IMG/VR virus record: IMGVR_UViG_3300028392_000029
Coordinates: 159,177 to 223,176 of that record
Reading direction: 5' to 3' (one strand)
Length of the DNA: 64,000 nucleotides
In this document: in pieces, positions 1-64,000 of the stretch
Layout of the letters: each line of letters starts with the position of its first letter
How positions within the stretch are numbered: position 1 is the first letter of the stretch
The notes under the pieces: model-generated
Told to the model about the DNA's origin: nothing
The model's input: only the letters and a program-made list of their open reading frames with translations
The model's database searches: none
Position numbers and translations under genes: made by a program

Positions 1-395
1 TTATTGCCAACCAGTCGACCTAGAAAGTCTTGAGGATCATATGATCCAGCATGCCACAGGCCATGTGTAACTACTGGAATATTCAATAGCTCACTCATGT
101 ACTTTAAGTTGATGATGCCAGGGTGCCAAGCGTCAGTAAACAAAAAATGATCCCCAGGCTTAACTGCTCCGGAGCAAAATAAACGACCCATCTGCTCAAC
201 TTGACTAGCTTTATATATGTTAGTTCCACCAAAATTGAGAAAAGCGCCAGGGGTGGTAGCAGTCGGAATATCTGTAGGTCCGGAAATAATTTGAACATTG
301 TGTCCTGCCTTTTTAAGTAACGCAGGTACATGAGTCTTCCATTGACCCGTGTACCTTGTCTCAACTGATTCTAAGTCGACTAAGAATACGTTCAT
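1..395 (-). CDS. Glycosyltransferase (GT-B fold, GT4-like), N-terminal part; runs off the window edge
   Basis: Not in the ORF track because it is truncated. ATG at 395 overlaps the upstream TAA. Translates MNVFLVDLESVETRYTGQW...GDHFLFTDAWHPG...GLWHAGSYDPQDFLGRL, which resembles phage glycosyltransferases found beside deazaguanine genes. Confidence 0.6.
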   Translation of the reverse strand, partial: MNVFLVDLESVETRYTGQWKTHVPALLKKAGHNVQIISGPTDIPTATTPGAFLNFGGTNIYKASQVEQMGRLFCSGAVKPGDHFLFTDAWHPGIINLKYMSELLNIPVVTHGLWHAGSYDPQDFLGRLVGN

Positions 396-646
396 TATTC
401 TACAGTAGCATACTTTGGATTTTTGCCCTGATATGGCTTGCGCTCACGAGAGCTGTCCAGACGTTTAGGTCTACGTGATTTTTCAAAGTTTCGCCATGCC
501 CAACTTTCTCTGTTATAAAGATGGGACTCATCAAACGGAAACATTTCCAACCGACAGAAATTGTGATATGCTTCTAGATCATCAAAGATCTTAACAACAT
601 CAGGACGGTTTTCGAAGTAAGCGTAGTCTTTGTAATTTTTAGCCAT
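395..646 (-). CDS. Hypothetical protein (83 aa, MAKNYKDY...)
   Basis: Start moved from 754 to ATG 646, which has AAGGAAAG upstream and avoids overlap with the 666..1055 gene. Confidence 0.7.
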   Translation of the reverse strand: MAKNYKDYAYFENRPDVVKIFDDLEAYHNFCRLEMFPFDESHLYNRESWAWRNFEKSRRPKRLDSSRERKPYQGKNPKYATVE

Positions 647-665
647 GATAGCTTTCCTTGTATTT

Positions 666-1055
666 TTAATACTTAATAAATGAACCATTTTCTCCGTCTT
701 CGGAGACCTCAATCCAAACCTCACGGCCTGGATACTTGCTGGAAATAGTATCAAACAAATCGCCTGACATCATCTCGCAACTCTTGTAGTCTAGTTGGAG
801 TGTACCCTCTGCGTACAATTTTTCCAACCAGCGTTTAAACTGAATAAACTCAATATCGCGATCATCGTGGGTGACACTAATCCACACTTTGAAGTGGAAT
901 GTGTGGCGATGCGGATAGCCTAGAAAACTTACATCATATTCATCACCTGTAGCAAGTGCTGTATCTGTAAGTGCGGCTGGATATTTGTGAATACCTTCTT
1001 TCTGAAAGGTAACCCAAATCATTTTGTTAGGACGAATGTCTTGTTTAATAATCAT
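666..1055 (-). CDS. QueD/PTPS-like T-fold protein
   Basis: GIHKYP...HRHTFHFKV...DIEFIQFK...SCEM...EVSEDGENG: three-His Zn pattern and T-fold glutamates; lies in the dpdA cluster. Confidence 0.65.
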   Translation of the reverse strand: MIIKQDIRPNKMIWVTFQKEGIHKYPAALTDTALATGDEYDVSFLGYPHRHTFHFKVWISVTHDDRDIEFIQFKRWLEKLYAEGTLQLDYKSCEMMSGDLFDTISSKYPGREVWIEVSEDGENGSFIKY

Positions 1056-1627
1056 ACAGTTTCTTCAAAGAGTGAGGTATAAGTTGATATAGCCATGTTT
1101 TCAAGTGTTTTCATATCTTCATCACTTAGTCTAAAAGAATAAGATTTAGACTTCGGTAAATGCACTTGTTCAAAATATCCGTAGAAACCTTCATAAGGTG
1201 TATACCCGATATTTTCATTCATTGTAATCAATGTTTTAGCATTGTTATATGCTTTTTCTATCAGTGCTTGAATGTGCGGAGCAGAAAAATCGTAAACTCT
1301 TGCTTCGATAATCACTCCGCCTTTAATTTTAATTCTTAACTGTTGTTGAAACTTTTTCCATACATGGGAATTCTTGTAGTCATTATTAATAATGTCTTCA
1401 GCATGCATATCTGCAATAGTTTGCGCACTAGTTGCATCAACATCTCGAGTTTTTACTTCAAGACCGTATACTAATATGTCTGCGCCATGACCTCGATTAA
1501 TAGGAACACCCATAGATTCAAGTAATGCTTCGACGGCTCTACCTGCATATCCGCCAGCACTTGCTGGTACTTTTTTGCCAATTAGTTGATCAGCAATTTT
1601 AAATACTTTTACTTTTGCCTTTATCAT
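1052..1627 (-). CDS. MutH/Sau3AI-like PD-(D/E)XK endonuclease
   Basis: GGYAGRAVEALLE...GADILVYGLEVKT matches the MutH/Sau3AI G-x2-G-x3-E...(P/A)D-x6-E-x-K core. Confidence 0.65.
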   Translation of the reverse strand: MIKAKVKVFKIADQLIGKKVPASAGGYAGRAVEALLESMGVPINRGHGADILVYGLEVKTRDVDATSAQTIADMHAEDIINNDYKNSHVWKKFQQQLRIKIKGGVIIEARVYDFSAPHIQALIEKAYNNAKTLITMNENIGYTPYEGFYGYFEQVHLPKSKSYSFRLSDEDMKTLENMAISTYTSLFEETV

Positions 1628-2148
1628 TTGATAACTTCATCGTTTTTATATTGAGACCAGTCTGTAAACTTACTTCTATCCATTAGCGTATGTAGACTGT
1701 GGGACCATACACCGGGATTAGTTGCCTTAAAATCTTTGTCATCTATTTTAAGCATTGTATTATAATTCCACAATTTAATGTAAGGAATTGGCACTCTTAT
1801 TTGCGGAATAAAGTTGTTGTAGTCATTCAATCCACCGTCATTAAACTCTTCTACAGCACTTAATGGAATATCTAGACTGCATATATAACCTTCTCCTAGG
1901 AAGTATTCAATCATTTCTTCCCATTTTTTCCAACCAGCATAGTCGTTGAATACTGGATTAAAACTGTGATTTGCACCAAAGAAAATATGCTCGCAATCAT
2001 TGTTCACTGCATGAAATGCAATTTGATCAATTTGTTGAATACCTGTAACAAACAAAGTTTTTAATCCGTATGCAGGAGTATGTTCAATTTCTGTGCCAAC
2101 AAAAAATGTCACTTGCTCGCTTACACCAGTTGTATAATCACGTTTCAT
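1624..2148 (-). CDS. Conserved phage hypothetical protein in the deazaguanine cluster
   Basis: 174-aa ORF overlapping both neighbours (FFVGTEIEHTPAYG...KIDDKDFKATNPGVW). Confidence 0.75.
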   Translation of the reverse strand: MKRDYTTGVSEQVTFFVGTEIEHTPAYGLKTLFVTGIQQIDQIAFHAVNNDCEHIFFGANHSFNPVFNDYAGWKKWEEMIEYFLGEGYICSLDIPLSAVEEFNDGGLNDYNNFIPQIRVPIPYIKLWNYNTMLKIDDKDFKATNPGVWSHSLHTLMDRSKFTDWSQYKNDEVIK

Positions 2149-2389
2149 TCTTTTCTGCCTTCGATCGTTCGTACACTTTAAACATTCTAGTTACATCTTC
2201 TATACGTTCAGCAAAATGCTCAGGAGCACCTCGAGCCGCCGCTTTCATATCATATTCTTCGGGATAGTGTCTTAAACAAGCTCGAGCACCGTCTTTGATT
2301 GCTTTTGGAACTCGAGGAGTAGTCAGGATCTCTAATAGAAATCTTTTAGTTTGTACTACTGCTCGATATCTTTCATCTGGTAACGTCAT
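2138..2389 (-). CDS. Hypothetical protein (83 aa), probably leaderless
   Basis: ATG lies 6 nt after a TATAAT -10 box. Confidence 0.7.
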   Translation of the reverse strand: MTLPDERYRAVVQTKRFLLEILTTPRVPKAIKDGARACLRHYPEEYDMKAAARGAPEHFAERIEDVTRMFKVYERSKAEKNET

Positions 2390-2395
2390 ATTTGT

Positions 2396-2423
2396 ATTAT
2401 ACAGTGATTGTAACTAAAATCAA
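2396..2423 (-). promoter_or_regulatory. sigma70-type promoter (TTGATT-N16-TATAAT), leaderless transcript
   Basis: Minus strand TTGATTttagttacaatcactgTATAATacaaatATG. Confidence 0.55.
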
Positions 2424-3640
2424 TCGTTTTGGCCAAGTTCGTCAAATATGAACGGCGAACCTTTAAAATAATTATATCCAAAAAACTCATCCATAATAGA
2501 TAAACTATGTGCTGAAAACAATATTGGGGGACCGTTTGCAGGTAATCCCATATCATATGCACGTTGGTTATAGGCCATTAGTTTTCTAAACTCGATATCT
2601 CCAGCTAGATTATCTTTTGAGTTTTGACTAGCTTGCCGCCAAAATTCTGTATCAAAATTACTACCACCGTGATAGATATAGTTAATAATACGTTCTAAAG
2701 TCTGTGCTAATCTAACTTGTTCAGCGTTGGCTTCTTCTTGATTCATTTGACCTGTAACATACTTAAAAATAATACCACATACGTTTGTATAGTGGTTAAT
2801 CGATGTTGCACTAATTGGTTCAAAGAATATAGCACGATTGCCGTTCTTGATAACTCTGTTATCAACTAATTTAGTAGTATAATAGGGTTTGAATTTATAC
2901 TCTTTAGTATCTAATTCGTCTATAGTTATTTTTAGCATTTCAGCCATGTCAGCTTTTGCATCTTCAACAGTAGTGATTGTGTCGTTAAACAAATAACCAT
3001 ATGTTTTTCTACTAGTTAACGGAATTCCAAACATCCATCCATTCTTGGTAGCAAAGTGTTCTGTGTACTGAATAGGATCAAATCTTTCAAAGCTATGTAC
3101 TAGACATCTGTTTAGAATACTGCAAGTACTCATATGATAGTCTTCAGAGTAGTCTGTAGGGAAACCTCTGCAATCTATAACATAATCAAATTCTTCATTG
3201 GTTCCATTTATTTCTACAATAGCTTTATCAGAATTATTAATAACATTAGTTACTGTGCCTTCAATTATGGAAAACTTTTGCGGCCAGCATAGAGCTAATC
3301 TTTCAAATACAAATTCTTTTAATTTAAAATTATTAAAATGTACAGCTACCCCGCCCTGTAGCAATGGGTTCAACCATTCCCACTTACGCCAGTTAATATA
3401 CTTTGTTCCAAATTTAAGTGTGCTATCTAATTTTGGAGTATCTTCAAGAGTTGTAAATCGTGTACCTTTTTCCAGTAAGCCAATAAATCCAGGATTAGTA
3501 CTTTCGCCAATTCCTAAAATAGGAATAGCTGGGTCATACAGTGAAACAATGTCCCATTCATTAGTAAGTGTTGAGCAAAGGTGCGACAATGTTAGCACCC
3601 CAGCACTACCTACTCCTAGTACACCAATACGTTTCTTCAT
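2420..3640 (-). CDS. Flavin-dependent tryptophan halogenase-family protein
   Basis: GVGSAG FAD motif, IGESTNP, DCRGF, GWMFGIPL, FFEPISATS. Confidence 0.8.
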   Translation of the reverse strand: MKKRIGVLGVGSAGVLTLSHLCSTLTNEWDIVSLYDPAIPILGIGESTNPGFIGLLEKGTRFTTLEDTPKLDSTLKFGTKYINWRKWEWLNPLLQGGVAVHFNNFKLKEFVFERLALCWPQKFSIIEGTVTNVINNSDKAIVEINGTNEEFDYVIDCRGFPTDYSEDYHMSTCSILNRCLVHSFERFDPIQYTEHFATKNGWMFGIPLTSRKTYGYLFNDTITTVEDAKADMAEMLKITIDELDTKEYKFKPYYTTKLVDNRVIKNGNRAIFFEPISATSINHYTNVCGIIFKYVTGQMNQEEANAEQVRLAQTLERIINYIYHGGSNFDTEFWRQASQNSKDNLAGDIEFRKLMAYNQRAYDMGLPANGPPILFSAHSLSIMDEFFGYNYFKGSPFIFDELGQND

Positions 3641-5262
3641 TTAACTTCTCCCTCTAGCTCGTCTAGTTTAGACATTTGATCTTCAGAAAACTCTCCATCT
3701 TCTACTTCAATCTCTGCTGTGCTTGTTCCTACTTCTTCAAACAAATTAGTAAACATTGATTGTGAGTTTAGTGTTTTCTTACCTGTAGCACCTCGAGTTC
3801 CAATAATACTCATCCAGAATCTGCTGTATTCTTCTACCACAGCATCTGCGGTGCCCCGGTCACTAGTTGCAAAGATAGCTTCGATTACATCTTTAAAATA
3901 TAATCTATCAAACTTTTCTTGTACTAGCATATTAGGACAACTGCCTAAATCATATTGTCGATTAGCTTCTTGTACTGCGTTCACATGCATCCAAACATTA
4001 TGACCCATCATAACAGCATAGGTAAAACTATCCCAACTTGTTCTATTACTGACTTTACCTAGTTTGTTAACGTCCGGCATTACTGTCCAGTGTGCGGGAT
4101 TATACGGATCTAGGATTGTTCCGGGTGGAACATTTGGATTTGGAGTACCAGCGTTGTAGATACAAATTTCATTCATAAGAACACCGTCCATAATTGGACT
4201 AGTTGTAAACTTAGGAAATATTTTATCCTGTATTACTGCGTCTTGGAAGAGTCTAGTATCTGTTGCGTATTTCTTGTCGTCAGCAGAAGCCTGCATACGG
4301 TAGACCCATTTTGTCCTATCGTCTGTTTCGACATTAGTATAGATTTGTCCGTTTGCTGTTGCAAGGAATGGACTTGCGCAGTCAAAAGAGATGGTAAAGT
4401 TTTCATTATGGTATTTCCTAACAGCACGTTGAATATCGGTTAAAAGAACTGCCCACTCTAACTTAGAGGTGCCTAGGAAGTGCATCCAATCATGTTGACC
4501 CTTTTCAAGGAGCCCATCGAATCGTAATGCCACTAATCTCTTTAGTACAAGGTGGATGTCACACATATTCTGCCCACCCATACCCCAACCGTTAAATGCA
4601 CGATCGCCGTATTGCGAGCGATCACAGTAACGTTTCATTCGTTGATACCAATCTTCGGCATCTGTATGCGTTTCACCTTGTAGTACGTTTAAGAACTTAC
4701 AGTTACCATTGCGATTATTAACAAAGTAATCGTTATTGATATATGTGCCTTGCACAGCCTCTGCATATGAACTAATGCCAGTTGCCGCAACACCTGCTGG
4801 ACTACGAGCAACCCAAGCTGGGATATCAAGACCCATGCCGTAGTCCATTAGTGTGTCCATCCAAGTAAGAACTTGCTGTCGCTTCTTCATAGCTTTAGGA
4901 CAGTTAGGATCTTTCCAGTCGGCTGGCCAAACACCTTTACCAATCTGGAATCCGCCTGAGTCACCTAATACCCAACTAGTACTACGATTACGATTTCGGA
5001 ACATGTCCTCGCTTTCATCTTGTTTATTCAAATCAAGATTAGCATGGCCTGCCGAATATAAACAGTGGTCATAATAAAATGCACCTTTATCTGGATCAAG
5101 ATAGTTAAGACTTTCAACACCGTTTTTAAAACTTTTAGGAATACGTGTAGGATCTACGTAATTGCTATAGCGTTGTTTTCCGATAAAGGTGCTATAAAAG
5201 CCGCTAGTTGCTGGCAAGAATACAGCATAGTCGTTTTGTGTTGCGGTAAGATTTCTATTCAT
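3637..5262 (-). CDS. dpdA: tRNA-guanine transglycosylase-like DNA 7-deazaguanine inserting enzyme (DpdA family)
   Basis: TGT motifs DSGGFQ, LDIP, FLNVLQG, GWGMGG, HFLGTS, SFDCASP; next to queD-like and replication genes. Confidence 0.8.
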   Translation of the reverse strand: MNRNLTATQNDYAVFLPATSGFYSTFIGKQRYSNYVDPTRIPKSFKNGVESLNYLDPDKGAFYYDHCLYSAGHANLDLNKQDESEDMFRNRNRSTSWVLGDSGGFQIGKGVWPADWKDPNCPKAMKKRQQVLTWMDTLMDYGMGLDIPAWVARSPAGVAATGISSYAEAVQGTYINNDYFVNNRNGNCKFLNVLQGETHTDAEDWYQRMKRYCDRSQYGDRAFNGWGMGGQNMCDIHLVLKRLVALRFDGLLEKGQHDWMHFLGTSKLEWAVLLTDIQRAVRKYHNENFTISFDCASPFLATANGQIYTNVETDDRTKWVYRMQASADDKKYATDTRLFQDAVIQDKIFPKFTTSPIMDGVLMNEICIYNAGTPNPNVPPGTILDPYNPAHWTVMPDVNKLGKVSNRTSWDSFTYAVMMGHNVWMHVNAVQEANRQYDLGSCPNMLVQEKFDRLYFKDVIEAIFATSDRGTADAVVEEYSRFWMSIIGTRGATGKKTLNSQSMFTNLFEEVGTSTAEIEVEDGEFSEDQMSKLDELEGEVK

Positions 5263-5613
5263 TTAGATCCAATGTTGTACTAGAACCATAAGACTTAACC
5301 AAGCCCACATGGTATTGAAACCGACTAGCGTTGGTAATGACTTTTTACGACTAGCCCAAATAAGTGTTACACTAGTTAACAAGGTTAGGTAGTATAATTG
5401 CCAGATTTGAATTCCAAAGATTAAACCTGGAATGATAATGATTGCCTTGGCCAGCCAACTGACAAATTCTACAGTATTGTAGCCAGTCCAATATTCTTTT
5501 GTAAACCACATCATATAGCAGTCACGCATATTTGCCCAACCGCTATGTGAGTAGCAAATTACCATTAACACTAGCCATACACCTACAGCTAATAAAATTT
5601 GATCAGTAGTCAT
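5263..5613 (-). CDS. Small multi-pass membrane protein
   Basis: 116 aa with about four hydrophobic segments; abuts both neighbours. Confidence 0.7.
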   Translation of the reverse strand: MTTDQILLAVGVWLVLMVICYSHSGWANMRDCYMMWFTKEYWTGYNTVEFVSWLAKAIIIIPGLIFGIQIWQLYYLTLLTSVTLIWASRKKSLPTLVGFNTMWAWLSLMVLVQHWI

Positions 5614-6344
5614 TATTTGCTTAGTGCAGGTAAAATATAATTGTATTCAGCAACACCGCTGTCTACAGTAATTTGCATGGCACCTGAGTCCGAAATCTTC
5701 ATAGTCAAATCTCCTGGCAATGCTAAAATACTTTGTACTTGTTGTACAGGCCATGACAATGTCTGACGCATTTTTCCAGTAATTCCAGATTGGAAAGTAA
5801 ATGATCCAGCATGTGTGCTTGCATCGCCGAAACTAAACACTAGATCGCTGCCGTCAGTTTTAACTTGGAAACTAGATTCTTCAGTATGAGCTGCCGCCTG
5901 GTATTTTAATTTTTGGATCGATGCGACTGTAGGTTGTACTTCGACATCCCAGCTAACACCTTTGAATTTGACGGTTTTAAGTTTTTCATTAATAACTTCG
6001 TTATTCATAAAACGATAATCGTTTTCAAAGTCACCGGTCGCATTTTGAAAATGCAAGCCTGTTGGAACTTCTTCACCGTTACGTTGTTGTTTAACAACTT
6101 TAATACCGGCGCCTTCTTTGTACTCCGGGCATTTCAAATGCAAATCTAATTTATTAAGTTGTGGCATTCCAAACACACCTTCGAAATTATCAACTGGGTT
6201 ATGTGTTTTTGCACTGAAAATAACTGAACGGTCTTCAGCCATTGATTCAATTGCGGTTTCTTTGTCGCTGGCACTTACTTTAACTAAAGGCAGGAAGCCC
6301 AGGTTGTGTGTATGTGCTACTAGGTCTTGTAAAAAGTCTTTCAT
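5613..6344 (-). CDS. Sliding clamp (gp45/PCNA-like)
   Basis: About 243 aa with a beta-rich two-domain pattern and C-terminal YNYILPA; close to polB; a clamp loader is also present. Start set at MKDFLQ, which has a GGAG SD. Confidence 0.6.
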   Translation of the reverse strand: MKDFLQDLVAHTHNLGFLPLVKVSASDKETAIESMAEDRSVIFSAKTHNPVDNFEGVFGMPQLNKLDLHLKCPEYKEGAGIKVVKQQRNGEEVPTGLHFQNATGDFENDYRFMNNEVINEKLKTVKFKGVSWDVEVQPTVASIQKLKYQAAAHTEESSFQVKTDGSDLVFSFGDASTHAGSFTFQSGITGKMRQTLSWPVQQVQSILALPGDLTMKISDSGAMQITVDSGVAEYNYILPALSK

Positions 6345-6364
6345 ATGATTCTCCATGTTTAATG

Positions 6365-6393
6365 ATTATACTTAGGTTTTTTGACTATGTCAA
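6365..6393 (-). promoter_or_regulatory. sigma70 consensus promoter for the clamp-dpdA operon
   Basis: TTGACA-tagtcaaaaaacctaag(17)-TATAAT. Confidence 0.85.
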
Positions 6394-6396
6394 TGT

Positions 6397-7170
6397 TTAT
6401 TTTCTTATTTTGTTGTTGTATTTCACCACTTCTTCTACAACGGTTACAGGGGTATTTAGGTTTTTTGCATAATGTATGAAAGCATTTGTGTCTTTAGGAA
6501 AACACGCTCCGCCAAACCCAAACAATCCATCGGATCCAGGCACGTTCATATGGCTTAATCCAATTCTAGTATCTGCAGAGACTAACTGTTTGACTAATTC
6601 ATAGTCTGCACCGTTGGCCTGACATACTTCATAAATTTGATTAAAAAACGCTACCTTTGTACTTAAAAAACTATTAATTGAATATTTGATCATACTAGCT
6701 TCCGTAATACTACACGGGAGAAAGAATTCGCATTTTTTAAGAACAGATGAAAATAAGTTTTCCCAGAAACTATTGAAATCTTCTCCGCCGATAATCATAT
6801 ATTCTTGATTTAAGAAATCTTCATCAGCAGTTGCCGCACGTAGAAATTCTGGACTATAACAAATATGATGATTAGGATAATCGACTAATATTTGAGATAG
6901 CTGATCCGGGGGTATAGTTGACTTAATTAAAACTGGTAAATTATCCGGCGTATTTTCTAATACTGATCGTATCTGTGTGTCGTCACAACTACCGTTGGGC
7001 AAACTTGGTGTACCTACACATATGATAACACCTTCTCCTGTTTTGTAATCAGATACACTACTAGTGTTGATCTTTGGATCAACAATGTGAATAGTATGCT
7101 CAGCCGCCAATGCTAGACCAACCGCCTTACCTACAAATCCATAACCTGCAATTATAATTTCTTTTTTCAT
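6397..7170 (-). CDS. ugd: UDP-glucose/GDP-mannose dehydrogenase family (short form, C-terminal domain absent)
   Basis: GYGFVG Rossmann motif, ICVGTP, KSTIPP, SPEFLR, GFGGACFPKD with catalytic Cys; start set at MKKEII (7170). Confidence 0.85.
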   Translation of the reverse strand: MKKEIIIAGYGFVGKAVGLALAAEHTIHIVDPKINTSSVSDYKTGEGVIICVGTPSLPNGSCDDTQIRSVLENTPDNLPVLIKSTIPPDQLSQILVDYPNHHICYSPEFLRAATADEDFLNQEYMIIGGEDFNSFWENLFSSVLKKCEFFLPCSITEASMIKYSINSFLSTKVAFFNQIYEVCQANGADYELVKQLVSADTRIGLSHMNVPGSDGLFGFGGACFPKDTNAFIHYAKNLNTPVTVVEEVVKYNNKIRK

Positions 7171-7171
7171 A

Positions 7172-9841
7172 TTAGAACTCAAATAAACTGTTAAATGTGT
7201 TTTTTTCTTCTGTACTACGGACATCCCATTTAAGTACACCGATAAGATTTTCTAGTTTTTTATCTATAATGGCTTGTTCCATTTCAGTATGGTTAAAAGG
7301 CAAATCCTTAAACCATTGCGGCAATCTGAGCTCATCTACTGGATAAGCTACGCTTGTGAATCCCAAAGGATTGTCTTTAAGTTTGCAGACGATAACTTTT
7401 GCACCATCTGTAATAGCCATGCTATATTTGTCATCAAACATACGTTTAAGTGTGTTCCAATTAATGCTTGCACGAACATGCCCGGGCATATTAGCCTTAC
7501 CAGCCTTTACTTCCTTAGCCTGATATTCTGTAATGTTATTGGCACGTTTAGGACTACCTTTCTCCCAACCGGGACGAACTTTAAAACGTGTTCGGAATTC
7601 AGTGATGTGGGCTAGTACAGTATTTTCGTCAGCACCGGTTAGCACCAACTCAAGAACATCACTTAAAAAGTTTTGAATAAACTCAGGTGTATCACTACGC
7701 TTGAGATCCAGCCCCATGGCTTTGATCTTGCCAGGCTTGCCATCTACGTCTGCACGTTTGCCTTCTTTGTCATAATACAACACTGCATAGCGTTTCTTAG
7801 TAATAAACAGACCTTTAATTGCAACAATCTCACGACCAGCTTTGATAACTTCACCGCGTGACTTTGGCACATGGAATGTATCTAACATGAACTGTGGAAA
7901 GGTAGTATTAACTTCTTCACCAATCTGGTCATATAGCTGAACAACACTTTCTTTAGTCCAGGGAATAACTTTTGAATTGATATCTTTTTGCAGAGTTTTA
8001 TAAGCACTAAAATAGCACGAGTCTGTATCACCGTAAATAATAGCCTTGCCCCTGTAGTCATACTCGCCGGCCACAATCTCATTGACCTTGCCAGCCATGT
8101 GCTTGACAATTTGTCTGCCTGTCAGTGTGGTTGACTGCCCGATACGCTTGTCAAAGAATCTACAGCCACTATTAAGAATAGCACCATACAAACTGTTCAA
8201 GTTAATCTTCTTGACCAACTGACGTTTGTCCCAATATTCTTCTTCAATCTTGTTGCCTGCCTTGATAGCATCTTTTAGTTTGGCCTGCATCTCCTTACGT
8301 TCGGCATACCAACGTTTGAGCAAGCCGGGGATAATGCCTTCTGTTTCGTGTGTAAAGATAGTACCATTAGCACTTAACATCCACGGCTGATTGCTTTCAA
8401 ATATAAGTCTATAGACTTCCGCGGCACTGAGCACATCACTATCACCGTTTTGCCAATCAATAGTAATGTCTGTGCCAATTTGTTGTTCCATTACGGCTGT
8501 ATATTCTAGTGATCCGAAGATACCTTCCCATGCCGCCGCAAATGATTTACCTTTTCCAATTTGCGCTTCAATATAATCGTCAGTTAATGTCTGACGTAAT
8601 TGTCCAACAATAGTTTCCGGACCCATATTCAATGCACGAATGGCTGATGGGTAAAGACTATTAATATCTAGGGAACCAATCCAATCATGAATACCTTCTT
8701 TAGGGACAGCGACATACGCACCTGCGGCTCCTTCATTATCTTCTCGATCATCCATCTTAGTTCGATTGGGTACTTGGAATCCTCTTCGATGGGCTTCGTT
8801 GATAATTGCTTGCTCAGTTACAGCTACCGCACCCATTGTGGTCTGTAGCAACACAGTACACTCATGTGCCAGTGTGTTGGCAAGATCCATAAACTTTAGT
8901 TTCTTGTCTAGATCGTCAAGCAGTTTACAGTCGTTACGGTTGTACTCAATGAACGTTTTAAAGTCATTGTTGTATAATTGGTCGAGCGTACCTTCATATT
9001 GTGTTTTACGTTGACCTAGTTCATATTCCGCGATGGCGTCAAGTCTATAACTGTGGCGTTCTTCATACGTATACTTACGGTACAGCTCAAGATAGTCTAA
9101 GTGAACGCGACCAATGTAGTCATAGGTTACACTATCACGACCAAACTTTTCATATTCTCTGCGTTTAGGAAATTGGTCAAATAAACAAAAACGTCGGGTA
9201 TCTTCTTTGCTTAGTGCTTTAGTAACACGATTAGTTGTGTAGGGAATATCAAAACCTTCACTATTCCACCCACTTAGTACATCAGCATCTTTAATCAAAT
9301 CAAGAAAAACATCTAGCATTTCTGCTTCTGTTTTATAAAGCATTGTGTTAGGGAAGTCTTTAACTTGCTCTAACGCTTCTTCCATGGTAATAGTCTTTGG
9401 AGGAACTGCTAGACATACCATGGTTTCCATCCACTGTAGGTAGACAGCAATCGCAGTAATTGGCATGAACGCATCGTCTGGACTTGCATAGCCACGCTCT
9501 GGATCAAAGTCTACCTCAATATCGAAAAACGCTACGTTTAGTTTAGGAGCATCTTGATTAATGTAGTTTTCGCTTAGGCAAACAAAGATGGGATTAATAT
9601 CTGCTTCAAATAATTGCTTACCTGAATTAATTGCTTGTTCTTTGCGTAGTTCTTTTGTATTTTTACAGATAACCCTGTTAAGTGGGTCGCCGTAGATTGA
9701 TTGATATTTGCCCTTGGGGTCTTTGTAGTAAAACGTGTGTTTGACAGGTATGTCACGGAACTCACGCTCACCTTTCTTATTGCGTTCGACAACTTTAATA
9801 ACATCGTTATTACGGTCAAACCATGCATCTACATAGCTCAT
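7172..9841 (-). CDS. polB: Family B DNA polymerase (T4 gp43-like)
   Basis: ExoI DIEV, ExoII WNSEGFD, ExoIII YNRND; DINSLYPS, KINLNSLYG, YGDTDS, KKRY. Confidence 0.97.
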   Translation of the reverse strand: MSYVDAWFDRNNDVIKVVERNKKGEREFRDIPVKHTFYYKDPKGKYQSIYGDPLNRVICKNTKELRKEQAINSGKQLFEADINPIFVCLSENYINQDAPKLNVAFFDIEVDFDPERGYASPDDAFMPITAIAVYLQWMETMVCLAVPPKTITMEEALEQVKDFPNTMLYKTEAEMLDVFLDLIKDADVLSGWNSEGFDIPYTTNRVTKALSKEDTRRFCLFDQFPKRREYEKFGRDSVTYDYIGRVHLDYLELYRKYTYEERHSYRLDAIAEYELGQRKTQYEGTLDQLYNNDFKTFIEYNRNDCKLLDDLDKKLKFMDLANTLAHECTVLLQTTMGAVAVTEQAIINEAHRRGFQVPNRTKMDDREDNEGAAGAYVAVPKEGIHDWIGSLDINSLYPSAIRALNMGPETIVGQLRQTLTDDYIEAQIGKGKSFAAAWEGIFGSLEYTAVMEQQIGTDITIDWQNGDSDVLSAAEVYRLIFESNQPWMLSANGTIFTHETEGIIPGLLKRWYAERKEMQAKLKDAIKAGNKIEEEYWDKRQLVKKINLNSLYGAILNSGCRFFDKRIGQSTTLTGRQIVKHMAGKVNEIVAGEYDYRGKAIIYGDTDSCYFSAYKTLQKDINSKVIPWTKESVVQLYDQIGEEVNTTFPQFMLDTFHVPKSRGEVIKAGREIVAIKGLFITKKRYAVLYYDKEGKRADVDGKPGKIKAMGLDLKRSDTPEFIQNFLSDVLELVLTGADENTVLAHITEFRTRFKVRPGWEKGSPKRANNITEYQAKEVKAGKANMPGHVRASINWNTLKRMFDDKYSMAITDGAKVIVCKLKDNPLGFTSVAYPVDELRLPQWFKDLPFNHTEMEQAIIDKKLENLIGVLKWDVRSTEEKNTFNSLFEF

Positions 9842-9853
9842 TAATTCTCCTTA

Positions 9854-9899
9854 TGTCATTTTAGGCTGACAAATACCTAGTGTGCGGTTTATGGCCCGC
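9854..9899 (-). promoter_or_regulatory. Tandem stem-loops in the polB leader (candidate translational operator)
   Basis: GCGG-GCCATAAA-CCGC and TGTCA-GCCTAAAA-TGACA, the second directly before the SD AAGGAGAA. Confidence 0.55.
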
Positions 9900-9915
9900 C
9901 GACCCTCTATAGCAA

Positions 9916-9921
9916 TATTTA
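9916..9921 (-). promoter_or_regulatory. TAAATA late-type promoter upstream of polB
   Basis: Intergenic TAAATA, a motif that recurs at many gene starts in this window. Confidence 0.45.
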
Positions 9922-10179
9922 TCAGATACGCTTAGTGATATCCAAAATTGCTTCAATCTCTTCCCAATCTTCATTGTAAGCCGCCCAATCGCCTTTGTGT
10001 GCAATCTTGATAGCTTTGTTAATGACACTTGGTTTGATCTGTAATTCTTCTGCTACTGCCTTAACTGTTTCTTTCAATCCTTCTTGCAAGTCTTCAACTT
10101 CGCGTAGTACTGTGCTACCTTCACTAATCAAACGCTCGAGTTTTGCCTTTTCTTCTGCACCGTATGAACGACCACCCAT
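9922..10179 (-). CDS. DsbA/GapR-like double-stranded DNA-binding protein
   Basis: 85-aa helical protein with EDLQEGLKETVKAVAEELQIKPSVINKAIKIAHK, resembling T4 DsbA. Confidence 0.6.
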   Translation of the reverse strand: MGGRSYGAEEKAKLERLISEGSTVLREVEDLQEGLKETVKAVAEELQIKPSVINKAIKIAHKGDWAAYNEDWEEIEAILDITKRI

Positions 10180-10204
10180 TGTAAATCTCCTAATGTATAA
10201 GCCT

Positions 10205-10233
10205 ATTATATACTAGTTATCCGGTAAATGCAA
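10205..10233 (-). promoter_or_regulatory. sigma70-type promoter (TTGCAT-N17-TATAAT)
   Basis: Upstream of the dsbA-like-polB operon, followed by an AGGAG SD. Confidence 0.7.
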
Positions 10234-10255
10234 CCACTAAGAAATTTTAGAGGTG

Positions 10256-10282
10256 AAAATGGCAGAACTAGTCTGCCATTTT
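10256..10282. terminator. Intrinsic terminator hairpin
   Basis: AAAATGGCAGA-actag-TCTGCCATTTT perfect inverted repeat after the internal-protein operon. Confidence 0.8.
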
Positions 10283-10295
10283 GTTGCATAACTAA

Positions 10296-12089
10296 TTACG
10301 GTGCTGGAGCCGGCGCCGCCTTTGGAAGTGAATCAATAGCAGTTTGTGCGGATTGTAATGCGGCGTTAATGCCGGCATCGTTGCCGTCATCTGGTAATTG
10401 AGCCATGATTTTTCTAATCTCGTCAACCATTGCTGTTTGTTCCGGTGTTGGTCCAACTGGCACTACAGGAGCTACTGGTTTGTTTGGATCTACTACTGGT
10501 TTATTTGGATCAACTGGTTTATTTGGATCAACTGGTTTATTTGGATCAACTGGTTTATTTGGATCAACTGATGGATCTGGACCTTGTCCTTTATTTGGAG
10601 TTAACGCAAGACCAGCGGCACCTCCTAATGCTGCCGCACCTAATGCAGTTTTAACTGGGTTCTTTGCAATTGCTGAACCTACGCCCATTCCTTTAAGTGC
10701 CGCATTTGAAGGAGCTCTTTCAGCGCCAGCTTTTGCCATTGCTTGCACCTGGGCAGGCGTATACTTTGCTACTTTGTTTGCTCCACGGCCAGTAGTTTGC
10801 GCCGCTAATTTGTCAGCTGACTTTTGAAAGGCAGCTTTGTCTACAGTATTAGCTAATCCTGGTTGGCCTTTCAACCCCTTCCAAGCCGCACTACCAAAGT
10901 CTGCTATATCACCAAAGATACCTTCATCTAGTGTTAATGGTTTGTTCTTTACACTTTCCCAGATGTGTTTTACTGTTGTAGTGTCTGTAACTAAGTCACC
11001 GTTGGTTCTATAAAAATTACCATCAGTGCCTAAGAAATATTCTTTGTCTAATGTTGACATAGCTTCTAACATTTCTAAACGATTGCGTAGACGAACAATA
11101 GACTCGGCAGCAGATTCTGCGGCAGGCATTGTGACTCCATATTGCTTCATAGCGGCTTGAGTCATCGGACCCATTTTGCCATCAGCTTTAATCTTAGCAC
11201 CTTTCTTGATTAGTTCATTTTGTACAGCAAATACTTTAGCATCTCCACCAGGTGGAACTGCAGGTTTACTATCAAACTCACCATGTTTGTAATCACGAGC
11301 TAAGTTGGCGGCATCTAATCCTAATGATGCGGCAGTGCCAATTCCTGGAACTAAACTAGCTAGACCACTGGCACCAGCCATACCGGCACCTAACCAATCA
11401 CCTTTCTTAGCGCGATTATACGCATCGGCAGCACCGAATGCTAAACCAACACCAGGGATAGCTTTGCCTAACATTTTACCAACACCTTTAGCGCCAGCGT
11501 ATGTTGCGCCACCGACGGCAGCTTGTTGTGCTAGGCTTGCTTCGCTTTCAGTTTGATAACCAAAACTCTCAATCAATCTACGCGAGTTAAAAGATTCCTT
11601 AACGGCTGCAGGAGTTTTTAATGATGCTTGTAATTTTTGTACTAGATCTGCCAACTTAGTCATGTTGGCTTGATTTTGCTCGTTACTGTTTAGTGTAGCA
11701 TTAGTTCTATCGCTTTGTGTTTGTACATCCTTGTCGTACTTACCACCACTTACGCCAAACAGTCTACCAAGGAATGAACTCTTGTTTGCATTCTTAGGAA
11801 CTAGACCTAAATTAGCTAATTTTTGGTCATCTTCTTTGCTAGCAGTAGTACTGATACGTGCTGTTGGCTGTCCGCCGTCGCTAGCCGGGTTTAATACAGC
11901 AGAAACATAGTTACCGCTTACTGGATCATACAATCCTGGCAAGCCGTTTTTCTCAGCCATCTGTTGTAGTGTAAGTGAACGAGCTTGTTCATTACTAGCA
12001 CCTTGTACGGCAGCTTCTACATCTCGCAATCTAATACCTTCGGATAGTTCGATTGCATCTAGTTTGTTCATTAATTCACGAATGTTCAT
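10296..12089 (-). CDS. Putative virion internal/ejection protein with a peptidoglycan-binding-like module
   Basis: Start MNIRELMNKL (12089); Gly/Ala-rich membrane-like segments; VQNELIKKGAKIKADGKMGPMTQAAM is PG_binding_1-like; VDPNKP repeats. Confidence 0.6.
   Translation of the reverse strand: MNIRELMNKLDAIELSEGIRLRDVEAAVQGASNEQARSLTLQQMAEKNGLPGLYDPVSGNYVSAVLNPASDGGQPTARISTTASKEDDQKLANLGLVPKNANKSSFLGRLFGVSGGKYDKDVQTQSDRTNATLNSNEQNQANMTKLADLVQKLQASLKTPAAVKESFNSRRLIESFGYQTESEASLAQQAAVGGATYAGAKGVGKMLGKAIPGVGLAFGAADAYNRAKKGDWLGAGMAGASGLASLVPGIGTAASLGLDAANLARDYKHGEFDSKPAVPPGGDAKVFAVQNELIKKGAKIKADGKMGPMTQAAMKQYGVTMPAAESAAESIVRLRNRLEMLEAMSTLDKEYFLGTDGNFYRTNGDLVTDTTTVKHIWESVKNKPLTLDEGIFGDIADFGSAAWKGLKGQPGLANTVDKAAFQKSADKLAAQTTGRGANKVAKYTPAQVQAMAKAGAERAPSNAALKGMGVGSAIAKNPVKTALGAAALGGAAGLALTPNKGQGPDPSVDPNKPVDPNKPVDPNKPVDPNKPVVDPNKPVAPVVPVGPTPEQTAMVDEIRKIMAQLPDDGNDAGINAALQSAQTAIDSLPKAAPAPAP
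10474..10566 (-). repeat. 18-bp tandem repeat encoding VDPNKP
   Basis: actggtttatttggatca in four perfect copies at 10495-10566, plus one degenerate 21-bp copy. Confidence 0.95.
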
Positions 12090-12090
12090 T

Positions 12091-13170
12091 TTATTTTCCT
12101 TTATTTGGTACACAGTTAGGTACTGACTTGCTGCCTTTTTTCTTTGTACCAACCATTTTATAACCTTTCCAGCACGGATCATTCATCATTTCATCTATGC
12201 CAGCAGGTATGTTTCTGCTGTTTGAGCCGCCGGCTCGACGTTTAGCACCCAATTCTCCTAGACCATGACTAATTTGTTCAATATTCATAGCAAGTTCGGG
12301 GAACAGCTTAGTAATATGTTGCCATATTCTAGGATCATCACTTTGAGCCTGTTCTGCTAGATCTTTTAATTGTCTACGAGCTCGCATAATGCGATACTCG
12401 ATACTACCTGGATTCGCACCTTTATGACTGTGAATAGTACTGGACATAGGGTTTTCACGATCAAAGTCTAATGGAGTTTCTGCCACATTACCTTGTAGAC
12501 CAGGGCCGCCTGGCCCAGGTTTAAATCCCATGTTGTCAGATAACCCTTCTTGCATGGTCTTTAACAGCTCTTGGGCTTTTTCAATGCTAATCATATAACG
12601 GCCGAGTCTGTTTGGATCAGCGGCTTTTTCTAACCACTCTTTACTATAACCAGTTGGTGCTGGAGTTGGAGCCGCCGACGGCACGACTGGTTGTTTACCT
12701 TGTTCTCTTGCTGTTAGTTCAGCCTGCGCATCAGCTACACTAACCATGTATCTTCCAAGTCTGTTTGGATCGGAGGCTTTGCGCAACCATTCTGTATCAA
12801 ACCCACTTAAATCGGCACCTTCTTTTATACGTTGCGTCGACTCTCTCATTAAGACACGTTCAGCAATAGTCTGAGCGTATTGTTTATACATTGTATTTTT
12901 TTGTGTCAATCTTTTGGTAGCATCTGTTTCAGCTTGATCAAAATACTTTCTGATACTCGATTCACGAGTAATATTTGAAACAGGAGTAGTAATAGGTTGG
13001 CCAACAACAGGTTGCTGATAGTGTTGCATTGCCATTTGTACTGGCAATGTTACTTTGTGTGGATTGCTGCCTTCGTTGATAATAGAAAGAAACTTGGACA
13101 TGCTATCAACGCCTTCCACAGGCTTCGAAGATGCCCCATCCATCGCCTGTAGAATACGTTTCATGTCCAT
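12091..13170 (-). CDS. Putative head-internal protein with a duplicated 30-aa module and a C-terminal CWKGY...PNCVP motif
   Basis: EWLxKAxDPNRLGRYMxS occurs twice; several [ILM]xE sites. Confidence 0.6.
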   Translation of the reverse strand: MDMKRILQAMDGASSKPVEGVDSMSKFLSIINEGSNPHKVTLPVQMAMQHYQQPVVGQPITTPVSNITRESSIRKYFDQAETDATKRLTQKNTMYKQYAQTIAERVLMRESTQRIKEGADLSGFDTEWLRKASDPNRLGRYMVSVADAQAELTAREQGKQPVVPSAAPTPAPTGYSKEWLEKAADPNRLGRYMISIEKAQELLKTMQEGLSDNMGFKPGPGGPGLQGNVAETPLDFDRENPMSSTIHSHKGANPGSIEYRIMRARRQLKDLAEQAQSDDPRIWQHITKLFPELAMNIEQISHGLGELGAKRRAGGSNSRNIPAGIDEMMNDPCWKGYKMVGTKKKGSKSVPNCVPNKGK

Positions 13171-13174
13171 TGTA

Positions 13175-14710
13175 TTAACCTAATAGACGCTTTGTTAATG
13201 CACGAATGCTAGCAACTTCACCTGATTCAGCAACCATAGTTCGCTCGTTTTGATTTAAACGACCTGTTAGTTCGCGCATACGTGATAAGTCAGAGGATTC
13301 GTTAGTGCCAATTGGATCTTTTTTGCCTGCTGGTGCTGGCATCATTGCTCCTAACTTCTTGGCTTCTTCAGCATCCTTAGCACCTGATGGATTTGGAACA
13401 ACGGTCAAATTCTCGTCTGTAATCTTTTCTTTCTTTTTCTTTTCAGCTAGATACGCTTGAGTTTCTTTGATGTTCTTCCACATAGCGGCAGCGGCAACCT
13501 TCTCACCTTTCTCACCGCCACCAGCAGCCTTGGCCACTTTGTCAAAACTCTTACCTGGCTTACCAATGTCGCCACCTGCTTTAGCTTTCTTAACTACAGC
13601 AGATTTTTTCTCTTTGCTTAGACCTGCGCTTGGTTTTGCGGCTTCCTTAACAGACTTTCCGCCTTTTTCATCTTTGCCAAGACGTCCGGCGATAACATCA
13701 CCACGTGTTACTTTGTCGTATGGTTTAGCGTTGTTGGCCAAGTTGCCATCGCCTTTCTTTTTAGCTTCGTCTAATTCAACTTCTTTTTCTTTCTTTGGCT
13801 TAGCAGGTGCACCGTCACGATTGTCAAACTTCTCGCTATCCTTCATACCCCATGTCTTAGCACTTTTAGGAGACATCTTTTGTGCAGGAGCTTTTTCTTT
13901 TTTCTCTGCGGCCGACTGCGATTTAGCATGGGTCTTAATACCCTTACCTGATTTAGCGTTCGAAGAGATTTCGTCGCCGTCGTCGTGATACGTAGTATTG
14001 GTATGCTTCATACCGGTATCAGTTTTAGTTGCTACACCTGTGCGTGTTTTAAATGTATCACCAGTCTTTGATTTGTCGGTAAATTCTTCATCTAAGTCTT
14101 CTTCACTGTCAGGAATACCATTGTGATTTTTATCTAAACGCTTGTGAGCGGCATGCATAGCTTTAGTTTTGCGATCGTAATCACCAGCCATTTTCTTAAC
14201 ATGATCTGGAATTGGCATCGCTTCGACATATACCATACCAGTACCACCACACTCTGTACATTGTTGCTCACCACCGCGCAACGGACCTTCCATTACTTTT
14301 TTATCTTTGGCTTTTTCAGCTTGAGTCTTTTTAAGATCTTTCATCTTAGATTTAGCTTCTGAAAGCAATTCTTTAATTTTCATACGTTGTCCTTCGCTTA
14401 ATGTATCGCTGTTATCTAAGTGTTTACCATATTCACTAAATTTCATCTCATATTCTAAGTAGTGGTATACTGATGCAATATAATCAGCGGCCTTAGTGAT
14501 CTTAGCTTGCACCCATGCTTCTAACTGATCATCGTCATGAACTTGTTTGAACAATTTCATGCTATAGTTAGCTAGTTTGTATAGATCAGCTTTGGCCATT
14601 GCGCCTTCGTGATCTAATTCATCACTGTGCAAGCCTACTACTGCTGACTGTTCAGTTGGGCTACTTTGTGGTTCCATTTCTGGGTTCATTTGGTCTAAAT
14701 CTGCTGGCAT
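13175..14710 (-). CDS. Lys-rich putative head-internal protein
   Basis: 511 aa; EGAMAKADLYK...LEAWVQAKIT domain, CTECGGTG, EF-hand-like DKNHNGIPD, many xxE cleavage-like sites; AGGAG-like SD and TAAATA upstream. Confidence 0.6.
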   Translation of the reverse strand: MPADLDQMNPEMEPQSSPTEQSAVVGLHSDELDHEGAMAKADLYKLANYSMKLFKQVHDDDQLEAWVQAKITKAADYIASVYHYLEYEMKFSEYGKHLDNSDTLSEGQRMKIKELLSEAKSKMKDLKKTQAEKAKDKKVMEGPLRGGEQQCTECGGTGMVYVEAMPIPDHVKKMAGDYDRKTKAMHAAHKRLDKNHNGIPDSEEDLDEEFTDKSKTGDTFKTRTGVATKTDTGMKHTNTTYHDDGDEISSNAKSGKGIKTHAKSQSAAEKKEKAPAQKMSPKSAKTWGMKDSEKFDNRDGAPAKPKKEKEVELDEAKKKGDGNLANNAKPYDKVTRGDVIAGRLGKDEKGGKSVKEAAKPSAGLSKEKKSAVVKKAKAGGDIGKPGKSFDKVAKAAGGGEKGEKVAAAAMWKNIKETQAYLAEKKKKEKITDENLTVVPNPSGAKDAEEAKKLGAMMPAPAGKKDPIGTNESSDLSRMRELTGRLNQNERTMVAESGEVASIRALTKRLLG

Positions 14711-14733
14711 GAGTATACTCCGTTATCTTTATA

Positions 14734-14739
14734 TATTTA
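14734..14739 (-). promoter_or_regulatory. TAAATA late-type promoter
   Basis: TAAATA overlaps the upstream stop codon, 24 nt before ATG 14710. Confidence 0.5.
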
Positions 14740-15213
14740 TCGTTTGATGCTTCCGCCAGTCATTAGATTCACATCTATATCTAGGGCGTTTTTAGCTGTG
14801 CCGTCTTTGTTTTTAGGCTGTTTTACTGGTTTATTCTTATATACCGGGCCTACTGATACATTAGCGGCACTGGTTGCTCCAGCGGTTGCTGATTCTGACA
14901 CATCTTCGGGTTTACCAAACGGATGTACTTCAATCCACTTGCCGCCTTCATTTTTAATCCATTTTTCCTGATGAAACTTACTTTTGACAATGCCGTGCAT
15001 TTTTAATGCCTGTTCAGGACTATCTCTAAATCCCTGTTGGCGAGCTTCATGTTCGCGATGGTTACTGATCATAGCTTGATGTAACCTACCATCTTTAAAA
15101 ATGTATAATAGATTTGATTCGTCTTCTGCAGGATTGCGGCGCTGACTACTAAATCCTGTGCGATTGTTATCGTAATTGTTATAGTGACCTTCGTCAAGTT
15201 CGTGCATTTTCAT
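14737..15213 (-). CDS. Putative head-internal protein (MKMHELDEG...ESATAGATSA)
   Basis: N-terminal tag shared with neighbouring genes. Confidence 0.6.
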   Translation of the reverse strand: MKMHELDEGHYNNYDNNRTGFSSQRRNPAEDESNLLYIFKDGRLHQAMISNHREHEARQQGFRDSPEQALKMHGIVKSKFHQEKWIKNEGGKWIEVHPFGKPEDVSESATAGATSAANVSVGPVYKNKPVKQPKNKDGTAKNALDIDVNLMTGGSIKR

Positions 15214-15214
15214 T

Positions 15215-15508
15215 TTATTTTCCTACAGGTTTTTCGCCAGTTAAGTACGGCTTACTAAACCACAGTTGAAACCATTCTGGGGTTCCGGGACGAATATGAT
15301 GCTTACGCTCTAGCTCTTGTTTGCTCATACCAGTAACACTGATATTACTGCCTTGATTAGCACGGTATTCGTGTAGTCTAGCTTCGCCACCTAACCCGCC
15401 TAGTCCTGCTAGTGCTTTCATTTCGTGTATAGGATCACTCGGATCTAAATAGCAGTCATCTGAACTATCTTGATTTAAATCCTGCGTAGTAATTCTATAC
15501 TGTTTCAT
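15215..15508 (-). CDS. Hypothetical protein (MKQYRIT...IRPGTPEWFQLWFSKPYLTGE)
   Basis: Start set at 15508, overlapping the dps stop. Confidence 0.65.
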   Translation of the reverse strand: MKQYRITTQDLNQDSSDDCYLDPSDPIHEMKALAGLGGLGGEARLHEYRANQGSNISVTGMSKQELERKHHIRPGTPEWFQLWFSKPYLTGEKPVGK

Positions 15509-15945
15509 TTTAAACTTGACCTCAGCATCCAACTGTGCTTCTTATGTGCATCCTGTCGATCAGCTAAGAAATTACTCAGCCCGTGGTCACCATGCGCTTC
15601 AGCCATATCAAACGTAATGCGAAATATCTCAGCCATTCTGTCACTATCTGTTAATAATTCTTTTAGCATACCGCTCCAATCTGGTACATGATTTTCATCT
15701 TCTACCACAGTCAGCATACTGAATTTTTGTAAACTAGCCGGTGTATAAATCTGTAGAGCACGTAGATGTTCCGCAAACGGATCAATTGCACCATATACTT
15801 CCTCGTATATGGTTTGAAACAGTTCGTGTAACTGACCAAACAACGGTCCTTCTACATTCCAGTGAAAGTTATGCGCTTTTAGATAAAAACTAAATTCACT
15901 AGCAAAAGCTGTTTTTAATGATAAGTGATATTTGTCGTGTTCCAT
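15505..15945 (-). CDS. dps: Dps family ferritin-like DNA-protection protein
   Basis: KAHNFHWNVEG, LHELF, D-x3-E ferroxidase residues, HKKHSWML. Confidence 0.92.
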   Translation of the reverse strand: MEHDKYHLSLKTAFASEFSFYLKAHNFHWNVEGPLFGQLHELFQTIYEEVYGAIDPFAEHLRALQIYTPASLQKFSMLTVVEDENHVPDWSGMLKELLTDSDRMAEIFRITFDMAEAHGDHGLSNFLADRQDAHKKHSWMLRSSLK

Positions 15946-17240
15946 TATATACCGTATTTGTTTCTTTTGGCTTTATTTACAGGGCTAGTTTTGTTAGTGT
16001 CAGCGGGCTCTTCGCTCTTGCTAAACTTGCTAATTGTTTTTCCATCAGTGGGGACAGTTTTCATAGCCGATCGAATCTTATTATCGTCTTCTTTGGTGTA
16101 AGGATGATGTGTATTATACTTTTCAGCCCAGGTATCTTGCGGACTGTCTACAGCTTTTATACTCTCGCCGTCGGCCATGGCCATGGCCATCATCATGCGA
16201 TTCATGTGATAGATACGATCGTACCCGCCGATATCGCGTGTTCGAATTACGCCCAGGCTGGCGGCATCGTGGTGGGGGTGTCGATGACTAGTTTTACCTT
16301 CGCGTACAAATTCGTTAGCTTTCATTTCTCTTAATACCCTGTTAGCTTCTTTAATCAAATTAAAGGCTTTTAAATTCTTTTTTGGTGTACTACTATTTAC
16401 ATCAACTGTACTATTCTGTTTTGTAATAGTGCCGACCCCGGCAGCTTCTTCGTCAGTTTTAGTATATACTTGTTGCGGTTTTTTATGCCCCTCACCTCGT
16501 TCCATTTTATCAGGATCTTTGGATTTTTCTTTTTCAAAGTACTTGCGCATTTCTTCTGCACTGGTCGTTGGCTTAGCTTTAACAGGTTTAGTCATGAATC
16601 CCATTAAGCCTTCATCAGTTACTGGTTCTGCTACAGGTTTTTCTTTTTTAGCTCGTTTTACTTTTTCAGGATGTTGGCCTACTGCGGCTACTACTGTATC
16701 AAAATAGTGTTGACCATTTACTTCTAGATTAGGATCTGTACCAGCGGCTCGATAAAATGCGTCCATGTTACCAGCACGAGCCGCATTGCGTAGATCAGTT
16801 GCTGAGCTTACTCTGGGACTTGGTATATGGATGATTTTAGCAAAGTTAAAATAACCATGTGTACTTTCCTTGCCATTGTATTGATTTAATAATTTTCCAG
16901 CCCATGCCCAGTCAGTTGCATCAGTTATATAAGCTACAGTTGCACCATCTCCAACTTCTGCATAAATCTTAGAGGCCAGTGTGATAACTGTAGATTCACC
17001 TAACACATGTCCTTCAATGCTGGGATCAATTGCAGACATCCATGCTGCCTTAACATCAAACGGCAACGGATCGTTGGTGCCGGTTGTACTAGGATTAGTA
17101 CCTATGTACCATTGATGACCTGCATGTTTAACAGCTTCCCAAACTTTGGCATGCCCTTGATGCGGTGGATTGAACCGACCAAAGCAGAATGCCGCAGTTA
17201 CCTTAGTATGAGTTGATTCAAAAAGTTCACGTAAATTCAT
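15945..17240 (-). CDS. HxGH cytidylyltransferase-like nucleotidyltransferase fused to a second capsid-tagged module
   Basis: FGRFNPPHQGH, DPLPF, VSSATDLRNAA; internal MKANEFVREG at 16325. Confidence 0.75.
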   Translation of the reverse strand: MNLRELFESTHTKVTAAFCFGRFNPPHQGHAKVWEAVKHAGHQWYIGTNPSTTGTNDPLPFDVKAAWMSAIDPSIEGHVLGESTVITLASKIYAEVGDGATVAYITDATDWAWAGKLLNQYNGKESTHGYFNFAKIIHIPSPRVSSATDLRNAARAGNMDAFYRAAGTDPNLEVNGQHYFDTVVAAVGQHPEKVKRAKKEKPVAEPVTDEGLMGFMTKPVKAKPTTSAEEMRKYFEKEKSKDPDKMERGEGHKKPQQVYTKTDEEAAGVGTITKQNSTVDVNSSTPKKNLKAFNLIKEANRVLREMKANEFVREGKTSHRHPHHDAASLGVIRTRDIGGYDRIYHMNRMMMAMAMADGESIKAVDSPQDTWAEKYNTHHPYTKEDDNKIRSAMKTVPTDGKTISKFSKSEEPADTNKTSPVNKAKRNKYGI

Positions 17241-18433
17241 TATGGTGTCCAGGCTGGTATAGTTCCAGACGGAGTTTCGATACTACTACGCGGAACTAGT
17301 TTAATATGATCATCACCTTTTTTATCGTAGTGTACCCAGCCCTCTGGGTTGGTTACTTTAATCTCACCGGGATCTTTATCTAATTGTGCAATTACACTGT
17401 TCTTCAATTGCATAATATCGTCAAACAAATTAAACATTGCAGGTAGTGCTCCTGGGAACATCTTTGCACGTTCTTGTACCTTAGCCAACTGTGTTGGACT
17501 TACAATTGTTGGATTAGATTCCATCCACATCATAAAATTATGACCGACATTGTGTAATTGTCCTTGCTTACTCATAGTATTAACATATCTGTAAACAATA
17601 TTTTTAAATCCACTTACTCCGGGTAGTGGTGATAAGAATTGATCAATTTCAGCTGAATGTTTTTTAATTTCTGCTTCAACAATAGATATAGCTTGAGAAT
17701 CAACTTCCGGCTGCATCTGGGTATAGTATGGACCTAGTACGATCAGTTGAGATGTTGAATTAAACTCTTCAAAACTGTCTTTGGGTTGTTGCGTATGGTC
17801 GGCGTCTCCGAATGTTTCAAATATGCCATGACCAACAACCATTGCATGCGCTGTAGAAATTTGTTGTCCTAGATCAGTATCCTGTGCAATATGATAAACT
17901 GTTCCGCTTTTTGGATTTGGATGTAAATTATATATTCCATCAGCATCTGGGGTTGGTTGCCCTAAGAATAACCCATCGGCGTAGACAAATCCTCTAAAAT
18001 CTTCAGGGGTAGCTTTTTCAAACACTGGATGTAAGAAACTAAATTCTCTAGCAAACTCTTTACGTTGCTCTTGTTCTTCGGGGGTCTTTGGATTACCACT
18101 CTTGTTAAGAATAAAATTATAAATTCCTTGCTGTGTGGTAAACTCGTCTAATGTACTTGTACCAGTGCCGCCACGCAACCAACCATTGTGGTTAGTCAAT
18201 ATAAATGTACCATTCTCATCTCTGCCCCAATACACTTGCGGAGCACCGTCCCACTTGTATCGAACACCCTTGGCATTTTTGCCTATGGCTTTGATATGTT
18301 CCAGCGCCTTAATTGCACCAGCACTGCCATTTAAAAATGTTAGATCCTCTGGATGATTGAATGCCCTACCTACTTTTTTCTTAACTTCTTCAGCGGCTGG
18401 GGCTTCTCTTAAAAATAATTCTCTTAGTAACAC
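17240..18433 (-). CDS. KxDG covalent nucleotidyltransferase (RNA-ligase-like; DUF6267-like)
   Basis: HPEDL, YKWDGAP (motif I), NPEGWV (motif IV), IKLVPR (motif V); GTG start, MLLRELF. Confidence 0.6.
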   Translation of the reverse strand: MLLRELFLREAPAAEEVKKKVGRAFNHPEDLTFLNGSAGAIKALEHIKAIGKNAKGVRYKWDGAPQVYWGRDENGTFILTNHNGWLRGGTGTSTLDEFTTQQGIYNFILNKSGNPKTPEEQEQRKEFAREFSFLHPVFEKATPEDFRGFVYADGLFLGQPTPDADGIYNLHPNPKSGTVYHIAQDTDLGQQISTAHAMVVGHGIFETFGDADHTQQPKDSFEEFNSTSQLIVLGPYYTQMQPEVDSQAISIVEAEIKKHSAEIDQFLSPLPGVSGFKNIVYRYVNTMSKQGQLHNVGHNFMMWMESNPTIVSPTQLAKVQERAKMFPGALPAMFNLFDDIMQLKNSVIAQLDKDPGEIKVTNPEGWVHYDKKGDDHIKLVPRSSIETPSGTIPAWTP

Positions 18434-18435
18434 GA

Positions 18436-18807
18436 TTAGTCCTTATACTTGCCATCGGCAACGTGCTTACAAGTTTCATCGTGTATTTTTTTACATACTT
18501 TACTGCAAAGTTCCTCATCTAATTCGTCTGGTAGTTCGCGAATCGGAAATTTTTTAATGTACAATTTATAGCTAGCCTGTACAGGCACCTTAAACATATT
18601 TGGATGTGTTGCACGATCAGCTTTCAAACGGTCTATGCACTTGGAAATAACTGGATGGACATGACGTCGATACGATCTGTCATCGTTATGCATAAAATGA
18701 ATTAAATCATCCGGAAGGTCGTAGTTAATCTCTCTGCCGTCATTCTTTGGCGAGACAAAGTCTAAATCTTTGAAGATGGTGCCTTCTAATAGCTCATTTA
18801 TGCGCAT
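18436..18807 (-). CDS. Putative head-internal protein (MRINELLEG)
   Basis: N-terminal tag; first gene after a TAAATA promoter. Confidence 0.65.
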   Translation of the reverse strand: MRINELLEGTIFKDLDFVSPKNDGREINYDLPDDLIHFMHNDDRSYRRHVHPVISKCIDRLKADRATHPNMFKVPVQASYKLYIKKFPIRELPDELDEELCSKVCKKIHDETCKHVADGKYKD

Positions 18808-18853
18808 TGTTAAATCCGTTTTTATAGACCAGCAGAATAAACTACGGTTAGAG

Positions 18854-18859
18854 TATTTA
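18854..18859 (-). promoter_or_regulatory. TAAATA late promoter of the internal-protein operon
   Basis: GATAAATACTC, similar to the copies at 54010 and 59751. Confidence 0.6.
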
Positions 18860-18879
18860 TCGATTTTGGAATCAACACC

Positions 18880-19509
18880 CTATGCTTTAACGATACGTTC
18901 AATCTTTGTTATTACGCCACCGAGATGCATTTTAGTCAACAGTAGTGTATTGTCGCCTGTTACATAGAAGTGTGTTCCGCCCCAACTTCTTGATTTTCCT
19001 AGCTCTTTTTTGCAACTTTTAGTCAGTTTTAGTTTGTCACGGCCAGCCGCCCATTCAACAAACGCTTGATAATCTTGGTTAGTTTTACCTAAAGTCACTC
19101 GATAATCGTAATTTGTTTTAGGCATTATTATAGTATTAGCCGCTAGAGGTGAATCTTTTGGTGGCTCAGATATATATTTCACATTGCTACTATCTAATTT
19201 AGACAGCAGAGTAACATAATCAAGGTTGTTAGTATATACGCTGACCCACGGAGATTCTACCCTAATTTCTATATCCTTCATTTTCTTCAAGGCAGTTGCA
19301 AGTCTAATAGCATAATCTAGCTGATCTTGAGTTTTGATATTATTAATACGCCACACATCGTCGGGCTTTTGAAGTAAAGAAGTTTTACTTAGTAGTTTTA
19401 ATGCAGTTTCCATATCACCGCTTCTAAACGAACTAGCGCCAGAACATATCAACACAATTTTGTATTGATATGTTCCTTTAAATAAACTTCTAGTTGTTTT
19501 GTACAACAT
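18880..19509 (-). CDS. Hypothetical protein
   Basis: 209-aa ORF overlapping the end of clpA. Confidence 0.75.
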   Translation of the reverse strand: MLYKTTRSLFKGTYQYKIVLICSGASSFRSGDMETALKLLSKTSLLQKPDDVWRINNIKTQDQLDYAIRLATALKKMKDIEIRVESPWVSVYTNNLDYVTLLSKLDSSNVKYISEPPKDSPLAANTIIMPKTNYDYRVTLGKTNQDYQAFVEWAAGRDKLKLTKSCKKELGKSRSWGGTHFYVTGDNTLLLTKMHLGGVITKIERIVKA

Positions 19510-21763
19510 CTTCTAAGTTGCTCTCAATAGCCAGTAATGCAATTTTAGATACTTTTGGTTTAGCAATTAACGAAATTGCATCGCCATCAACACTAATAGT
19601 GACCCAGCCGCCATTTTTAAGATCTCCAAACAACATCAATCGAGCAAGGTCGCGTTTAATTTCCTTGTCAATAACACGCTGTAACGGACGAGCACCCATC
19701 TTAGGATCAAAGCCTTTTTCGATGAGCCAATTAACTGCTTCCTTATCGATCTTAACTCGGATACCTTTATCTTTAACTTGGTCTTTAAGTTGATCTATAA
19801 ACTTATTAACAATTTTTATCATTGTTTCTTTTCCAAGTTTATTAAATGTAACAACACCATCTAAACGATTGCGGAACTCCGGAGTTAAGAATTTCTTCAA
19901 ATCAGCATCGCTATAGTCTTTATCTTGCTTACCAAATCCAATAGCATTTTTGTCTGCTGATTGTGCTCCGGCATTAGTAGTAAGGATAAGAACAATATTA
20001 CGGCAGTCAGCTTTTTTGCCATTTGATCCGGTAATAAATCCGTTATCCATAAGCTGTAGCAATACAGTTATTACATCTGGATGCGCTTTTTCAATCTCAT
20101 CTAGCAACAGTACAGCATTAGGTGCTTCTTGAATACTGGTAATTAGTTGACCCGCATTTTCTTCAAATCCAACATAACCGGGAGGGCTGCCGATCAACTT
20201 ACTGATACTGTGTTTTTCTTGATATTCACTCATATCAAAGCGCAGTAACTTAACACCCAAGTTTTTAGCAAGTGACTTAGCAGTTTCGGTTTTACCAGTA
20301 CCAGTCGGCCCCATGAATACAAACGATCCAACGGGTTTATTTTCTGTTTTAAGTCCAGCCTGTGCAACAACAATCTTATCAACGATTTCGGTGATAGCAA
20401 GTTCTTGCCCATACACTTCTGTTTCAAGTTTAGTTTGTAAACTAATTAAATTAACACTTTCAGTTTCTGAAACTTGCTCTTCCGGCATATTGACCATCTT
20501 AGCTAGTTCGAATTGAATTTCACGCTCGCCGATAATGCGCTCATCAGCTAGTTTGAGATTGAAGCGTGAGCAAGCTACATCAATTAAATCAATGGCCTTG
20601 TCCGGAAGTTTTTTATCTGTTTGATACTTAACTGACAATTTAATTGCCGCATCAATTGCATCGTCCTTGATCTTAACATTATGGAATCCTTCGTAGTATT
20701 TCTTAATACCTTTAAGGATCTGTTTAGTAACTTCTGTTGTAGGCTCGTCAACAGTAATGCGTTGGAAACGACGCATGAGCGCACGATCCTTTTCGAAGTG
20801 CTTACGATATTCTTCCCAGGTAGTCGATGCTACAACTTTAATATTGCCTTTGCTTAGTGCAGGCTTCATCATGTTGGCAAGATCGTTCGCTGAATTGCTT
20901 GCCGACCCAGCACCACTAATCATGTGTGCTTCGTCAATAAACAAGACAGTCTTACCTTTCTTTTGTAGGGCTTTAATAACATGCTTAAAGCGTTCTTCAA
21001 AGTCTCCGCGATATTTAGAGCCAGCTAACATAGCACTGATGTCTAGATTATAAACTGTATACTCTTTCAAGAAATCAGGAACAGCACCATTTACAATATT
21101 ATGAGCCATGCCCTCGGCGATCGCAGTCTTACCTACACCAGGGTCACCAACTAAGATCACGTTGTTTTTGCTACGACGACCTAGTGCTAACGCAATATTT
21201 TCTAATTCGTCAACTCTGCCAATAACTGGATCGATTTTGTTTTTCTTAACTTCTTGATTCAGATTAGTAGTAAATGCCTGAAGGGCTTTATCACTATGCG
21301 AATCAGCTGGGCTATCGTCCGGACCATTTTCCATATTATTATTTAAATATTCAGCAAATTTATCTTTATCGATATTAGCTTGTGCAACAAAAAAGTGCGC
21401 CCAACTACGTTTCTCGCCCATCATAGCCAAGAATACATCCGTTGGTTCAATACGCTGTCGCCCGTTGAATAGGACTTGAGTAAACGCCCTATTAAGTACA
21501 CGCTCTACACTTTGAGTTTTCTTAGGTTTAACCACTACATCTGGTACTGTAATTTCACTACATTTATTATGTAGATAATCTTGTAGGTTTGTTTTAAGGG
21601 AATTAGCATCAGCGCCGAATCCTTGAATACAGTTAGTAAACCCATCTTCTGCAAGCATAGCAAACAACAGATGTTCTATTGTTAGATATTCGTGATGAAG
21701 TTTTTTAGAAGTTTCTATAGCTCTTTCAAAGACTGCTTGAAGATTATCGCTAGGTTCGACCAT
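19490..21763 (-). CDS. clpA: ATP-dependent Clp protease ATP-binding subunit ClpA
   Basis: Clp N domain, GDPGVGKT, KYRGDFEER, GPTGTGKT, DMSEYQEKH, IGF ClpP-docking loop, GARPL. Confidence 0.95.
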   Translation of the reverse strand: MVEPSDNLQAVFERAIETSKKLHHEYLTIEHLLFAMLAEDGFTNCIQGFGADANSLKTNLQDYLHNKCSEITVPDVVVKPKKTQSVERVLNRAFTQVLFNGRQRIEPTDVFLAMMGEKRSWAHFFVAQANIDKDKFAEYLNNNMENGPDDSPADSHSDKALQAFTTNLNQEVKKNKIDPVIGRVDELENIALALGRRSKNNVILVGDPGVGKTAIAEGMAHNIVNGAVPDFLKEYTVYNLDISAMLAGSKYRGDFEERFKHVIKALQKKGKTVLFIDEAHMISGAGSASNSANDLANMMKPALSKGNIKVVASTTWEEYRKHFEKDRALMRRFQRITVDEPTTEVTKQILKGIKKYYEGFHNVKIKDDAIDAAIKLSVKYQTDKKLPDKAIDLIDVACSRFNLKLADERIIGEREIQFELAKMVNMPEEQVSETESVNLISLQTKLETEVYGQELAITEIVDKIVVAQAGLKTENKPVGSFVFMGPTGTGKTETAKSLAKNLGVKLLRFDMSEYQEKHSISKLIGSPPGYVGFEENAGQLITSIQEAPNAVLLLDEIEKAHPDVITVLLQLMDNGFITGSNGKKADCRNIVLILTTNAGAQSADKNAIGFGKQDKDYSDADLKKFLTPEFRNRLDGVVTFNKLGKETMIKIVNKFIDQLKDQVKDKGIRVKIDKEAVNWLIEKGFDPKMGARPLQRVIDKEIKRDLARLMLFGDLKNGGWVTISVDGDAISLIAKPKVSKIALLAIESNLEDVVQNN

Positions 21764-22248
21764 TATTTAAATTTCCTTTGTTTTTTCTGTGCCATTTTTA
21801 ATTTCAAATCACTTACATATTCTGTAAATGTTATTCCATCTAAGTGATCTAATTCGTGTTGAAAACAACGAGAGTCGATTCCTTCAAGTTCTATTATACA
21901 TTGTTTTCCTGCGCTGTCAAGATACATGGCAGTAATTTTGTCACTTCTTTTGACTTTAAGCCAGAGATTTGGAAAACTTAAACACCCTTCGTCAGCTTGT
22001 ACATCTGCGTTGTCGCCGACTAGAATAGTAGGATTGAAAACCCCAAGTTCTCTACCGTCTTGTAGTTTCATCACAAATACTCTACGCAACAACCCAACTT
22101 GATTGCCAGCAAGTCCGATACCGTTATGTGCTCGCATGAGTTCAAGCATTTCTCTTTCTATAACATCCGCATTAACATGGTTTTTAAAATCCCAACGTTC
22201 TGCTTTTTGTTTAAGAATTGGATCAGGATCTTGAATTAATTTCAACAT
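21763..22248 (-). CDS. def: Peptide deformylase
   Basis: GIGLAGNQVG, EGCLS, HELDH. Confidence 0.95.
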   Translation of the reverse strand: MLKLIQDPDPILKQKAERWDFKNHVNADVIEREMLELMRAHNGIGLAGNQVGLLRRVFVMKLQDGRELGVFNPTILVGDNADVQADEGCLSFPNLWLKVKRSDKITAMYLDSAGKQCIIELEGIDSRCFQHELDHLDGITFTEYVSDLKLKMAQKKQRKFK

Positions 22249-23080
22249 CTAGTGCTTTAAGTTTTTCTATTAATGATGGATCTGTAATTGCCGGTGTTTT
22301 AATATTTACAACAATTACTAGCCGACCTTTCTGACCAGTATTAATATTAGGGAATCCGTGCCCAGAGCTTGCAAATTCAGATCCAGCTTCAATACCTGGA
22401 CGAATATCAAGATCTATTTTTTGGCCGGTTATAGTTTTAACACCTTTACTACAACCGATCATAGCCTCGATCGGTGTTATGTACACTGTAGTATACATAT
22501 CGTCTCCGGCACGCCTAAAGTTGCTATCAGGAAGCACAATAATAGTTACATTTAAATTTCCTCTCGGAGCATTAGGAACACTATCGTCACCTAATCCATT
22601 ATATCGTATAGTTTCACCATGACTTATTCCAGCCGGAACATTAATAACTACAGTCTGCGTTTGCCCGCTCGGCATTTTATAATTTGCTTCTAGTTGTTTT
22701 CCTAGATAGCTGTCTAATATTGAAACTTGACATTGGATGTTTAGATCTCGATTTCTGCGCATCTGCGCATGTCCGCCGCCGAACATGCTAGTAAATGGGT
22801 GCCCTTGCGGGAATCCTTGTCCAAACATCGCGCCAAATGGATCAAATCCATCTGTAGTAAATCTTACTTGCGGGCCACCTCCGAACATACGTTGTTGGTC
22901 GTATTCAGCTTTCTTTTGTGGGTCGCTTAGGTTATCGTATGCAACGCTAATATCTTTGAATTTGGCTTGATCACCACCCTTGTCCGGGTGATGTTTATTA
23001 GCCAAGCTTCGGTATGCTTTTTTAATTTCATCTGGGCTAGCGTTTTCGCCAACACCTAGTGTTTGGTAATAATCTGTCAT
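22223..23080 (-). CDS. dnaJ: DnaJ class II co-chaperone (no zinc finger)
   Basis: J-domain with HPD, G/F-rich linker, C-terminal DnaJ domain. Confidence 0.9.
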   Translation of the reverse strand: MTDYYQTLGVGENASPDEIKKAYRSLANKHHPDKGGDQAKFKDISVAYDNLSDPQKKAEYDQQRMFGGGPQVRFTTDGFDPFGAMFGQGFPQGHPFTSMFGGGHAQMRRNRDLNIQCQVSILDSYLGKQLEANYKMPSGQTQTVVINVPAGISHGETIRYNGLGDDSVPNAPRGNLNVTIIVLPDSNFRRAGDDMYTTVYITPIEAMIGCSKGVKTITGQKIDLDIRPGIEAGSEFASSGHGFPNINTGQKGRLVIVVNIKTPAITDPSLIEKLKALDVEINSRS

Positions 23081-23111
23081 AGTCGTAAAAAAGGCTCCAG
23101 TAATAGCATTA

Positions 23112-23140
23112 ATTATACTATCTTAACTGAAGCCTGTCAA
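23112..23140 (-). promoter_or_regulatory. sigma70 consensus promoter for dnaJ-def-clpA
   Basis: TTGACA-ggcttcagttaagatag(17)-TATAAT. Confidence 0.85.
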
Positions 23141-23148
23141 GTTTTTGA

Positions 23149-23328
23149 TTACTTCTTCTTGCTGTCTGGAACTTTATCGCCCTCGACTTTTTTGTGAACT
23201 TTGATAGTTTTGCAAACTTCTTTCTTTGTTTTTGGATCAGTGTTGCAAACCTTCTTTGATTCACCGCCGGCAAATGCTGGGCTAGATAATGCTAAACATA
23301 GTCCTGCTACAAATATATAATTTTTCAT
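23149..23328 (-). CDS. Small exported basic protein with a Cys pair
   Basis: Start MKNYIF with AAGGAAG SD; signal peptide ending PAFA; KKVC...EVCK. Confidence 0.65.
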   Translation of the reverse strand: MKNYIFVAGLCLALSSPAFAGGESKKVCNTDPKTKKEVCKTIKVHKKVEGDKVPDSKKK

Positions 23329-23338
23329 TTTAACTTCC

Positions 23339-23917
23339 TTAAATTGCTGGTTGACCAAAATCTGGTACAATCTTTTTACCGCTTGCAGTTGTGCCTACTG
23401 TTGGGGTTGATCCCCAGCTTGCTGGCGGTGTGAAACTGCTTGAGCTGTTGCCGCCGAGTGGTACTGAACCAAAACCTGTGCTGGGGGCACCGAAGCTGCC
23501 TGTTTGAGGTACGCTAGGTGCTGTTGACCCACTCGCAAATCCTGTTGTTGGTGCTGTTGTTGTGCCATTTCCAAATCCTCCGCTGACCGGTGGTGTATAT
23601 GTTGTACCTGAGCCTAAGCTAAGACCTCCATTGTTTGCGCCGCCCAGCTTTTCTTGTGTACGCCCATATGCTGAAATACCAATAACAGCACCCATCGCAA
23701 TGTGGAATAATCCAGCACCTTGCAAGGTTAATGGTTGCCATTGTGTATTGACTGATCCATGACTTAGGGATTGTAATAAACTCCATAGGATTGGGAATCC
23801 TACAAAGTCCATAGTACACACCAGCATATACATCCAACCCATCATGGGACGCCATTTGCTGTTCATCCAATCTTCTTTCTTTAGTTCGCTTGCGCTCTTG
23901 ACTTCTTCGTCTGCCAT
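23339..23917 (-). CDS. Holin-like membrane protein (3TM/GTA-holin-like)
   Basis: KWRPMMGW, WQPLTLQGAGLFH, AYGRTQEK; lies in the lysis cassette. Confidence 0.6.
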   Translation of the reverse strand: MADEEVKSASELKKEDWMNSKWRPMMGWMYMLVCTMDFVGFPILWSLLQSLSHGSVNTQWQPLTLQGAGLFHIAMGAVIGISAYGRTQEKLGGANNGGLSLGSGTTYTPPVSGGFGNGTTTAPTTGFASGSTAPSVPQTGSFGAPSTGFGSVPLGGNSSSSFTPPASWGSTPTVGTTASGKKIVPDFGQPAI

Positions 23918-23944
23918 GGTTCGCTCCTGTTGGCTTAATAGTAG

Positions 23945-23950
23945 TATTTA
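23945..23950 (-). promoter_or_regulatory. TAAATA late promoter upstream of the holin-like gene
   Basis: TAAATA followed by an AGGAG SD. Confidence 0.5.
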
Positions 23951-24220
23951 TTTGATACTGTCAAATATTTTCTTTTGCTCAATATACCACTCTATCCATG
24001 CGTTATATCGCTCACGTAATTCGTAATATTTGCCAGCATTTTCGTTGGCATTTTCTATAATATCGCTTAATTCTATTTTTTTACTAGTATCCAACGGTGA
24101 TAATTTTCCAGCAGGTACTTTAAGTGCTTCTGGTACTTCTGGGAATTTTATTACTACCGGAGCAGTTGTACTACATGCAGTTAGTGCAGAAATGAAAATA
24201 ATTAGTAATAGTCTTTTCAT
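23948..24220 (-). CDS. o-spanin (Rz1-like lipoprotein)
   Basis: Lipobox LTAC, Pro-rich, directly after the i-spanin. Confidence 0.75.
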   Translation of the reverse strand: MKRLLLIIFISALTACSTTAPVVIKFPEVPEALKVPAGKLSPLDTSKKIELSDIIENANENAGKYYELRERYNAWIEWYIEQKKIFDSIK

Positions 24221-24675
24221 TTGTTAACCTCGGTTGGATCGCTTACTGCTTTATTATAAAGTTCTATGGCAATGTCATTTATTTTACATTCAGCATTAAT
24301 AACTTCTCGTTGAATTTCTATTTCTTTTTTAACAACTTCGACCTTCTTCTCTACAATTTTAACACGTTCTACAACCTTAGTTTGTATTACAGTATTAGCT
24401 TCTTGTGATTTAGTTTCGGCTGCTTTAACTTTAGCTTCTAATTCGGCTACACGTTCTAGCCAGGCTTTTTGAACACCATGCCCACCATAAAAATATGCAC
24501 CGACTACTAGTAATATAACTCCGATGATTTCTGAAGGAAATTTGTATTGCCCCATCATGGGGATCCATTTTACTAGTTTGCTAGCAATATACAATACGAT
24601 ACCTGCTGTCAGCATGATATAGTATATTAGTATAAAAATACTATCAGGTACAAGGCTTAAAACCCAACCAAACAT
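24217..24675 (-). CDS. i-spanin (Rz-like)
   Basis: N-terminal TM helices, coiled coil and a C-terminal Cys; follows the endolysin. Confidence 0.7.
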   Translation of the reverse strand: MFGWVLSLVPDSIFILIYYIMLTAGIVLYIASKLVKWIPMMGQYKFPSEIIGVILLVVGAYFYGGHGVQKAWLERVAELEAKVKAAETKSQEANTVIQTKVVERVKIVEKKVEVVKKEIEIQREVINAECKINDIAIELYNKAVSDPTEVNK

Positions 24676-24676
24676 A

Positions 24677-25303
24677 TCAGCCTCCTAGGACTTGTAGTGC
24701 GTGTTGATAATGCTTTTGACGATCTTCAAGGCCTAGTGTGCCACCGTTAATACGTTTGGTCATGGTTAGGATGTCACCTGAATCTGCATACTGATTTAGG
24801 TTATTAGCTTCCCAGAACCAAGCCGCTGATTGTACACAACCCTCAAAAGTTGACAGATGTTCGCTGGCTTCGTCTAAACTTTGTTCGGTTGCTTGTGCAT
24901 AACGGGTATAGTTATCTTTACCAGTTAACTGGATAAGTCCGCGTCCGCAAAACTTCCAACCGTCGCCTGATGCTTCGTTACCGTTGCCCATGCGGTTAGC
25001 ATAAGCTCGATTGGCAATTTTTTCTGGTTGATGAGCATAGTCATTGGCATTGCCTGCATTAAAATATTTAGGCCATACTTTGCATAGACTTTCTGCTTTG
25101 TAATTTAGATTTTCTTTGATTGCAGTATATCCGCCTGATTCGTGTGCTGTCTGTGCTAGAAAGGCTGCAACACGTTCCACAGTATCAATATCATAGTCTG
25201 GAAGTGTTTCACTCAATGCTTCGAACCAATGATCGGCATAAGGATTATTACCAATAATTGCTTTGAATTTCTCTAATGTAAAATCAAATTTAAAGTCGCT
25301 CAT
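24677..25303 (-). CDS. Glycoside hydrolase family 19 endolysin
   Basis: FLAQTAHESG, ENLNY, GRGLIQLTG, INGG. Confidence 0.9.
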   Translation of the reverse strand: MSDFKFDFTLEKFKAIIGNNPYADHWFEALSETLPDYDIDTVERVAAFLAQTAHESGGYTAIKENLNYKAESLCKVWPKYFNAGNANDYAHQPEKIANRAYANRMGNGNEASGDGWKFCGRGLIQLTGKDNYTRYAQATEQSLDEASEHLSTFEGCVQSAAWFWEANNLNQYADSGDILTMTKRINGGTLGLEDRQKHYQHALQVLGG

Positions 25304-25304
25304 C

Positions 25305-26039
25305 TTATTTCCTTTCTAGTGCAACGGCCCAGCCGTTGTTTTCAAATATAAATTTGTTACTAATCTTAGTAATATTATAGTTACCGATTATTTTAGTTAA
25401 GAATAATACTTCTGAAATATCTTTACCTTCTAGCATAATAGGACCACTGATACTATTATAAACTTCTGCCCTAGGTCCACTATTAACTATATTAAACTTA
25501 ATTTGTTCACCGTAGACTCTTTTAAATGTAATAGACTCGTCTATTAATTTTAATTCTTCTGCATAACTATTTTTAAAAAACTCACTAAAGTTATTTAATT
25601 TATGCTCTTCGGTTGCGATTGCATATGCATTTCTATCAGTGGGAACCACTGCTGATATATTTTCTTCGTTAGCAACTTCACTTTTAAAACTTTTAAAATA
25701 TCTAAATCGCATGTATTCTAAACCAGTTAGTAATATTATGCCATCTACGATTTCCATTATTTGTCTAGCCACATGCCGATTGCGTTCAAGTTCTACGTAT
25801 ACACGATAGTTGCCATCGTCAGTCTCACCTGGAGTAGCATCGGCATCTAGAACAAATTCATAGCCCATCTCGATAAAGTTTTCTAAATCTTTAGCGGCAT
25901 CTTCTTGATCTACAGTAAAACTCAACACAACAATATCTTCATCGTCGCCAGTTTTACTTTTAAATGAATCAATCTCAAACACTTTTTTAACTAAGTGTTC
26001 TAAATCACCTGCTCTAAGATTTTCTGTAATGTATGTCAT
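25305..26039 (-). CDS. Conserved phage hypothetical protein
   Basis: Start set at MTYITENL (26039); EIDSFKSKTGDDEDIVVLSF. Confidence 0.75.
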   Translation of the reverse strand: MTYITENLRAGDLEHLVKKVFEIDSFKSKTGDDEDIVVLSFTVDQEDAAKDLENFIEMGYEFVLDADATPGETDDGNYRVYVELERNRHVARQIMEIVDGIILLTGLEYMRFRYFKSFKSEVANEENISAVVPTDRNAYAIATEEHKLNNFSEFFKNSYAEELKLIDESITFKRVYGEQIKFNIVNSGPRAEVYNSISGPIMLEGKDISEVLFLTKIIGNYNITKISNKFIFENNGWAVALERK

Positions 26040-26040
26040 A

Positions 26041-26601
26041 TTATGCTGCCGGTGTAGGTGCCGCTCCTGCCGCCGGTGCGCCGGCTGCCGGTGCCGCCGC
26101 TGGTGCTCCTGCCGGTGCTCCACCCGGAGGCGGCGCCGCTGTACTTGGAGATTGTGATTCTTTATATTCGTTCTTCATCTTGTCCATGTAACCTTTGTAT
26201 ACATCAAATGCTAGTTTTTTTGGCATTTTAATTTCTACAATCCAAATAGGATGGCGATCTAATTTACCTTTTTTACTATTGGGTCTTAGATCTTCTTTCG
26301 TTCGTATTTTACGGGGCTCTACTAAGAAATTCTTTTGATAGGAAATTTTACATCCTAAATCAGTTAATCGCTTGCCACCGATGGGATCGGGCATCTTTTC
26401 TTCAGGCCACATGAATCCCACGGTAATCCAATGACGATCTACTTCAGGCCCATAGGCCAATTCGCCTTCTTCCCAGTTTTTGTAAACATACACATCTAGT
26501 TCGTCCAACACCCGTTCGAAATCTTTCAAAACAGCTAAACTACTGTTGTTTTCGTATAGATCCTGTATATTTTGTATAACGTCTAATATGTCGTGGTGCA
26601 T
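26041..26601 (-). CDS. Conserved phage hypothetical protein with an Ala/Pro tail
   Basis: LKDFERVLDELDVYVYKNWEEGEL...MPDPIGG; TAAATA at 26628-26633 upstream. Confidence 0.75.
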   Translation of the reverse strand: MHHDILDVIQNIQDLYENNSSLAVLKDFERVLDELDVYVYKNWEEGELAYGPEVDRHWITVGFMWPEEKMPDPIGGKRLTDLGCKISYQKNFLVEPRKIRTKEDLRPNSKKGKLDRHPIWIVEIKMPKKLAFDVYKGYMDKMKNEYKESQSPSTAAPPPGGAPAGAPAAAPAAGAPAAGAAPTPAA

Positions 26602-26680
26602 GAGTTGATCCTAGAGTCTTCTACACTTATTTAGCTGGTTTAAATCCATAACGTATCAGTTTATAATTCTGTAGATCCGT

Positions 26681-26760
26681 TAAATAATAGTGTAGGACCT
26701 CTGTAGTTATCAAGGCCGGTCACTACAAGTTCTACTTTTATTACAGTAAGAGTAGGAGCA
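26681..26760 (+). promoter_or_regulatory. TAAATA promoter plus a structured phoH leader with alternative anti-SD hairpins
   Basis: GTAGGAC/GTTCTAC plus TGTAGT/ACTACA stem competes with an SD-sequestering TTCTACTTTTA/TAAGAGTAGGA stem. Confidence 0.55.
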
Positions 26761-26767
26761 CAACTAG

Positions 26768-27487
26768 ATGAGTAAACAACGAGTGAAAAAGCGTTTTACA
26801 TCAGAAGTTAACATAATTGACTTTCAACCATATCTTCCTCAAAAGAAACAGCGTGTGAGTCTACATGCACGAAATCCAAATCAAAAAGTATACCTTGACA
26901 AGCTACAAGATGAAACTAAAAGTATCATTTTAGCTATCGGGCCAGCAGGCACGGGTAAAACTATGTTGGCAGTGCAAGTAGGAGTTAAGCTGTATCAAGA
27001 AGGTATTGTTGATAAGATAATTGTAACAAGACCCGCCGTCAGTGTAGATGAAGATTTAGGATTTTTACCAGGTACGCTAAATGAAAAAATGGCACCTTGG
27101 ACTCGTCCTATATTCGACGTTCTAGGAGAGTATTACCAGCAAAAAGACATAGCTAAAATGCTAGAGGATGGAACCATTGAAATAAGCCCACTCGCGTACA
27201 TGCGTGGACGCACATTTAAAAACGCATACATTGTTGCAGATGAATGCCAGAACACCACAGTCAATCAAATGAAAATGTTACTAACTCGTTTAGGCGATGG
27301 TAGTAAGATGGTTGTTACGGGTGACTTGGCTCAGGCTGATCGTGTTAGTGATAATGGTTTAATAGATTTTTGTAACTTACTCTCATCTAAACCTGCTCTA
27401 AAACATATCGACATAGTACAATTTGAAGCTAAAGACATTGAACGCCATAATGCCGTGAAGGAGGTGTTAGCGGTTTATGGAGACTAA
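26768..27487 (+). CDS. phoH: PhoH-family ATPase
   Basis: GPAGTGKT, TRPAV, GFLPG, MRGRTF, DECQN, TGDLAQAD. Confidence 0.95.
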   Translation: MSKQRVKKRFTSEVNIIDFQPYLPQKKQRVSLHARNPNQKVYLDKLQDETKSIILAIGPAGTGKTMLAVQVGVKLYQEGIVDKIIVTRPAVSVDEDLGFLPGTLNEKMAPWTRPIFDVLGEYYQQKDIAKMLEDGTIEISPLAYMRGRTFKNAYIVADECQNTTVNQMKMLLTRLGDGSKMVVTGDLAQADRVSDNGLIDFCNLLSSKPALKHIDIVQFEAKDIERHNAVKEVLAVYGD

Positions 27488-27488
27488 A

Positions 27489-27514
27489 AAATAGGAGCAT
27501 GGACGCTCCTATTT
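27489..27514. terminator. Bidirectional intrinsic terminator between convergent genes
   Basis: AAATAGGAGC-atggac-GCTCCTATTT with A/T tails. Confidence 0.8.
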
Positions 27515-27533
27515 AGAATGTTATAGCAATTTG

Positions 27534-28289
27534 TTACTTGATGGGAAGTTCTATATCGTGGACATCAACGGTATAGGACTTCTTCTCTCTTATGTGACGT
27601 ACCCAACTAGTAAAAGACATTTCTTTAAGATAAGACAGTGAGTTATGTCGTTTGATCATGGATTGTGTAAGCTCGCCTGAAAATGCAGTAATCTCTTCTC
27701 GTTTAAGAGGGATAACTTGTACTAACGGTTCGCCCATCTTGATGACAGTTGTTTTAGGTTGCTTCAACATAATATTAATAGGTTGAATCAATGGTACCTT
27801 ATCATGATCAATGATCCCGGGAATAGCTTCCCAGTTACGTGAGTCGTCATAATAATACATAGGTTGCCAAAACAAACTGTAACCCTTTGCCGCCCACACA
27901 GTCCATGGATTATCAAGTTTAACTGGAGTGCCAAACTTAAATTTATTACCCATGAATCCCTGTAGGGCATCTTTAGGTTGAGCACCTTCTTTATATTTAG
28001 GATGGCTATAGCGGGTAACTACTCTGCCATTCGGACCCGGTTCAATTTCAATATCACACCATGCAGGAATAACAAATCCAGTACTACAGTAATCAATAAT
28101 TCCAGGGCACGATTTAACAGTTTTATCACTGTCAATGGGCTTTGCAGATTTCTTGTAGTACAGCGCCATGTCCTTAAATGCAGGCGGTAAAAACTCGCTT
28201 GCTGGACGGATTGGTGCATGGTGTCTAATAGCCCACTCGTCGCAGGCAAAGTAAATCTGATGCTCAAGTTTTTTCTTAAATGGCCACAT
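27534..28289 (-). CDS. Phage hypothetical protein (possible dUTPase-like beta fold)
   Basis: KSCPGIIDY...GFVIPAW...NPW...PGIIDHD...GEPLVQVIP. Confidence 0.55.
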   Translation of the reverse strand: MWPFKKKLEHQIYFACDEWAIRHHAPIRPASEFLPPAFKDMALYYKKSAKPIDSDKTVKSCPGIIDYCSTGFVIPAWCDIEIEPGPNGRVVTRYSHPKYKEGAQPKDALQGFMGNKFKFGTPVKLDNPWTVWAAKGYSLFWQPMYYYDDSRNWEAIPGIIDHDKVPLIQPINIMLKQPKTTVIKMGEPLVQVIPLKREEITAFSGELTQSMIKRHNSLSYLKEMSFTSWVRHIREKKSYTVDVHDIELPIK

Positions 28290-28291
28290 GA

Positions 28292-29206
28292 TTACAGATG
28301 TCCGAGTCTAATTAGTGTTGCGGCTAGGTTAATCTCTGGATCCATGACTAGTGTATGATCCACAAGACCTTGCTTGATAATGAGAATAGCTTTATCTTGC
28401 TTATCTTCTGCACCAAAGATTTCTACATTGTCATACAGCCAGCGATAAATTTCTTCCATTTCTTCTGGACGAGCTTGACTGCATACAAGTTTACGTGCTT
28501 CAGCAATTTTTCCTGCGGTAAACAATGCTACCATTTCGACCCGATAATCAGTACTGTCAGCCGCTGTTTCTACAATCTTTAGTCTACCGTCCATACTGTT
28601 CATCTGAGCATTATTGATTGTTTTACGCAGGTCTGGATAAGTTGCTTTAACATAGATGTCTAATGTATCTAGATCAAATTCTACATTCTCTTCTACAAGG
28701 ATTGTAGCAACACGAGCTGTAAACTCAGTCAAGTCAGTTTTTTCAATATGCATCTTCTGGCACCTGCTGTGCAACGCCGGAAGTATCTTATTAGGATAGT
28801 TGCAAGTTAGGATAAATCTAACAGAGTTACTGTAGTCTTCCATTAGATTACGTAGTGCAGGTTGTACTGAATTTGGATTCATGAAATCTGCTTCGTCAAT
28901 TAGTACAACTTTAAAATCGCCAAATGGCATAGTTTGACAAAATCCAATCAGTTTGTCGACCCACTCAACCTTACGTGCTTCTTTACTGCCGTTAGCATAT
29001 AGCACATCACAATCTTGCACACCTAACTTGTTAAGCAAAATTTTAGCCAGTGTAGTTTTACCTACACCTGCATTACCACTGAACAATAAGTGAGGAATAC
29101 TTCCTTCCTTGAGCCAACTTTCAATTTGATCACGTTGATGGTCATCTTTGAATACATAACCGTCTAAGGTATCTGGTCGATATTTTTCAACCCATAATTC
29201 TTTCAT
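28292..29206 (-). CDS. Clamp loader AAA+ subunit (RFC small/gp44-like)
   Basis: LWVEKYRP, GNAGVGKT, IDEAD, FILTCNY, SRC; start set at MKELWV. Confidence 0.93.
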   Translation of the reverse strand: MKELWVEKYRPDTLDGYVFKDDHQRDQIESWLKEGSIPHLLFSGNAGVGKTTLAKILLNKLGVQDCDVLYANGSKEARKVEWVDKLIGFCQTMPFGDFKVVLIDEADFMNPNSVQPALRNLMEDYSNSVRFILTCNYPNKILPALHSRCQKMHIEKTDLTEFTARVATILVEENVEFDLDTLDIYVKATYPDLRKTINNAQMNSMDGRLKIVETAADSTDYRVEMVALFTAGKIAEARKLVCSQARPEEMEEIYRWLYDNVEIFGAEDKQDKAILIIKQGLVDHTLVMDPEINLAATLIRLGHL

Positions 29207-29466
29207 ACTAGTTCCTCGGCAATGCCTAATACTTCTGCTACTACTAACAACCACCCGGCCGCTTGTAGATAAGGATTCATTTCTAACCAGCCACCGCCAG
29301 CAAGTGCTAGCCCAGCGGCGATTCTAACGCCACTTTTAATTAGGCTAATATATAAATGTTTTTTTGGATCTGGGTGTGATGATTTAGGACTTTCTGTTGT
29401 ATCAACAGAATCCAAAGCTTCTACTGCTTTTTTAATATCTTCAACTGCTTCAGCATGTGTACTCAT
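29203..29466 (-). CDS. Small membrane protein
   Basis: Start MSTHAE with AAGGAG SD; two hydrophobic helices; ends AEVLGIAEELV. Confidence 0.7.
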   Translation of the reverse strand: MSTHAEAVEDIKKAVEALDSVDTTESPKSSHPDPKKHLYISLIKSGVRIAAGLALAGGGWLEMNPYLQAAGWLLVVAEVLGIAEELV

Positions 29467-29485
29467 TTGACATCTCCTTTTGTGT

Positions 29486-29514
29486 AGTATAAAGGAAAAA
29501 TCAGGATCTGTCAA
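29486..29514 (-). promoter_or_regulatory. sigma70 promoter (TTGACA-N17-TATACT) for the clamp-loader operon
   Basis: Near-consensus hexamers with 17-nt spacing. Confidence 0.8.
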
Positions 29515-29524
29515 GGATCCTGAT
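29495..29524 (-). terminator. Intrinsic terminator after groES
   Basis: ATCAGGATC-cttgaca-GATCCTGAT followed by a T-run on the minus strand. Confidence 0.7.
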
Positions 29525-29534
29525 AGTCAAATAG

Positions 29535-29927
29535 TTACAAACCGGCGGATGGCGGACGGAAGTCGAATTCCGGCGGACTTAGGTCGATAGCAGTCAACCC
29601 AGATGTTATATCGTTTGGCTTTTCATCAGCTGACATTAACATACACTTAATATCAACCCTGTGTATCTTACGCTTGGTTCCATCGGGCTCGACTATTTCA
29701 ATAGCTCTAGTCCAACGACCGTGTTCAAGCAAGATCCATTCACCAACTTTCACATCTTTTTGATCTTTTCCAATAGCGTAGACACGACCCCAACGAGGTT
29801 TGATCCCGCTATCTTTACCATCATCGCTAGGTATGTAAATACCACCGGCGCTGACTTGTTCATCGAAACTCATATCACTGACAAATACATTGTCGCGAAT
29901 AGGAACAATTTTGCCGTAAACAGCCAT
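29535..29927 (-). CDS. groES: GroES-like co-chaperonin
   Basis: PIRDNVFV, SAGGIYIP, GRVYAIG, VKVGEWIL. Confidence 0.85.
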   Translation of the reverse strand: MAVYGKIVPIRDNVFVSDMSFDEQVSAGGIYIPSDDGKDSGIKPRWGRVYAIGKDQKDVKVGEWILLEHGRWTRAIEIVEPDGTKRKIHRVDIKCMLMSADEKPNDITSGLTAIDLSPPEFDFRPPSAGL

Positions 29928-30253
29928 TATTCTTTCCCTTCAGGGTCCATGTCTGCAATATTTTTTACAGTAGTAGCTGTTACAGGTGCAGTTACTTTTG
30001 ACGTAGTTGCTATTTCAGGTGCGGGAGCTGTTCGAACATTAATTTGATCAGGAACACCTACACTAGACTCACGCAACACATCTTCGCGTTTTTTAATGAT
30101 CTGTCCGCCCGGCCCGATCTTGTCGCCACGGGCATTAACACCCATGTTGCCAACAGCTATAGTCATTTCATTTTGGTTGATAAGTTTGTTCATATCAACG
30201 ATTTTACCTTGCATACTGCGATGCACTGTTTTTGGGGCTTCTTTCATTGCCAT
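29927..30253 (-). CDS. Conserved phage hypothetical protein
   Basis: RSMQGKIVDM...AVGNMGVNARGDKIGPGG; GAGGAG SD and a TAAGTA variant upstream. Confidence 0.75.
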   Translation of the reverse strand: MAMKEAPKTVHRSMQGKIVDMNKLINQNEMTIAVGNMGVNARGDKIGPGGQIIKKREDVLRESSVGVPDQINVRTAPAPEIATTSKVTAPVTATTVKNIADMDPEGKE

Positions 30254-30279
30254 ATTAATCTCCTCGATTATACTAGTAC

Positions 30280-30786
30280 TTATCTCAGGAATTCCTGCCA
30301 GTCCAAATTATATTTGACAGAATCCACTTGGTGTACACCTAACACATATAATACATAACTAGCTACGCTAGACCCACGTCCTACACCTCGAACAATATTA
30401 TTAGCTTCGCAAGTGTCAACAAAATACTTTAACCAGCGTAATAAATCTAGCATGTTTCTAGATTTGTATTCTGCCATTTCTTGCATGGCCCTAACAGTGG
30501 ATATTTGAGTCAAACACTTTGAATATACAAATTGTTCAATATCTAGGGTTTTATATTCTTCGGGCATAAACCAGTTTGACTGGCAAGCCTTGTCATAGTC
30601 AGCAACTTCAAAATGGGTTTCATACGGTTCTAAGAATTTAAAACCCAATTGTACTTCTAGTTGTTTAACAGCGTCTGTACGTTCAACGAGTAATGTGTCG
30701 TCGACATTAAATCCGTAATCTTTATATAAAGAATCAAACAGATCTTGTTCTGTAAAAATGGGATTATTATATTTGTCTAAGTGCAT
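30280..30786 (-). CDS. Mini DnaE (DNA Pol III alpha) fragment-like protein
   Basis: YFVD...NIVRGVGRGSSVASYVLYVLGVHQVDSVKYNLDWQEFL matches the DnaE palm GRGS region; start set at MHLDKY. Confidence 0.7.
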   Translation of the reverse strand: MHLDKYNNPIFTEQDLFDSLYKDYGFNVDDTLLVERTDAVKQLEVQLGFKFLEPYETHFEVADYDKACQSNWFMPEEYKTLDIEQFVYSKCLTQISTVRAMQEMAEYKSRNMLDLLRWLKYFVDTCEANNIVRGVGRGSSVASYVLYVLGVHQVDSVKYNLDWQEFLR

Positions 30787-30793
30787 ATACAAC

Positions 30794-30822
30794 AGTTTAA
30801 CTGATATTAATTAGTTTGTCAA
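30794..30822 (-). promoter_or_regulatory. sigma70-type promoter (TTGACA-N17-TAAACT), leaderless
   Basis: ATG 30786 lies 7 nt after the -10 box. Confidence 0.6.
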
Positions 30823-31027
30823 GACCTTTATCTCGACTGTTCATCATTTTGTCGTATTCTGCCGCTTTGCGTTTGCTCAATTCTTCTCGATAAGAATCAA
30901 GTATACTGGACATTTGAGCTTTGACTCCCGGATTAGGAGTCATAAAATACTTACGAGTTAGTTCATTAATTTTGTTTTCTAACTCGGAATCTTTTATACC
31001 GCTCAAATCGTTAACTAACGGATGCAT
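30797..31027 (-). CDS. Hypothetical protein
   Basis: 76-aa helical ORF abutting the structural operon. Confidence 0.7.
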   Translation of the reverse strand: MHPLVNDLSGIKDSELENKINELTRKYFMTPNPGVKAQMSSILDSYREELSKRKAAEYDKMMNSRDKGLDKLINIS

Positions 31028-31028
31028 C

Positions 31029-31613
31029 TTAGTATTCGCCGCTCAGTTTGATATATACGTTAGCTCCGGCATCAACAGACCATGCTTCAATGACTTCAAG
31101 TTTAGTTGAACCAATTGCACCAACTGTGAATGGGCTAAATCCAGTTGCAAAACGCACAACTCCGCCGTTGGCAGTGGCAAATACTGGTGTTCTAACAGCA
31201 ATAGTGTCGCCTTTCAAAATAACTCTAATAATTCCGTATGCAGGTACCGCAGGCCAGCCGGTAAAAGTTAATGTAGCATTTCCTGCGAGTGTAAATTGTT
31301 GTATAGATCCGTTGGCCAAGTTAATATTTGCAGTAGTAGATACAGTTCCACCGGGGTAGAATATACCGTAAAATTGATTATGTGTACCGTTTGTGATAGA
31401 ACTTTGTAACAGATTATTTACTACAGGAGTGGTACCAGTTGCTAGATCTGCTTTTAATAGTGTATTAGTTTGTAGTGCAGTAATTTCAGACTTGGCTACT
31501 CCTAATCCCGCTGAAATAGCAGTAAAGTTGTTACGAAATCCCTGACTATCGTTGTCCTGCCCTGCTACAGGGTAAGTTGTGTTAATTGAGATATAGTTTA
31601 TTTGACTTGTCAT
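31029..31613 (-). CDS. Virion structural protein (tail/baseplate)
   Basis: YPVAGQDNDSQGFRNNF N-terminus, coiled coil, beta-rich C-terminus. Confidence 0.65.
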   Translation of the reverse strand: MTSQINYISINTTYPVAGQDNDSQGFRNNFTAISAGLGVAKSEITALQTNTLLKADLATGTTPVVNNLLQSSITNGTHNQFYGIFYPGGTVSTTANINLANGSIQQFTLAGNATLTFTGWPAVPAYGIIRVILKGDTIAVRTPVFATANGGVVRFATGFSPFTVGAIGSTKLEVIEAWSVDAGANVYIKLSGEY

Positions 31614-34600
31614 ACGGTTATCCTATCATTTCTAAATATAAGGTATTTATCGCCTAGATAACCACTGACAGAATCTATTGTATATCTGTCTACAGTATAA
31701 TCTAATACTTGAAAATCAAATTTACTAAATTTGATGTTTAGCAAAATATCGTTAGCAGTTCCTACTTTACAGAAGCAGATAGGAATAGCTAGGGTATACC
31801 CTTGTTCTTGTTTTTGCCCAGTTTGTATAGTTCTCATCCAAAGCGGCAAATAATTGCGCTCACTTAGTCCTACACCGGATAATCTTGATTGCCAGTTTGC
31901 TATACTATTGGGGAATATCGTATTTGGATTAGGATTAGAGACTTCGTATCCTGTACTGTCGGCTGTTATTATAGGCTCTGGTCGAACAGAATTTGGAGCA
32001 TCTAGATTTAAGACTGCGGCAGAGTTATTCCAGAAATTATTGCTACTATCAACTGTTATAGCATCTGAACTTATTCCAAATTTATTAATTATCTTATTTG
32101 GAAGTTTTCCACTCGCTGGACTTAGCGGGTCTATCATGTTTATATAAATTACTTCGTATAGATCCAACCCTGTAGCAGGATCTACAGCCCTTGACGATGA
32201 CACAGAGCCAAACTGGAATCTTTTACGTTTGTGATTCAATCCCATAGCCCCAATATATGCCGCTGCCTCTTTAGTTTCAATCCCGCCATATACTAGCATT
32301 GATAATGATGATTGAATACCAAAGTTTTGATCATTTATTCTATAAATGCTACTGGGTGTAAAGATGGTTGAGTCATTAATAAATCCCTTCCATATGGCTC
32401 TTTGGTCTTGTTTTAAGAATGGTCGAACTACTATGTTACTATAAGAAGTAGTATTAGGTGTATCAATGGTCAACGTAAATGTTCTAGTACGGGAGCTGTA
32501 ACCAAATTGATCTCGAGCTTCAACAGTAAACTTATACGTATAGTCAAACGTTGCGATACCTTTATCAAACGTAGTGGCACTGGTATCAAATCTAATCAAA
32601 CCCAATGAACCGTTTAACGGATTATAATACTGATTAACTTTACCAATAATTTCTCCGTCAAGATTTAATGTTAGTCCAGGCGGTAGTGCTCCGTCTACGA
32701 TAGAATAGATTACAATAGAATTAGGAACAGATGATACTGCGCTGATGTTTAATGTTGAATAGTAATCTGCATGCAATGTTTCTAAAATACTATTAGTTTT
32801 CCACGTAACAGTACTGTCAATCTCACCGATGATGGTTACTGTAAATGTTTTATATGCAACTGTAGTTTCGCCTTTCTCTCCAATTCTTGTAGCAGTCAGT
32901 GTAAAAGTATAGAGCTTGCTGATAGCAGGTTGATATGGAACTATGCCATATACCTCGCCAGTGCCTGCATCAAATGTAGTACCTGGCGGAAGTTTGCTTA
33001 ATGATCCCATATAAAACGGAACCATATCGGGAAGTGTCATTACTAGCCCAGTTGTTAGAGTTAATCGATATGCGCCACCGCCTAAATCAGCTACTACGGA
33101 AATTCTATATAGTTCACCAGTTGCATTTGGAATATAGTTTGCAAAACTAATGTATTGACCAAATAGCGGCGGACTTGATGCGTTAGTAATAGTTAGACTA
33201 TGACTGCCGATAGTGTTATCTAGATTAGTTAGTTGCTTTGTAATTGCTCGTATTTCTTGATTTGTTGGAGAAAGATTAAAAATAACATTACTATTGTCGT
33301 ATAAGACAATTGGCAGGGTGATATAGTTGTTTGCTCTAAGAACACCTAAGTTTGAATCATTAATCCATACTGGTTCGCGTAAGTATGTTGCATCAGCAGT
33401 AAAATTCCCAGCGCCACCGTCTAACGTTGTTGAGTCTGCACGGAATTGATCTGTACCTACAACAAATATTTTAAAAATTCGTTGAGCATAATTGACACCA
33501 TCAGTTAGTGTTACACGAAATTGATAATTAGAATTGATACTGTTTGGCGGATGTAACGGACTATTGTAGTCATAAAACACTCCATCATACTGATAACTGT
33601 CAAAACCGTCATTGGAAGTAGTACCAAAATCAAATGCCACGCCATCGTAATAGCCATCGTCGTATGTGCCTGAGCCGTCGATCGCTGTGATTTTATAAGT
33701 AGGTAGTATAAATCCCGATAGTCGTCCTGAACTTGACAGCGTAAGTCCTTTAGGTAGTACTCCGTCATCACTGGCTATAAAGTATGTTAGTTTACTACCG
33801 ACTACAGTGTTCAAATCAAATGCTTCAATTTGATAATCAACATGTGTATCGTCAAGTACATATAATTGCTGGTGGACTCCGATCGGCAATGGTCCAGCGG
33901 CAGTTACAAAAACTGGTATATTAGAACCTGTAATAGTTATAGTAAAAGTTCTATCGGCTATATCTGTTCCGTTTGTAGCTCTGATACAAAATTTATAAGT
34001 TGTATCGTTACTAACAATGTATGGACTTCCAGTAATTGTGCTACTTTGTAGTATCAATCCAGGCGGTAATGATCCACTAATCACTGTAAATGTTATTCCA
34101 GCAGTATCGGACAATGGAGGAGGACTAGTGCTAGGTGATCGAGCAACTATGCTTGGAACAGCGCCTGAAATAAGGTCTGCACGTTCTACTGCTACAAATG
34201 CATCAGCCTGCATGTGTACTGTATCAGTATTGCGTAAAATTATATCAGATAAGGTAGCACTATTAATCCAAGTTAAATCTGTTGGATTCCATGGTTGATT
34301 TTGATACCAAGATTGATCACCATCTCGTAATCGAATCATTTGATCTGCTATGATAGCACGGAATGTCGGGCCTACCATTGCTCCTGGATAGCGATCCTCT
34401 GCAAGACCACCAACCCATAGATCTATGTCATTGATATTAACATAAGCTGACTGTAATGCATTGGCTACAGTTACATCGCTAGTAATTTGACTAAAGCTAG
34501 TATATGCTGAAAATCCTAATGCTATACGCATTTGATTTAAACTTGGAAGACCTAAGTCACGCCCACGCTGTATATTTGTTGCGGCAAGATCTAATGCTGC

Positions 34601-35803
34601 CGGAGGATCGTTAAGCAAGTTACGTAAGTCTTCAATAATATATACATCTAATTTGTTAGATATATCGCTGGCTAATTTTCTTAAGAATCCGTTTGCGCCA
34701 CCGTTGCGTTCATACTGTGCAGGTGTTAAGAAAAACGCTTGTCCTAAAGTTAAAGATTCTGTAATGTTGCCTGCTTCATCTACACGATCTTGTGCGCCAG
34801 ACACTATGCTATGGCCAAAGCGTAGTGCCGCGGCAGCAAATTCTATTTTTATACTTGCATCGACTTCAGGTTTAAATCCAGTGTAAGCAGATATCGCATC
34901 ATTACCGATAATCTTTGGTAACCATTCTTTGTAAGTAATGACTTGTTCTTCTGCAATAACAATATTGCGGGCACGTTGATATAACTGTTCACCCGTCCAA
35001 GATGGATTAGCCGCACGTAGTCGATCTACATGCCAGTTATGTTCTCGTATAAACAGTGTCTGAATTGAAGTTAAATCTGGATTTTCAGTTCCACGGGGAT
35101 CGCCGAACAAAAATGATCCATTAACGATGGGACCATATTGTCCGTTACTAGATGTTAACAATTTGCCAGTAGTGGCGATCGAACCGCCTTCTCGTAATAA
35201 TACTGGATTAGTAAATCCACTAACAGGCGCAACACCGGGAGGGTATGCAATACCATAAACTACACTACCATCGATCCACCCTGTTACGTCATTGATCGGC
35301 AGTGCGGCAATCCCATTGATACCTGTACCGGGTGCAACTTGCGCACGAGTTACCGGTATGTGACTACCCGGTGTTAAATTAGTGTCGCCTGCTGGAACTA
35401 TAACATCAATATTAGCACCGCCAGTTCTTTCACTAGCCAGCTCATGAGTTATAAATTGACCCCATGCGTACATAAATCCACTATAGCCAGTTGGATCAGC
35501 AGTTTCACCTTCATTTACTTGATCCCATACTACTAAATTACTAACTGTGCGAGCATTGGCTAGATCAGTACGCATGGCATGTAAGCCATCTGTATAGCTG
35601 TTTACTGGGTATCGGGCAAATGCACTACCAGCAGAATTTCTTAATGGTACTGTTGGGTGATGACCTGTGCCGTCATATGACGGTGGAGGAACACCGTTAA
35701 ACGCCGCCGGAGGTATTAACGGTAATGGTAAGTTAACCGATACTTGTTCAGGGAATGATCCAAGACTGTAACCAGAACGTTGAGTCCAGATGTTTAGTGA
35801 CAT
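31610..35803 (-). CDS. Baseplate wedge-like protein with Ig-like (He_PIG) repeats and an inserted animal heme peroxidase domain
   Basis: Repeated GxLPPGL units; C-terminal YLPLWMR...CFCK...DYTVDRY; peroxidase at about residues 38-535. Confidence 0.8.
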   Translation of the reverse strand: MSLNIWTQRSGYSLGSFPEQVSVNLPLPLIPPAAFNGVPPPSYDGTGHHPTVPLRNSAGSAFARYPVNSYTDGLHAMRTDLANARTVSNLVVWDQVNEGETADPTGYSGFMYAWGQFITHELASERTGGANIDVIVPAGDTNLTPGSHIPVTRAQVAPGTGINGIAALPINDVTGWIDGSVVYGIAYPPGVAPVSGFTNPVLLREGGSIATTGKLLTSSNGQYGPIVNGSFLFGDPRGTENPDLTSIQTLFIREHNWHVDRLRAANPSWTGEQLYQRARNIVIAEEQVITYKEWLPKIIGNDAISAYTGFKPEVDASIKIEFAAAALRFGHSIVSGAQDRVDEAGNITESLTLGQAFFLTPAQYERNGGANGFLRKLASDISNKLDVYIIEDLRNLLNDPPAALDLAATNIQRGRDLGLPSLNQMRIALGFSAYTSFSQITSDVTVANALQSAYVNINDIDLWVGGLAEDRYPGAMVGPTFRAIIADQMIRLRDGDQSWYQNQPWNPTDLTWINSATLSDIILRNTDTVHMQADAFVAVERADLISGAVPSIVARSPSTSPPPLSDTAGITFTVISGSLPPGLILQSSTITGSPYIVSNDTTYKFCIRATNGTDIADRTFTITITGSNIPVFVTAAGPLPIGVHQQLYVLDDTHVDYQIEAFDLNTVVGSKLTYFIASDDGVLPKGLTLSSSGRLSGFILPTYKITAIDGSGTYDDGYYDGVAFDFGTTSNDGFDSYQYDGVFYDYNSPLHPPNSINSNYQFRVTLTDGVNYAQRIFKIFVVGTDQFRADSTTLDGGAGNFTADATYLREPVWINDSNLGVLRANNYITLPIVLYDNSNVIFNLSPTNQEIRAITKQLTNLDNTIGSHSLTITNASSPPLFGQYISFANYIPNATGELYRISVVADLGGGAYRLTLTTGLVMTLPDMVPFYMGSLSKLPPGTTFDAGTGEVYGIVPYQPAISKLYTFTLTATRIGEKGETTVAYKTFTVTIIGEIDSTVTWKTNSILETLHADYYSTLNISAVSSVPNSIVIYSIVDGALPPGLTLNLDGEIIGKVNQYYNPLNGSLGLIRFDTSATTFDKGIATFDYTYKFTVEARDQFGYSSRTRTFTLTIDTPNTTSYSNIVVRPFLKQDQRAIWKGFINDSTIFTPSSIYRINDQNFGIQSSLSMLVYGGIETKEAAAYIGAMGLNHKRKRFQFGSVSSSRAVDPATGLDLYEVIYINMIDPLSPASGKLPNKIINKFGISSDAITVDSSNNFWNNSAAVLNLDAPNSVRPEPIITADSTGYEVSNPNPNTIFPNSIANWQSRLSGVGLSERNYLPLWMRTIQTGQKQEQGYTLAIPICFCKVGTANDILLNIKFSKFDFQVLDYTVDRYTIDSVSGYLGDKYLIFRNDRITV
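34196..35690 (-). other. Peroxidase-cyclooxygenase superfamily (An_peroxidase) domain
   Basis: SYDGTG, WGQFITHE (distal Q/H), IDGSVVYG, GDPRGTEN (distal R/E), FIREHN, RFGHS (proximal H), NIQRGRDLG, DIDLWVGGLAE, RLRDGD. Confidence 0.92.
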
Positions 35804-35806
35804 TGT

Positions 35807-35884
35807 TTAATATCCAAATCTTGTTTTGTAAGTTGCGTACAATGACTGAACGTCGGCTAGCGTTACTGCTACTGCACCTGTCAT
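35807..35884 (-). pseudogene. 25-aa mini-ORF, probably an internally deleted remnant of a LamG-type tail protein gene
   Basis: MTGAVAVTLADVQSLYATYKTRFGY* fills the intergenic gap exactly. Confidence 0.5.
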
Positions 35885-35885
35885 A

Positions 35886-38600
35886 TTATGTTAGTCCTGT
35901 TCCGTTGATGTACCACGTTGTGGCTGCCACTTTAACTGCGGTGGCCATACCATGTGCGGCCAATGTGCGTGTACCAGTTGTACCTGTACCTGCTAGATAC
36001 ATAGTGTCTGTGGTAATAGCAATACTGACTGTGGTAGCACTTGGACCAGCTATGAATGTAAGTGTAGTTCCTATTGGATAGGCCACTGTTCCATTTGCTG
36101 GAATAGTCATAGTCTGACTTGCTGTATTCACATAAATGTGTTTGCCAGAATCACCTATGGCCAATGTAGCACTAGTGTTGGTAGCACTTTGTGGAAGTCC
36201 TAGATACCCTAGGCTAGAAGCTGTACTTGATGTAGTAGCAGTTGCCGCAAAGCCAGTGATAGGTGCACCGCTTGCACCTATGTTCAATGCTGTGGTAGCA
36301 CTACCAGCAATGGTAACTGAAGTTTGACTTGCATCGTTTAGCACACTAGTGGCCGTTAATACATCAACGTTGTTGATTTTATATTTCTTGCCTGAAGCAA
36401 TGTTCCAATGTTCACTTGCAGTCCAGTTGGTATTGGCATTGTCCCAGACTATGGTTTTATCAGTGGTACCTTTGAGAGTAATACCGCCGCCGTTGGCAGT
36501 TACATCAGTTGCACCTGTTGTTGTAATATTGGTAACTGAGCCAGCAACTGGTGTTGTACCGCCAGTTGCCGTATAAGTTAAACTTGTACCATCAATAATG
36601 CTAGCAACAATATAAGCTCCAGACCCACCTAAACTTCCCGGAGCACCATTAGTAGCAGAAATTGCACTGCCGACAATTAGATCAGTAGTGGTCGTCATGC
36701 CGGTAATAGTTGCGGCCCATGGACTTCCTAGTGCTGTAGCCACAGTTAGTGTTAAACTATTTGAGCCTAATAGGCCGCCTAATACCGCACCTGAAATAAG
36801 AATGGTGTCGCCGATCGCATACCCACTTCCCGGAGTAGCTACAGTGATAGTCGTGAATCCAGCGTAACTGGTTCCGGATCCAGTTTTTGTAATATTAAAT
36901 GTTGCACCTATGCCTGTACCACTGGTAGATAGCTGACTTACACCTGAATAAGTTCCGGCTGCGGAAACACTAGTACCGCTAGCTGTAAAAGTAGTTGAGC
37001 CTTGTAGTAGTGCGCCCTTGATAGAGCCAACAGTTCCTGTAGCACTAACTGTTTGAGATGCCACACTGCCTAGTTCAATATTTTTGTCATCAACGGTAAC
37101 AGTAGTTGAATTAATGTTTGTACTTGTTCCTTGTACAGTTAAGTTGCCACTGATAACTACGTTGCCGGTATGCGATAATGTAGAGTCATTGCCAATTTTT
37201 GTAGCCAGTGTTAGTACACCGAGGCTGTTTGTTACATAGAATGTTAAACTTCCCGGAGTCTTTCCGGCTGCTACTGTACCGTCAACAGATGATTCAATTT
37301 TTGCAGTGTACTGCAAATTAGTTCCATCATATGATCTAAATGCTATCTGTCCAGTCATGTCTCCAAAAATTAAAGTTGTTGGAGTAGCAATAGTTCCCCT
37401 GTATTTTCTTAATGATAGTATTGCTGGATTGTTATCACTAAAGTAATTGCTTACCCTTAAGATCGAACTGTTGCCGCCGGCAGTTGCGGTAACATCTAAA
37501 CTACCGCTACCTCCGTCGTTAGTAAAAAACGGACCAATAGTCACCCTGCCTACACCTGTCGCTCGTAATACTGAATTTATATTACCGTTGATATCTTGAA
37601 CATTCATGGTCAAGCTACCGGGCATGTTACCTTCGATATATCCTGCGACTGTCTGAGGGCCTAGGGTGCCAACTAGTGCATACTGCACTTGGGTAGTAGT
37701 CGGAGTTCCTGTAATGACGAAAGTTCCATTGAATGCAGTTGGGGTAACTCCAGCAACTAGAATAGTTTGACCTGTAACAAAACAAACACTAGGTTGCGCG
37801 GCAAAAGTTAAAGTAGCAGTTCCGCCAGATGCAAATGCCGCGGTGATAGCTATTCTAGGATTAACTACAGGTCTAACAGTTGTTGCTCGACCAGCAACAA
37901 CACTAACGTTATTATCTATAACTTCTGCTCTTATATTTGCGACAAGCTGAAATTGATTACCGGTGTGTCCTGAAAACGCTAGGTATCCTATATCATCAAA
38001 ATAAGATAGTGACGTCGGTACAATACTTGTTCCTCGTCCTCGTCTAATAGAAATAGAATTGCCAAGACTGTCATTATTATATGTGTCAGATAACAGTACA
38101 CTTCTACCACTAGATGATGCAACAATTCGGAATGTACCGTCAGTATTGGTTAGAATATTATCGACTTCGCCCCAGACAAGATTTTGTGATGCCGCTATAG
38201 TATTTCCAGCCGCTGGCCAATAAGCCAGCGAGCCTGCTATGCCGGTAGGTATGACATTCAGTGTTAGCGTACGAGTAACACTATTATATGAGATTGTAAT
38301 GCCTTTTGTTGTTGCAGTTGTTAATAAGGCAGCAGCCGCATCTTTTGTTCGATTTGTTGTAAAGTAAGTATTATAGGTACCTTCGTTGACGTTGTCAGTA
38401 GTTAGGGCAACATTGCCTATTTGGCCGTTAACAGTTTGTACAGGTGCTAGAGAAATGCCCCCGGCAACTAAACTGCCAGTGCCCCCAGTCTTACCTCCAA
38501 CATACAATAAATTAGTATCAGTTGTATAGAGTAATTCACCTTCTGCAGGAGTAATCCCAGTTCGTTGACTGTTGGTGCCTCTTCTTATTTGTAATGTCAT
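35886..38600 (-). CDS. Tail fibre protein
   Basis: Mtd-like N-terminus LQIRRGT...EGELLYTTDT; Gly/Thr-rich modules; AGGAG SD. Confidence 0.8.
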   Translation of the reverse strand: MTLQIRRGTNSQRTGITPAEGELLYTTDTNLLYVGGKTGGTGSLVAGGISLAPVQTVNGQIGNVALTTDNVNEGTYNTYFTTNRTKDAAAALLTTATTKGITISYNSVTRTLTLNVIPTGIAGSLAYWPAAGNTIAASQNLVWGEVDNILTNTDGTFRIVASSSGRSVLLSDTYNNDSLGNSISIRRGRGTSIVPTSLSYFDDIGYLAFSGHTGNQFQLVANIRAEVIDNNVSVVAGRATTVRPVVNPRIAITAAFASGGTATLTFAAQPSVCFVTGQTILVAGVTPTAFNGTFVITGTPTTTQVQYALVGTLGPQTVAGYIEGNMPGSLTMNVQDINGNINSVLRATGVGRVTIGPFFTNDGGSGSLDVTATAGGNSSILRVSNYFSDNNPAILSLRKYRGTIATPTTLIFGDMTGQIAFRSYDGTNLQYTAKIESSVDGTVAAGKTPGSLTFYVTNSLGVLTLATKIGNDSTLSHTGNVVISGNLTVQGTSTNINSTTVTVDDKNIELGSVASQTVSATGTVGSIKGALLQGSTTFTASGTSVSAAGTYSGVSQLSTSGTGIGATFNITKTGSGTSYAGFTTITVATPGSGYAIGDTILISGAVLGGLLGSNSLTLTVATALGSPWAATITGMTTTTDLIVGSAISATNGAPGSLGGSGAYIVASIIDGTSLTYTATGGTTPVAGSVTNITTTGATDVTANGGGITLKGTTDKTIVWDNANTNWTASEHWNIASGKKYKINNVDVLTATSVLNDASQTSVTIAGSATTALNIGASGAPITGFAATATTSSTASSLGYLGLPQSATNTSATLAIGDSGKHIYVNTASQTMTIPANGTVAYPIGTTLTFIAGPSATTVSIAITTDTMYLAGTGTTGTRTLAAHGMATAVKVAATTWYINGTGLT

Positions 38601-38614
38601 TCTATTCTCCTACC

Positions 38615-39085
38615 TTAAAAGGTTCCTAAATCGTATGTACCTATTGGGTTGGCAAATGTGCCTTGATCGCCAATAGTGCCGCTTAATAATGTTTGTACTT
38701 GGGTATTTAATGTTCGTATATCAAAACCCCAAACTGTGGTTTGTATGTCACCCGTGCCCGTTATGTTGTGATTATTTAAATTTAAATTACCACCTAATCT
38801 TGGAACCGGGTCGCTTTGTACAGCACCTAACGCATTGATATTAACTGTGGTCGGGGTACTTGTAACAGTAACTCCGCTACTGCCTGTTATGGTTTTAAAC
38901 TGTAGTACGCCGTTGGTATCTACTGAAAATAACCCAGCTCCTGATCCAATGTTCTGTCCGTTTATACCGGCAATTTGTGCTGATAAAAATACAAAATTAT
39001 CATTAGCTTTGGTAAAAGCCGTGCGTAAATCATCGCCTGTACCGTCATTCGCGTATGAACCTAATTTAATCTGTTGAATTGCCAT
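38615..39085 (-). CDS. Short tail/baseplate protein
   Basis: gp9/gp10-like N-terminus ANDGTGDDLRTAFTKANDNF; DPVPRLGGNL; TAAATA at 39104-39109. Confidence 0.75.
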   Translation of the reverse strand: MAIQQIKLGSYANDGTGDDLRTAFTKANDNFVFLSAQIAGINGQNIGSGAGLFSVDTNGVLQFKTITGSSGVTVTSTPTTVNINALGAVQSDPVPRLGGNLNLNNHNITGTGDIQTTVWGFDIRTLNTQVQTLLSGTIGDQGTFANPIGTYDLGTF

Positions 39086-39115
39086 GGTCTATTCCGTTTA
39101 GTATATTTACCGTAA

Positions 39116-41863
39116 TTAGCTAATGCTTACTCTGTGTATAGTCAGTCTACAGCCGCTGGCAAGATCGATATTTGCTCCGCTAGCATTCCTTAAAACAAAA
39201 CAATGAATGGTGTCCCCGGCGGTGGCTTGAACCACAGTTGAATAGTGTAGATATCGCCCCGACCATGCATCCTGCATGATTGTGACTGTTTTAGCACCGT
39301 CACTGCTGTCTATGAGGAAAAAGCTACCTGAGTTTAATGTCACTGATGTTGAGAAATATATTGACACATTGAATTGATAGTATCCTGTATATGGTGCTGT
39401 GAATACACCATTGGCGTATGCATTAGCAGTGTCCACTGTTTCAGTAAACAGAATGTAGGCGGCACTTGCTTGATCTATGATTGTTCTTGTAGTTGATGTT
39501 TGGGCAATCACTGTGACAGGTTTGTAACTGGCAATAACACTGGCATCTGGTAATGTTATCTGGCCACTACTTCCAAAAATATAATTGTTACCGCCCACTT
39601 GTAGTGTAATGGCATTTGATAAAGTATTTGACAGCGTGTCTCCACTGAACGCAAAATTACCCAAACTTGGTGCGGATCCGTAGGTAACTTCTTTAGTTGT
39701 GGTGTTGTAATATAACACATTGGATGTTGCTGTGGCAGTTCTAATTGGTGCCACATAGAAACTGTTGGGTTGTTCGGCAACACTATTGACTATAACACCG
39801 CTGGCATTTAATATGATGGTGTTGGCCGCTTGGTTGTTGTCTCCCGCCCTATAACCGATTGCTATGGCATTGGCACCTTGGCCGCCTAGGCCGGCTTGCT
39901 TACCAATGGCCACGCTGTTTACACCTTGTAAGTTATACCCAGCACCAAAGCCCACAGCCACTGCACCTTGACCTTGCACGGATATTCCAGCCAAGGCACC
40001 AATGGCCACTGTTTCAGTTCCTTGGTCACTATTACCCGCTTGTGTGCCAATGGCCACTGCATTGGCACCTTGTGAGGTTGTTCCGGCATCTTCACCAAAT
40101 ACCACACTATTACCCGCAGTGTCTTTTATCACTGCACCGTTGGGCAATGTCAATGCACCATCCGTGCCAAATGTAAAATTATGTGGAACTGTGCTTGAGG
40201 TTGAAAAAGATACACTACGGATACCCGTATTGTTAGGCAGTGTGCCGTCTACTCTACCACTCACACGCTGCCAGGTTGGATGTGCTGGATCGTATTGTCC
40301 TTGAGTTGTGAACGCCTGTGTTATGGTGCCAGTAAACAAATTAGGCTGGCCACCGGATGTTTCATACACCACACCCATACCCGTGCCCAGAGCCAGTCCA
40401 GTCACATAGGTCACAAACGCAGGGGTTCCGAACAGGGCAAACTCAATCTGTGACGGATTGCGTTGATACCATCCCTGTATAAATGTGCCGTTTACTGTTA
40501 TGTCTCTTGAGAAGGCTTGCGCATTGTTATAGGTCGGACTGGTGGTAACCACTGTTTCCTGAGTGGTAACTGCAAGCGCAGTGTCTACCGCAGATTTAAT
40601 GGTGTTGCTGGGAAATGTCAATACACCAGTTGAAGCAAGACTCAATGTGCTGCCACCGTTGACCAAACTACTCACACTGCCAGTCCAGGCTGTGGTCTGT
40701 ACAGAAGCGTCTGGGAATGTTAAGCTACCATCTGTGCCAAGACTCCACTGTTTAACACCACCAGAAGTTTGTGTTTCAATTTGCAACACTTTGTTAAGAT
40801 CAGCGGTTATAGTAGAGTAAGGCGTGCCATTTTTCCGAAAGGTGAGTCCTGACGGCAATGTTAAGACGCCACTAGAACTAAGGCTCACAGTTTGTGTGCT
40901 GTTGACTAATGTGCTTACACTGCCAAGCCAGGCTGTGGTTTGTACCGTGGCATTGGGGAATGTTAAATTACCATTCTTGCCAAAGGTCCAGATACTGTTT
41001 GTTGCCCCAGGCTTATAAAAACTCCAAGATGAAACGCCAAAAGTATCGCTAGCACCTGTGAAGTCGTCAGTACTTAAAGTTATACGCCATTCCCCAATAT
41101 TAGCGTCAGGAGCAGCCACAGCAGTTATTTGCATTACACATGTTCTACTAATCACATAGTCACCAACAGCGACTACGGTTGCCCAATTGGGTGCTGAAGA
41201 AATTGAGAACACTAGGGTAAAAAAATCACTGTAAAGAGCACTAAGGTTAGATAGGTAATAAGCGCCAGTTTGTATTTTTATATCCAATGCTGATTTTATT
41301 TTTGACCCAACTCCAGCCATGATATCAAAATTTGGCAATGTTACTGTGCCATCCGAGCCAAGGCTCACTGTGCGAGCACCGTTGACTAATGTGCTTACAC
41401 TGCCACTGCTGGCAGTAACAACGCCACTGCCATCTATACTTAGGCCAGTGCCAATTTTGATACCACCCAATATGGATGCGGATGCTGTGGGCAATGTGTA
41501 AGCACTGGGTATGGTGGGCTTGTTGGTCAAGTCTGTATATGAACCACTGAACAATGTGGGTTTGTTCAGTATAACTCCTAATCCACTAGATGCAGTCCAG
41601 TTGCTTTGTACCTGTGCCGCCGCCCCAGTTAGTAATATTTTGTTATTGGCATCATCATAGGTCACCGTGATGTTGGTGTGACTGGCATGTGTGAACAAGG
41701 GTGCCGCATAGTCCTGTGCCAGTTCAATCAAAGCCGCACTTGAACCGCCAGTTAAGGCATACAGTTCTGTGAAGTTTGCATTTACTTTTATAAACGCATT
41801 ACGAAGTGTATCACCGCTTTTGTCGTTGGCACTAGCACCAACTAGGATATTTTGTTTAGACAT
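39116..41863 (-). CDS. Tail fibre/receptor-binding protein with YadA-like head repeats and a C-terminal C1q-like domain
   Basis: ANDKSGDTLRNAF N-terminus; repeated AVAIG; GVFTAPYTGYYQF. Confidence 0.8.
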   Translation of the reverse strand: MSKQNILVGASANDKSGDTLRNAFIKVNANFTELYALTGGSSAALIELAQDYAAPLFTHASHTNITVTYDDANNKILLTGAAAQVQSNWTASSGLGVILNKPTLFSGSYTDLTNKPTIPSAYTLPTASASILGGIKIGTGLSIDGSGVVTASSGSVSTLVNGARTVSLGSDGTVTLPNFDIMAGVGSKIKSALDIKIQTGAYYLSNLSALYSDFFTLVFSISSAPNWATVVAVGDYVISRTCVMQITAVAAPDANIGEWRITLSTDDFTGASDTFGVSSWSFYKPGATNSIWTFGKNGNLTFPNATVQTTAWLGSVSTLVNSTQTVSLSSSGVLTLPSGLTFRKNGTPYSTITADLNKVLQIETQTSGGVKQWSLGTDGSLTFPDASVQTTAWTGSVSSLVNGGSTLSLASTGVLTFPSNTIKSAVDTALAVTTQETVVTTSPTYNNAQAFSRDITVNGTFIQGWYQRNPSQIEFALFGTPAFVTYVTGLALGTGMGVVYETSGGQPNLFTGTITQAFTTQGQYDPAHPTWQRVSGRVDGTLPNNTGIRSVSFSTSSTVPHNFTFGTDGALTLPNGAVIKDTAGNSVVFGEDAGTTSQGANAVAIGTQAGNSDQGTETVAIGALAGISVQGQGAVAVGFGAGYNLQGVNSVAIGKQAGLGGQGANAIAIGYRAGDNNQAANTIILNASGVIVNSVAEQPNSFYVAPIRTATATSNVLYYNTTTKEVTYGSAPSLGNFAFSGDTLSNTLSNAITLQVGGNNYIFGSSGQITLPDASVIASYKPVTVIAQTSTTRTIIDQASAAYILFTETVDTANAYANGVFTAPYTGYYQFNVSIYFSTSVTLNSGSFFLIDSSDGAKTVTIMQDAWSGRYLHYSTVVQATAGDTIHCFVLRNASGANIDLASGCRLTIHRVSIS
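40901..41405. repeat. 25-bp identical direct repeat, 480 bp apart, inside the tail fibre gene
   Basis: gttgactaatgtgcttacactgcca at 40901-40925 and 41381-41405; a third diverged copy near 40660. Confidence 0.9.
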
Positions 41864-44800
41864 TATGATCTCCCTACTGCAACTTCGATTACGCCCACAC
41901 TATCGTAGTCTTTGTCCTGGATAGCCTTACCAATAATACTGCCAATCTGTGGATTAGTTGACTTGACTGCGCAACCCTCTACAGCTGATGTTGTTAGTAA
42001 ATCACCCTTCTTAACTCGACCAACTACTCGGCACGGAATACGACCTGCTAGTGCTAGACAGACCTTGATGCCCTGTTGTCCTTCGTTCATTACATAAGCC
42101 GGGTTAGTTGTTACTACACCTGCTAATCTAGTGTCGTTAAATGTAGTAGTTGAAGTAACTTCTTTGTCACCACCAAACACTAACACCCAACCTTCTGGAT
42201 ATTCTTGATCACCTTCATAGAACTCAGCCAAGTCAGCATATGTACTGCGTAGTTGACTACCAGTTGTTAAACTCCAGTTACCATCAATAGTACCAGCGGC
42301 TGTACTTGATCCAGCTGTTAAGTTATTTGATTTTAATATACCTAGGCTAAAATCAAACTGGCTACTAGCCGTCAAGTACCACTGACCCTCCATTGATCCA
42401 CCAGTAGCAGGTGCACCAGCAGTAAATGTTGTAGCAACTAATGTTCCGTTGCTGGTATTTAAAGTACCCTGTGTAGTAATAGTAGTGTTACTGCCAGTAG
42501 TACCAACAGCAGTCATGTAGTAGAATGGAGTTGCTTGAACTATACCACCTGGGGTACTATGTTGTACAGTAGTTCCGCTAGTTGATAGTACTGTGAAGCC
42601 TCCAACTTTTAAGTTAGCAACGTCGGCACTTCCATCAACCCCAGTTTTAAGTATTTGATTAGCACCACGAGTTGAAGTAATACCAACTACAGTATATGAA
42701 TTATTTGCACTGTTAGATCCGTCATAGCCTACGACCATAGCACCACTTGCGCCAAACGATCCATTACTAATACCACCGGCAGCATTTAAAATCTGTGTTG
42801 GTGTTACTTCTGACGGACTAGCGGCGCTGGCAGTTAAATTACCAAGCACAGTTCCAACACTCATCTGTTGTATTTTACTATAGGTAATACCGGTTATAGC
42901 ACTAGTACTGGTTAATAAATCAATCCAACCGTTGGTACTGCTAAATGACGAGCTGTTAAAACTAGCTATACCTAAATCAGCTTGCGCAATTCCAGTGTAG
43001 TTAGCTCGAGTCGTAGCCGCAGTCATTGCCAGCTTGCTTTGCGCGATTGCCGCGCTAGCATTAACATCGGCGTTGACAATTGCTCCGGCATTGAGGTTGG
43101 TAACTATAGTGCCGGTGCCCGAGTTGTAGGTGATCGATAAATCACCTGTAGGAGCCGCAACGTTTTTCCACTTACCCAACCCGACATCGTACACTAAGAA
43201 CGATCCCGATGACACAGCATTTAAGAAGAATATAGTTCCACTTGGGTTGCTGTTCGGATATGTTCCTAGAGTAATTGTGGCAACACCTGCGCCGCTGATA
43301 CTCACACTTTGAACGATCTGAGTACCGTCAAATCCAGTACCATACACTGCTAACCCGCTAGTAATACTTCCACTGATGTTGTTAACTGTTAACACATAGC
43401 TAATACTACTGCCGCTTAGATACAGGCCCCTGCCAGCGGCAATGCCCACATCTAGCAATTTGAATATCGAGTTTAATGCAATCAAACTTTGGTCAACATA
43501 ATCTCTGTTAGCCCCGTCATACTTGCTAGTACTGGTACTTGGCATTGTTAAATTACCAATACTAAAGTTACCTAAATTTAAATTACCCTTCATGGCTAGT
43601 GTGCCGTTAAGTGCTAGATATCCTGGGCCGATCAAACTAGTTGTAGCTACTGGACTACCGCCATAGTCTAAACCTAATCTGTTGTCAATGAAACTACGAG
43701 TAGCACTTTGTACCGGAACAATGTCCGGTGCGTTATCAGTCATTGTAGGATCAGTTGAGAATTGAGTAACAACAACACCGCGTTTAAATCCTAAACCGTC
43801 CAAGTTACTAAGGGCAATACTTGCTGAGAATGTAACAGTACCAGTGCCCTGGTCAACGCTGAAGAATCGACCTACACGGAATATACCGTTTTCGTCTGTG
43901 GTCACATAGAACACACGACCTACTGTTTCTTCTTTAACTTGATTACTACCGTTTGACTGTATTGCCGGATTACCGTAAATTTGTACAGGATAGTTAGTAG
44001 TAACATACCCGCCAGTACCGATATCTAAGAAGTCATGTCCCGTAGCTCGGCAAGTACTAATACGTGTGGTAATTTGAGCCGCTGATCCAGCTGGTCTACC
44101 TAGACGCAGGGTAGCACTGGTAAGAGTACTAAATGGTCTTCCAATACCTAGCGTATTGCTAGAGCCACTAGTTACTTCTAAAGTCACAGTAGTATTAAAC
44201 GCTGTACTCCATGTACCCGGATCTTGAGGATATGTTAGTGTAATAGTTGTGGCGCTACTTGCACTGCACAAATAGAATCCGTTGTACAATGGATTGTTGT
44301 TACCCGAAACAAGATAATAGCTTCCTGTAACGGGCGCAGTTGTTGTGGCAAAATTCAATACCACACTGTAAGTCGGGCCAGTACCGATGATAGTCTTACT
44401 TGTAAATCCAGTACTAGCATCAACTGCAAGACTTGTACCATATCCGTAGTTTGGAGAATACAATGACAACAGAGTTCCTACACTAACACTACCAGACGAT
44501 ACGGTTATATCGCTTCCACCTAATGAAGTAGCAATACCGATAGATGTTCCTGCTACTTTGTTAATGTAGTACAATGTATTTGGAGAAACTCCGTTAACTG
44601 GCGTTAAGATGGTCCCAGTTCCAAATGCCGAGCCACTGAATGTAATCTGTTGTCCAGCATTTAATCCGGTAGCCGATGCAACTGTTAATAGATTTGCCAG
44701 CCCTGAAATACTAGTACTGGAAACAGTTTGACTTGCACTAACTGTGTAACTGGTACCGACAATACCAATATTAATTCCGTTAGTAGCCGCACCACTGAGT

Positions 44801-47800
44801 GTGAACGGGCCGGTGCCACTGGCAATATATGTTCCGGTAGGTATACCGGTCCCCACCAACACCATACCAATACTTGGAGCAGTACCTGATACAATAGTTA
44901 ATGTAGTTGTACTTGTAATAGTTCCAACAAACGTTGCACTATTAACAGCAGTAATATAAGTTCCAGTAGTTACTCCAGATCCGGATAATACCATACCGAG
45001 GACAGGAGTGCCAGATGCTACAGTAGTTAAACTTAATGTAGTACCTGTAATCCGTCCAGTAGAACTTAATGTGCTATTAGTAGTTGCAGTAACATTTGAA
45101 TTTGCTCCCGGGTCGGTTGGATACAACAATGACATGGTCACAGTATTTGTACCAGCACTGGCTGTTGTAGCAACGGTAGCTGTTGATGTTAGCACTGGTG
45201 TAAGCAATACGCTACCCAATGCAGGTGTTACTGTAATAATAGGTTGAGAAGTGTATCCGTATCCTGGACTCACTAACACATAGGCTACGATACTACCGTT
45301 GGCAATAGTTACTGTTGCAATGGCTTGACTTGTCGCACCACCGCCTGAGAACACAACGGTTGGAGGATTTGCTGGATCAAATCCACTACCACCATTGGTA
45401 ATTGTAATACTTTGTACGGTAGCTACTAAACTAGAACTTACTATACTGCCCGATGGAATCCAAACAGCAGGAGCCACTGTAAATTTAGTTGTACTATCAA
45501 TACTTTGGATAATAGTTCCACTAGGAACATATGCGCCAGTGCTGGTAGATGATACTACCATGCCTACAGATAAACTAGAAGTAGATGATACTGTTAGTTG
45601 ACTGCTGTTAACAATGCCAGCAATCTGCTTGCTTCCGTTATAACTAGTATTACTGTTATTTGCTATGGTAATATAACTGTCGACCGCAGGTAACTGTGCC
45701 GTCGGACTGTATGGAATATTAAATGTTACAATCTTAGCAGTTGTACTACCTGTTTGCAGTACACTACTAGCATAGGTCATGGAATTGATAACAGTTCCAT
45801 CGGCCGCTAAGTTGCTTATTGGGTTAGGGTCAACACTTAAATATCCGTTGGCTGTAACACCAAATGTAACAGTGCCAGTTGGAGGGTTAACTGTAGCCGC
45901 GCTACTCAAGGTGATTGTTGCTGTATTTACACCACCAGAATTAGATATAACAACAGTTGATACAGTTTGTGTTCCGTTGAATCCTGTACTACTGCCAGTA
46001 CTTGTTAAGATTTGACCTTGACTAATTGTACCTGCAAGACCGTTAACTACTAGTGTATAAGTTGGCCCAGCTGTTACAGTATAGCTTACAAACAACCCTG
46101 TTGAAATAGTCAGTGGCGCAGTATAACTAATAACTCTATGTGTACGACCACCCCAGCCAACTACATAAGTTCCTTTGTTAATTTGATTAATGGTTGATGC
46201 CGAACTAACGGCTAACACAGCAATTTTGTTATCTCCAACCTTACTACCTTGAGTTTTAGTAGCGTCAGTTGGATCCAATTGCGTTATATTATTACCATCG
46301 GTTGTAAATTTATAATAGCTAAAGCTAGCATCAGTTTGTAACACTGATATGTTTGCACCTAAAGTTTCTCCAGTTGCCTCAGTTAACCCATATGCAATTA
46401 CTCGATAAATTTCAGATAAATTGTCAACATACTGTAACGCAGTACTTGGACGTACAGGTTTAACGTTATCAATATTATTGAATTTTATAGCTTGTAATAC
46501 TCTAAAGGTCACAGTTTGACCGTCATATAATGCGTATTGTAGTCCAGTGCTTGAAGTACTGTCAGTGCCTGCGGTACTAAGAGTTACAGATAATATGTTT
46601 TTACCATTGATAGTAACAGTGGTGTGTGCAATTGTTGATATTAGATATCGAACAATGCCGCCACTCTGTACACCGTGATCAATTTCCAGTTCGCTGGCAG
46701 TGTATGGAGCATATGAGTATCCGGTAATGTATAGAGTGACAGACTGTTTAGTTGAAGTTGGAGTCATCTCATTAACAAACAAACCTTGCTTGTATATACG
46801 AGCTACCTGAACCATATCATAGGATAAGTTTACACTATCGGGCAATTCTGTTACGTCGTATCCTGTAGCACGTAAACCATAAACACCGTGTGAGTTAGAA
46901 CCAGCAATACTTCGAACTTGACCGCCATTGTTGGCCCAGTAGCCTGTGTAACAGTAATATGAGAATGTAGATACTTGTTCAGTCAATCCACCGTTGGTTG
47001 CAAATACACCATAACCTAAATCGTTAATTTGTGTAAAGTCGTTAGCCAACATGGACTTATTACCGCCCATTTCAATATTGATACCTAGACCGGCACCACT
47101 GTTTAAGTAGGCAACTGATCCAGATAACAATGTAGATTTCAATCCCTGTAATGTAGTGTAATCACTAGATCTAGTTTGACTTGAATACCATGATTGACTT
47201 GCAGGGGTAGTACGTGTAGTTGGCGTATCAAAATCACCATCTGCAACATAGTCAGTTAGAATTGCAATCTCGGTGTTTACTAATCCTGCTTCAGTTGCGG
47301 TTGCCACAGGCAAACTTATATTTTGAGTATATGGATTACCAGCAGATTTACTTACAGTTTGATTTTGAACAACCTGTTGCATAACAGTATTCAATCGACC
47401 GTATGCCGCAACGCAGTAAGATTCTTCTCCTAAGATTTGACTCACACCGCTGCCGTAATAACTTAGCGATACATCATAGATGGCGCTATTACCACCATAC
47501 ATAATATCGTAACAGATAGCATCAATAATAAATCCTGTATCTCTTTGAGATTTAAGGGCGTTATAATTAGGAATAGTGTTTACGTTATATGTACTAGCAA
47601 TCCAAGCAGACACTTCCTGTTGTAAGAATATTCTGTTAGCTTGTAAAATATTTTTTGCCTTAACAGCATTAGGATTGTTATAAGTACCACCCGGTGTTGG
47701 GAAGGTAGTCGCTGGCACGGTAGTAACACCGTTATTGATCATGTTAGTAATTGTAAGCAAACTTGCCGCAATTGAATTCTTGCCAGTAGTTGATACACTA

Positions 47801-50800
47801 CCTAAATTAGAATTAACATATGCTAGACCTTGAGTTGTAAACAATGTAGCTAAAACAGTTAAACTATTCTGTGGGAACAAATATGTATAACCTGAGAACA
47901 AACTCTTATAGTTAGAACCAGTTACCATGTCTAGACCAATATTGTCTATAACACCACCCAACGCAGTTGTAAATTTAGTTGTGTTGTAAAAATTAGGCGG
48001 ATAGAAAGGTGTACCAGTATCAATTGTTAGCACCACTGTATAGGTTGCCGCATTAAAACTTACAACATCGTTAACTTGGAAGCGATTACCTTGTATATAG
48101 AAAGCGCAAGGAGTTTGTGGAGCACGAATATCAAGTCCGCTGTTAACACTTCCAACAACGGTAATTTGTGTACCATTAACACCTGCAATATTTTGTTCTA
48201 CCCTAGTAATTTTACCAAACAAACGTCCAGTGAATCCATCAATGAATTGACCGCCAGCAAATCGTTTGTAATTGATACTTTGACTAAAGCTACCGCTCTC
48301 TTGAGCATAAGGTGATTTAGTTTTAATTTGTCCTTCTGGATCAAGTACCATGGCAAATCCGCCGTGTCCTTGCATGCTGATCATTCTAACACGAGTAGCA
48401 TCATTACATAAGAACACATCCATTAATCTATTGTTTAGCGGAGTACTATTAATATCTAACGGATCAGTTAAGTAGTGTCTTCCGTAATTAATTGTACTGT
48501 ACAAATGCCAAGCGCCAACAGCATATGTTGTTGCGGCAGCAAAAGGATAAATCACTGTTAAGTTTAACACATTACCACTGATAGTGCTAACAACAGCTTT
48601 ACCCGGAGTTCCGGTACCGCTAGTGCTGTCAGTGAATACTAATCCTAGCCAACTTGCCGGTGCTTGACCAGTACCTAGTGTAGCTGTGATTGATCCTGTT
48701 ATACCGCTGAGTGTAATAGTTGATCCAGTAGTGGCAGCATAATCGGTACCACTATAATCAATAATACCAGTCTGTATGCCGTCAATGACACTGTCTCTAT
48801 AAAAGAACACACTGCGCCATGGGCTTTGACTTACACGATCTAATGGACGTACAATAACACGTCGGAAGTCATCACCAGAAATTGTTACGTTTGCAGATAA
48901 TTTGATTGGGTAATCTTCATAGTAGGTACCGCTTTCAACACAGATAGCAATGTTTTGTTCCGGAACAGTTTCACCGTAGTCTATTTCTTCCCCTACTCTA
49001 AAGAATCCTGGACGAACCATCCTTACTGTGATAGTGTCATATGAAGTAGTTACACCTGGAGTGTATGTTACAATTTGGCCGTATGCATTGCTAGTTCCAC
49101 CGACTAGTATTTTGGCAGGAATAATGTGTACCGCACCTGGTATACCTTGGTCTACAAATCCGTTACCGCCGTTGTCAAATGTAATAGTATACAAGCCCGA
49201 GCCAAATGTAGGGGTTGGAGCCGCACCATATCCATTTGTAATAATACTAATTAAAGTATTCATGTTTGTGGTAAATGTAGTTTTTGCAGGAGTACTTGGC
49301 GACTTTGCAACACCATTCACCGTTGTTTGTTGTCTTACTAGATCTTGGAATCGTGTTTGCTGGGTTTTATTAAGTACCTGAATACCGAGATTTTTAGCAA
49401 ACACAATACCGTCTAATGTTTCACGTAACTGAGATCCAATGGCAATAGCTTTTGCTGATGCATTTTTATAATAGCTTTTACCAGCATTGACGCTTTGATA
49501 AGTTCCGCCTGTTAGTATATCAATAATCATTGCATCAATGATGTATCCAATATCTCGATAACAAGTTGCTTCATTATAATTAAACCCGCCTGGATATGTA
49601 ACAGCGAGGTATGCAGTAGTTGCGTTTCCTATAGTATCTTTACTGTTATTTAAAATTACTTGTGCAGCCTGGGGAATACTTGCATAAATTGTTAAGTCTG
49701 GAAGAGATTGGGTATAGGTTGTATCGTTAGCAACAATATCTGTAACATAATTGAACAATGCATTAATGTCTCCGGCTGCCGCGGCACCGTCAACCCATAC
49801 TGCGTTTCTTACCTGTACAGCACTGTTACCAGTTGCAGGAGTCACTACTGAATTTGACGACACAAGAATAGCAACCGCCTGTGCATGAGTAATTGCTGCC
49901 ACTGTTGCAGTTACTTCATTGCTGGCGATTTGTCTAGTGCCACCGGCCCAATATTGATATGCGGCTCTCAGTGTTGCTGAATTACCACCATATGTTAGAT
50001 CGTAACAGACTGCTTCTAATATAGATTTCACATCTCTACTGCAAGTGGTGTTACTATATACTAAAGATGGGTAATTGGTATTAATCCAAGCAATAGTATC
50101 TGCGGCAATAAAATCAATATTGGCCAATATGGCCGAACGTGCGTGAGCAGTTGTAACTGTTATCGATGGCGGGTCAATAAATGTTGGAACAGACCTACTG
50201 GCAATACCAGCTGTTAATAAGTTAGTAATAATCCCAAACAAACTTGTAATTGTAGAACTGACGGTCACATTATTGATTACTGAGAATGTTGAATTGATAT
50301 AGCTAATCTCAGCTGACTGGATTGCAGATTTCTTCGCAATAATTGCAGTTCTAGCAGTATTCAAAGTAGCACTGGCATTGGCTGTCGTTGGCCCGTACAC
50401 TACTGGATTAGGTGTACTTACACTATTAACGATCCCGGCAATCGTTGCTATGTTGTTTGATATTGATGTGCTGACAATTGTTGAGCCGCCCAATGTTTGA
50501 TTGATATACTGATATACACTCAATTGATACACAGTAGTAGTCGAAACATTATTAATGATCGCTTGACACAATGTATTAATATAATTAATTGCGGCGACGG
50601 TGGCAGTTTTTTCATACTGAGCAATTTGTAAAGTATTGCCTATCCAATATTGAAGTCCAGAGTAAACACTGTTACTGTTACCACCGTACATAAAGTCGTA
50701 GATCAAACTCCATATAATATATTTTACATCTCGCTTACATGTGGCAGAACTGTAGCTTAGTGTTGGATAGTTTGCTAATAAGAAAGCAATAATCTCTGCT

Positions 50801-53667
50801 TGGATAAATGATAGGTTGTTCAGCAACAAATCTCTAGCACTTAGTACACCAGTGTTCGACTGATATGTTTCTATCAAGAATAAAATTACATTTGACTGTA
50901 TAGTTGATAGGCCATTTAAGATAGTTGTTCTTGATGTACCGTTGCTTGCGTAAGTTGTACCAGTGCTGTATATTGGGTTGATAGCAGTAGGCCCTGAAGC
51001 AACACCACCGTTGATAACAGTAATTACAATATTAACTAATGTACTAGCAGCCGCATTAGCAGTTCCGGTTCCTGCGCTTACTGATTGTGTGGTAGTATTG
51101 CCTGTAGTTCTAGTGTATAAATTGCCTTGAATGACTGAAGTCATTACGGCATTTAAGTGCGTATATGCGGCTGTAACTGGAACAAGTTCTGTAGCAATAG
51201 TGTTTACGTTAGTTCCTGTAAAGTATGCATCAGCTGCCGCAATGGTAGCAGTATTACCTCCATAGATCAAGTCAAAGGTTATAGCATCGATAATATATCC
51301 GGTGTCACGTCGACAATTTCCTTCGTTGTATAATGAAATAGTTCCTGGATTCAAGTTAGCATTAATGTATGCAATAGTTTCATCAATTAAAAATTGACGA
51401 TTATTTTGTAATTGTCGGGCGCTGATGTTTACACCAGAAGATGAATTGTTATAAGTCCATGTTACGCTAGGTGCACCGTTAGTACTAACATTGTTAATAA
51501 TAGTTGTGATTACATTCATGCTGGCAGTAATGGCAGCAATGGCAGCGGTATTAGTTGGAATTAATCCAATTACTTCATCTCTAGCTAGATTAATACCAGC
51601 AATGGTTTGAGCCTTTTGGCTTGATGTTACTACAGAACTGTAACTTCTAATGTAGGCAAATGCGGCAGTTATAGAACGATAATTAGTTCCAAAGATCAAA
51701 TCATCTAGTACAGCATTAACAATGATTCCCACGTCTCGACTGCATTTTGCTTGATTAAATGTAAATGTTGAACTAGCATTGGTTGTCGGTAAAGCACCAA
51801 ATACTACGCTAGGCAGACTTCCACCTGAAATAATTTTTTCTATCAATGCAGTATTAGCTTTGATATTGGCAACAGCTGATGGTAAATTTGCAAATGCCGC
51901 ATCTGACACTATGGTATTTGCAAGATCGTTTAGTGTTGCCGCTGCCTGACTTATTCCAGTTGTTTTCACAGACATAATACCAGCATGAGTTGTAACCGCA
52001 AATGGATCGCCCCCGGCTACTAGACTAATTTTAATAGTTGTGCTGTCTACTACACTGTGGATAAAATAAATGGTTCCGATAGTAATATTTCCAAAACCAG
52101 TACCGGAAAATGTAATCGGACTTCCTACCAGCATGCCAACGCTTGAATCTACAGTGATGGTGTTTACAATTGAAGTAGTACCCACAGTAGTAGTATTAAC
52201 AACCGTAGGGGTTGTTTCTAGCCCAGTAGATGCTGTGCTAAATGATAAAGCAACCTGTATACTTCTTAAATTTGAACCAAATATCAAATCATATAACAAT
52301 GCATCAATTACTTGACCTAGATATGTTTGAGTATTAGCGGTACTATACGAGAAATTTAAAACTTGATCTCTAGCATAGTTAACTGCATCGATTATTTGAG
52401 TTAAATTATTTTCAACAATATCTGAGTTATAAGCATTGAATAATATAGATGCTTGAGTTGTGGAATTAAAAGTTGTACCTAATACCGTATCATATCCTAC
52501 AGCATCTACGATATCTGAAATTATACTGCCCCATCTAGCTTTATCAAATGTAAATGTGTTTACATATTTTTTGTTAATGTATGCAATAGTTTCAGCTTGG
52601 ATGAACGATTTGTTTGCTGTTAACAAATCAGCGGCATCAGTATAGCCTATAACTCCGCTATTGCCGCCGCCGAGCGTGACACTTTGAATTGTACTAAAGG
52701 TCTGAGTAGGGCCAACTGTGTAGGCAATTCTTTGACGATATGGGCCAGGTTCTACAGTTGATAGCGCAATAAGATTTTGGGCCTGGAGCGCGGCAGCTCC
52801 AATAGTCTTATAAGCATACGCCCACGAACGACCTTCTCGACCGGGGGGAGTGTTTGTTTGTAAATCGTCACCATTAGTCTTAACATATAGATTTGTCGCG
52901 CTATAGCTAGTATTATTGTCAACATAAAATTTTGTTGCGGCTTGTAGATCATCAGCACCATTAGGTGTACCAAATCCTGCCATTGGTGACGGATGGTCGT
53001 TGAGAGCAAGCGGCCCAGTCATAGTATCGCCGCCACGGTAAACAGTATACTTGCGTTGCATTGCTTCTGTGCTTACATAGTTGCTAGACAATGTTGCGTC
53101 ATAGTCTTTATCACTAGTTTGCGGATTAGCTGGCTCGTCACGGACTCTTAATGCTTTTGAAACTGTGCCGTTATAAGTGGCCACGTAGGTATTATCGGCA
53201 TAATTTTTACTAATTGCCAGCTGTCCTAGAGTGGTAGTAATATTTTGAGAAGCGTACAGAGTATTAAACTGATCAACTAGGGCTTGGCTTGGATCTCCTA
53301 AATTACCAATACTAAATTGATTAGCGTTGATACTGGCACTTAACGATGGTTGCGGGTCGTTGTTTAGTCGAGCACTTAAGGCTGCAATTGTGAGTTTAGT
53401 AGGATCAGAGGTAGTAATACCAATACCTGTTCCAGCTACAATAGTTCTAGCAGATAATGCCCCGCCTGTAGTGTTTGCCATGATAACTTGGTTAGCACTA
53501 TACGTAGATGGTGCATCGGACAAGTTGGTAAATCTGATAGTTCCTCCAGCTCCAAAAATAGCGTATAACTCATTAAAGTTGCTGTTTACTTTTTGGAAAC
53601 TTGTACGGATACTATCGCCAGTTCCGTCATTACCTTGTACGCCAATGTCAATTACTTGTTGTGTCAT
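41863..53667 (-). CDS. Giant (3934 aa) virion structural/tail protein
   Basis: GNDGTGDSIRTSF N-terminus; ATKFYVD; helical CxRD repeats; GHDFLDIGTG; C-terminal YADLAEFY...ALAGRIPC...IEVAVGR. Confidence 0.85.
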   Translation of the reverse strand: MTQQVIDIGVQGNDGTGDSIRTSFQKVNSNFNELYAIFGAGGTIRFTNLSDAPSTYSANQVIMANTTGGALSARTIVAGTGIGITTSDPTKLTIAALSARLNNDPQPSLSASINANQFSIGNLGDPSQALVDQFNTLYASQNITTTLGQLAISKNYADNTYVATYNGTVSKALRVRDEPANPQTSDKDYDATLSSNYVSTEAMQRKYTVYRGGDTMTGPLALNDHPSPMAGFGTPNGADDLQAATKFYVDNNTSYSATNLYVKTNGDDLQTNTPPGREGRSWAYAYKTIGAAALQAQNLIALSTVEPGPYRQRIAYTVGPTQTFSTIQSVTLGGGNSGVIGYTDAADLLTANKSFIQAETIAYINKKYVNTFTFDKARWGSIISDIVDAVGYDTVLGTTFNSTTQASILFNAYNSDIVENNLTQIIDAVNYARDQVLNFSYSTANTQTYLGQVIDALLYDLIFGSNLRSIQVALSFSTASTGLETTPTVVNTTTVGTTSIVNTITVDSSVGMLVGSPITFSGTGFGNITIGTIYFIHSVVDSTTIKISLVAGGDPFAVTTHAGIMSVKTTGISQAAATLNDLANTIVSDAAFANLPSAVANIKANTALIEKIISGGSLPSVVFGALPTTNASSTFTFNQAKCSRDVGIIVNAVLDDLIFGTNYRSITAAFAYIRSYSSVVTSSQKAQTIAGINLARDEVIGLIPTNTAAIAAITASMNVITTIINNVSTNGAPSVTWTYNNSSSGVNISARQLQNNRQFLIDETIAYINANLNPGTISLYNEGNCRRDTGYIIDAITFDLIYGGNTATIAAADAYFTGTNVNTIATELVPVTAAYTHLNAVMTSVIQGNLYTRTTGNTTTQSVSAGTGTANAAASTLVNIVITVINGGVASGPTAINPIYSTGTTYASNGTSRTTILNGLSTIQSNVILFLIETYQSNTGVLSARDLLLNNLSFIQAEIIAFLLANYPTLSYSSATCKRDVKYIIWSLIYDFMYGGNSNSVYSGLQYWIGNTLQIAQYEKTATVAAINYINTLCQAIINNVSTTTVYQLSVYQYINQTLGGSTIVSTSISNNIATIAGIVNSVSTPNPVVYGPTTANASATLNTARTAIIAKKSAIQSAEISYINSTFSVINNVTVSSTITSLFGIITNLLTAGIASRSVPTFIDPPSITVTTAHARSAILANIDFIAADTIAWINTNYPSLVYSNTTCSRDVKSILEAVCYDLTYGGNSATLRAAYQYWAGGTRQIASNEVTATVAAITHAQAVAILVSSNSVVTPATGNSAVQVRNAVWVDGAAAAGDINALFNYVTDIVANDTTYTQSLPDLTIYASIPQAAQVILNNSKDTIGNATTAYLAVTYPGGFNYNEATCYRDIGYIIDAMIIDILTGGTYQSVNAGKSYYKNASAKAIAIGSQLRETLDGIVFAKNLGIQVLNKTQQTRFQDLVRQQTTVNGVAKSPSTPAKTTFTTNMNTLISIITNGYGAAPTPTFGSGLYTITFDNGGNGFVDQGIPGAVHIIPAKILVGGTSNAYGQIVTYTPGVTTSYDTITVRMVRPGFFRVGEEIDYGETVPEQNIAICVESGTYYEDYPIKLSANVTISGDDFRRVIVRPLDRVSQSPWRSVFFYRDSVIDGIQTGIIDYSGTDYAATTGSTITLSGITGSITATLGTGQAPASWLGLVFTDSTSGTGTPGKAVVSTISGNVLNLTVIYPFAAATTYAVGAWHLYSTINYGRHYLTDPLDINSTPLNNRLMDVFLCNDATRVRMISMQGHGGFAMVLDPEGQIKTKSPYAQESGSFSQSINYKRFAGGQFIDGFTGRLFGKITRVEQNIAGVNGTQITVVGSVNSGLDIRAPQTPCAFYIQGNRFQVNDVVSFNAATYTVVLTIDTGTPFYPPNFYNTTKFTTALGGVIDNIGLDMVTGSNYKSLFSGYTYLFPQNSLTVLATLFTTQGLAYVNSNLGSVSTTGKNSIAASLLTITNMINNGVTTVPATTFPTPGGTYNNPNAVKAKNILQANRIFLQQEVSAWIASTYNVNTIPNYNALKSQRDTGFIIDAICYDIMYGGNSAIYDVSLSYYGSGVSQILGEESYCVAAYGRLNTVMQQVVQNQTVSKSAGNPYTQNISLPVATATEAGLVNTEIAILTDYVADGDFDTPTTRTTPASQSWYSSQTRSSDYTTLQGLKSTLLSGSVAYLNSGAGLGINIEMGGNKSMLANDFTQINDLGYGVFATNGGLTEQVSTFSYYCYTGYWANNGGQVRSIAGSNSHGVYGLRATGYDVTELPDSVNLSYDMVQVARIYKQGLFVNEMTPTSTKQSVTLYITGYSYAPYTASELEIDHGVQSGGIVRYLISTIAHTTVTINGKNILSVTLSTAGTDSTSSTGLQYALYDGQTVTFRVLQAIKFNNIDNVKPVRPSTALQYVDNLSEIYRVIAYGLTEATGETLGANISVLQTDASFSYYKFTTDGNNITQLDPTDATKTQGSKVGDNKIAVLAVSSASTINQINKGTYVVGWGGRTHRVISYTAPLTISTGLFVSYTVTAGPTYTLVVNGLAGTISQGQILTSTGSSTGFNGTQTVSTVVISNSGGVNTATITLSSAATVNPPTGTVTFGVTANGYLSVDPNPISNLAADGTVINSMTYASSVLQTGSTTAKIVTFNIPYSPTAQLPAVDSYITIANNSNTSYNGSKQIAGIVNSSQLTVSSTSSLSVGMVVSSTSTGAYVPSGTIIQSIDSTTKFTVAPAVWIPSGSIVSSSLVATVQSITITNGGSGFDPANPPTVVFSGGGATSQAIATVTIANGSIVAYVLVSPGYGYTSQPIITVTPALGSVLLTPVLTSTATVATTASAGTNTVTMSLLYPTDPGANSNVTATTNSTLSSTGRITGTTLSLTTVASGTPVLGMVLSGSGVTTGTYITAVNSATFVGTITSTTTLTIVSGTAPSIGMVLVGTGIPTGTYIASGTGPFTLSGAATNGINIGIVGTSYTVSASQTVSSTSISGLANLLTVASATGLNAGQQITFSGSAFGTGTILTPVNGVSPNTLYYINKVAGTSIGIATSLGGSDITVSSGSVSVGTLLSLYSPNYGYGTSLAVDASTGFTSKTIIGTGPTYSVVLNFATTTAPVTGSYYLVSGNNNPLYNGFYLCSASSATTITLTYPQDPGTWSTAFNTTVTLEVTSGSSNTLGIGRPFSTLTSATLRLGRPAGSAAQITTRISTCRATGHDFLDIGTGGYVTTNYPVQIYGNPAIQSNGSNQVKEETVGRVFYVTTDENGIFRVGRFFSVDQGTGTVTFSASIALSNLDGLGFKRGVVVTQFSTDPTMTDNAPDIVPVQSATRSFIDNRLGLDYGGSPVATTSLIGPGYLALNGTLAMKGNLNLGNFSIGNLTMPSTSTSKYDGANRDYVDQSLIALNSIFKLLDVGIAAGRGLYLSGSSISYVLTVNNISGSITSGLAVYGTGFDGTQIVQSVSISGAGVATITLGTYPNSNPSGTIFFLNAVSSGSFLVYDVGLGKWKNVAAPTGDLSITYNSGTGTIVTNLNAGAIVNADVNASAAIAQSKLAMTAATTRANYTGIAQADLGIASFNSSSFSSTNGWIDLLTSTSAITGITYSKIQQMSVGTVLGNLTASAASPSEVTPTQILNAAGGISNGSFGASGAMVVGYDGSNSANNSYTVVGITSTRGANQILKTGVDGSADVANLKVGGFTVLSTSGTTVQHSTPGGIVQATPFYYMTAVGTTGSNTTITTQGTLNTSNGTLVATTFTAGAPATGGSMEGQWYLTASSQFDFSLGILKSNNLTAGSSTAAGTIDGNWSLTTGSQLRSTYADLAEFYEGDQEYPEGWVLVFGGDKEVTSTTTFNDTRLAGVVTTNPAYVMNEGQQGIKVCLALAGRIPCRVVGRVKKGDLLTTSAVEGCAVKSTNPQIGSIIGKAIQDKDYDSVGVIEVAVGRS

Positions 53668-53673
53668 ATTATT

Positions 53674-53997
53674 TTAAACTCCAAAGCTAGAACCGCAACC
53701 GCATGTTGTCTGTGCGTTGGGATTCTTTATGCTGAATGTACTGCCCATTAATTCTTCTTTATAATCTATTTCAGCACCTGTGAGATACTGCATACTCATT
53801 GCGTCTACAAGCACTCGAAATTCGTCTAGGGGGATCTCAAAATCATCTTCGTTGATTATTTCATCAAAGGTAAAACCATAGCTAAAGCCGCTACAGCCGC
53901 CACCTTGAACAAAGGTACGTAATGATAAGTTAGGGTTACCTTCTTCGTATAGAAGATCTTTGATTTTTGTCTTTGCTGATTCGGAAATAGTGATCAT
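53674..53997 (-). CDS. erpA: Iron-sulfur cluster insertion protein (ErpA/IscA/HesB family)
   Basis: GGGCSGFSY and [14 protein letters not shown]. Confidence 0.93.
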
Positions 53998-54009
53998 GAT
54001 AGCCCTCGA

Positions 54010-54051
54010 TTGAGTATTTATCCAATATATTTTATAACCTTAATGTAAATA
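54010..54051. promoter_or_regulatory. Back-to-back TAAATA late promoters (erpA and the 54057 ORF)
   Basis: Minus strand TGGATAAATACTCAA (54010-54024); plus strand TAAATA at 54046-54051, 5 nt before ATG. Confidence 0.6.
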
Positions 54052-54056
54052 CAGTT

Positions 54057-54344
54057 ATGTATATTGGAACTGAATTTCGAGAAAACCACTATGTGCGCAC
54101 CAGCAATCGTGGTAAGACACACACCTATAGTCGTAAAAAAACCGTACTGGTATTACGGTGTGATTGCTGTGGAGAAGTATTTAATCGAGACAAGGGCAAT
54201 ATGGACCCTAATCGATTAAGCAACAACTATTATCATGTGTGTGGTAATTGTGATGCTAAAAAGTTTGCTCAAAGCAAAGGGATTGAAAGTAAGCATGTTT
54301 GGGACATGCCTGTAAGCAGTCTTAAGACGCTAGGCCAACTCTAG
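54057..54344 (+). CDS. Small Zn-ribbon protein
   Basis: CDCC...HVCGNC; leaderless after TAAATA. Confidence 0.7.
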   Translation: MYIGTEFRENHYVRTSNRGKTHTYSRKKTVLVLRCDCCGEVFNRDKGNMDPNRLSNNYYHVCGNCDAKKFAQSKGIESKHVWDMPVSSLKTLGQL

Positions 54345-54882
54345 CACTGATTACATTCCAGTTGATAATTTTCCACTGATTAGATAGATAGCTTTTTTTA
54401 TCGGCTTGGTAGTCTAGAGCCCAGGCATGCTCCCACCAATCTACCAGCAATACAATATCCTGTCTGATTTCGTGATTTTTGATAGTCTTAATTTTTCCGT
54501 CACGAGCCAAATACACCCATCCTGAACCTTGGATTTTCATAGCTTCTTTTTCAAAGGCATCAATAAACTTATCAAAATTTTTAAAGTGTTTATCGATAAA
54601 TTCACCGGACGACCCGCTAGGCTCGTTTGATCTTGTAGGTTTCTGAAATTGCGTAAAGTATATATTATGCAAAAAAGCCCCAGCTTCGTTGAAGTCAGGA
54701 TCCCCTTCTCCTTTATTAAAACGCTTAACATATCCGCCGTACAGTTCACTATAGTGATAGTCTATGGTTTCTTCACTCATGCTGGGTTCTAAATCATCTC
54801 TTGCATAGGGCAACTTGGTATGAACCAACGTCTTGGGGGTTTTACCCTCGTTCAGCGTGATGTGTTTAATAAAGTTGTACAT
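54322..54882 (-). CDS. sod: Fe/Mn superoxide dismutase
   Basis: LPY...LEP, YHY, LHNIYF, GSGW, DWWEHAW (His, His, Asp, His metal ligands). Confidence 0.9.
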   Translation of the reverse strand: MYNFIKHITLNEGKTPKTLVHTKLPYARDDLEPSMSEETIDYHYSELYGGYVKRFNKGEGDPDFNEAGAFLHNIYFTQFQKPTRSNEPSGSSGEFIDKHFKNFDKFIDAFEKEAMKIQGSGWVYLARDGKIKTIKNHEIRQDIVLLVDWWEHAWALDYQADKKSYLSNQWKIINWNVISARVGLAS

Positions 54883-54887
54883 AATGG

Positions 54888-54905
54888 TATTTATCAGTAT
54901 AAATA
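54888..54905. promoter_or_regulatory. Back-to-back late promoters (sod and the 54925 ORF)
   Basis: Minus strand TAAATA at 54888-54893, 5 nt before the sod ATG; plus strand TATAAATA at 54898-54905 (T4 late consensus). Confidence 0.65.
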
Positions 54906-54924
54906 CTCTGGAGGATAATATACC

Positions 54925-55188
54925 ATGTTAAAATTTATCAAAAGTTTTTTTAAGAAATCAGATCCAGTAGTGGCAGAGCCAGTTCCATATAAAGTCGAAG
55001 TTGCTCCGGTAGCAGAACTAGCACCAGTTGCTGTTCAAGCTGTAGAAGCAATGGTAGAGTCTATTATGCCAGCTGGGACAGAAGCATCAATGGCCGCACC
55101 TGTTACTAAATCTAAGAAAGCACCTGCGGCTAAGAAAGCACCAGCCGCAAAAAAGCCACGTGCTCCTAAAAAGCCTAAAGCAGAGTAA
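54925..55188 (+). CDS. Small protein with an amphipathic N-terminus and a histone-like KKAPAA tail
   Basis: GGAGG SD; MLKFIKSFF...KKAPAAKKAPAAKKPR. Confidence 0.75.
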   Translation: MLKFIKSFFKKSDPVVAEPVPYKVEVAPVAELAPVAVQAVEAMVESIMPAGTEASMAAPVTKSKKAPAAKKAPAAKKPRAPKKPKAE

Positions 55189-56200
55189 GTCGTTTAGCTT
55201 GCTCGTATAAGGCAAAACTTGCAAGATTTTTGCCTTTGCTTTCACACATAATATCGTGTGTGCTTAGAAAGCTCAGTGCCCATTCATTAACTTTTGTATT
55301 CCAATAAAAGTCTGAATGTGCTCTGAGCTTTTGCTTTTTGTATCCTGTTTCAAGTAACGCCGAGTGATTTGGGATTATATCAGTGTCATGATCCACAAGA
55401 TAGTCTTCACGAGATACTGAATAATGCATAGTAGGGCGCAGACCGCGCCAACTGTCCACGACACGCATAACACGGCTATCTGTGTTGCTGATGTATTGCC
55501 CTTCACGTATCCAGTGATGGTGTACGTCAAGCACAATAGGAATGATATCGCTAATAGTAAGACAGTCATCTAGCCCCCATGAGTTTTCTTCGTTTTCGAT
55601 TGTAATTGTATTTCGAGCTTCAGGTGATAGTCGCTGGTAAGCCCTGCGTATGCCTTCGGGGCCTTGGCGGCCTGATATGTGTACATTAATTTTAATGTCT
55701 TGGAAAGATTTACCATAGCCCATATATCGTGCCATGTCTGCGTGATATTCAAATTCTTCTATACTGCGCTGAACAATACCTTCATTATCACTAGCCAACA
55801 CAGTAAACTGGCCAGGATGAAAACTAAGGCGGACGTTGCGATCCTTAGCAATTCGACCAACGGTTCCAAACTGTTTTTCGCAATATTCAACCACATCGCT
55901 ACGTTGCCAAAAATAAGACCAGTCAGCGTGAGTATACACAGGCAGGATATCACTACTAATACGTACCATACGAAGGTTATCATCTAAATCTCCTACTCTC
56001 TCTACAAGTTTGCGGGTGGATTCGATGTTCTGAACCATTAGGTCCCATAGTTTTTGTTCTGCCACTTCTTTAGTTTGGCGTCGAAGCCAGCTGACAGTTG
56101 TACTACCGGTGTTATACTGTTTAGCATCATCTTTTGTATTAATGCCATTAACTTGATCTGCATGATCGATCCATTTACATGCGAAGCCTATACGTTTCAT
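55175..56200 (-). CDS. uvsE: UV damage endonuclease UvsE/UVDE
   Basis: RIGFACK, RISSDILP, HPGQF, NVHISG, IENEE, LDVHHH, HSD, MCESKGK; start set at MKRIGF. Confidence 0.92.
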   Translation of the reverse strand: MKRIGFACKWIDHADQVNGINTKDDAKQYNTGSTTVSWLRRQTKEVAEQKLWDLMVQNIESTRKLVERVGDLDDNLRMVRISSDILPVYTHADWSYFWQRSDVVEYCEKQFGTVGRIAKDRNVRLSFHPGQFTVLASDNEGIVQRSIEEFEYHADMARYMGYGKSFQDIKINVHISGRQGPEGIRRAYQRLSPEARNTITIENEENSWGLDDCLTISDIIPIVLDVHHHWIREGQYISNTDSRVMRVVDSWRGLRPTMHYSVSREDYLVDHDTDIIPNHSALLETGYKKQKLRAHSDFYWNTKVNEWALSFLSTHDIMCESKGKNLASFALYEQAKRLTLL

Positions 56201-56370
56201 TACCAATGCCTTATGACGCTTGCGATTATAAAAATGTTTGTAAGTACATATGATAACACAATTACAGCACGAATGCAAGCAATTCGATCCGATTCCTCGT
56301 CCGTACTGCCTGATTTTTCACCTAATGATTTTGCCCAAAGTCGCCAAAAATTACGGAAGTAAGTTCCCAT
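56200..56370 (-). CDS. Small membrane protein (56 aa; missed by the ORF track)
   Basis: MGTYFRNFWRLWAKSLGEKSG...IRAVIVLSYVLTNIFIIASVIRHW*; TAATG coupling to uvsE. Confidence 0.7.
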   Translation of the reverse strand: MGTYFRNFWRLWAKSLGEKSGSTDEESDRIACIRAVIVLSYVLTNIFIIASVIRHW

Positions 56371-57148
56371 TAGTCTTCTGCCAAATTCCTGTATGGATTA
56401 AGAGATCTTTGTGCCAACCTGGTATATTTTCCCAATAATGATGTTCATACCCATTATGCCCCTTTGTTACAAAATGGTCTTTATAAGACATTCTGATAAT
56501 AGTCTTAAATTTGGAATTCAGTAATTCTAAAGGATTATCGATGTCGATAATCGGGTGAAGAAATAATAATCCGTTATTGGCTAGCATATCATTAACTTTG
56601 TCAACGTACTTACTTAATGGATAATGCCACCCCCACGAAGCGCATGATATGACCAAGTTGACCGGAATTTGACTCCACACGGGTTGTTTATAATCTACAT
56701 TTATAAAATGAGATTGTGTACACCCATTAAGATTGATACATCTATATACCTGATCCCAATTGTTGTAAGGTGCATGATCTAACGAGTACATAGTGTTCGA
56801 ATTATCATTTACCTCGTTACCATCAACTAGCATAAATCTAGCATTGTTTATATTTTTTGATTGAAAAAATTTGTAAAGAATGATGTCGAAAATACTATTT
56901 CCGCATCCAACATCAAGAACAACGATTTGCTTATTTTGATCTGCAAAATTTTTAAAATATTCTAATACCTTCGGAGTTAACAAATCTTTTAATTTAGATG
57001 AATACCTATCTGATAACTCTTTTAGATATATATCGGGACTTAATCCGACCATTCCGTTTTGAATTAAAAGCATATCAATAAAATCCCCATCCGGTAGGAA
57101 TATGTCTATAGTTCCGTTGTTGGGTGTTTCAATTGCCAGTCTATTCAT
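56351..57148 (-). CDS. Class I SAM-dependent methyltransferase
   Basis: VLDVGCGNS, LVDG, LVISCASWGWHYP; start set at MNRLAI. Confidence 0.75.
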   Translation of the reverse strand: MNRLAIETPNNGTIDIFLPDGDFIDMLLIQNGMVGLSPDIYLKELSDRYSSKLKDLLTPKVLEYFKNFADQNKQIVVLDVGCGNSIFDIILYKFFQSKNINNARFMLVDGNEVNDNSNTMYSLDHAPYNNWDQVYRCINLNGCTQSHFINVDYKQPVWSQIPVNLVISCASWGWHYPLSKYVDKVNDMLANNGLLFLHPIIDIDNPLELLNSKFKTIIRMSYKDHFVTKGHNGYEHHYWENIPGWHKDLLIHTGIWQKTNGNLLP

Positions 57149-57158
57149 AATTTTATTT

Positions 57159-57608
57159 TTAGCCTTCGTATGTAGCCGAGTTAGCACCATGTTCTGCACA
57201 TTCTACCCTTACACAATAGCAACGATTATTAGTCTTTTCTCTTATTAATTGATCAGCAAAATTAAAAGCATGTTCAGCAAACTTCTCTGCACCTACGCCA
57301 TCAAAGATGCGAATCTCTGCTAGACCTAACATTTCCAATTCTAAAAACTTTGACAAATATGGATCACTTTTATCCAATGCTAGTTTGTGATCAAAGTGAT
57401 CTTCCAGCCATGCCTTGAGCAACTTAAGACCGCCAAAGTCTACTGCCCAGTTTTTATTGTCTAATGTTTCACAACCAAAGGTAAACGTAAATGCTAGACT
57501 ATAACCATGTAGCAAATGACAGTGACTGTGATCTGCGTTTGGTTGACGGAATACAGCACTTAGTCCAATGTTGTGTCCATAGTGTTTTGTTGAGTAAAAT
57601 TTTGCCAT
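57159..57608 (-). CDS. queD: 6-carboxy-5,6,7,8-tetrahydropterin synthase
   Basis: HCHLLHGYS, WAVDFGGLK, FDHKL, GAEKFAE, VECAEHGANSA. Confidence 0.88.
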   Translation of the reverse strand: MAKFYSTKHYGHNIGLSAVFRQPNADHSHCHLLHGYSLAFTFTFGCETLDNKNWAVDFGGLKLLKAWLEDHFDHKLALDKSDPYLSKFLELEMLGLAEIRIFDGVGAEKFAEHAFNFADQLIREKTNNRCYCVRVECAEHGANSATYEG

Positions 57609-57675
57609 TGTTATCTCCTAAGATTAAGCAATGGCATGCAGAGTTTATATTGCGGGATGAATGCCTAAGTCCGCA
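57603..57675 (-). ncRNA. Candidate riboswitch-like pseudoknot leader of queD
   Basis: P1 UGCGG/CCGCA; loop GGCAU pairs with downstream AUGCC across an A-rich linker; competing SD/start-sequestering hairpin. Confidence 0.5.
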
Positions 57676-57682
57676 TAGTATA

Positions 57683-57710
57683 ATTATACACTTTTATGCG
57701 TCTAGGTCAA
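57683..57710 (-). promoter_or_regulatory. sigma70-type promoter of queD (TTGACC-N16-TATAAT)
   Basis: Places the transcription start just before the P1 stem. Confidence 0.7.
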
Positions 57711-57712
57711 GT

Positions 57713-59734
57713 TTATTGATTAGCAATCATGCCAAACCCTAACCATTGACCAGGATTGCCAGACACTGTGCATACCCAGCCAACATAGCTGTTTGCTCTT
57801 GGCTCAGTATTCCAGCAGACATCACCTGCATTGTAAGTTCCTACTGTTGGAAAACTTGTATTATTTGTGAATCGTTTATTGCCAATACTAACATCACCGT
57901 TGACAGCAAAACTTAAACTTGGATCTGGATTATTAACCCCTACAGTCAGTGCTCCGAAAACCTTAACAGTTTTACGTGTGTTAGATTTATCACCTAGTAC
58001 AATCTGTGTTGAATCACTACTAAGTACATTTGACTGCTGATTAGTGATTGATACTACTCCACCGAAGTTAATGTTAGCTGTAGTAATATCTATACTGTTT
58101 GTGCCGTCATTTAGTAGTAGTGACTTAACTTTAACATTACCCTGGCTTGCATCGATGTCATCTAAAAATGTACTATGTCCCGATACTGATAATGAATTTA
58201 ATGTTCCAAGAGCAGTTAAGTTACTATTAACAATACTAGATCCTAACCCTGTGGCAGTGACAGCAACTCTGCTGCCAATGTAATAGCTTTGATCAGCATG
58301 CAGATCTATACTTTCACTGCTGTATAACCTGTCAGGGCCAGCCATCATAATCAACTGTCTTGGCGCACCCGTACCAGACCATACCAAACCTAGACCGTAT
58401 ATGCTAGTATCTGTAGTTGCTTGGAATTGCATTGGACTTGTTCGGTCTATTCTAGTGTCAGCCACTAGATTGCTAACATGCAATGTACCATAAATATTCA
58501 CCACAGCATTTTGACCAGCGGCGTTACCAAAGTTTACTTCTCCGCTATTCTTTACAGTGATACGTGCAATATTGTCTGTAGTAATTTCGAGATCGTGATT
58601 ACTGTGTGTTCCAATAGAGGCTACATTAGTTCTCTGACTCCCGATACCGATTTCAACATTGTTATCAACAATACTGAAACTAGCATTAGGCTCGTCAGTG
58701 CCAATACCAATTCTGTTGTATGTACTATTAATAAAGACAAACTCTCCAAGGGCAGTATCGCCTGATACTGACAAACTTTCCAAAGTTCCAACAGTTTTTA
58801 AATTACTATTAACAATAGTGGATCCTAAAGTACCATTGGATAGTACTGGTACATTGTCGATCCTAAAACTAGAGTTTACATCTAAGTCTAAATGGCTGTT
58901 AGTCCACAATCTAGAACCGTTTCGATATACTAGCATGTTGTCGCTAGTACCAGTTACCCAATGTATGCCCTGTCCGTTTAATTGTTGTTCAGTGTTGGCA
59001 GTAAAGTTTCCTAACTCAAAAGCCGCACCCGATTCAGTAATTACTTGACTAGCTTTAATTGTTTGAGCAGTTAGAGTGCCGGTAATTGTAACAGGGCCGT
59101 CAATCTCAACCGAGTTATTGAATTTAGTAAGTCCGTTAATTTCAGTAAGTCCGTCTACTGTTAACGACTGTAATCGACCTAGGGTTTTTAAATTACTACT
59201 AGTAACTCCTGTACCTAGTGCCGTATGCGATAGTACAGGTGAGCCACTGATGTGATAGCTTTGGTCTACACCCAAATCTATTTCTAGAGTAGATGCTAGT
59301 CGACCATTTCTGTAAAGTAATGAACTAACGACAGTTGGTCCAACTTTCCAAACAAGCCCCTTTCCATTTAAATCAGCATTTTGCATGCCTGTGAATGTTA
59401 ACGGCTCTCTAGTTTCTTGTGTTACATCTGCGATTAAGTTAGCAACGGTAATTGTATTTGCACTAATATTACCAGATATGATTAAATCTTTAAGAAATCT
59501 TGTATCTTCCGAAACACTAATAGTGCCGTCAACTGTTAAGTTTCCAGCAACTTGTACGTTTCCGTCTAGCTTCTTTGTTCTAATGGTGTCAACAGTAGCC
59601 ATACCGTTAGAAACAATAAGACTAGTTTGACCAGCTAGATCTTGTATGCCGGTACTTTGGAATTGCGTGATTACGCCGCCGGAAACCTTGTTTCCACTTA
59701 TAGAACCGTCTGGTATAATTGTATTGTCAGCCAT
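57713..59734 (-). CDS. Virion structural protein with three internal repeats
   Basis: Three copies of G-x-x-W...LD(L/H)...(VLS/AVT)xxxLG-x3-x(S/N)SNL-x3-G-x-L; late promoter upstream. Confidence 0.65.
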   Translation of the reverse strand: MADNTIIPDGSISGNKVSGGVITQFQSTGIQDLAGQTSLIVSNGMATVDTIRTKKLDGNVQVAGNLTVDGTISVSEDTRFLKDLIISGNISANTITVANLIADVTQETREPLTFTGMQNADLNGKGLVWKVGPTVVSSLLYRNGRLASTLEIDLGVDQSYHISGSPVLSHTALGTGVTSSNLKTLGRLQSLTVDGLTEINGLTKFNNSVEIDGPVTITGTLTAQTIKASQVITESGAAFELGNFTANTEQQLNGQGIHWVTGTSDNMLVYRNGSRLWTNSHLDLDVNSSFRIDNVPVLSNGTLGSTIVNSNLKTVGTLESLSVSGDTALGEFVFINSTYNRIGIGTDEPNASFSIVDNNVEIGIGSQRTNVASIGTHSNHDLEITTDNIARITVKNSGEVNFGNAAGQNAVVNIYGTLHVSNLVADTRIDRTSPMQFQATTDTSIYGLGLVWSGTGAPRQLIMMAGPDRLYSSESIDLHADQSYYIGSRVAVTATGLGSSIVNSNLTALGTLNSLSVSGHSTFLDDIDASQGNVKVKSLLLNDGTNSIDITTANINFGGVVSITNQQSNVLSSDSTQIVLGDKSNTRKTVKVFGALTVGVNNPDPSLSFAVNGDVSIGNKRFTNNTSFPTVGTYNAGDVCWNTEPRANSYVGWVCTVSGNPGQWLGFGMIANQ

Positions 59735-59750
59735 GGATAAACACTCTCTT

Positions 59751-59765
59751 TTGAGTATTTATCCA
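59751..59765 (-). promoter_or_regulatory. Late promoter TGGATAAATACTCAA
   Basis: 15-nt identity with 54010-54024. Confidence 0.65.
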
Positions 59766-59776
59766 CGGACTGGTGC

Positions 59777-60979
59777 TTAACTAGATGCTTTAAGAATAAT
59801 GATTTCTTCGTTTAAACGACCATTTAGGCGTGTATCAGTAGCATTGATATCGTCTAAGAACTTACGTAACTGCACCTTACCTGCCGCTTTGAACTCTTTA
59901 AGTTTCTCTTCGGGCTTGCGTAGTGTTTTCTGGACACTAGTAGACTCGTTGAAGTTAACAATACTTGCACCCTTAACACCTAGTTCTTTGTACTCTTCTG
60001 CAATATAGCGTCCGAGCTTTCGGCTCTTAGTGTTGTAAGTCCATACTTCCTTAGCACCGATGATGTCTGTAGGATTAATACTAACAAGTTTTAAAGGTTC
60101 GCAAGATTTCATGTACTTGAGTTTAGCAACAATCTTTTCTTTAGGCTGTGCCTTTTTAGCACGTGGAGCGCGATTAACCTTAGCCTCTTGTGCTAACATA
60201 TCACATGCACTTGCAATTTCTTGATAGAACGCAATTAGACTGCGAATTTGCTTTTTAGTACGATGGCTGTATGCTTCTTTCAATTGCTCGTCACCGTTAC
60301 CACTAGCAAGTTCTTCTAGCTCGGCTAGATCTCTAGCATATAGGTTTTTAATAATACGAGCATGTGCGGCTTTGACTTCTTTGCCTTTGAGCAAGTTCAA
60401 AACCTTAAATGCTTTTGGATCAAACGACTCTGGATCGTTTTGAAAACCTTCGATAGCATCCTCTAATTCTTCAGTCATGCGGAACGAAGCTTCACGAACC
60501 CGATCCTGTATACTAGGTTGCGGAATTACAGGCTTGGCTGCTTCAGCGGCCTTTGCTTCATCTTCGTCAACATCATTTTTACCATCAGCGATAACCTTGA
60601 CAATCTCTGCTCGCAACCAAGCACTAGTATCTCGCCCGTCATTAAAATCTGCGCGAACTGCTGGCATCCCACGAAGTAAACAGCTGGCAATAGCACCCAT
60701 GGTTGAGTTACAACGATTGTCTTTAGTTTTCTTAAAGGCGGCAATGTCTTCCTTAGTGCAACCCACAGTAGCCATCCATTTAAGCACAGCAGGCTTCAAA
60801 TCTTTGCCGTTGAATTCTAAGCGATAGTATTCCATAGCATGATGCCAGTGACGCAAAAATTGCGAAGCGTCCATAGACTCTACATTATCCCAAACTGGGC
60901 TATGATCTTTAGCCGCTTTGGTGCGATGAGCAGTTACCTGCTTTTTGGTAACTCTAGTTTTGGTTGCCACTTTAGCCAT
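59777..60979 (-). CDS. Conserved phage hypothetical protein (400 aa, early promoter)
   Basis: AGGAG SD; C-terminal KTLRKPEE...NGRLNEEIIILK. Confidence 0.8.
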   Translation of the reverse strand: MAKVATKTRVTKKQVTAHRTKAAKDHSPVWDNVESMDASQFLRHWHHAMEYYRLEFNGKDLKPAVLKWMATVGCTKEDIAAFKKTKDNRCNSTMGAIASCLLRGMPAVRADFNDGRDTSAWLRAEIVKVIADGKNDVDEDEAKAAEAAKPVIPQPSIQDRVREASFRMTEELEDAIEGFQNDPESFDPKAFKVLNLLKGKEVKAAHARIIKNLYARDLAELEELASGNGDEQLKEAYSHRTKKQIRSLIAFYQEIASACDMLAQEAKVNRAPRAKKAQPKEKIVAKLKYMKSCEPLKLVSINPTDIIGAKEVWTYNTKSRKLGRYIAEEYKELGVKGASIVNFNESTSVQKTLRKPEEKLKEFKAAGKVQLRKFLDDINATDTRLNGRLNEEIIILKASS

Positions 60980-61010
60980 TTTTCACTCCTGTGTGTTAAA
61001 CAATATACAT

Positions 61011-61039
61011 ATTATAGCACCGTTGGAGGTAGTTGTCAA
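61011..61039 (-). promoter_or_regulatory. sigma70 consensus promoter with extended -10
   Basis: TTGACA-actacctccaacggTGc(17)-TATAAT. Confidence 0.85.
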
Positions 61040-61923
61040 CCTGTAGATCTATTTAAGATTTTGATTTCTATACTTTTGGCTAGTCTATCTGCAACTCTAC
61101 GATTCCAGGTTTCCCCAAAATGCAGACCATCTCGTGCCATATTTTCGGGTAGCATCTCGCCGGCAGATAGATTTGCCCAAATTATATCATCAAATTTGAT
61201 ATTTAATTGTTCTTCCCACATGGTATCATAAGTCCATTGGTATACCGGAATACCGGCCAGTCGCCATAATAGTATAGTCGAGTGATACATCATAAGAGCA
61301 TTATAAGAGTCTGATTTATGCTTGATCATACAGCTATAAAATTCTGTTAGATTTGGACTACCTTTGGGAAAGTTTGCGTAACTTTCATCTAACTGCCAAG
61401 GGCCGAGCATACCATATGCTTCTAAATTTTTATACATCATCCTACAGGTTTGAGGCCATTGTATTACTACAAATTTTGGTCTGATGCTAGATGTGTTTTT
61501 TAAAAATAACAAAGAGTTAAGATAAACTAATTCTGCACTTCCGCCGCCCTTGGCATGATTAATTACAGGTATATTTAATTTGTCGCTAAGGATATTCGCC
61601 CACATTTCGTCTTCAGCTAATCCTTCGCCCTCCGTGAAACTGCAACCAAACACCATAAAGAAATTGTTATCAGTAACATCGGATAGGTCTTTGCTACGGT
61701 ATCCTAATGAGTTTTTTGCATATGAAATTTGCTTAGTAGCATATCGCCATGATGGTCCCATAATCTTTAGATTTTTAAAATAAAGTTTTTCAGTATCAGT
61801 ACCATTAGGACTAAAAGTAGTTGGGGCGGTGCGGTCTGAGAAATTAACAGCAATGCTATTGTATGAGTCAACTCTATCAATAATTCGTCCCAAGTTATGT
61901 TTATTAACAGTAAGATTATTCAT
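61036..61923 (-). CDS. SGNH/GDSL-hydrolase-like protein
   Basis: NSLGYRS, FGCSFTEG, NHAKGGGS, RDGLHFG. Confidence 0.65.
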   Translation of the reverse strand: MNNLTVNKHNLGRIIDRVDSYNSIAVNFSDRTAPTTFSPNGTDTEKLYFKNLKIMGPSWRYATKQISYAKNSLGYRSKDLSDVTDNNFFMVFGCSFTEGEGLAEDEMWANILSDKLNIPVINHAKGGGSAELVYLNSLLFLKNTSSIRPKFVVIQWPQTCRMMYKNLEAYGMLGPWQLDESYANFPKGSPNLTEFYSCMIKHKSDSYNALMMYHSTILLWRLAGIPVYQWTYDTMWEEQLNIKFDDIIWANLSAGEMLPENMARDGLHFGETWNRRVADRLAKSIEIKILNRSTG

Positions 61924-63277
61924 TTTCTTTTTCGCATATTTGATAAAATCCAGTCATTTCTGGAAATGTTTTTTTAAAATCTGTATTTCGCCTATGATCA
62001 TGTTCAGCGAACCATGCATGGAAGTCTTTGCGGCCTTCTCTTAATTTATTATCGGAGTAAAAAGTAGTCTCCATATAGTTGACTACTCTACGAAATTTTT
62101 CATATTCCAACTCTGAAAATGTACCAGCAGTGAGTCCGATATTGTCTTTTATAAAATTTAAACTAGCATGCATATATGGCATAAATTCTTCTTTAGGTAA
62201 GATATTTATATCGTACTGTAAAGGTTCTTTAAGATACGGAGTATCAAATCTAATTCTGTGCTGATTAATATGTGCGTACCACCCATATAGTCTACGCCAT
62301 TCTAACAGTTTTTGCAAGAGTGTCTTAAATCCGGTCACTGACAATATATTGAATGTTATCATAAATGTAATTGGATTTTTAGTCTTTAACATATATGTAT
62401 GGAAATTGTATTCCCAAGATTTCAAATCTAGTCCAGTGCGTATGTATTCTGCCGGAGCGCCCCAAGTATCTAAACTAGTGAACAGTTTAAATCCTTTTAT
62501 CTTTTTCTCAGCTCTGAGTTTTTCAACCTTTTCTGCTAGGCGTTCAACTAAAATGGGTTTAACACCTAGGTTACTGTTAATGTTTAGTTCTAAGTTTGGC
62601 AACGGGTTTTTATCTAAATCTTCTAGCAGTCGCCATGTCGATTTTTGCAATAAAGGCTCGCCGCCGGTGATGCGTAAAATATTTAGAGTTCTACTTACAG
62701 TTGGCCACCACTTCCACCATGCATCCACATACGGATTCGATTCTTCTTCGTAGATAACAAGTTTGTCTATACCAAAGTGGTGATTCTTGACTGGGTATGG
62801 GCCGTGTTGTTTTATTTCTTTGTAGTAGGCACTAGACGCTTTTGGATGACAGTACCCGCATTTAAAATTGCACTCATTTCCAAAACTTACTTCAATGTAT
62901 TCTGGATTAACATTAAAGTCAGGGCCTTGCGTAAGTATCTCATTAAATCGATGGTCTGTGTATATACTGGCATTGCGTTCGTGGCGATCGCTGATGTAAT
63001 CATCGCCCATTGCTTCAATGTTCCAACAGTACTGGCATCCACTGGGTTTTTCACCGTTTAACATTTCTAAACGCTGTGTCTTTTTTTCGTTGGTATTATG
63101 TATCGCACTAGGATTACTTTTAATCTCTTCCAGCGGGATAGTATGTGGGGCAGGGTGATAACAACTGTGTGTTTCACCTGACTGCAAGTAGATAGTAGTA
63201 TGATGCCATTTAGCAAGACAAAATGTTTTACTAGCTGTATCTGTTATATCTTTTATTTCAAATATCCGTTGTTTCAT
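61916..63277 (-). CDS. Radical SAM protein with an N-terminal twitch/SPASM-like domain
   Basis: CNFKCGYC, ITGGEPL, extra Cys in FCLAKW...SCYH...CQYCW. Confidence 0.88.
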   Translation of the reverse strand: MKQRIFEIKDITDTASKTFCLAKWHHTTIYLQSGETHSCYHPAPHTIPLEEIKSNPSAIHNTNEKKTQRLEMLNGEKPSGCQYCWNIEAMGDDYISDRHERNASIYTDHRFNEILTQGPDFNVNPEYIEVSFGNECNFKCGYCHPKASSAYYKEIKQHGPYPVKNHHFGIDKLVIYEEESNPYVDAWWKWWPTVSRTLNILRITGGEPLLQKSTWRLLEDLDKNPLPNLELNINSNLGVKPILVERLAEKVEKLRAEKKIKGFKLFTSLDTWGAPAEYIRTGLDLKSWEYNFHTYMLKTKNPITFMITFNILSVTGFKTLLQKLLEWRRLYGWYAHINQHRIRFDTPYLKEPLQYDINILPKEEFMPYMHASLNFIKDNIGLTAGTFSELEYEKFRRVVNYMETTFYSDNKLREGRKDFHAWFAEHDHRRNTDFKKTFPEMTGFYQICEKENE

Positions 63278-63849
63278 TTATCTTTCATAATGTAGTGTAC
63301 ACCAATGCTTATCCTTAATGGACTGTTTTTAGGTGCTTCTGCTTTATGATGGATATTGGCTGGAAACAAAACTGCTCGACCTTTTTTATACTGACATCTA
63401 AATATTTCAGTAGTATGATCAGTGTCGTAAAACACAGTATCGCCGTCACTGTCGTTTACATAATAAACTAATACCCAGGCAATTGGGTCTGGATAATCAA
63501 TATGAGGATTAAGATCAAACCCACGCAATGTTCCATTGAACCGCACCCGTGCAAGTCTAACCACTTCTAAGTCTGGCAGTGCTTTGGGTATTACATCAAT
63601 AGTTAGTGCATCATTCAGCAACTTGGTAATACTGTGGAACTCATTAACTTCTCTGTTGGTAATATCGAACACCATGTAGCTCAATGCCCATTCTTTCCCA
63701 GCATTGTGCATGGCATCAATTTCAATCCAACTCCACGGTATGCCTCTGCTGATTTTATCTATGTAAGTTTCAAACCATGCGGGAAACGCATTATCGAGTA
63801 CGATAATTTTACTAGTATCCACCTCGTCTTTTAATTTTCTCAAGTCCAT
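63274..63849 (-). CDS. 2OG-Fe(II) oxygenase
   Basis: PHIDY, YYVNDSDGDT, H-x9-RIS. Confidence 0.85.
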   Translation of the reverse strand: MDLRKLKDEVDTSKIIVLDNAFPAWFETYIDKISRGIPWSWIEIDAMHNAGKEWALSYMVFDITNREVNEFHSITKLLNDALTIDVIPKALPDLEVVRLARVRFNGTLRGFDLNPHIDYPDPIAWVLVYYVNDSDGDTVFYDTDHTTEIFRCQYKKGRAVLFPANIHHKAEAPKNSPLRISIGVHYIMKDK

Positions 63850-64000
63850 AAACTATCACGGGCCTTGATCAATCGGATCATCATGGCTTCATCTTCTGCT
63901 TCGTAGGCCGCTTCAATTTCTTGTAGTAGCTTGTGTGACTTATTGCTCATTTCTTCAAGTTCAGGACTCCTGTCATTTCTAAAACTTAGCTTGCCACCGT
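63840..64000 (-). CDS. C-terminal end of a hypothetical protein (partial)
   Basis: ...EIEAAYEAEDEAMMIRLIKARDSLWT*; overlaps the oxygenase start. Confidence 0.6.
   Translation of the reverse strand, partial: GGKLSFRNDRSPELEEMSNKSHKLLQEIEAAYEAEDEAMMIRLIKARDSLWT

What the first reader, a model, noticed from the sequence alone, without database searches (positions are those of the whole stretch)
47480..52545. Phycobiliprotein-like CxRD helical repeats in the giant virion protein
Seen: KCSRDVGIIVNAVLDDLIFGTN (Cys 51742-44), NCRRDTGYIIDAITFDLIYGGN (51313-15), TCKRDVKYIIWSLIYDFMYGGN (50737-39), TCSRDVKSILEAVCYDLTYGGN (50041-43), TCYRDIGYIIDAMIIDILTGGT (49561-63), a Ser variant KSQRDTGFIIDAICYDIMYGGN, and about three degenerate copies. 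Known: the phycocyanin alpha bilin site reads approximately KCARDIGYYLRMVTYCLxxGGT, where Cys attaches the bilin and Arg/Asp hold it, with the same spacing to the GG. Inference: tandem globin/phycobilin-fold domains that may bind tetrapyrroles (a pigmented, light-sensing or photoprotective virion), or a structural reuse of the fold, in a phage whose other genes suggest a non-cyanobacterial host.
Basis: partly seen in the sequence, partly recalled or inferred. Interest (0 to 1): 0.75.

Follow-up and report, generated by a model that had tools for sequence, protein, structure and literature searches.

The report
Phycobiliprotein-like repeats in phage tail fibre
A giant phage tail-fibre-like protein carries nine tandem domains that fold like the pigment-binding proteins of cyanobacterial antennae and keep their pigment-attachment motif, and complete relatives of the phage encode the enzymes that make such pigments, so the virus particle may itself be pigmented and perhaps light-sensitive.

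Summary
A 3,934-aa ORF (window 41863-53667, minus strand) has five C-x-R-D...GG(N/T) motifs and one Ser variant at exactly the stated codons. Shuffles give 0.002 such motifs.

The motifs mark a repeat of about 168 aa: five complete and three or four degenerate copies here, and 6-39 copies in each of over 560 giant metagenomic homologues.

The fold claim holds:
- The repeat profile finds phycocyanin alpha chains in the PDB.
- hhalign gives 91-93% probability and aligns the Cys with Cys84.
- A template-free AlphaFold model (pLDDT 95.5) has phycobiliproteins as all 50 best Foldseek hits and as the top eight independent structural hits (Z 12-15).

Bilin binding is untested but has new circumstantial support:
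- All five complete viral genomes carrying the repeat have an adjacent heme oxygenase and bilin reductase pair, and none has psbA.
- This record is only 60% complete. By synteny, the part corresponding to the cassette region is missing.

Counter-examples to strict linkage exist (Mosig, S-H9-1).

Among cultured phages the repeat occurs only in T4-like cyanophages. In four or five phages its presence tracks published light-dependent adsorption.

The searched literature does not describe it.

The parts
41863..53667 (-). Giant ORF, 3,934 aa: a baseplate-anchored, tail-fibre-like virion protein that carries the repeat array
   Evidence: ORF list and translation. It matches PHROG tail fiber families phrog_5342 (E 1.9e-62) and phrog_4527 (E 3.1e-51). 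More than 560 giant homologues of 3,000-6,800 aa exist.
53389..53658 (-). N-terminal T4 gp9/gp10-like domain (aa 4-93), the likely baseplate attachment module
   Evidence: Pfam PF07880 T4_gp9_10_N, E 2.8e-7, 31.2 bits, above the cut-off of 25.
52321..52662 (-). Degenerate unit (aa 336-449). The motif position reads A-R-W-G, so there is no Cys/Arg/Asp triad.
   Evidence: Unit HMM match, E 1.8e-15; alignment of the protein's own copies.
51949..52368 (-). Degenerate partial unit (aa 434-573). It keeps the helix-E-like stretch that ends in GSN but has no CxRD.
   Evidence: Unit HMM match, E 1.2e-6, covering model positions 36-102 only.
51445..51801 (-). Truncated unit with C-S-R-D (aa 623-741; Cys642 at 51742-51744)
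   Evidence: E 6e-17, model positions 31-105.
50932..51456 (-). Full unit 2 (aa 738-912), C-R-R-D, Cys785 at 51313-51315
   Evidence: Unit HMM match, E 2e-49. It is confidently helical in the three-unit AlphaFold model.
50359..50871 (-). Full unit 3 (aa 933-1103), C-K-R-D, Cys977 at 50737-50739
   Evidence: Unit HMM match, E 3e-52; three-unit model.
49663..50175 (-). Full unit 4 (aa 1165-1335), C-S-R-D, Cys1209 at 50041-50043. This is the unit that was modelled.
   Evidence: AlphaFold2 gives pLDDT 95.5 and pTM 0.90, all helical. All 50 best Foldseek PDB hits are phycobiliproteins. VIA-align gives Z 12-14.8 to allophycocyanin, phycoerythrin and the ApcE bilin domain.
49177..49692 (-). Full unit 5 (aa 1326-1497), C-Y-R-D...GGT, Cys1369 at 49561-49563. 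In sequence it is the copy closest to phycocyanin alpha.
   Evidence: Sub-threshold Pfam PF00502 hit on aa 1333-1389 (E 0.024, 15.1 bits against a cut-off of 22.2; profile positions 33-96). Unit HMM match, E 1e-38.
47689..48018 (-). Degenerate unit (aa 1884-1993) without CxRD
   Evidence: Found by the first unit HMM, E 1.2e-5. It was not recovered by the broader second HMM.
47176..47691 (-). Full unit 7 (aa 1993-2164), with Ser in place of Cys (S-Q-R-D, Ser2040 at 47548-47550)
   Evidence: Unit HMM match, E 7e-52; motif listing.
41881..42264 (-). C-terminal conserved module (aa 3802-3929) of unknown function
   Evidence: phrog_22593, E 2e-11. There is no Pfam or PDB sequence match.

Best explanation
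The region encodes an array of about nine helical domains of roughly 168 aa, set inside a giant baseplate-anchored, tail-fibre-like virion protein.

Shown:
- Each domain is a phycobiliprotein-type globin with helices A, B, E, F', F, G and H. It lacks the N-terminal X-Y hairpin that light-harvesting subunits use to pair.
- The domain keeps the Cys-x-Arg-Asp triad at the start of helix E. In phycobiliproteins and BBAG globins this triad carries the bilin.
- The domain belongs to a very large phage-only family.

Inferred:
- The Cys-bearing copies bind a linear tetrapyrrole covalently. Attachment is probably self-catalysed, as in BBAGs and ApcE.
- The pigment comes from a phage heme oxygenase plus ferredoxin-dependent bilin reductase, or from the host in cyanophages.
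- The fibre or baseplate of the finished particle would then carry tens to hundreds of bilins.
- Copies without Cys would be apo spacers.

The most likely use is light-dependent control of adsorption. Photoprotection or a purely optical or structural role is also possible.
For: Fold and homology:
- PF00502 is the only Pfam family hit by more than one of 149 diverse units (11 units, best E 2.5e-5). It is also pre-annotated on many homologues.
- The unit profile against all PDB sequences returns 30 phycocyanin alpha chains among 32 hits (best E 8.4e-4), aligning the Cys with Cys84.
- hhalign gives 93% probability against CpcA and 91% over 95 columns against alpha+beta+APC.
- The template-free AlphaFold model has pLDDT 95.5.
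- All 50 best Foldseek PDB hits are phycobiliproteins over about 155 columns.
- VIA-align, which does not depend on Foldseek, ranks eight phycobiliproteins first (Z 12.2-14.8). These include the self-attaching ApcE domain. Other globins follow at Z 8-11.

Site conservation:
- In 835 full units, Cys is kept in 92%, Arg in 94% and Asp in 97%.
- Cys makes up 0.64% of residues, and 56% of all Cys in 120 homologues sit in CxRD.
- CXRD is the recognised bilin site, and BBAGs attach bilin without a lyase (PMC10151467).

Pigment supply:
- All four complete viral genomes found through the repeat (G003, G005, G006, G028) carry adjacent HO and FDBR genes. So does one complete genome found through the FDBR alone (G013, 11 units). 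None has psbA.
- This FDBR type occurs in only 23 of 50,697 cultured phage records.
- G000 is syntenic with G003, but it lacks the whole G003 250-360 kb segment that holds the cassette.
- The flanking DnaK marker is present only in the three fragments or genomes of this lineage that also have the FDBR.

Phenotype lead:
- S-PM2, P-HM1 and P-HM2 show light-dependent adsorption and have units. P-SSM2 and P-SSP7 adsorb in the dark and have none (PMC6628666).
Against: - No bilin has been shown on any of these proteins.
- This record has no HO, FDBR, CpeS or CpeT gene. The argument that the cassette lies in the missing 40% is an inference from synteny.
- Linkage is not strict. Pelagibacter phage Mosig has HO+FDBR but no unit, and P-SSM2 also has no unit. 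Synechococcus phage S-H9-1 has units but no HO or FDBR, although its host makes bilins.
- Only 3 of about 29 incomplete unit-bearing records contain the cassette.
- No lyase was found in the complete genomes, and most phycobiliproteins need one.
- The phycobiliprotein-invariant Arg93 and Tyr97 are not kept. The phage family has invariants of its own whose role is unknown: an Asp 14 residues after the Cys (100%), Tyr (97%) and Gln (86%).
- Sequence statistics are modest. The protein's own units stay below Pfam's cut-off, and TM-scores are 0.5-0.6.
- The genomes sampled are related to one another, so the co-occurrence is not a set of independent events.
Confidence: 0.55

Rival explanations
1. 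Structural reuse. The globin-fold domains are pigment-free beads that lengthen or stiffen the fibre. The Cys-Arg-Asp residues are kept for folding reasons, such as a helix-capping salt bridge. The HO/FDBR cassette serves something else in the infected cell, such as iron release or a host bilin protein.
For: - Several copies in this protein and in its relatives lack the triad yet are retained.
- The three-unit model looks like independent beads with undefined mutual orientation (pTM 0.39).
- Mosig carries the bilin genes without any unit, and P-SSM2 also has no unit. S-H9-1 has units without bilin genes.
- The searched literature has no report of coloured phage particles.
Against: - Cys is retained in 92% of units that are only 20-30% identical overall, in proteins where Cys is otherwise rare. 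Purely structural Cys residues are usually replaceable.
- All three bilin-contact residues are kept together.
- The cassette is present in 5 of 5 complete unit-bearing genomes without psbA, against a base rate of 23 in 50,697 cultured phage records.
- By my own estimate, a few hundred bilins per particle would give an absorbance of only about 0.03 at 1e12 particles per ml. A lack of colour reports is therefore weak evidence.
Confidence: 0.3
2. The conserved Cys and its partners do another chemistry: heme or metal binding, an intramolecular cross-link (for example with the conserved Gln), or covalent capture of a host surface molecule.
For: The family has invariants that phycobiliproteins lack: Asp at Cys+14 (100%), Asp/Glu at Cys+9, Tyr (97%) and Gln (86%). 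The globin fold also carries heme and B12-linked functions in relatives such as globin-coupled sensors and photocobilins, which are structural hits at Z 11.
Against: - No His is conserved in 50% or more of units, so classical heme ligation is unlikely.
- The closest structures and sequences are bilin-binding globins, not heme globins.
- The co-occurring enzymes make bilins.
Confidence: 0.1
3. The resemblance to phycobiliproteins is convergent or a chance motif on an unrelated helical bundle.
For: Individual sequence statistics are borderline: the protein's own unit scores 15 bits against a 22-bit cut-off, and Foldseek E-values are about 2e-3. Helical folds can give high Z scores by chance (note).
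Against: - Unbiased searches of Pfam, PDB sequences, PDB structures (two methods) and AFDB clusters all rank phycobiliproteins first.
- The match covers the whole domain (122-145 residues at 2.1-2.9 A).
- The motif sits at the equivalent helix position with identical spacing to the GG turn.
Confidence: 0.05

Closest known systems
Light-harvesting phycobiliproteins (Pfam PF00502; phycocyanin, phycoerythrin, allophycocyanin, ApcE bilin domain)
   Same: They share the globin-type helical fold over the whole domain (Z 12-15, rmsd 2.1-2.9 A). The CxRD triad starts helix E with the same spacing to the GG(T/N) turn. Tyr74-like and Tyr110-like positions are kept in the hhalign alignment.
   Different: - The phage unit has no X-Y N-terminal hairpin, and the alpha-beta interface residues Asp13, Arg93 and Tyr97 are not kept.
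- The B-E loop is shorter.
- The units occur as 6-39 tandem copies inside 3,000-6,800-aa phage structural proteins rather than as free 160-aa subunits.
- No lyase genes were found.
- Bilin binding has not been shown.
BBAGs, the bilin biosynthesis-associated globins of non-photosynthetic bacteria (Rockwell et al. 2023, PMC10151467)
   Same: They are phycobiliprotein paralogues outside photosynthesis. Some carry CXRD, they sit in genomes that also encode HO and an FDBR, and they attach bilin without a lyase. This is the closest functional analogy.
   Different: BBAGs are single-domain cellular proteins encoded next to the FDBR. The phage units are tandem modules of virion proteins encoded 56-106 kb from the cassette. 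No BBAG sequence was compared directly here.
Phage hemO-pcyX / hemO-pcyA cassettes of uncultured marine and freshwater myoviruses and pelagiphage Mosig (PMC11480375)
   Same: The same two-gene cassette is present in the complete relatives of this phage. The nearest cultured FDBR is that of Mosig (33% identity).
   Different: The published work treats the purpose of the cassette in phages of non-photosynthetic hosts as enigmatic and names no phage-encoded acceptor protein. Here a candidate acceptor is identified. Mosig itself has no unit.
Giant gp7 and tail-fibre-like proteins of T4-like cyanophages (P-HM1 gp7, S-PM2 3,340- and 3,792-aa ORFs, S-H9-1 tail fiber-like protein)
   Same: They carry the same repeat unit with CxRD, 2-9 copies per protein. 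BFVD models of these proteins match the unit with TM up to 0.88.
   Different: This phage is not a classical cyanophage. It has no psbA, and its DNA polymerase is nearest to those of Rhizobiales and enterobacterial jumbo phages. It carries more copies, spread over three giant proteins.

Membership tests
Phycobiliprotein / bilin-binding globin superfamily | Globin-type all-helical fold (helices A, B, E, F', F, G, H) | tested here: met
   The AlphaFold model has pLDDT 95.5. All 50 best Foldseek PDB hits are phycobiliproteins. VIA-align gives Z 12.2-14.8 for its top eight hits, all phycobiliproteins. The top AFDB cluster hit is phycocyanin alpha.
Phycobiliprotein / bilin-binding globin superfamily | CXRD motif at the start of helix E, with Cys as the attachment residue | tested here: met
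   Five of the protein's own units have CxRD and one has SxRD. The family keeps Cys in 92%, Arg in 94% and Asp in 97% of units. The Cys aligns to Cys84. The motif's role is described in PMC10151467.
Phycobiliprotein / bilin-binding globin superfamily | Sequence score above Pfam PF00502's gathering cut-off | tested here: inconclusive
   The best of the protein's own units scores 15.1 bits against a cut-off of 22.2. Of 149 diverse units, 11 hit at E<0.01, the best at 2.5e-5. Many homologues carry a precomputed PF00502 hit. hhalign gives 91-93% probability.
Phycobiliprotein / bilin-binding globin superfamily | Covalently bound bilin chromophore | not testable with these tools
   This needs expression with HO and an FDBR, or analysis of virions.
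Canonical light-harvesting phycobiliprotein (alpha/beta subunit) | N-terminal X-Y hairpin and the Asp13 / Arg93 / Tyr97 alpha-beta interface | tested here: not met
   Structural matches start at chain residue 27-48. Arg93 and Tyr97 are invariant in A3. In the units, the position equivalent to Arg93 is Asp/Glu (93%) and the Tyr97 position is not conserved.
Canonical light-harvesting phycobiliprotein (alpha/beta subunit) | Dedicated lyases (E/F, S/U or T type) encoded in the same genome | tested here: not met
   CpeS and CpeT families are absent from G000 and from the five complete relatives. E/F-type HEAT lyases were not searched.
BBAG-like (bilin biosynthesis-associated globin) | Encoded in a genome or cluster together with heme oxygenase and an FDBR | tested here: inconclusive
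   This is met in 5 of 5 complete related genomes. It is not seen in this 60%-complete record. By synteny the cassette region falls in the missing part. The genes are not adjacent to the units.
Heme globins | Conserved proximal His | tested here: not met
   No His appears among the columns conserved in 50% or more of 835 units.
T4 gp9/gp10-type baseplate-attached fibre protein | N-terminal gp9/gp10 domain | tested here: met
   PF07880 scores 31.2 bits, above its cut-off of 25. A gp9/10-connector-like 156-aa ORF lies nearby at 38615-39085.
T4 gp9/gp10-type baseplate-attached fibre protein | Presence in the virion, and trimeric fibre assembly | not testable with these tools
   The only evidence is annotation by homology: PHROG tail fiber families and cyanophage homologues annotated as tail or structural proteins.

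The most novel reading that the evidence does not exclude
The repeat units are chromophorylated in the particle and work as a virion-borne light sensor, or light-driven switch, in the baseplate and tail fibres, so that adsorption to the host is gated by light. This would explain two things. One is the long-known light-dependent adsorption of cyanomyoviruses such as S-PM2 and P-HM1/P-HM2. The other is why myoviruses of non-photosynthetic hosts carry heme oxygenase and bilin reductase genes: to pigment their own particles.
Probability: 0.25. Interest if true: 0.95.

Novelty: new variant of a known kind. Interest (0 to 1): 0.85.

Why it matters
Phycobiliprotein-type globins are known as photosynthetic antenna subunits and, since 2023, as small bacterial bilin-binding proteins. 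Finding thousands of copies of this fold, with the attachment triad intact, inside giant tail and baseplate proteins of phages puts the family in a new setting.

It also makes two open questions directly testable:
- The purpose of hemO-pcyA/pcyX cassettes in phages of non-photosynthetic hosts is called 'still enigmatic' in PMC11480375. These repeats offer a phage-encoded acceptor for the pigment.
- Some cyanomyoviruses adsorb only in the light, independently of host photosynthesis. [quoted passage not shown] These repeats are a candidate, and their presence matches the phenotype in the four or five phages that could be checked.

A pigmented, light-responsive virus particle would be new to virology. 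It could also supply self-attaching bilin tags.

Tried and rejected
- Pfam on the whole 3,934-aa protein returned nothing. Only pieces gave hits.
- A single-sequence PDB search of the repeat region found nothing. The profile was needed.
- blastn of the region against cultured phages found no match.
- The ESM Atlas feature search of one unit gave only low-score, unrelated leads and no structure search.
- A search for stand-alone single-unit proteins (94-300 aa) with the profile found only five short-contig fragments, so no cellular 'missing link' turned up.
The scan with P0030 found nothing.
- The DNA-polymerase scan returned only very close relatives (77-100% identity), so it could not serve as a phylogenetic control.
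- PDB sequence searches of the C-terminal and central non-repeat regions were uninformative.
- Model coordinates are not exposed. The bilin pocket, the Cys exposure and the Cys-Gln distance therefore could not be examined, and the cross-link idea stays untested.
- The heme-binding reading was rejected because no His is conserved.
- The chance-motif reading was rejected on the shuffle test and on the unanimous fold ranking.
Full report
**1. The observation**

The finding lies inside one ORF, window 41863-53667 on the minus strand, 3,934 aa. The extended motif occurs six times, against 0.002 expected from 20,000 shuffles. CxRD alone occurs five times, against 0.016 expected.

The motifs are the most conserved part of a longer repeat of about 168 aa. 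A profile built from the protein's own copies finds five complete units and three or four degenerate or truncated ones.

**2. The protein and the phage**

- The N-terminus (aa 4-93) matches the T4 gp9/gp10 N-terminal domain above Pfam's cut-off.
- PHROGs files the protein with tail fiber families.
- Its neighbours are other very large structural ORFs and a gp9/10-connector-like ORF. Elsewhere the window holds a T4-type DNA polymerase, clamp loader and a Lon-like protease.
- The record is an IMG/VR contig of 223,176 bp, estimated 60% complete, and the window is its last 64 kb.
- The DNA polymerase is closest to Sinorhizobium phage Phosso (49%), Agrobacterium phage Atu_ph07 (45%) and Rak2-like enterobacterial jumbo phages (44%).
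- No psbA is present.

**3. The family**

A word-indexed search found 562 proteins at E<=1e-5 among 1,823 scored candidates. They are 3,000-6,800 aa long, and many carry a precomputed PF00502 (Phycobilisome protein) hit.

In the 120 best proteins the unit occurs 2,255 times, 6-39 copies per protein. In 835 full-length units the conserved positions are:

| Position | Conservation |
|---|---|
| Cys | 92% |
| Arg | 94% |
| Asp | 97% |
| Asp 14 residues after the Cys | 100% |
| Tyr | 97% |
| Gln | 86% |

Overall identity between units is only 20-30%. Cys is rare in these proteins (0.64% of residues), and 56% of all Cys sit in CxRD. Stand-alone single units were essentially not found.

**4. Is it a phycobiliprotein fold?**

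Five lines of evidence agree.

- **Pfam.** Each of 149 diverse units was scanned separately. PF00502 is the only family hit more than once: 11 units, best E 2.5e-5. The protein's own best unit is sub-threshold at 15.1 bits against a cut-off of 22.2.
- **PDB sequences.** The unit profile against all PDB sequences gives 32 hits, 30 of them phycocyanin alpha chains (best 1f99_A, E 8.4e-4). Profile positions 5-63 align to chain residues 35-104, and the Cys aligns to Cys84.
- **Profile-profile comparison.** I fetched phycocyanin genes from about 120 cyanobacterial contigs. hhalign of the unit alignment gives 93% probability against CpcA over 55 columns, and 91% over 95 columns against a mixed alpha/beta/allophycocyanin alignment. 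That second alignment extends through helices F and G.
- **Predicted structure.** A template-free AlphaFold2 model of unit 4 has pLDDT 95.5 and pTM 0.90 and is all helical. Against 350,542 PDB chains, all 50 best Foldseek matches are phycobiliproteins over about 155 columns, with TM 0.5-0.6.
- **Foldseek-independent alignment.** VIA-align against 48,161 representative chains ranks eight phycobiliproteins first. These are far-red allophycocyanin (Z 14.8), phycoerythrin (14.2), the ApcE bilin domain (13.6) and five more, with 115-145 residues aligned at 2.1-3.3 A. Heme and sensor globins and photocobilins follow at Z 8-11. AFDB clusters also put phycocyanin alpha first.

The matches begin near chain residue 27-48, so the unit lacks the X-Y hairpin. 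The alpha-beta interface residues Arg93 and Tyr97, invariant in my phycobiliprotein alignment, are not kept. The unit is therefore a phycobiliprotein-type globin but not a canonical antenna subunit.

A three-unit model gives confident domains with undefined mutual orientation (pLDDT 82, pTM 0.39). That suggests beads on a string.

**5. Does anything point to a pigment?**

This record has no heme oxygenase, FDBR, CpeS or CpeT gene. The relatives tell a different story.

- I fetched viral contigs encoding relatives of the repeat region. Five of the 12 held records have heme oxygenase and, next to it, an FDBR, including all three that are at least 90% complete. None has psbA.
- A further complete genome found through a distant unit-bearing homologue (G028, 400 kb) also has the pair.
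- In the reverse direction, the only complete genome among contigs found through the FDBR alone (G013, 221 kb) has 11 units in a 3,674-aa ORF.
- All five complete genomes lack psbA, CpeS and CpeT.
- In cultured phages this FDBR type occurs in only 23 of 50,697 records: 22 cyanophages and Pelagibacter phage Mosig.

Only about 3 of 29 incomplete unit-bearing records contain the cassette. However, in complete genomes the cassette lies 56-106 kb from the unit genes. The DnaK that flanks it in G003 is present in exactly the three records of this lineage that have the FDBR, and in no other. The fragments are therefore uninformative rather than negative.

G000 is syntenic with the complete 372-kb G003 at 40-90% protein identity. 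It covers roughly G003 44-249 kb, and the G003 250-360 kb segment with the cassette has no counterpart. The cassette may well lie in the missing 40% of this genome, but that is an inference.

**6. Limits of the linkage**

- Mosig has ferrochelatase, HO and FDBR beside its neck genes but no unit.
- S-H9-1 has eight unit matches but no HO or FDBR, although its Synechococcus host makes bilins.
- P-HM1 has both units and bilin genes.
- The genomes compared are related to one another, so the co-occurrence is not a count of independent events.

**7. Cultured phages and light**

By tblastn the repeat is found in 154 cultured phage records. All are Synechococcus or Prochlorococcus T4-like phages, apart from one marine single-cell virus. 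The hits fall in proteins annotated gp7 baseplate wedge, tail fiber-like, short tail fiber or structural protein. BFVD models of these proteins match the unit with TM up to 0.88.

PMC6628666 reports that P-HM1 and P-HM2 do not adsorb in the dark, that P-SSM2 and P-SSP7 do, and that S-PM2 adsorption is light-dependent and independent of host photosynthesis. [quoted passage not shown]

| Phage | Adsorption (PMC6628666) | Units |
|---|---|---|
| S-PM2 | light-dependent | nine, in two giant ORFs |
| P-HM1 | none in the dark | yes |
| P-HM2 | none in the dark | yes |
| P-SSM2 | adsorbs in the dark | none |
| P-SSP7 | adsorbs in the dark | none |

This is a small sample confounded by phylogeny, but it is a concrete lead.

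**8. Literature**

- CXRD is the recognised bilin attachment motif of phycobiliproteins and of BBAG-1 and BBAG-3, which self-attach bilins without lyases (PMC10151467).
- The purpose of hemO-pcyA/pcyX in phages of non-photosynthetic hosts is described as enigmatic, with a BBAG-like acceptor mentioned only as a possibility (PMC11480375).
- Searches for a phycobiliprotein-like or globin domain in phage virion or tail proteins found nothing.

**9. Verdict**

Bilin binding is the best-supported mechanism but is unproven (about 0.55). A pigment-free structural role is the main rival (about 0.3). A light-gating function is the most novel reading not excluded (about 0.25).

By my own estimate, a few hundred bilins per particle would give an absorbance of only about 0.03 at 1e12 particles per ml. 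The lack of reports of coloured phage stocks therefore does not weigh heavily against the pigment reading.

Noticed in passing
G000:C1:65932-78057 and G000:C1:44982-51656 (outside the window): Two more giant ORFs of the same phage, 4,042 aa and 2,225 aa, carry the same units: 7 and 3 profile matches, with 3 and 2 CxRD. The phage therefore has about 20 units on three proteins.
   Followed up: partly
L162 (G003:C1:278000-293000) and G034: In the complete relative G003, the HO-FDBR pair sits in a block with a RimK-type ATP-grasp ligase, an HSP20 and a full-length phage DnaK/HSP70. The DnaK is 82% identical in G034, which also has the FDBR. Chaperones next to a pigment cassette could matter for folding the giant proteins.
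   Followed up: partly
L270 (Pelagibacter phage Mosig, MT647606.1 35653-44330): A cultured SAR11 myovirus has ferrochelatase, four 2OG-Fe(II) oxygenases, heme oxygenase and an FDBR directly upstream of its neck and tail-sheath-stabiliser genes. It has no unit, so it is a counter-example to strict cassette-unit linkage.
   Followed up: yes
window 31610-41863: Immediately downstream of the giant gene lies a run of large ORFs (1,397, 904, 156 and 915 aa). Two of them have no PHROG match at all. The 156-aa ORF resembles a baseplate wedge/tail fibre connector.
   Followed up: no
window 19490-21763 and 61916-63277: There is a 757-aa Lon-like ATP-dependent protease (phrog_4871, E 6e-248) and a 453-aa radical SAM protein. 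Both are unusual accessory genes for a phage.
   Followed up: no
window 50176-50358 (aa 1104-1164): In the three-unit model, three extra helices lie between units 3 and 4 (model residues 363-416). They look like the front half of a further, truncated unit.
   Followed up: no
window 41881-42264 (aa 3802-3929): The C-terminal module matches only phrog_22593, of unknown function. From memory, its sequence recalls the self-cleaving chaperone ends of trimeric fibres, but no Pfam or PDB match supports this.
   Followed up: partly
More than 551 viral contigs encode a relative of this FDBR. More than 599 encode a DNA polymerase related to this phage's, and the best 80 listed are 77-100% identical. The lineage and the cassette are therefore abundant in metagenomes.
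   Followed up: no

What the first reader, a model, noticed from the sequence alone, without database searches (positions are those of the whole stretch)
57603..57710. preQ1-I-like pseudoknot with an expression platform in front of phage queD: candidate new riboswitch
Seen (minus strand, starting at the predicted TSS): UGCGG-ACUUAGGCAUUCAUC-CCGCA-AUAUAAACUCUGC-AUGCC. This gives a 5-bp P1, a loop whose GGCAU pairs with AUGCC, and an A-rich linker, which is an H-type pseudoknot. The same UGCC begins a competing hairpin, UGCCAUUG-C-UU-A-AUCU-UAGG-AGAU-AA-CAAUGGCA, that buries both the SD and the AUG. Known: class I preQ1 riboswitches are small H-type pseudoknots with a 5-bp P1 and an A-rich L3 that control que genes. 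This sequence lacks their usual GGUUC, and its logic looks like an ON switch. Inference: a phage sensor of a guanine-like metabolite (GTP, dihydroneopterin triphosphate, preQ0) or of a pathway protein, tuning precursor supply for DNA modification.
Basis: partly seen in the sequence, partly recalled or inferred. Interest (0 to 1): 0.8.

Follow-up and report, generated by a model that had tools for sequence, protein, structure and literature searches.

The report
New phage queD leader riboswitch candidate
The short RNA leader in front of this phage's queD gene folds into a small pseudoknot that is conserved, with compensating mutations, in hundreds of uncultured phages, always directly before queD, matches no known RNA family, and is wired like an ON switch, so it is a strong candidate for a new metabolite-sensing riboswitch class.

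Summary
On the minus strand, a near-consensus promoter (57710-57683) is followed by P1 (57675-71 / 57655-51), P2 (57665-61 / 57637-33) and a hairpin (57636-29 / 57610-03) that buries the queD AUG.

On this sequence alone the fold is not significant (z = -1.58). Comparison with relatives settles it.
- On an unfitted alignment of 53 distinct relatives, 87% of P1+P2 cells pair, against 65% when shuffled (0/500). Eight of 10 pairs show double changes.
- A second set, not selected through any protein, gives 92% against 70%.
- In that set, 80/80 motif copies lie directly 5' of a QueD homologue (30-90% identity).
- The motif was never found directly before queE or folE. The 64-kb window holds one copy.
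- Twelve loop and junction letters are invariant, and an extra L2-L3 contact covaries.
- In 58/60 leaders, the strand that overlaps P2-3' pairs with the AUG or SD instead. This is ON-switch wiring.
- Nothing in Rfam 15 matches, not even weakly, and no paper describing it was found.

The motif is built like preQ1-I (5-bp P1, invariant C before the P1 3' strand, A-rich L3). It fails that family's L1, L3 and platform features and its model.

Ligand binding is untested. My best guess is a guanine- or pterin-like pathway metabolite.

The parts
57683..57710 (-). Sigma-70-type promoter: TTGACC (57710-57705), 16-nt spacer, TATAAT (57688-57683). The predicted start falls at about 57676, immediately before P1.
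   Evidence: 11 of 12 matches, the best site in 54000-60000. Relatives of the same type (L004, L008, L011, L018, L046) keep TTGACC...TATAAT at the same distance. The start site is predicted, not measured.
57633..57675 (-). The whole aptamer-like pseudoknot (P1, L1, P2, L2, L3), 43 nt.
   Evidence: Covariance model R1 scores it at 60.5 bits (E = 1e-10). It is the only hit in the 64-kb window.
57671..57675 (-). P1 5' strand, UGCGG. G57672 and G57671 are invariant.
   Evidence: P1 pairs in 94-98% of cells. The three outer pairs covary: C-G/A-U/U-A, G-C/C-G/A-U, and A-U/U-A. RNAalifold predicts the same helix on its own.
57666..57670 (-). L1, ACUUA. The first letter varies. C57669 and U57668 are invariant. 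Length varies from 3 to 11 nt among relatives.
   Evidence: Invariant columns of the unfitted alignment A1.
57661..57665 (-). P2 5' strand, GGCAU.
   Evidence: All 5 P2 pairs show changes on both sides, for example GGCAU/AUGCC, GACGC/GUGUC, ACGAC/GUCGU, GGUG/CACC and AACG/CGUU. In my permutation test, swapping tails among sequences never reached the observed pairing (0 of 2000).
57656..57660 (-). L2, UCAUC. C57659 and A57658 contact L3. C57656 is invariant and lies directly 5' of the P1 3' strand, where preQ1-I has its specificity cytosine.
   Evidence: C57659-G57639 pairs in 56/56 distinct sequences. A57658-U57640 is A-U in 53 and G-C in 3 (L007, L010, L056), with no exception.
57651..57655 (-). 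P1 3' strand, CCGCA. C57655 and C57654 are invariant.
57638..57650 (-). L3, AUAUAAACUCUGC. It has an A-rich first half and then an almost invariant UCUGC. Invariant letters are A57644, U57642, C57641, G57639 and C57638.
   Evidence: L3 positions 4 and 6 co-vary with the P1 middle pair C57673-G57653. That could be a base triple or a clade effect.
57633..57637 (-). P2 3' strand, AUGCC. Four of its letters (UGCC) are also the start of the sequestor.
57603..57636 (-). Sequestor hairpin: UGCCAUUG (57636-57629) pairs with CAAUGGCA (57610-57603), with an inner AUCU/AGAU helix. It holds the AUG (57608-57606) in the stem and the SD AGGAG (57619-57615) partly in the loop.
   Evidence: Predicted energy is -11.5 kcal/mol. 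AUG unpaired probability is 0.00, rising to 0.71 when the P2 strands are held. Equivalent helices of 6 bp or more occur in 58/60 distinct leaders, against about 14/60 in shuffles, with compensating changes next to the AUG.
57159..57608 (-). queD: a 149-aa QueD-like 6-carboxytetrahydropterin synthase of the PTPS family. This is the regulated gene.
   Evidence: Pfam PTPS 6e-14. NCBIfam QueD 3e-8, below the curated cut-off. It is 46-53% identical to phage proteins annotated QueD. Relatives have QueE and FolE adjacent.

Best explanation
This is a previously undescribed cis-regulatory RNA, referred to here as the 'phage queD leader motif'.

Structure. It is a roughly 43-nt H-type pseudoknot at the very 5' end of the queD mRNA. 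It has a 5-bp P1 and a 4-7-bp P2. The junction and loop letters are invariant: GG|NCU, UCA-N-C|CC and A-rich-UCUGC. A 2-bp L2-L3 lock closes the fold.

Mechanism. The 3' strand of P2 is also the 5' strand of a hairpin that buries the queD start codon, or the SD in other phages. The two folds exclude each other. I propose that a small metabolite stabilises the pseudoknot as the RNA is made. That holds the anti-AUG/anti-SD strand and switches queD translation ON. Without the ligand, the more stable sequestor forms and translation is OFF.

Likely ligand. The ligand most likely has a guanine- or pterin-like 2-amino-4-oxo face, read by the invariant C before the P1 3' strand. Because the switch is ON, a precursor or supply signal is more likely than the end product preQ1. 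Candidates are the FolE product dihydroneopterin triphosphate, a related pterin or folate, or guanine/GTP.

What is shown and what is inferred.
- Shown: the structure, the exclusive link to queD, and the mutually exclusive pairing.
- Inferred: ligand binding, ligand identity, and the direction of regulation in vivo.
For: Structure.
- Unfitted MAFFT alignment of 53 distinct leaders: 87% of P1+P2 cells pair against 65% shuffled (0/500) and 42-54% when partners are slid. Eight of 10 pairs show double changes.
- Model-fitted alignments give 90.6% and 91.8%.
- RNAalifold finds P1 independently.
- G-U pairs are tolerated, so the constraint acts on this strand as RNA.
- In the P2 tail-swap permutation, 0 of 2000 reached the observed pairing.

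Pocket-like conservation.
- Twelve invariant letters sit at junctions and loops.
- The L2-L3 pair switches from A-U to G-C in 3 sequences with no exception.
- P1 and L3 co-vary.

Gene link.
- One model hit per locus, just 5' of queD, in 77 of 80 QueD-anchored loci.
- 27/27 hits in QueE-anchored loci lie before queD, never directly before queE.
- 80/80 hits from a protein-independent pattern scan are followed by a QueD homologue of 30-90% identity.
- In L220 the motif lies between a cytidylyltransferase gene and queD, about 900 nt after folE.
- The RNA stays nearly constant while QueD drifts to about 40% identity. That fits an unchanging small ligand better than a co-evolving protein partner.

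Switch.
- A sequestor overlapping P2-3' occurs in 58/60 leaders, against about 14/60 in shuffles. It appears in three different platform designs, with compensating changes beside the AUG.
- In the window, AUG unpaired probability goes from 0.00 to 0.71 when P2 is held. The sequestor is -11.5 kcal/mol against -5.3 for the P2 duplex.

Context. Riboswitches for the same pathway (preQ1-I, II and III) are known and share the architecture (PMC11625349).
Against: - No ligand-binding or expression experiment exists.
- The single sequence folds no better than shuffles.
- Every known preQ1 riboswitch is an OFF switch (PMC11625349). An ON switch on a biosynthetic gene is unusual, so the ligand guess is weak.
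- The sequestor is about 6 kcal/mol more stable than P2 alone. The switch would therefore have to be kinetic, or gain much from ligand and tertiary contacts.
- The shuffle controls ignore relatedness of the sequences, although the slid controls do not.
- The pattern-selected set fixes some loop letters by construction. Loop conservation therefore rests on the QueD- and QueE-anchored sets only.
- Metatranscriptome contigs gave no transcript start.
- The closest cultured phages lack the motif, so no host system is at hand.
Confidence: 0.6

Rival explanations
1. It is a true but very divergent member of the preQ1-I family (a 'type IV'). It binds preQ1 or preQ0 through the cytosine before the P1 3' strand. 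It regulates queD by end-product feedback, or by ligand-induced activation, for example to couple phage synthesis to host preQ1.
For: It shares the topology: a 5-bp P1 closed by an invariant G-C, an invariant C directly 5' of the P1 3' strand usually preceded by U (as in type I), an A-rich L3 and a short P2. It also shares the pathway, since que genes are what preQ1-I controls (PMC11625349; PMC10622847).
Against: Rfam's preQ1 models give no hit. That holds at E<=10 on stretches of 96-116 nt and at gathering threshold on 20 loci. The letter after P1 varies and is not the conserved U. L3 is 13 nt with an invariant UCUGC and an L2-L3 lock that the family consensus lacks. P2-3' does not contain the SD. 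The wiring is ON, whereas known preQ1 switches are OFF.
Confidence: 0.15
2. It is a protein operator. The pseudoknot is bound by QueD itself or by another phage or host protein, which shifts the balance between pseudoknot and sequestor. This would be autogenous translational control, as with the pseudoknot in the phage T4 gene 32 leader (my own knowledge).
For: Pseudoknots at mRNA 5' ends are classic protein operators. The conserved loop letters could be a protein-binding face. The motif travels strictly with one gene.
Against: The RNA is nearly constant in front of two QueD subfamilies only about 40% identical to each other. No other gene is constantly nearby. The small size and junction-centred conservation are typical of metabolite pockets.
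Confidence: 0.12
3. It is a ligand-independent device. One version is a kinetic timer: the nascent pseudoknot allows a burst of translation before the mRNA refolds into the stable sequestor. Other versions are a thermosensor or a 5' structure that protects the mRNA from decay.
For: The sequestor is thermodynamically favoured, while the pseudoknot is transcribed first. Both folds are conserved. No ligand is known.
Against: Twelve invariant unpaired letters and a covarying L2-L3 lock exceed what a simple competing helix needs. The strict link to one metabolic gene would be unexplained.
Confidence: 0.12
4. It is not a functional element. The pairings would be chance, and the conservation would merely reflect recent common descent or DNA-level signals such as a promoter.
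For: The single-sequence fold is not significant. Promoter-like boxes lie in and near the leader.
Against: Compensating changes occur on both sides in 8-9 of 10 pairs. Slid controls fall to 35-54% paired. G-U pairs are specific to one strand. The motif persists in front of QueD proteins down to 30-40% identity, while the flanking genes differ.
Confidence: 0.01

Closest known systems
preQ1-I riboswitch (Rfam RF00522, types I-III)
   Same: It is a small H-type pseudoknot with a 5-bp P1 closed by a conserved G-C. A conserved cytosine lies directly 5' of the P1 3' strand. An L2 loop lies between P2-5' and P1-3'. L3 is A-rich and P2 is short. It sits in the leader of queuosine/7-deazaguanine pathway genes and acts on translation (PMC11625349).
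   Different: There is no score against the Rfam model. L1 is N-C-U plus 0-8 nt rather than U/UU/UUC. L3 is 13 nt and ends in an invariant UCUGC, which makes a 2-bp lock with L2. P2-3' lies 20-45 nt upstream of the AUG and is the anti-AUG/anti-SD strand. The predicted logic is therefore ON, not OFF. So far it is found only in uncultured phage contigs and only before queD.
preQ1-II and preQ1-III riboswitches (RF01054, RF02680)
   Same: They serve the same pathway, use pseudoknotted aptamers and control translation.
   Different: They are much larger HLout pseudoknots of about 80-100 nt. They sit before the queT transporter gene and are restricted to Bacillota or gut metagenomes. Rfam gives no hit.
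Translational ON riboswitches such as the Vibrio add adenine riboswitch (my own knowledge)
   Same: Ligand-stabilised aptamer pairing captures a strand that would otherwise sequester the SD or AUG, so ligand turns translation on.
   Different: Those aptamers are three-way junctions of the purine class. Here the aptamer is a pseudoknot and the shared strand is P2-3'.
THF-II riboswitch (folE motif)
   Same: It is a small leader RNA that controls an early step of pterin metabolism by sensing a pterin ring (PMC6800512, listed). FolE lies next to the queD motif in some phages.
   Different: THF-II is a simple hairpin with an internal loop. It is an OFF switch, sits in front of folE, and occurs in bacteria. 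Rfam finds no similarity.
Phage T4 gene 32 mRNA leader pseudoknot (my own knowledge)
   Same: It is a phage mRNA with an H-type pseudoknot at its 5' end that governs translation of the downstream gene.
   Different: It is a nucleation site for cooperative binding of the gene's own single-strand-binding protein. It has no alternative sequestor sharing a pseudoknot strand, and the gene is not a metabolic enzyme.

Membership tests
preQ1-I riboswitch (RF00522) | Reaches the Rfam model's gathering score, or at least gives a weak match. | tested here: not met
   No hit at E<=10 on window 57585-57700 or on L014 2915-3010. No hit at gathering score on 20 diverse loci.
preQ1-I riboswitch (RF00522) | H-type pseudoknot with a P1 of about 5 bp and a short P2, both supported by covariation. 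| tested here: met
preQ1-I riboswitch (RF00522) | A conserved specificity cytosine directly 5' of the P1 3' strand (preceded by U or A), and a conserved G closing P1. | tested here: met
   C57656 and G57671 are invariant in the unfitted alignment. The preceding letter is U, A or C. Whether this C reads a ligand cannot be tested here.
preQ1-I riboswitch (RF00522) | A conserved U (U, UU or UUC) immediately after the P1 5' strand, in L1. | tested here: not met
   The first L1 letter is A, C or U in about equal shares. The invariant letters are the next two, C and U.
preQ1-I riboswitch (RF00522) | An A-rich L3 of about 6-8 nt that runs straight into a P2 3' strand containing or abutting the SD, so that ligand hides the SD (OFF). 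| tested here: not met
   L3 is 13 nt (10 in the short variant) with an invariant UCUGC. P2-3' overlaps the anti-AUG/anti-SD strand instead of the SD.
preQ1-I riboswitch (RF00522) | Binds preQ1 (or preQ0) with high affinity. | not testable with these tools
   Needs in-line probing, ITC or SPR.
preQ1-II / preQ1-III riboswitches | HLout pseudoknot of 80-100 nt matching RF01054 or RF02680, in front of queT. | tested here: not met
   No Rfam hit. The motif is 43 nt and the downstream gene is queD.
Riboswitch (general definition) | A conserved, covarying aptamer in an mRNA leader, consistently linked to genes of one pathway. | tested here: met
Riboswitch (general definition) | An expression platform whose pairing excludes part of the aptamer. 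| tested here: met
   The sequestor shares P2-3' in 58/60 leaders, in three designs.
Riboswitch (general definition) | Direct, selective binding of a small molecule that changes gene expression. | not testable with these tools
Metatranscriptome data were uninformative.

The most novel reading that the evidence does not exclude
This is a new riboswitch class, specific to phages. A 43-nt pseudoknot aptamer senses a pterin or 7-deazapurine-pathway metabolite, for example the FolE product dihydroneopterin triphosphate, or CDG/preQ0. It turns ON the committed enzyme QueD. Large freshwater phages would thereby gain their own metabolite-gated control over 7-deazaguanine supply. It would be the fourth structural solution for this pathway, the first ON-type one, and the first riboswitch class known only from viruses.
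Probability: 0.45. Interest if true: 0.88.

Novelty: new variant of a known kind. Interest (0 to 1): 0.78.

Why it matters
If the RNA binds a metabolite, several things follow.
- It adds a new riboswitch class with well over a hundred distinct representatives, found so far only in phage contigs. That is rare.
- It would show that phages carry their own metabolite sensors to gate an auxiliary metabolic pathway, rather than relying on fixed early and late gene programmes.
- Because the wiring is ON and the gene is the committed step after FolE, the ligand may be a pathway intermediate for which no natural RNA sensor is known, such as a neopterin, CPH4 or CDG. That would give both a new aptamer for biosensing and a handle on how and when phages make 7-deazaguanines for DNA or tRNA modification.
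- It is a compact model of 43 nt for how a preQ1-I-like fold can be rewired from OFF to ON. The rewiring moves the regulatory overlap from the SD to an anti-start strand.

Even if no ligand exists, a covarying two-state leader that is strictly tied to one gene across very divergent phages remains a clean system for studying translational control in uncultured viruses.

Tried and rejected
- Rfam membership. Four scans, two of them very permissive on about 100 nt, gave nothing relevant. The only hits were mir-875, a snoRNA and a PyrC leader at E of 2-8.
- Cultured phages. There is no DNA match to the region. A blastn search with a consensus-like leader gave only chance hits. The closest isolates by QueD are Acidovorax ACP17, Xanthomonas X1, Synechococcus BUCT-ZZ01 and Rhizobium RHEph04. 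In the first three, queD overlaps or abuts the upstream gene. None of the four gives a model hit.
- Bacterial and archaeal genomes. My pattern for genome contigs was too loose.
- Transcript evidence. Three lake metatranscriptomes hold only thin, scattered contigs from relatives. There is no start site, and transcription of the leader is not proven.
- Other pathway genes in the window. A tblastn search with RHEph04 QueE, QueC, FolE and DpdA found only queD.
- Solved structures. There is no PDB sequence match for this QueD.
- A second motif copy before queE, before folE, or elsewhere. None was found.
- CUCU in L3 as a general anti-SD. I rejected this because it cannot nest with the observed sequestor, and because the L2-L3 covariation explains why it is conserved.
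- Literature. Six full-text searches and four papers checked turned up no description of this motif.

Full report
**What is in the window.** On the minus strand, the stop codon of a 673-aa tail-fibre-like gene (57713-59734) is followed directly by TTGACC-16-TATAAT at 57710-57683. This is the best sigma-70-type match in the 6 kb scanned, at 11/12. The quoted leader begins about 7 nt after the -10 box.
- P1: UGCGG (57675-71) pairs with CCGCA (57655-51).
- P2: the loop's GGCAU (57665-61) is complementary to AUGCC (57637-33).
- L3: the two are separated by AUAUAAACUCUGC.
- Sequestor: UGCCAUUG (57636-29) pairs with CAAUGGCA (57610-03), which contains the queD AUG (57608-06).

One amendment is needed. 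The hairpin fully buries the AUG but only part of the SD (unpaired probabilities 0.00 and 0.62). Taken alone, the sequence does not fold better than shuffles (z = -1.58). The single-sequence observation could not by itself be told from chance.

**Comparative evidence for the pseudoknot.** A search of IMG/VR with the QueD protein returned 80 loci out of more than 597, with 83-100% amino-acid identity, on contigs up to 357 kb. The 130 nt upstream of queD showed the same architecture with visibly compensating changes.
- A plain MAFFT alignment of the 53 distinct aptamer sequences, not fitted to any structure, was scored for P1 plus P2. 87.0% of cells form standard pairs, against 65.3% after shuffling partners (0/500) and 42-54% when partners are slid by 1-3 columns. 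The covariation score is 0.516 against 0.175. Eight of 10 pairs show changes on both sides.
- RNAalifold predicts P1 on its own.
- In my tail-swap permutation for P2, 0 of 2000 trials reached the observed complementarity.
- Examples of P2 pairs are GGCAU/AUGCC, GACGC/GUGUC, ACGAC/GUCGU, GGUG/CACC, GAUG/CAUC and AACG/CGUU. G-U pairs are common, so the constraint acts on this strand as RNA.
- Twelve letters are invariant in this unbiased set: G57672, G57671, C57669, U57668, C57656, C57655, C57654, A57644, U57642, C57641, G57639 and C57638. They sit at helix junctions and in loops.
- A mutual-information scan found a further contact between L2 and L3. C57659-G57639 is invariant. A57658-U57640 is A-U in 53 distinct sequences and G-C in 3, with no exception.
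- The middle pair of P1 also co-varies with two L3 positions. That would fit L3 lying in a groove of P1, but it could be a clade effect.

**Gene association.** A covariance model (R1) built from that alignment finds exactly one hit in the 64-kb window, at 60.5 bits. It finds one hit per QueD locus, always just 5' of queD, in 77 of 80 loci.

I then made two tests that were not tied to close QueD relatives.
- I fetched 80 loci through a QueE-like radical-SAM protein that follows queD in some relatives. 27 carry the motif. In all 27 it lies directly in front of a QueD homologue, often one only about 40% identical to the window's protein, from a second QueD subfamily. It never lies directly in front of queE. 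In most of the 8 loci that have queD but no detected motif, the gene order is queE then queD.
- I scanned IMG/VR with a DNA pattern of the conserved core alone. All 80 are model hits of 33-64 bits, and all 80 are followed within 700 nt by a QueD homologue of 30-90% identity. On these 73 distinct sequences, P1+P2 pair in 91.8% of cells against 69.8% shuffled (0/500), and 9 of 10 pairs show double changes.

The flanking genes differ widely among loci. They include tail-fibre-like, MptE-like, 2OG oxygenase, KdsA, aldolase, UvdE, a BioC-like methyltransferase, PsiE and sugar epimerases. The motif therefore travels with queD and nothing else.

**Expression platform.** Across 60 distinct full leaders, 58 have a contiguous helix of 6 bp or more between two segments. 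One segment starts at or within P2-3'. The other is the ribosome-binding region: the AUG in 41 leaders and the SD in 14. After shuffling the upstream segment, about 14 of 60 have such a helix, and the maximum over 200 shuffles was 22.

There are at least three designs.
- UGCCAUUG/CAAUGGCA and its longer versions.
- (C)CUAUG/CAUAG(G), which takes the GG of the SD.
- GUCAUC/GAUGGC.

The letters beside the AUG change together with their partners. Examples are AACAAUGGCA/UGCCAUUGUU, AAGAUGGCA/UGUCAUCUU, UAAUAAUGG/CCAUUAUUA and UUAUGGGU/GCCCAUAA. P2 and the sequestor share letters, so they exclude each other.

In the window the sequestor is worth -11.5 kcal/mol and the P2 duplex -5.3. Holding the P2 strands raises the AUG's unpaired probability from 0.00 to 0.71. 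The aptamer is transcribed first. A ligand-stabilised pseudoknot would therefore keep the anti-start strand occupied and allow translation. This is an ON switch, probably under kinetic control.

**Pathway context.** The downstream protein is a PTPS-family, QueD-like enzyme.
- The window holds no folE, queE, queC or dpdA. The phage genome is at least 223 kb.
- In relatives, queD is followed directly by a QueE-like radical-SAM gene.
- In the L220/L410 type the order is GIY-YIG, FolE, an R67-type DHFR, a small ORF, a cytidylyltransferase, the motif, queD, queE.
- The motif thus gates the committed step after FolE, not folE itself.
- No queC or dpdA lies within 10 kb there. Whether the product serves DNA modification, tRNA queuosine or something else is open.
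- The window belongs to a large freshwater phage. It has a family-B DNA polymerase, a large AAA+ protease, virion proteins and a 3934-aa ORF.

**Comparison with known families.** Rfam 15 (4227 models) gives no relevant match. That holds at E<=10 on stretches of 96-116 nt and at gathering score on 20 diverse loci. Full-text searches found no description of the motif.

The closest known thing is the preQ1-I riboswitch. By the family's own review (PMC11625349; PMC10622847), its hallmarks are:
- an H-type pseudoknot with a 5-bp P1 closed by a conserved G;
- a specificity cytosine directly before the P1 3' strand, preceded by U or A;
- a conserved U or UU at the start of L1;
- an A-rich L3;
- a P2 that hides the SD.

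The queD motif has the first two hallmarks and the A-rich L3. It lacks the L1 uridine, because its first L1 letter varies. Its L3 is nearly twice as long, with an invariant UCUGC and an L2-L3 lock. Its regulatory overlap is with an anti-start strand, which gives the opposite logic. I therefore do not file it as a preQ1-I member. It works like a relative of that fold, and it may be a distant cousin or a convergent solution.

**Mechanism, rivals and confidence.**
- Structure and cis-regulatory role: about 0.9.
- Mutually exclusive two-state design giving ON on pseudoknot formation: about 0.7.
- A small-molecule ligand: about 0.6. The arguments are pocket-like conservation, and RNA constancy in front of two QueD subfamilies with no constant neighbouring gene.
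- Ligand identity is a guess. The invariant C before P1-3' suggests a guanine- or pterin-type face. ON logic favours a precursor or supply signal (dihydroneopterin triphosphate or a related pterin or folate, or guanine/GTP) over the end product preQ1.
- The rivals are a divergent preQ1-I (0.15), a protein operator (0.12), a ligand-independent kinetic or thermal device (0.12) and chance (0.01).

**Limits.**
- The genome-contig scan was wasted on a loose pattern, so absence from bacteria is not established.
- The shuffle controls ignore phylogeny.
- In the pattern-selected set, several loop letters are fixed by the pattern.
- The closest cultured phages lack the motif.
- Metatranscriptomes gave no transcript start.

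Noticed in passing
L005, L007, L026, L050 and most loci of alignment A3 (for example L226:1087-1110); not the window's own platform type: In the commonest platform type, the loop of the SD-sequestering hairpin reads TGCTATAAT(T/C/A)AAC as DNA, which is an extended -10 box. It stays almost constant even where QueD is only about 40% identical. It could be an internal promoter that makes aptamer-less transcripts, or it could be part of the switch.
   Followed up: no
window 57673/57653 with 57647 and 57645: The P1 middle pair co-varies with two L3 positions. C-G goes with a pyrimidine at L3 position 4 (73/75) and an A at position 6 (75/75). A-U or U-A goes with an A at position 4 (39/39). This is a possible base triple, or it could be a clade effect.
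   Followed up: partly
L051, L061-L080 type loci (for example L051:2939-2980): A short variant of the motif has a P1 of only 3-4 bp and a 10-nt L3 (CUAAUUCUGC). It keeps the same invariant loop letters and a strong TTGACA/TATAAT promoter 10-20 nt upstream.
   Followed up: partly
window 56351-57148 (-): A 265-aa protein starts 10 nt after the queD stop. It is weakly BioC-like or methyltransferase-like (NCBIfam 7e-7, Pfam below cut-off). A DNA contig from the likely source sample joins 56346 to 57158 and skips this gene. It is therefore present or absent among co-occurring relatives.
   Followed up: partly
window 41863-53667 (-): A single 3934-aa ORF has no Pfam family on record. It lies next to 904-1397-aa ORFs that resemble virion structural proteins.
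   Followed up: no
window 54322-56278 (-) and neighbours: Stress and repair genes lie just 3' of queD. They are a UvdE UV-endonuclease (2e-43), an Fe/Mn superoxide dismutase (1e-22) and, in the related contig, an Fe-S biogenesis protein. A ClpB/Lon-like protease of 757 aa lies at 19490-21763.
   Followed up: no
L410:8363-9231 and L220:881-1561: In relatives, FolE is followed by a 63-aa R67-type dihydrofolate reductase (Pfam DHFR_2), and then by a cytidylyltransferase, the motif, queD and queE. This links the locus to pterin and folate metabolism.
   Followed up: partly
L041:2744-2794 / L281:169-219: Here the motif lies about 200 nt before the QueD-homologous part. The ORF that starts right after the motif is fused in frame to QueD, giving 208 aa with an N-terminal extension.
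   Followed up: no
window 57505-57671: In the likely source DNA run, summed contig depth over the queD 5' end and leader is about 232, against about 16 for the flanks. Many co-occurring relatives share this stretch almost exactly.
   Followed up: no
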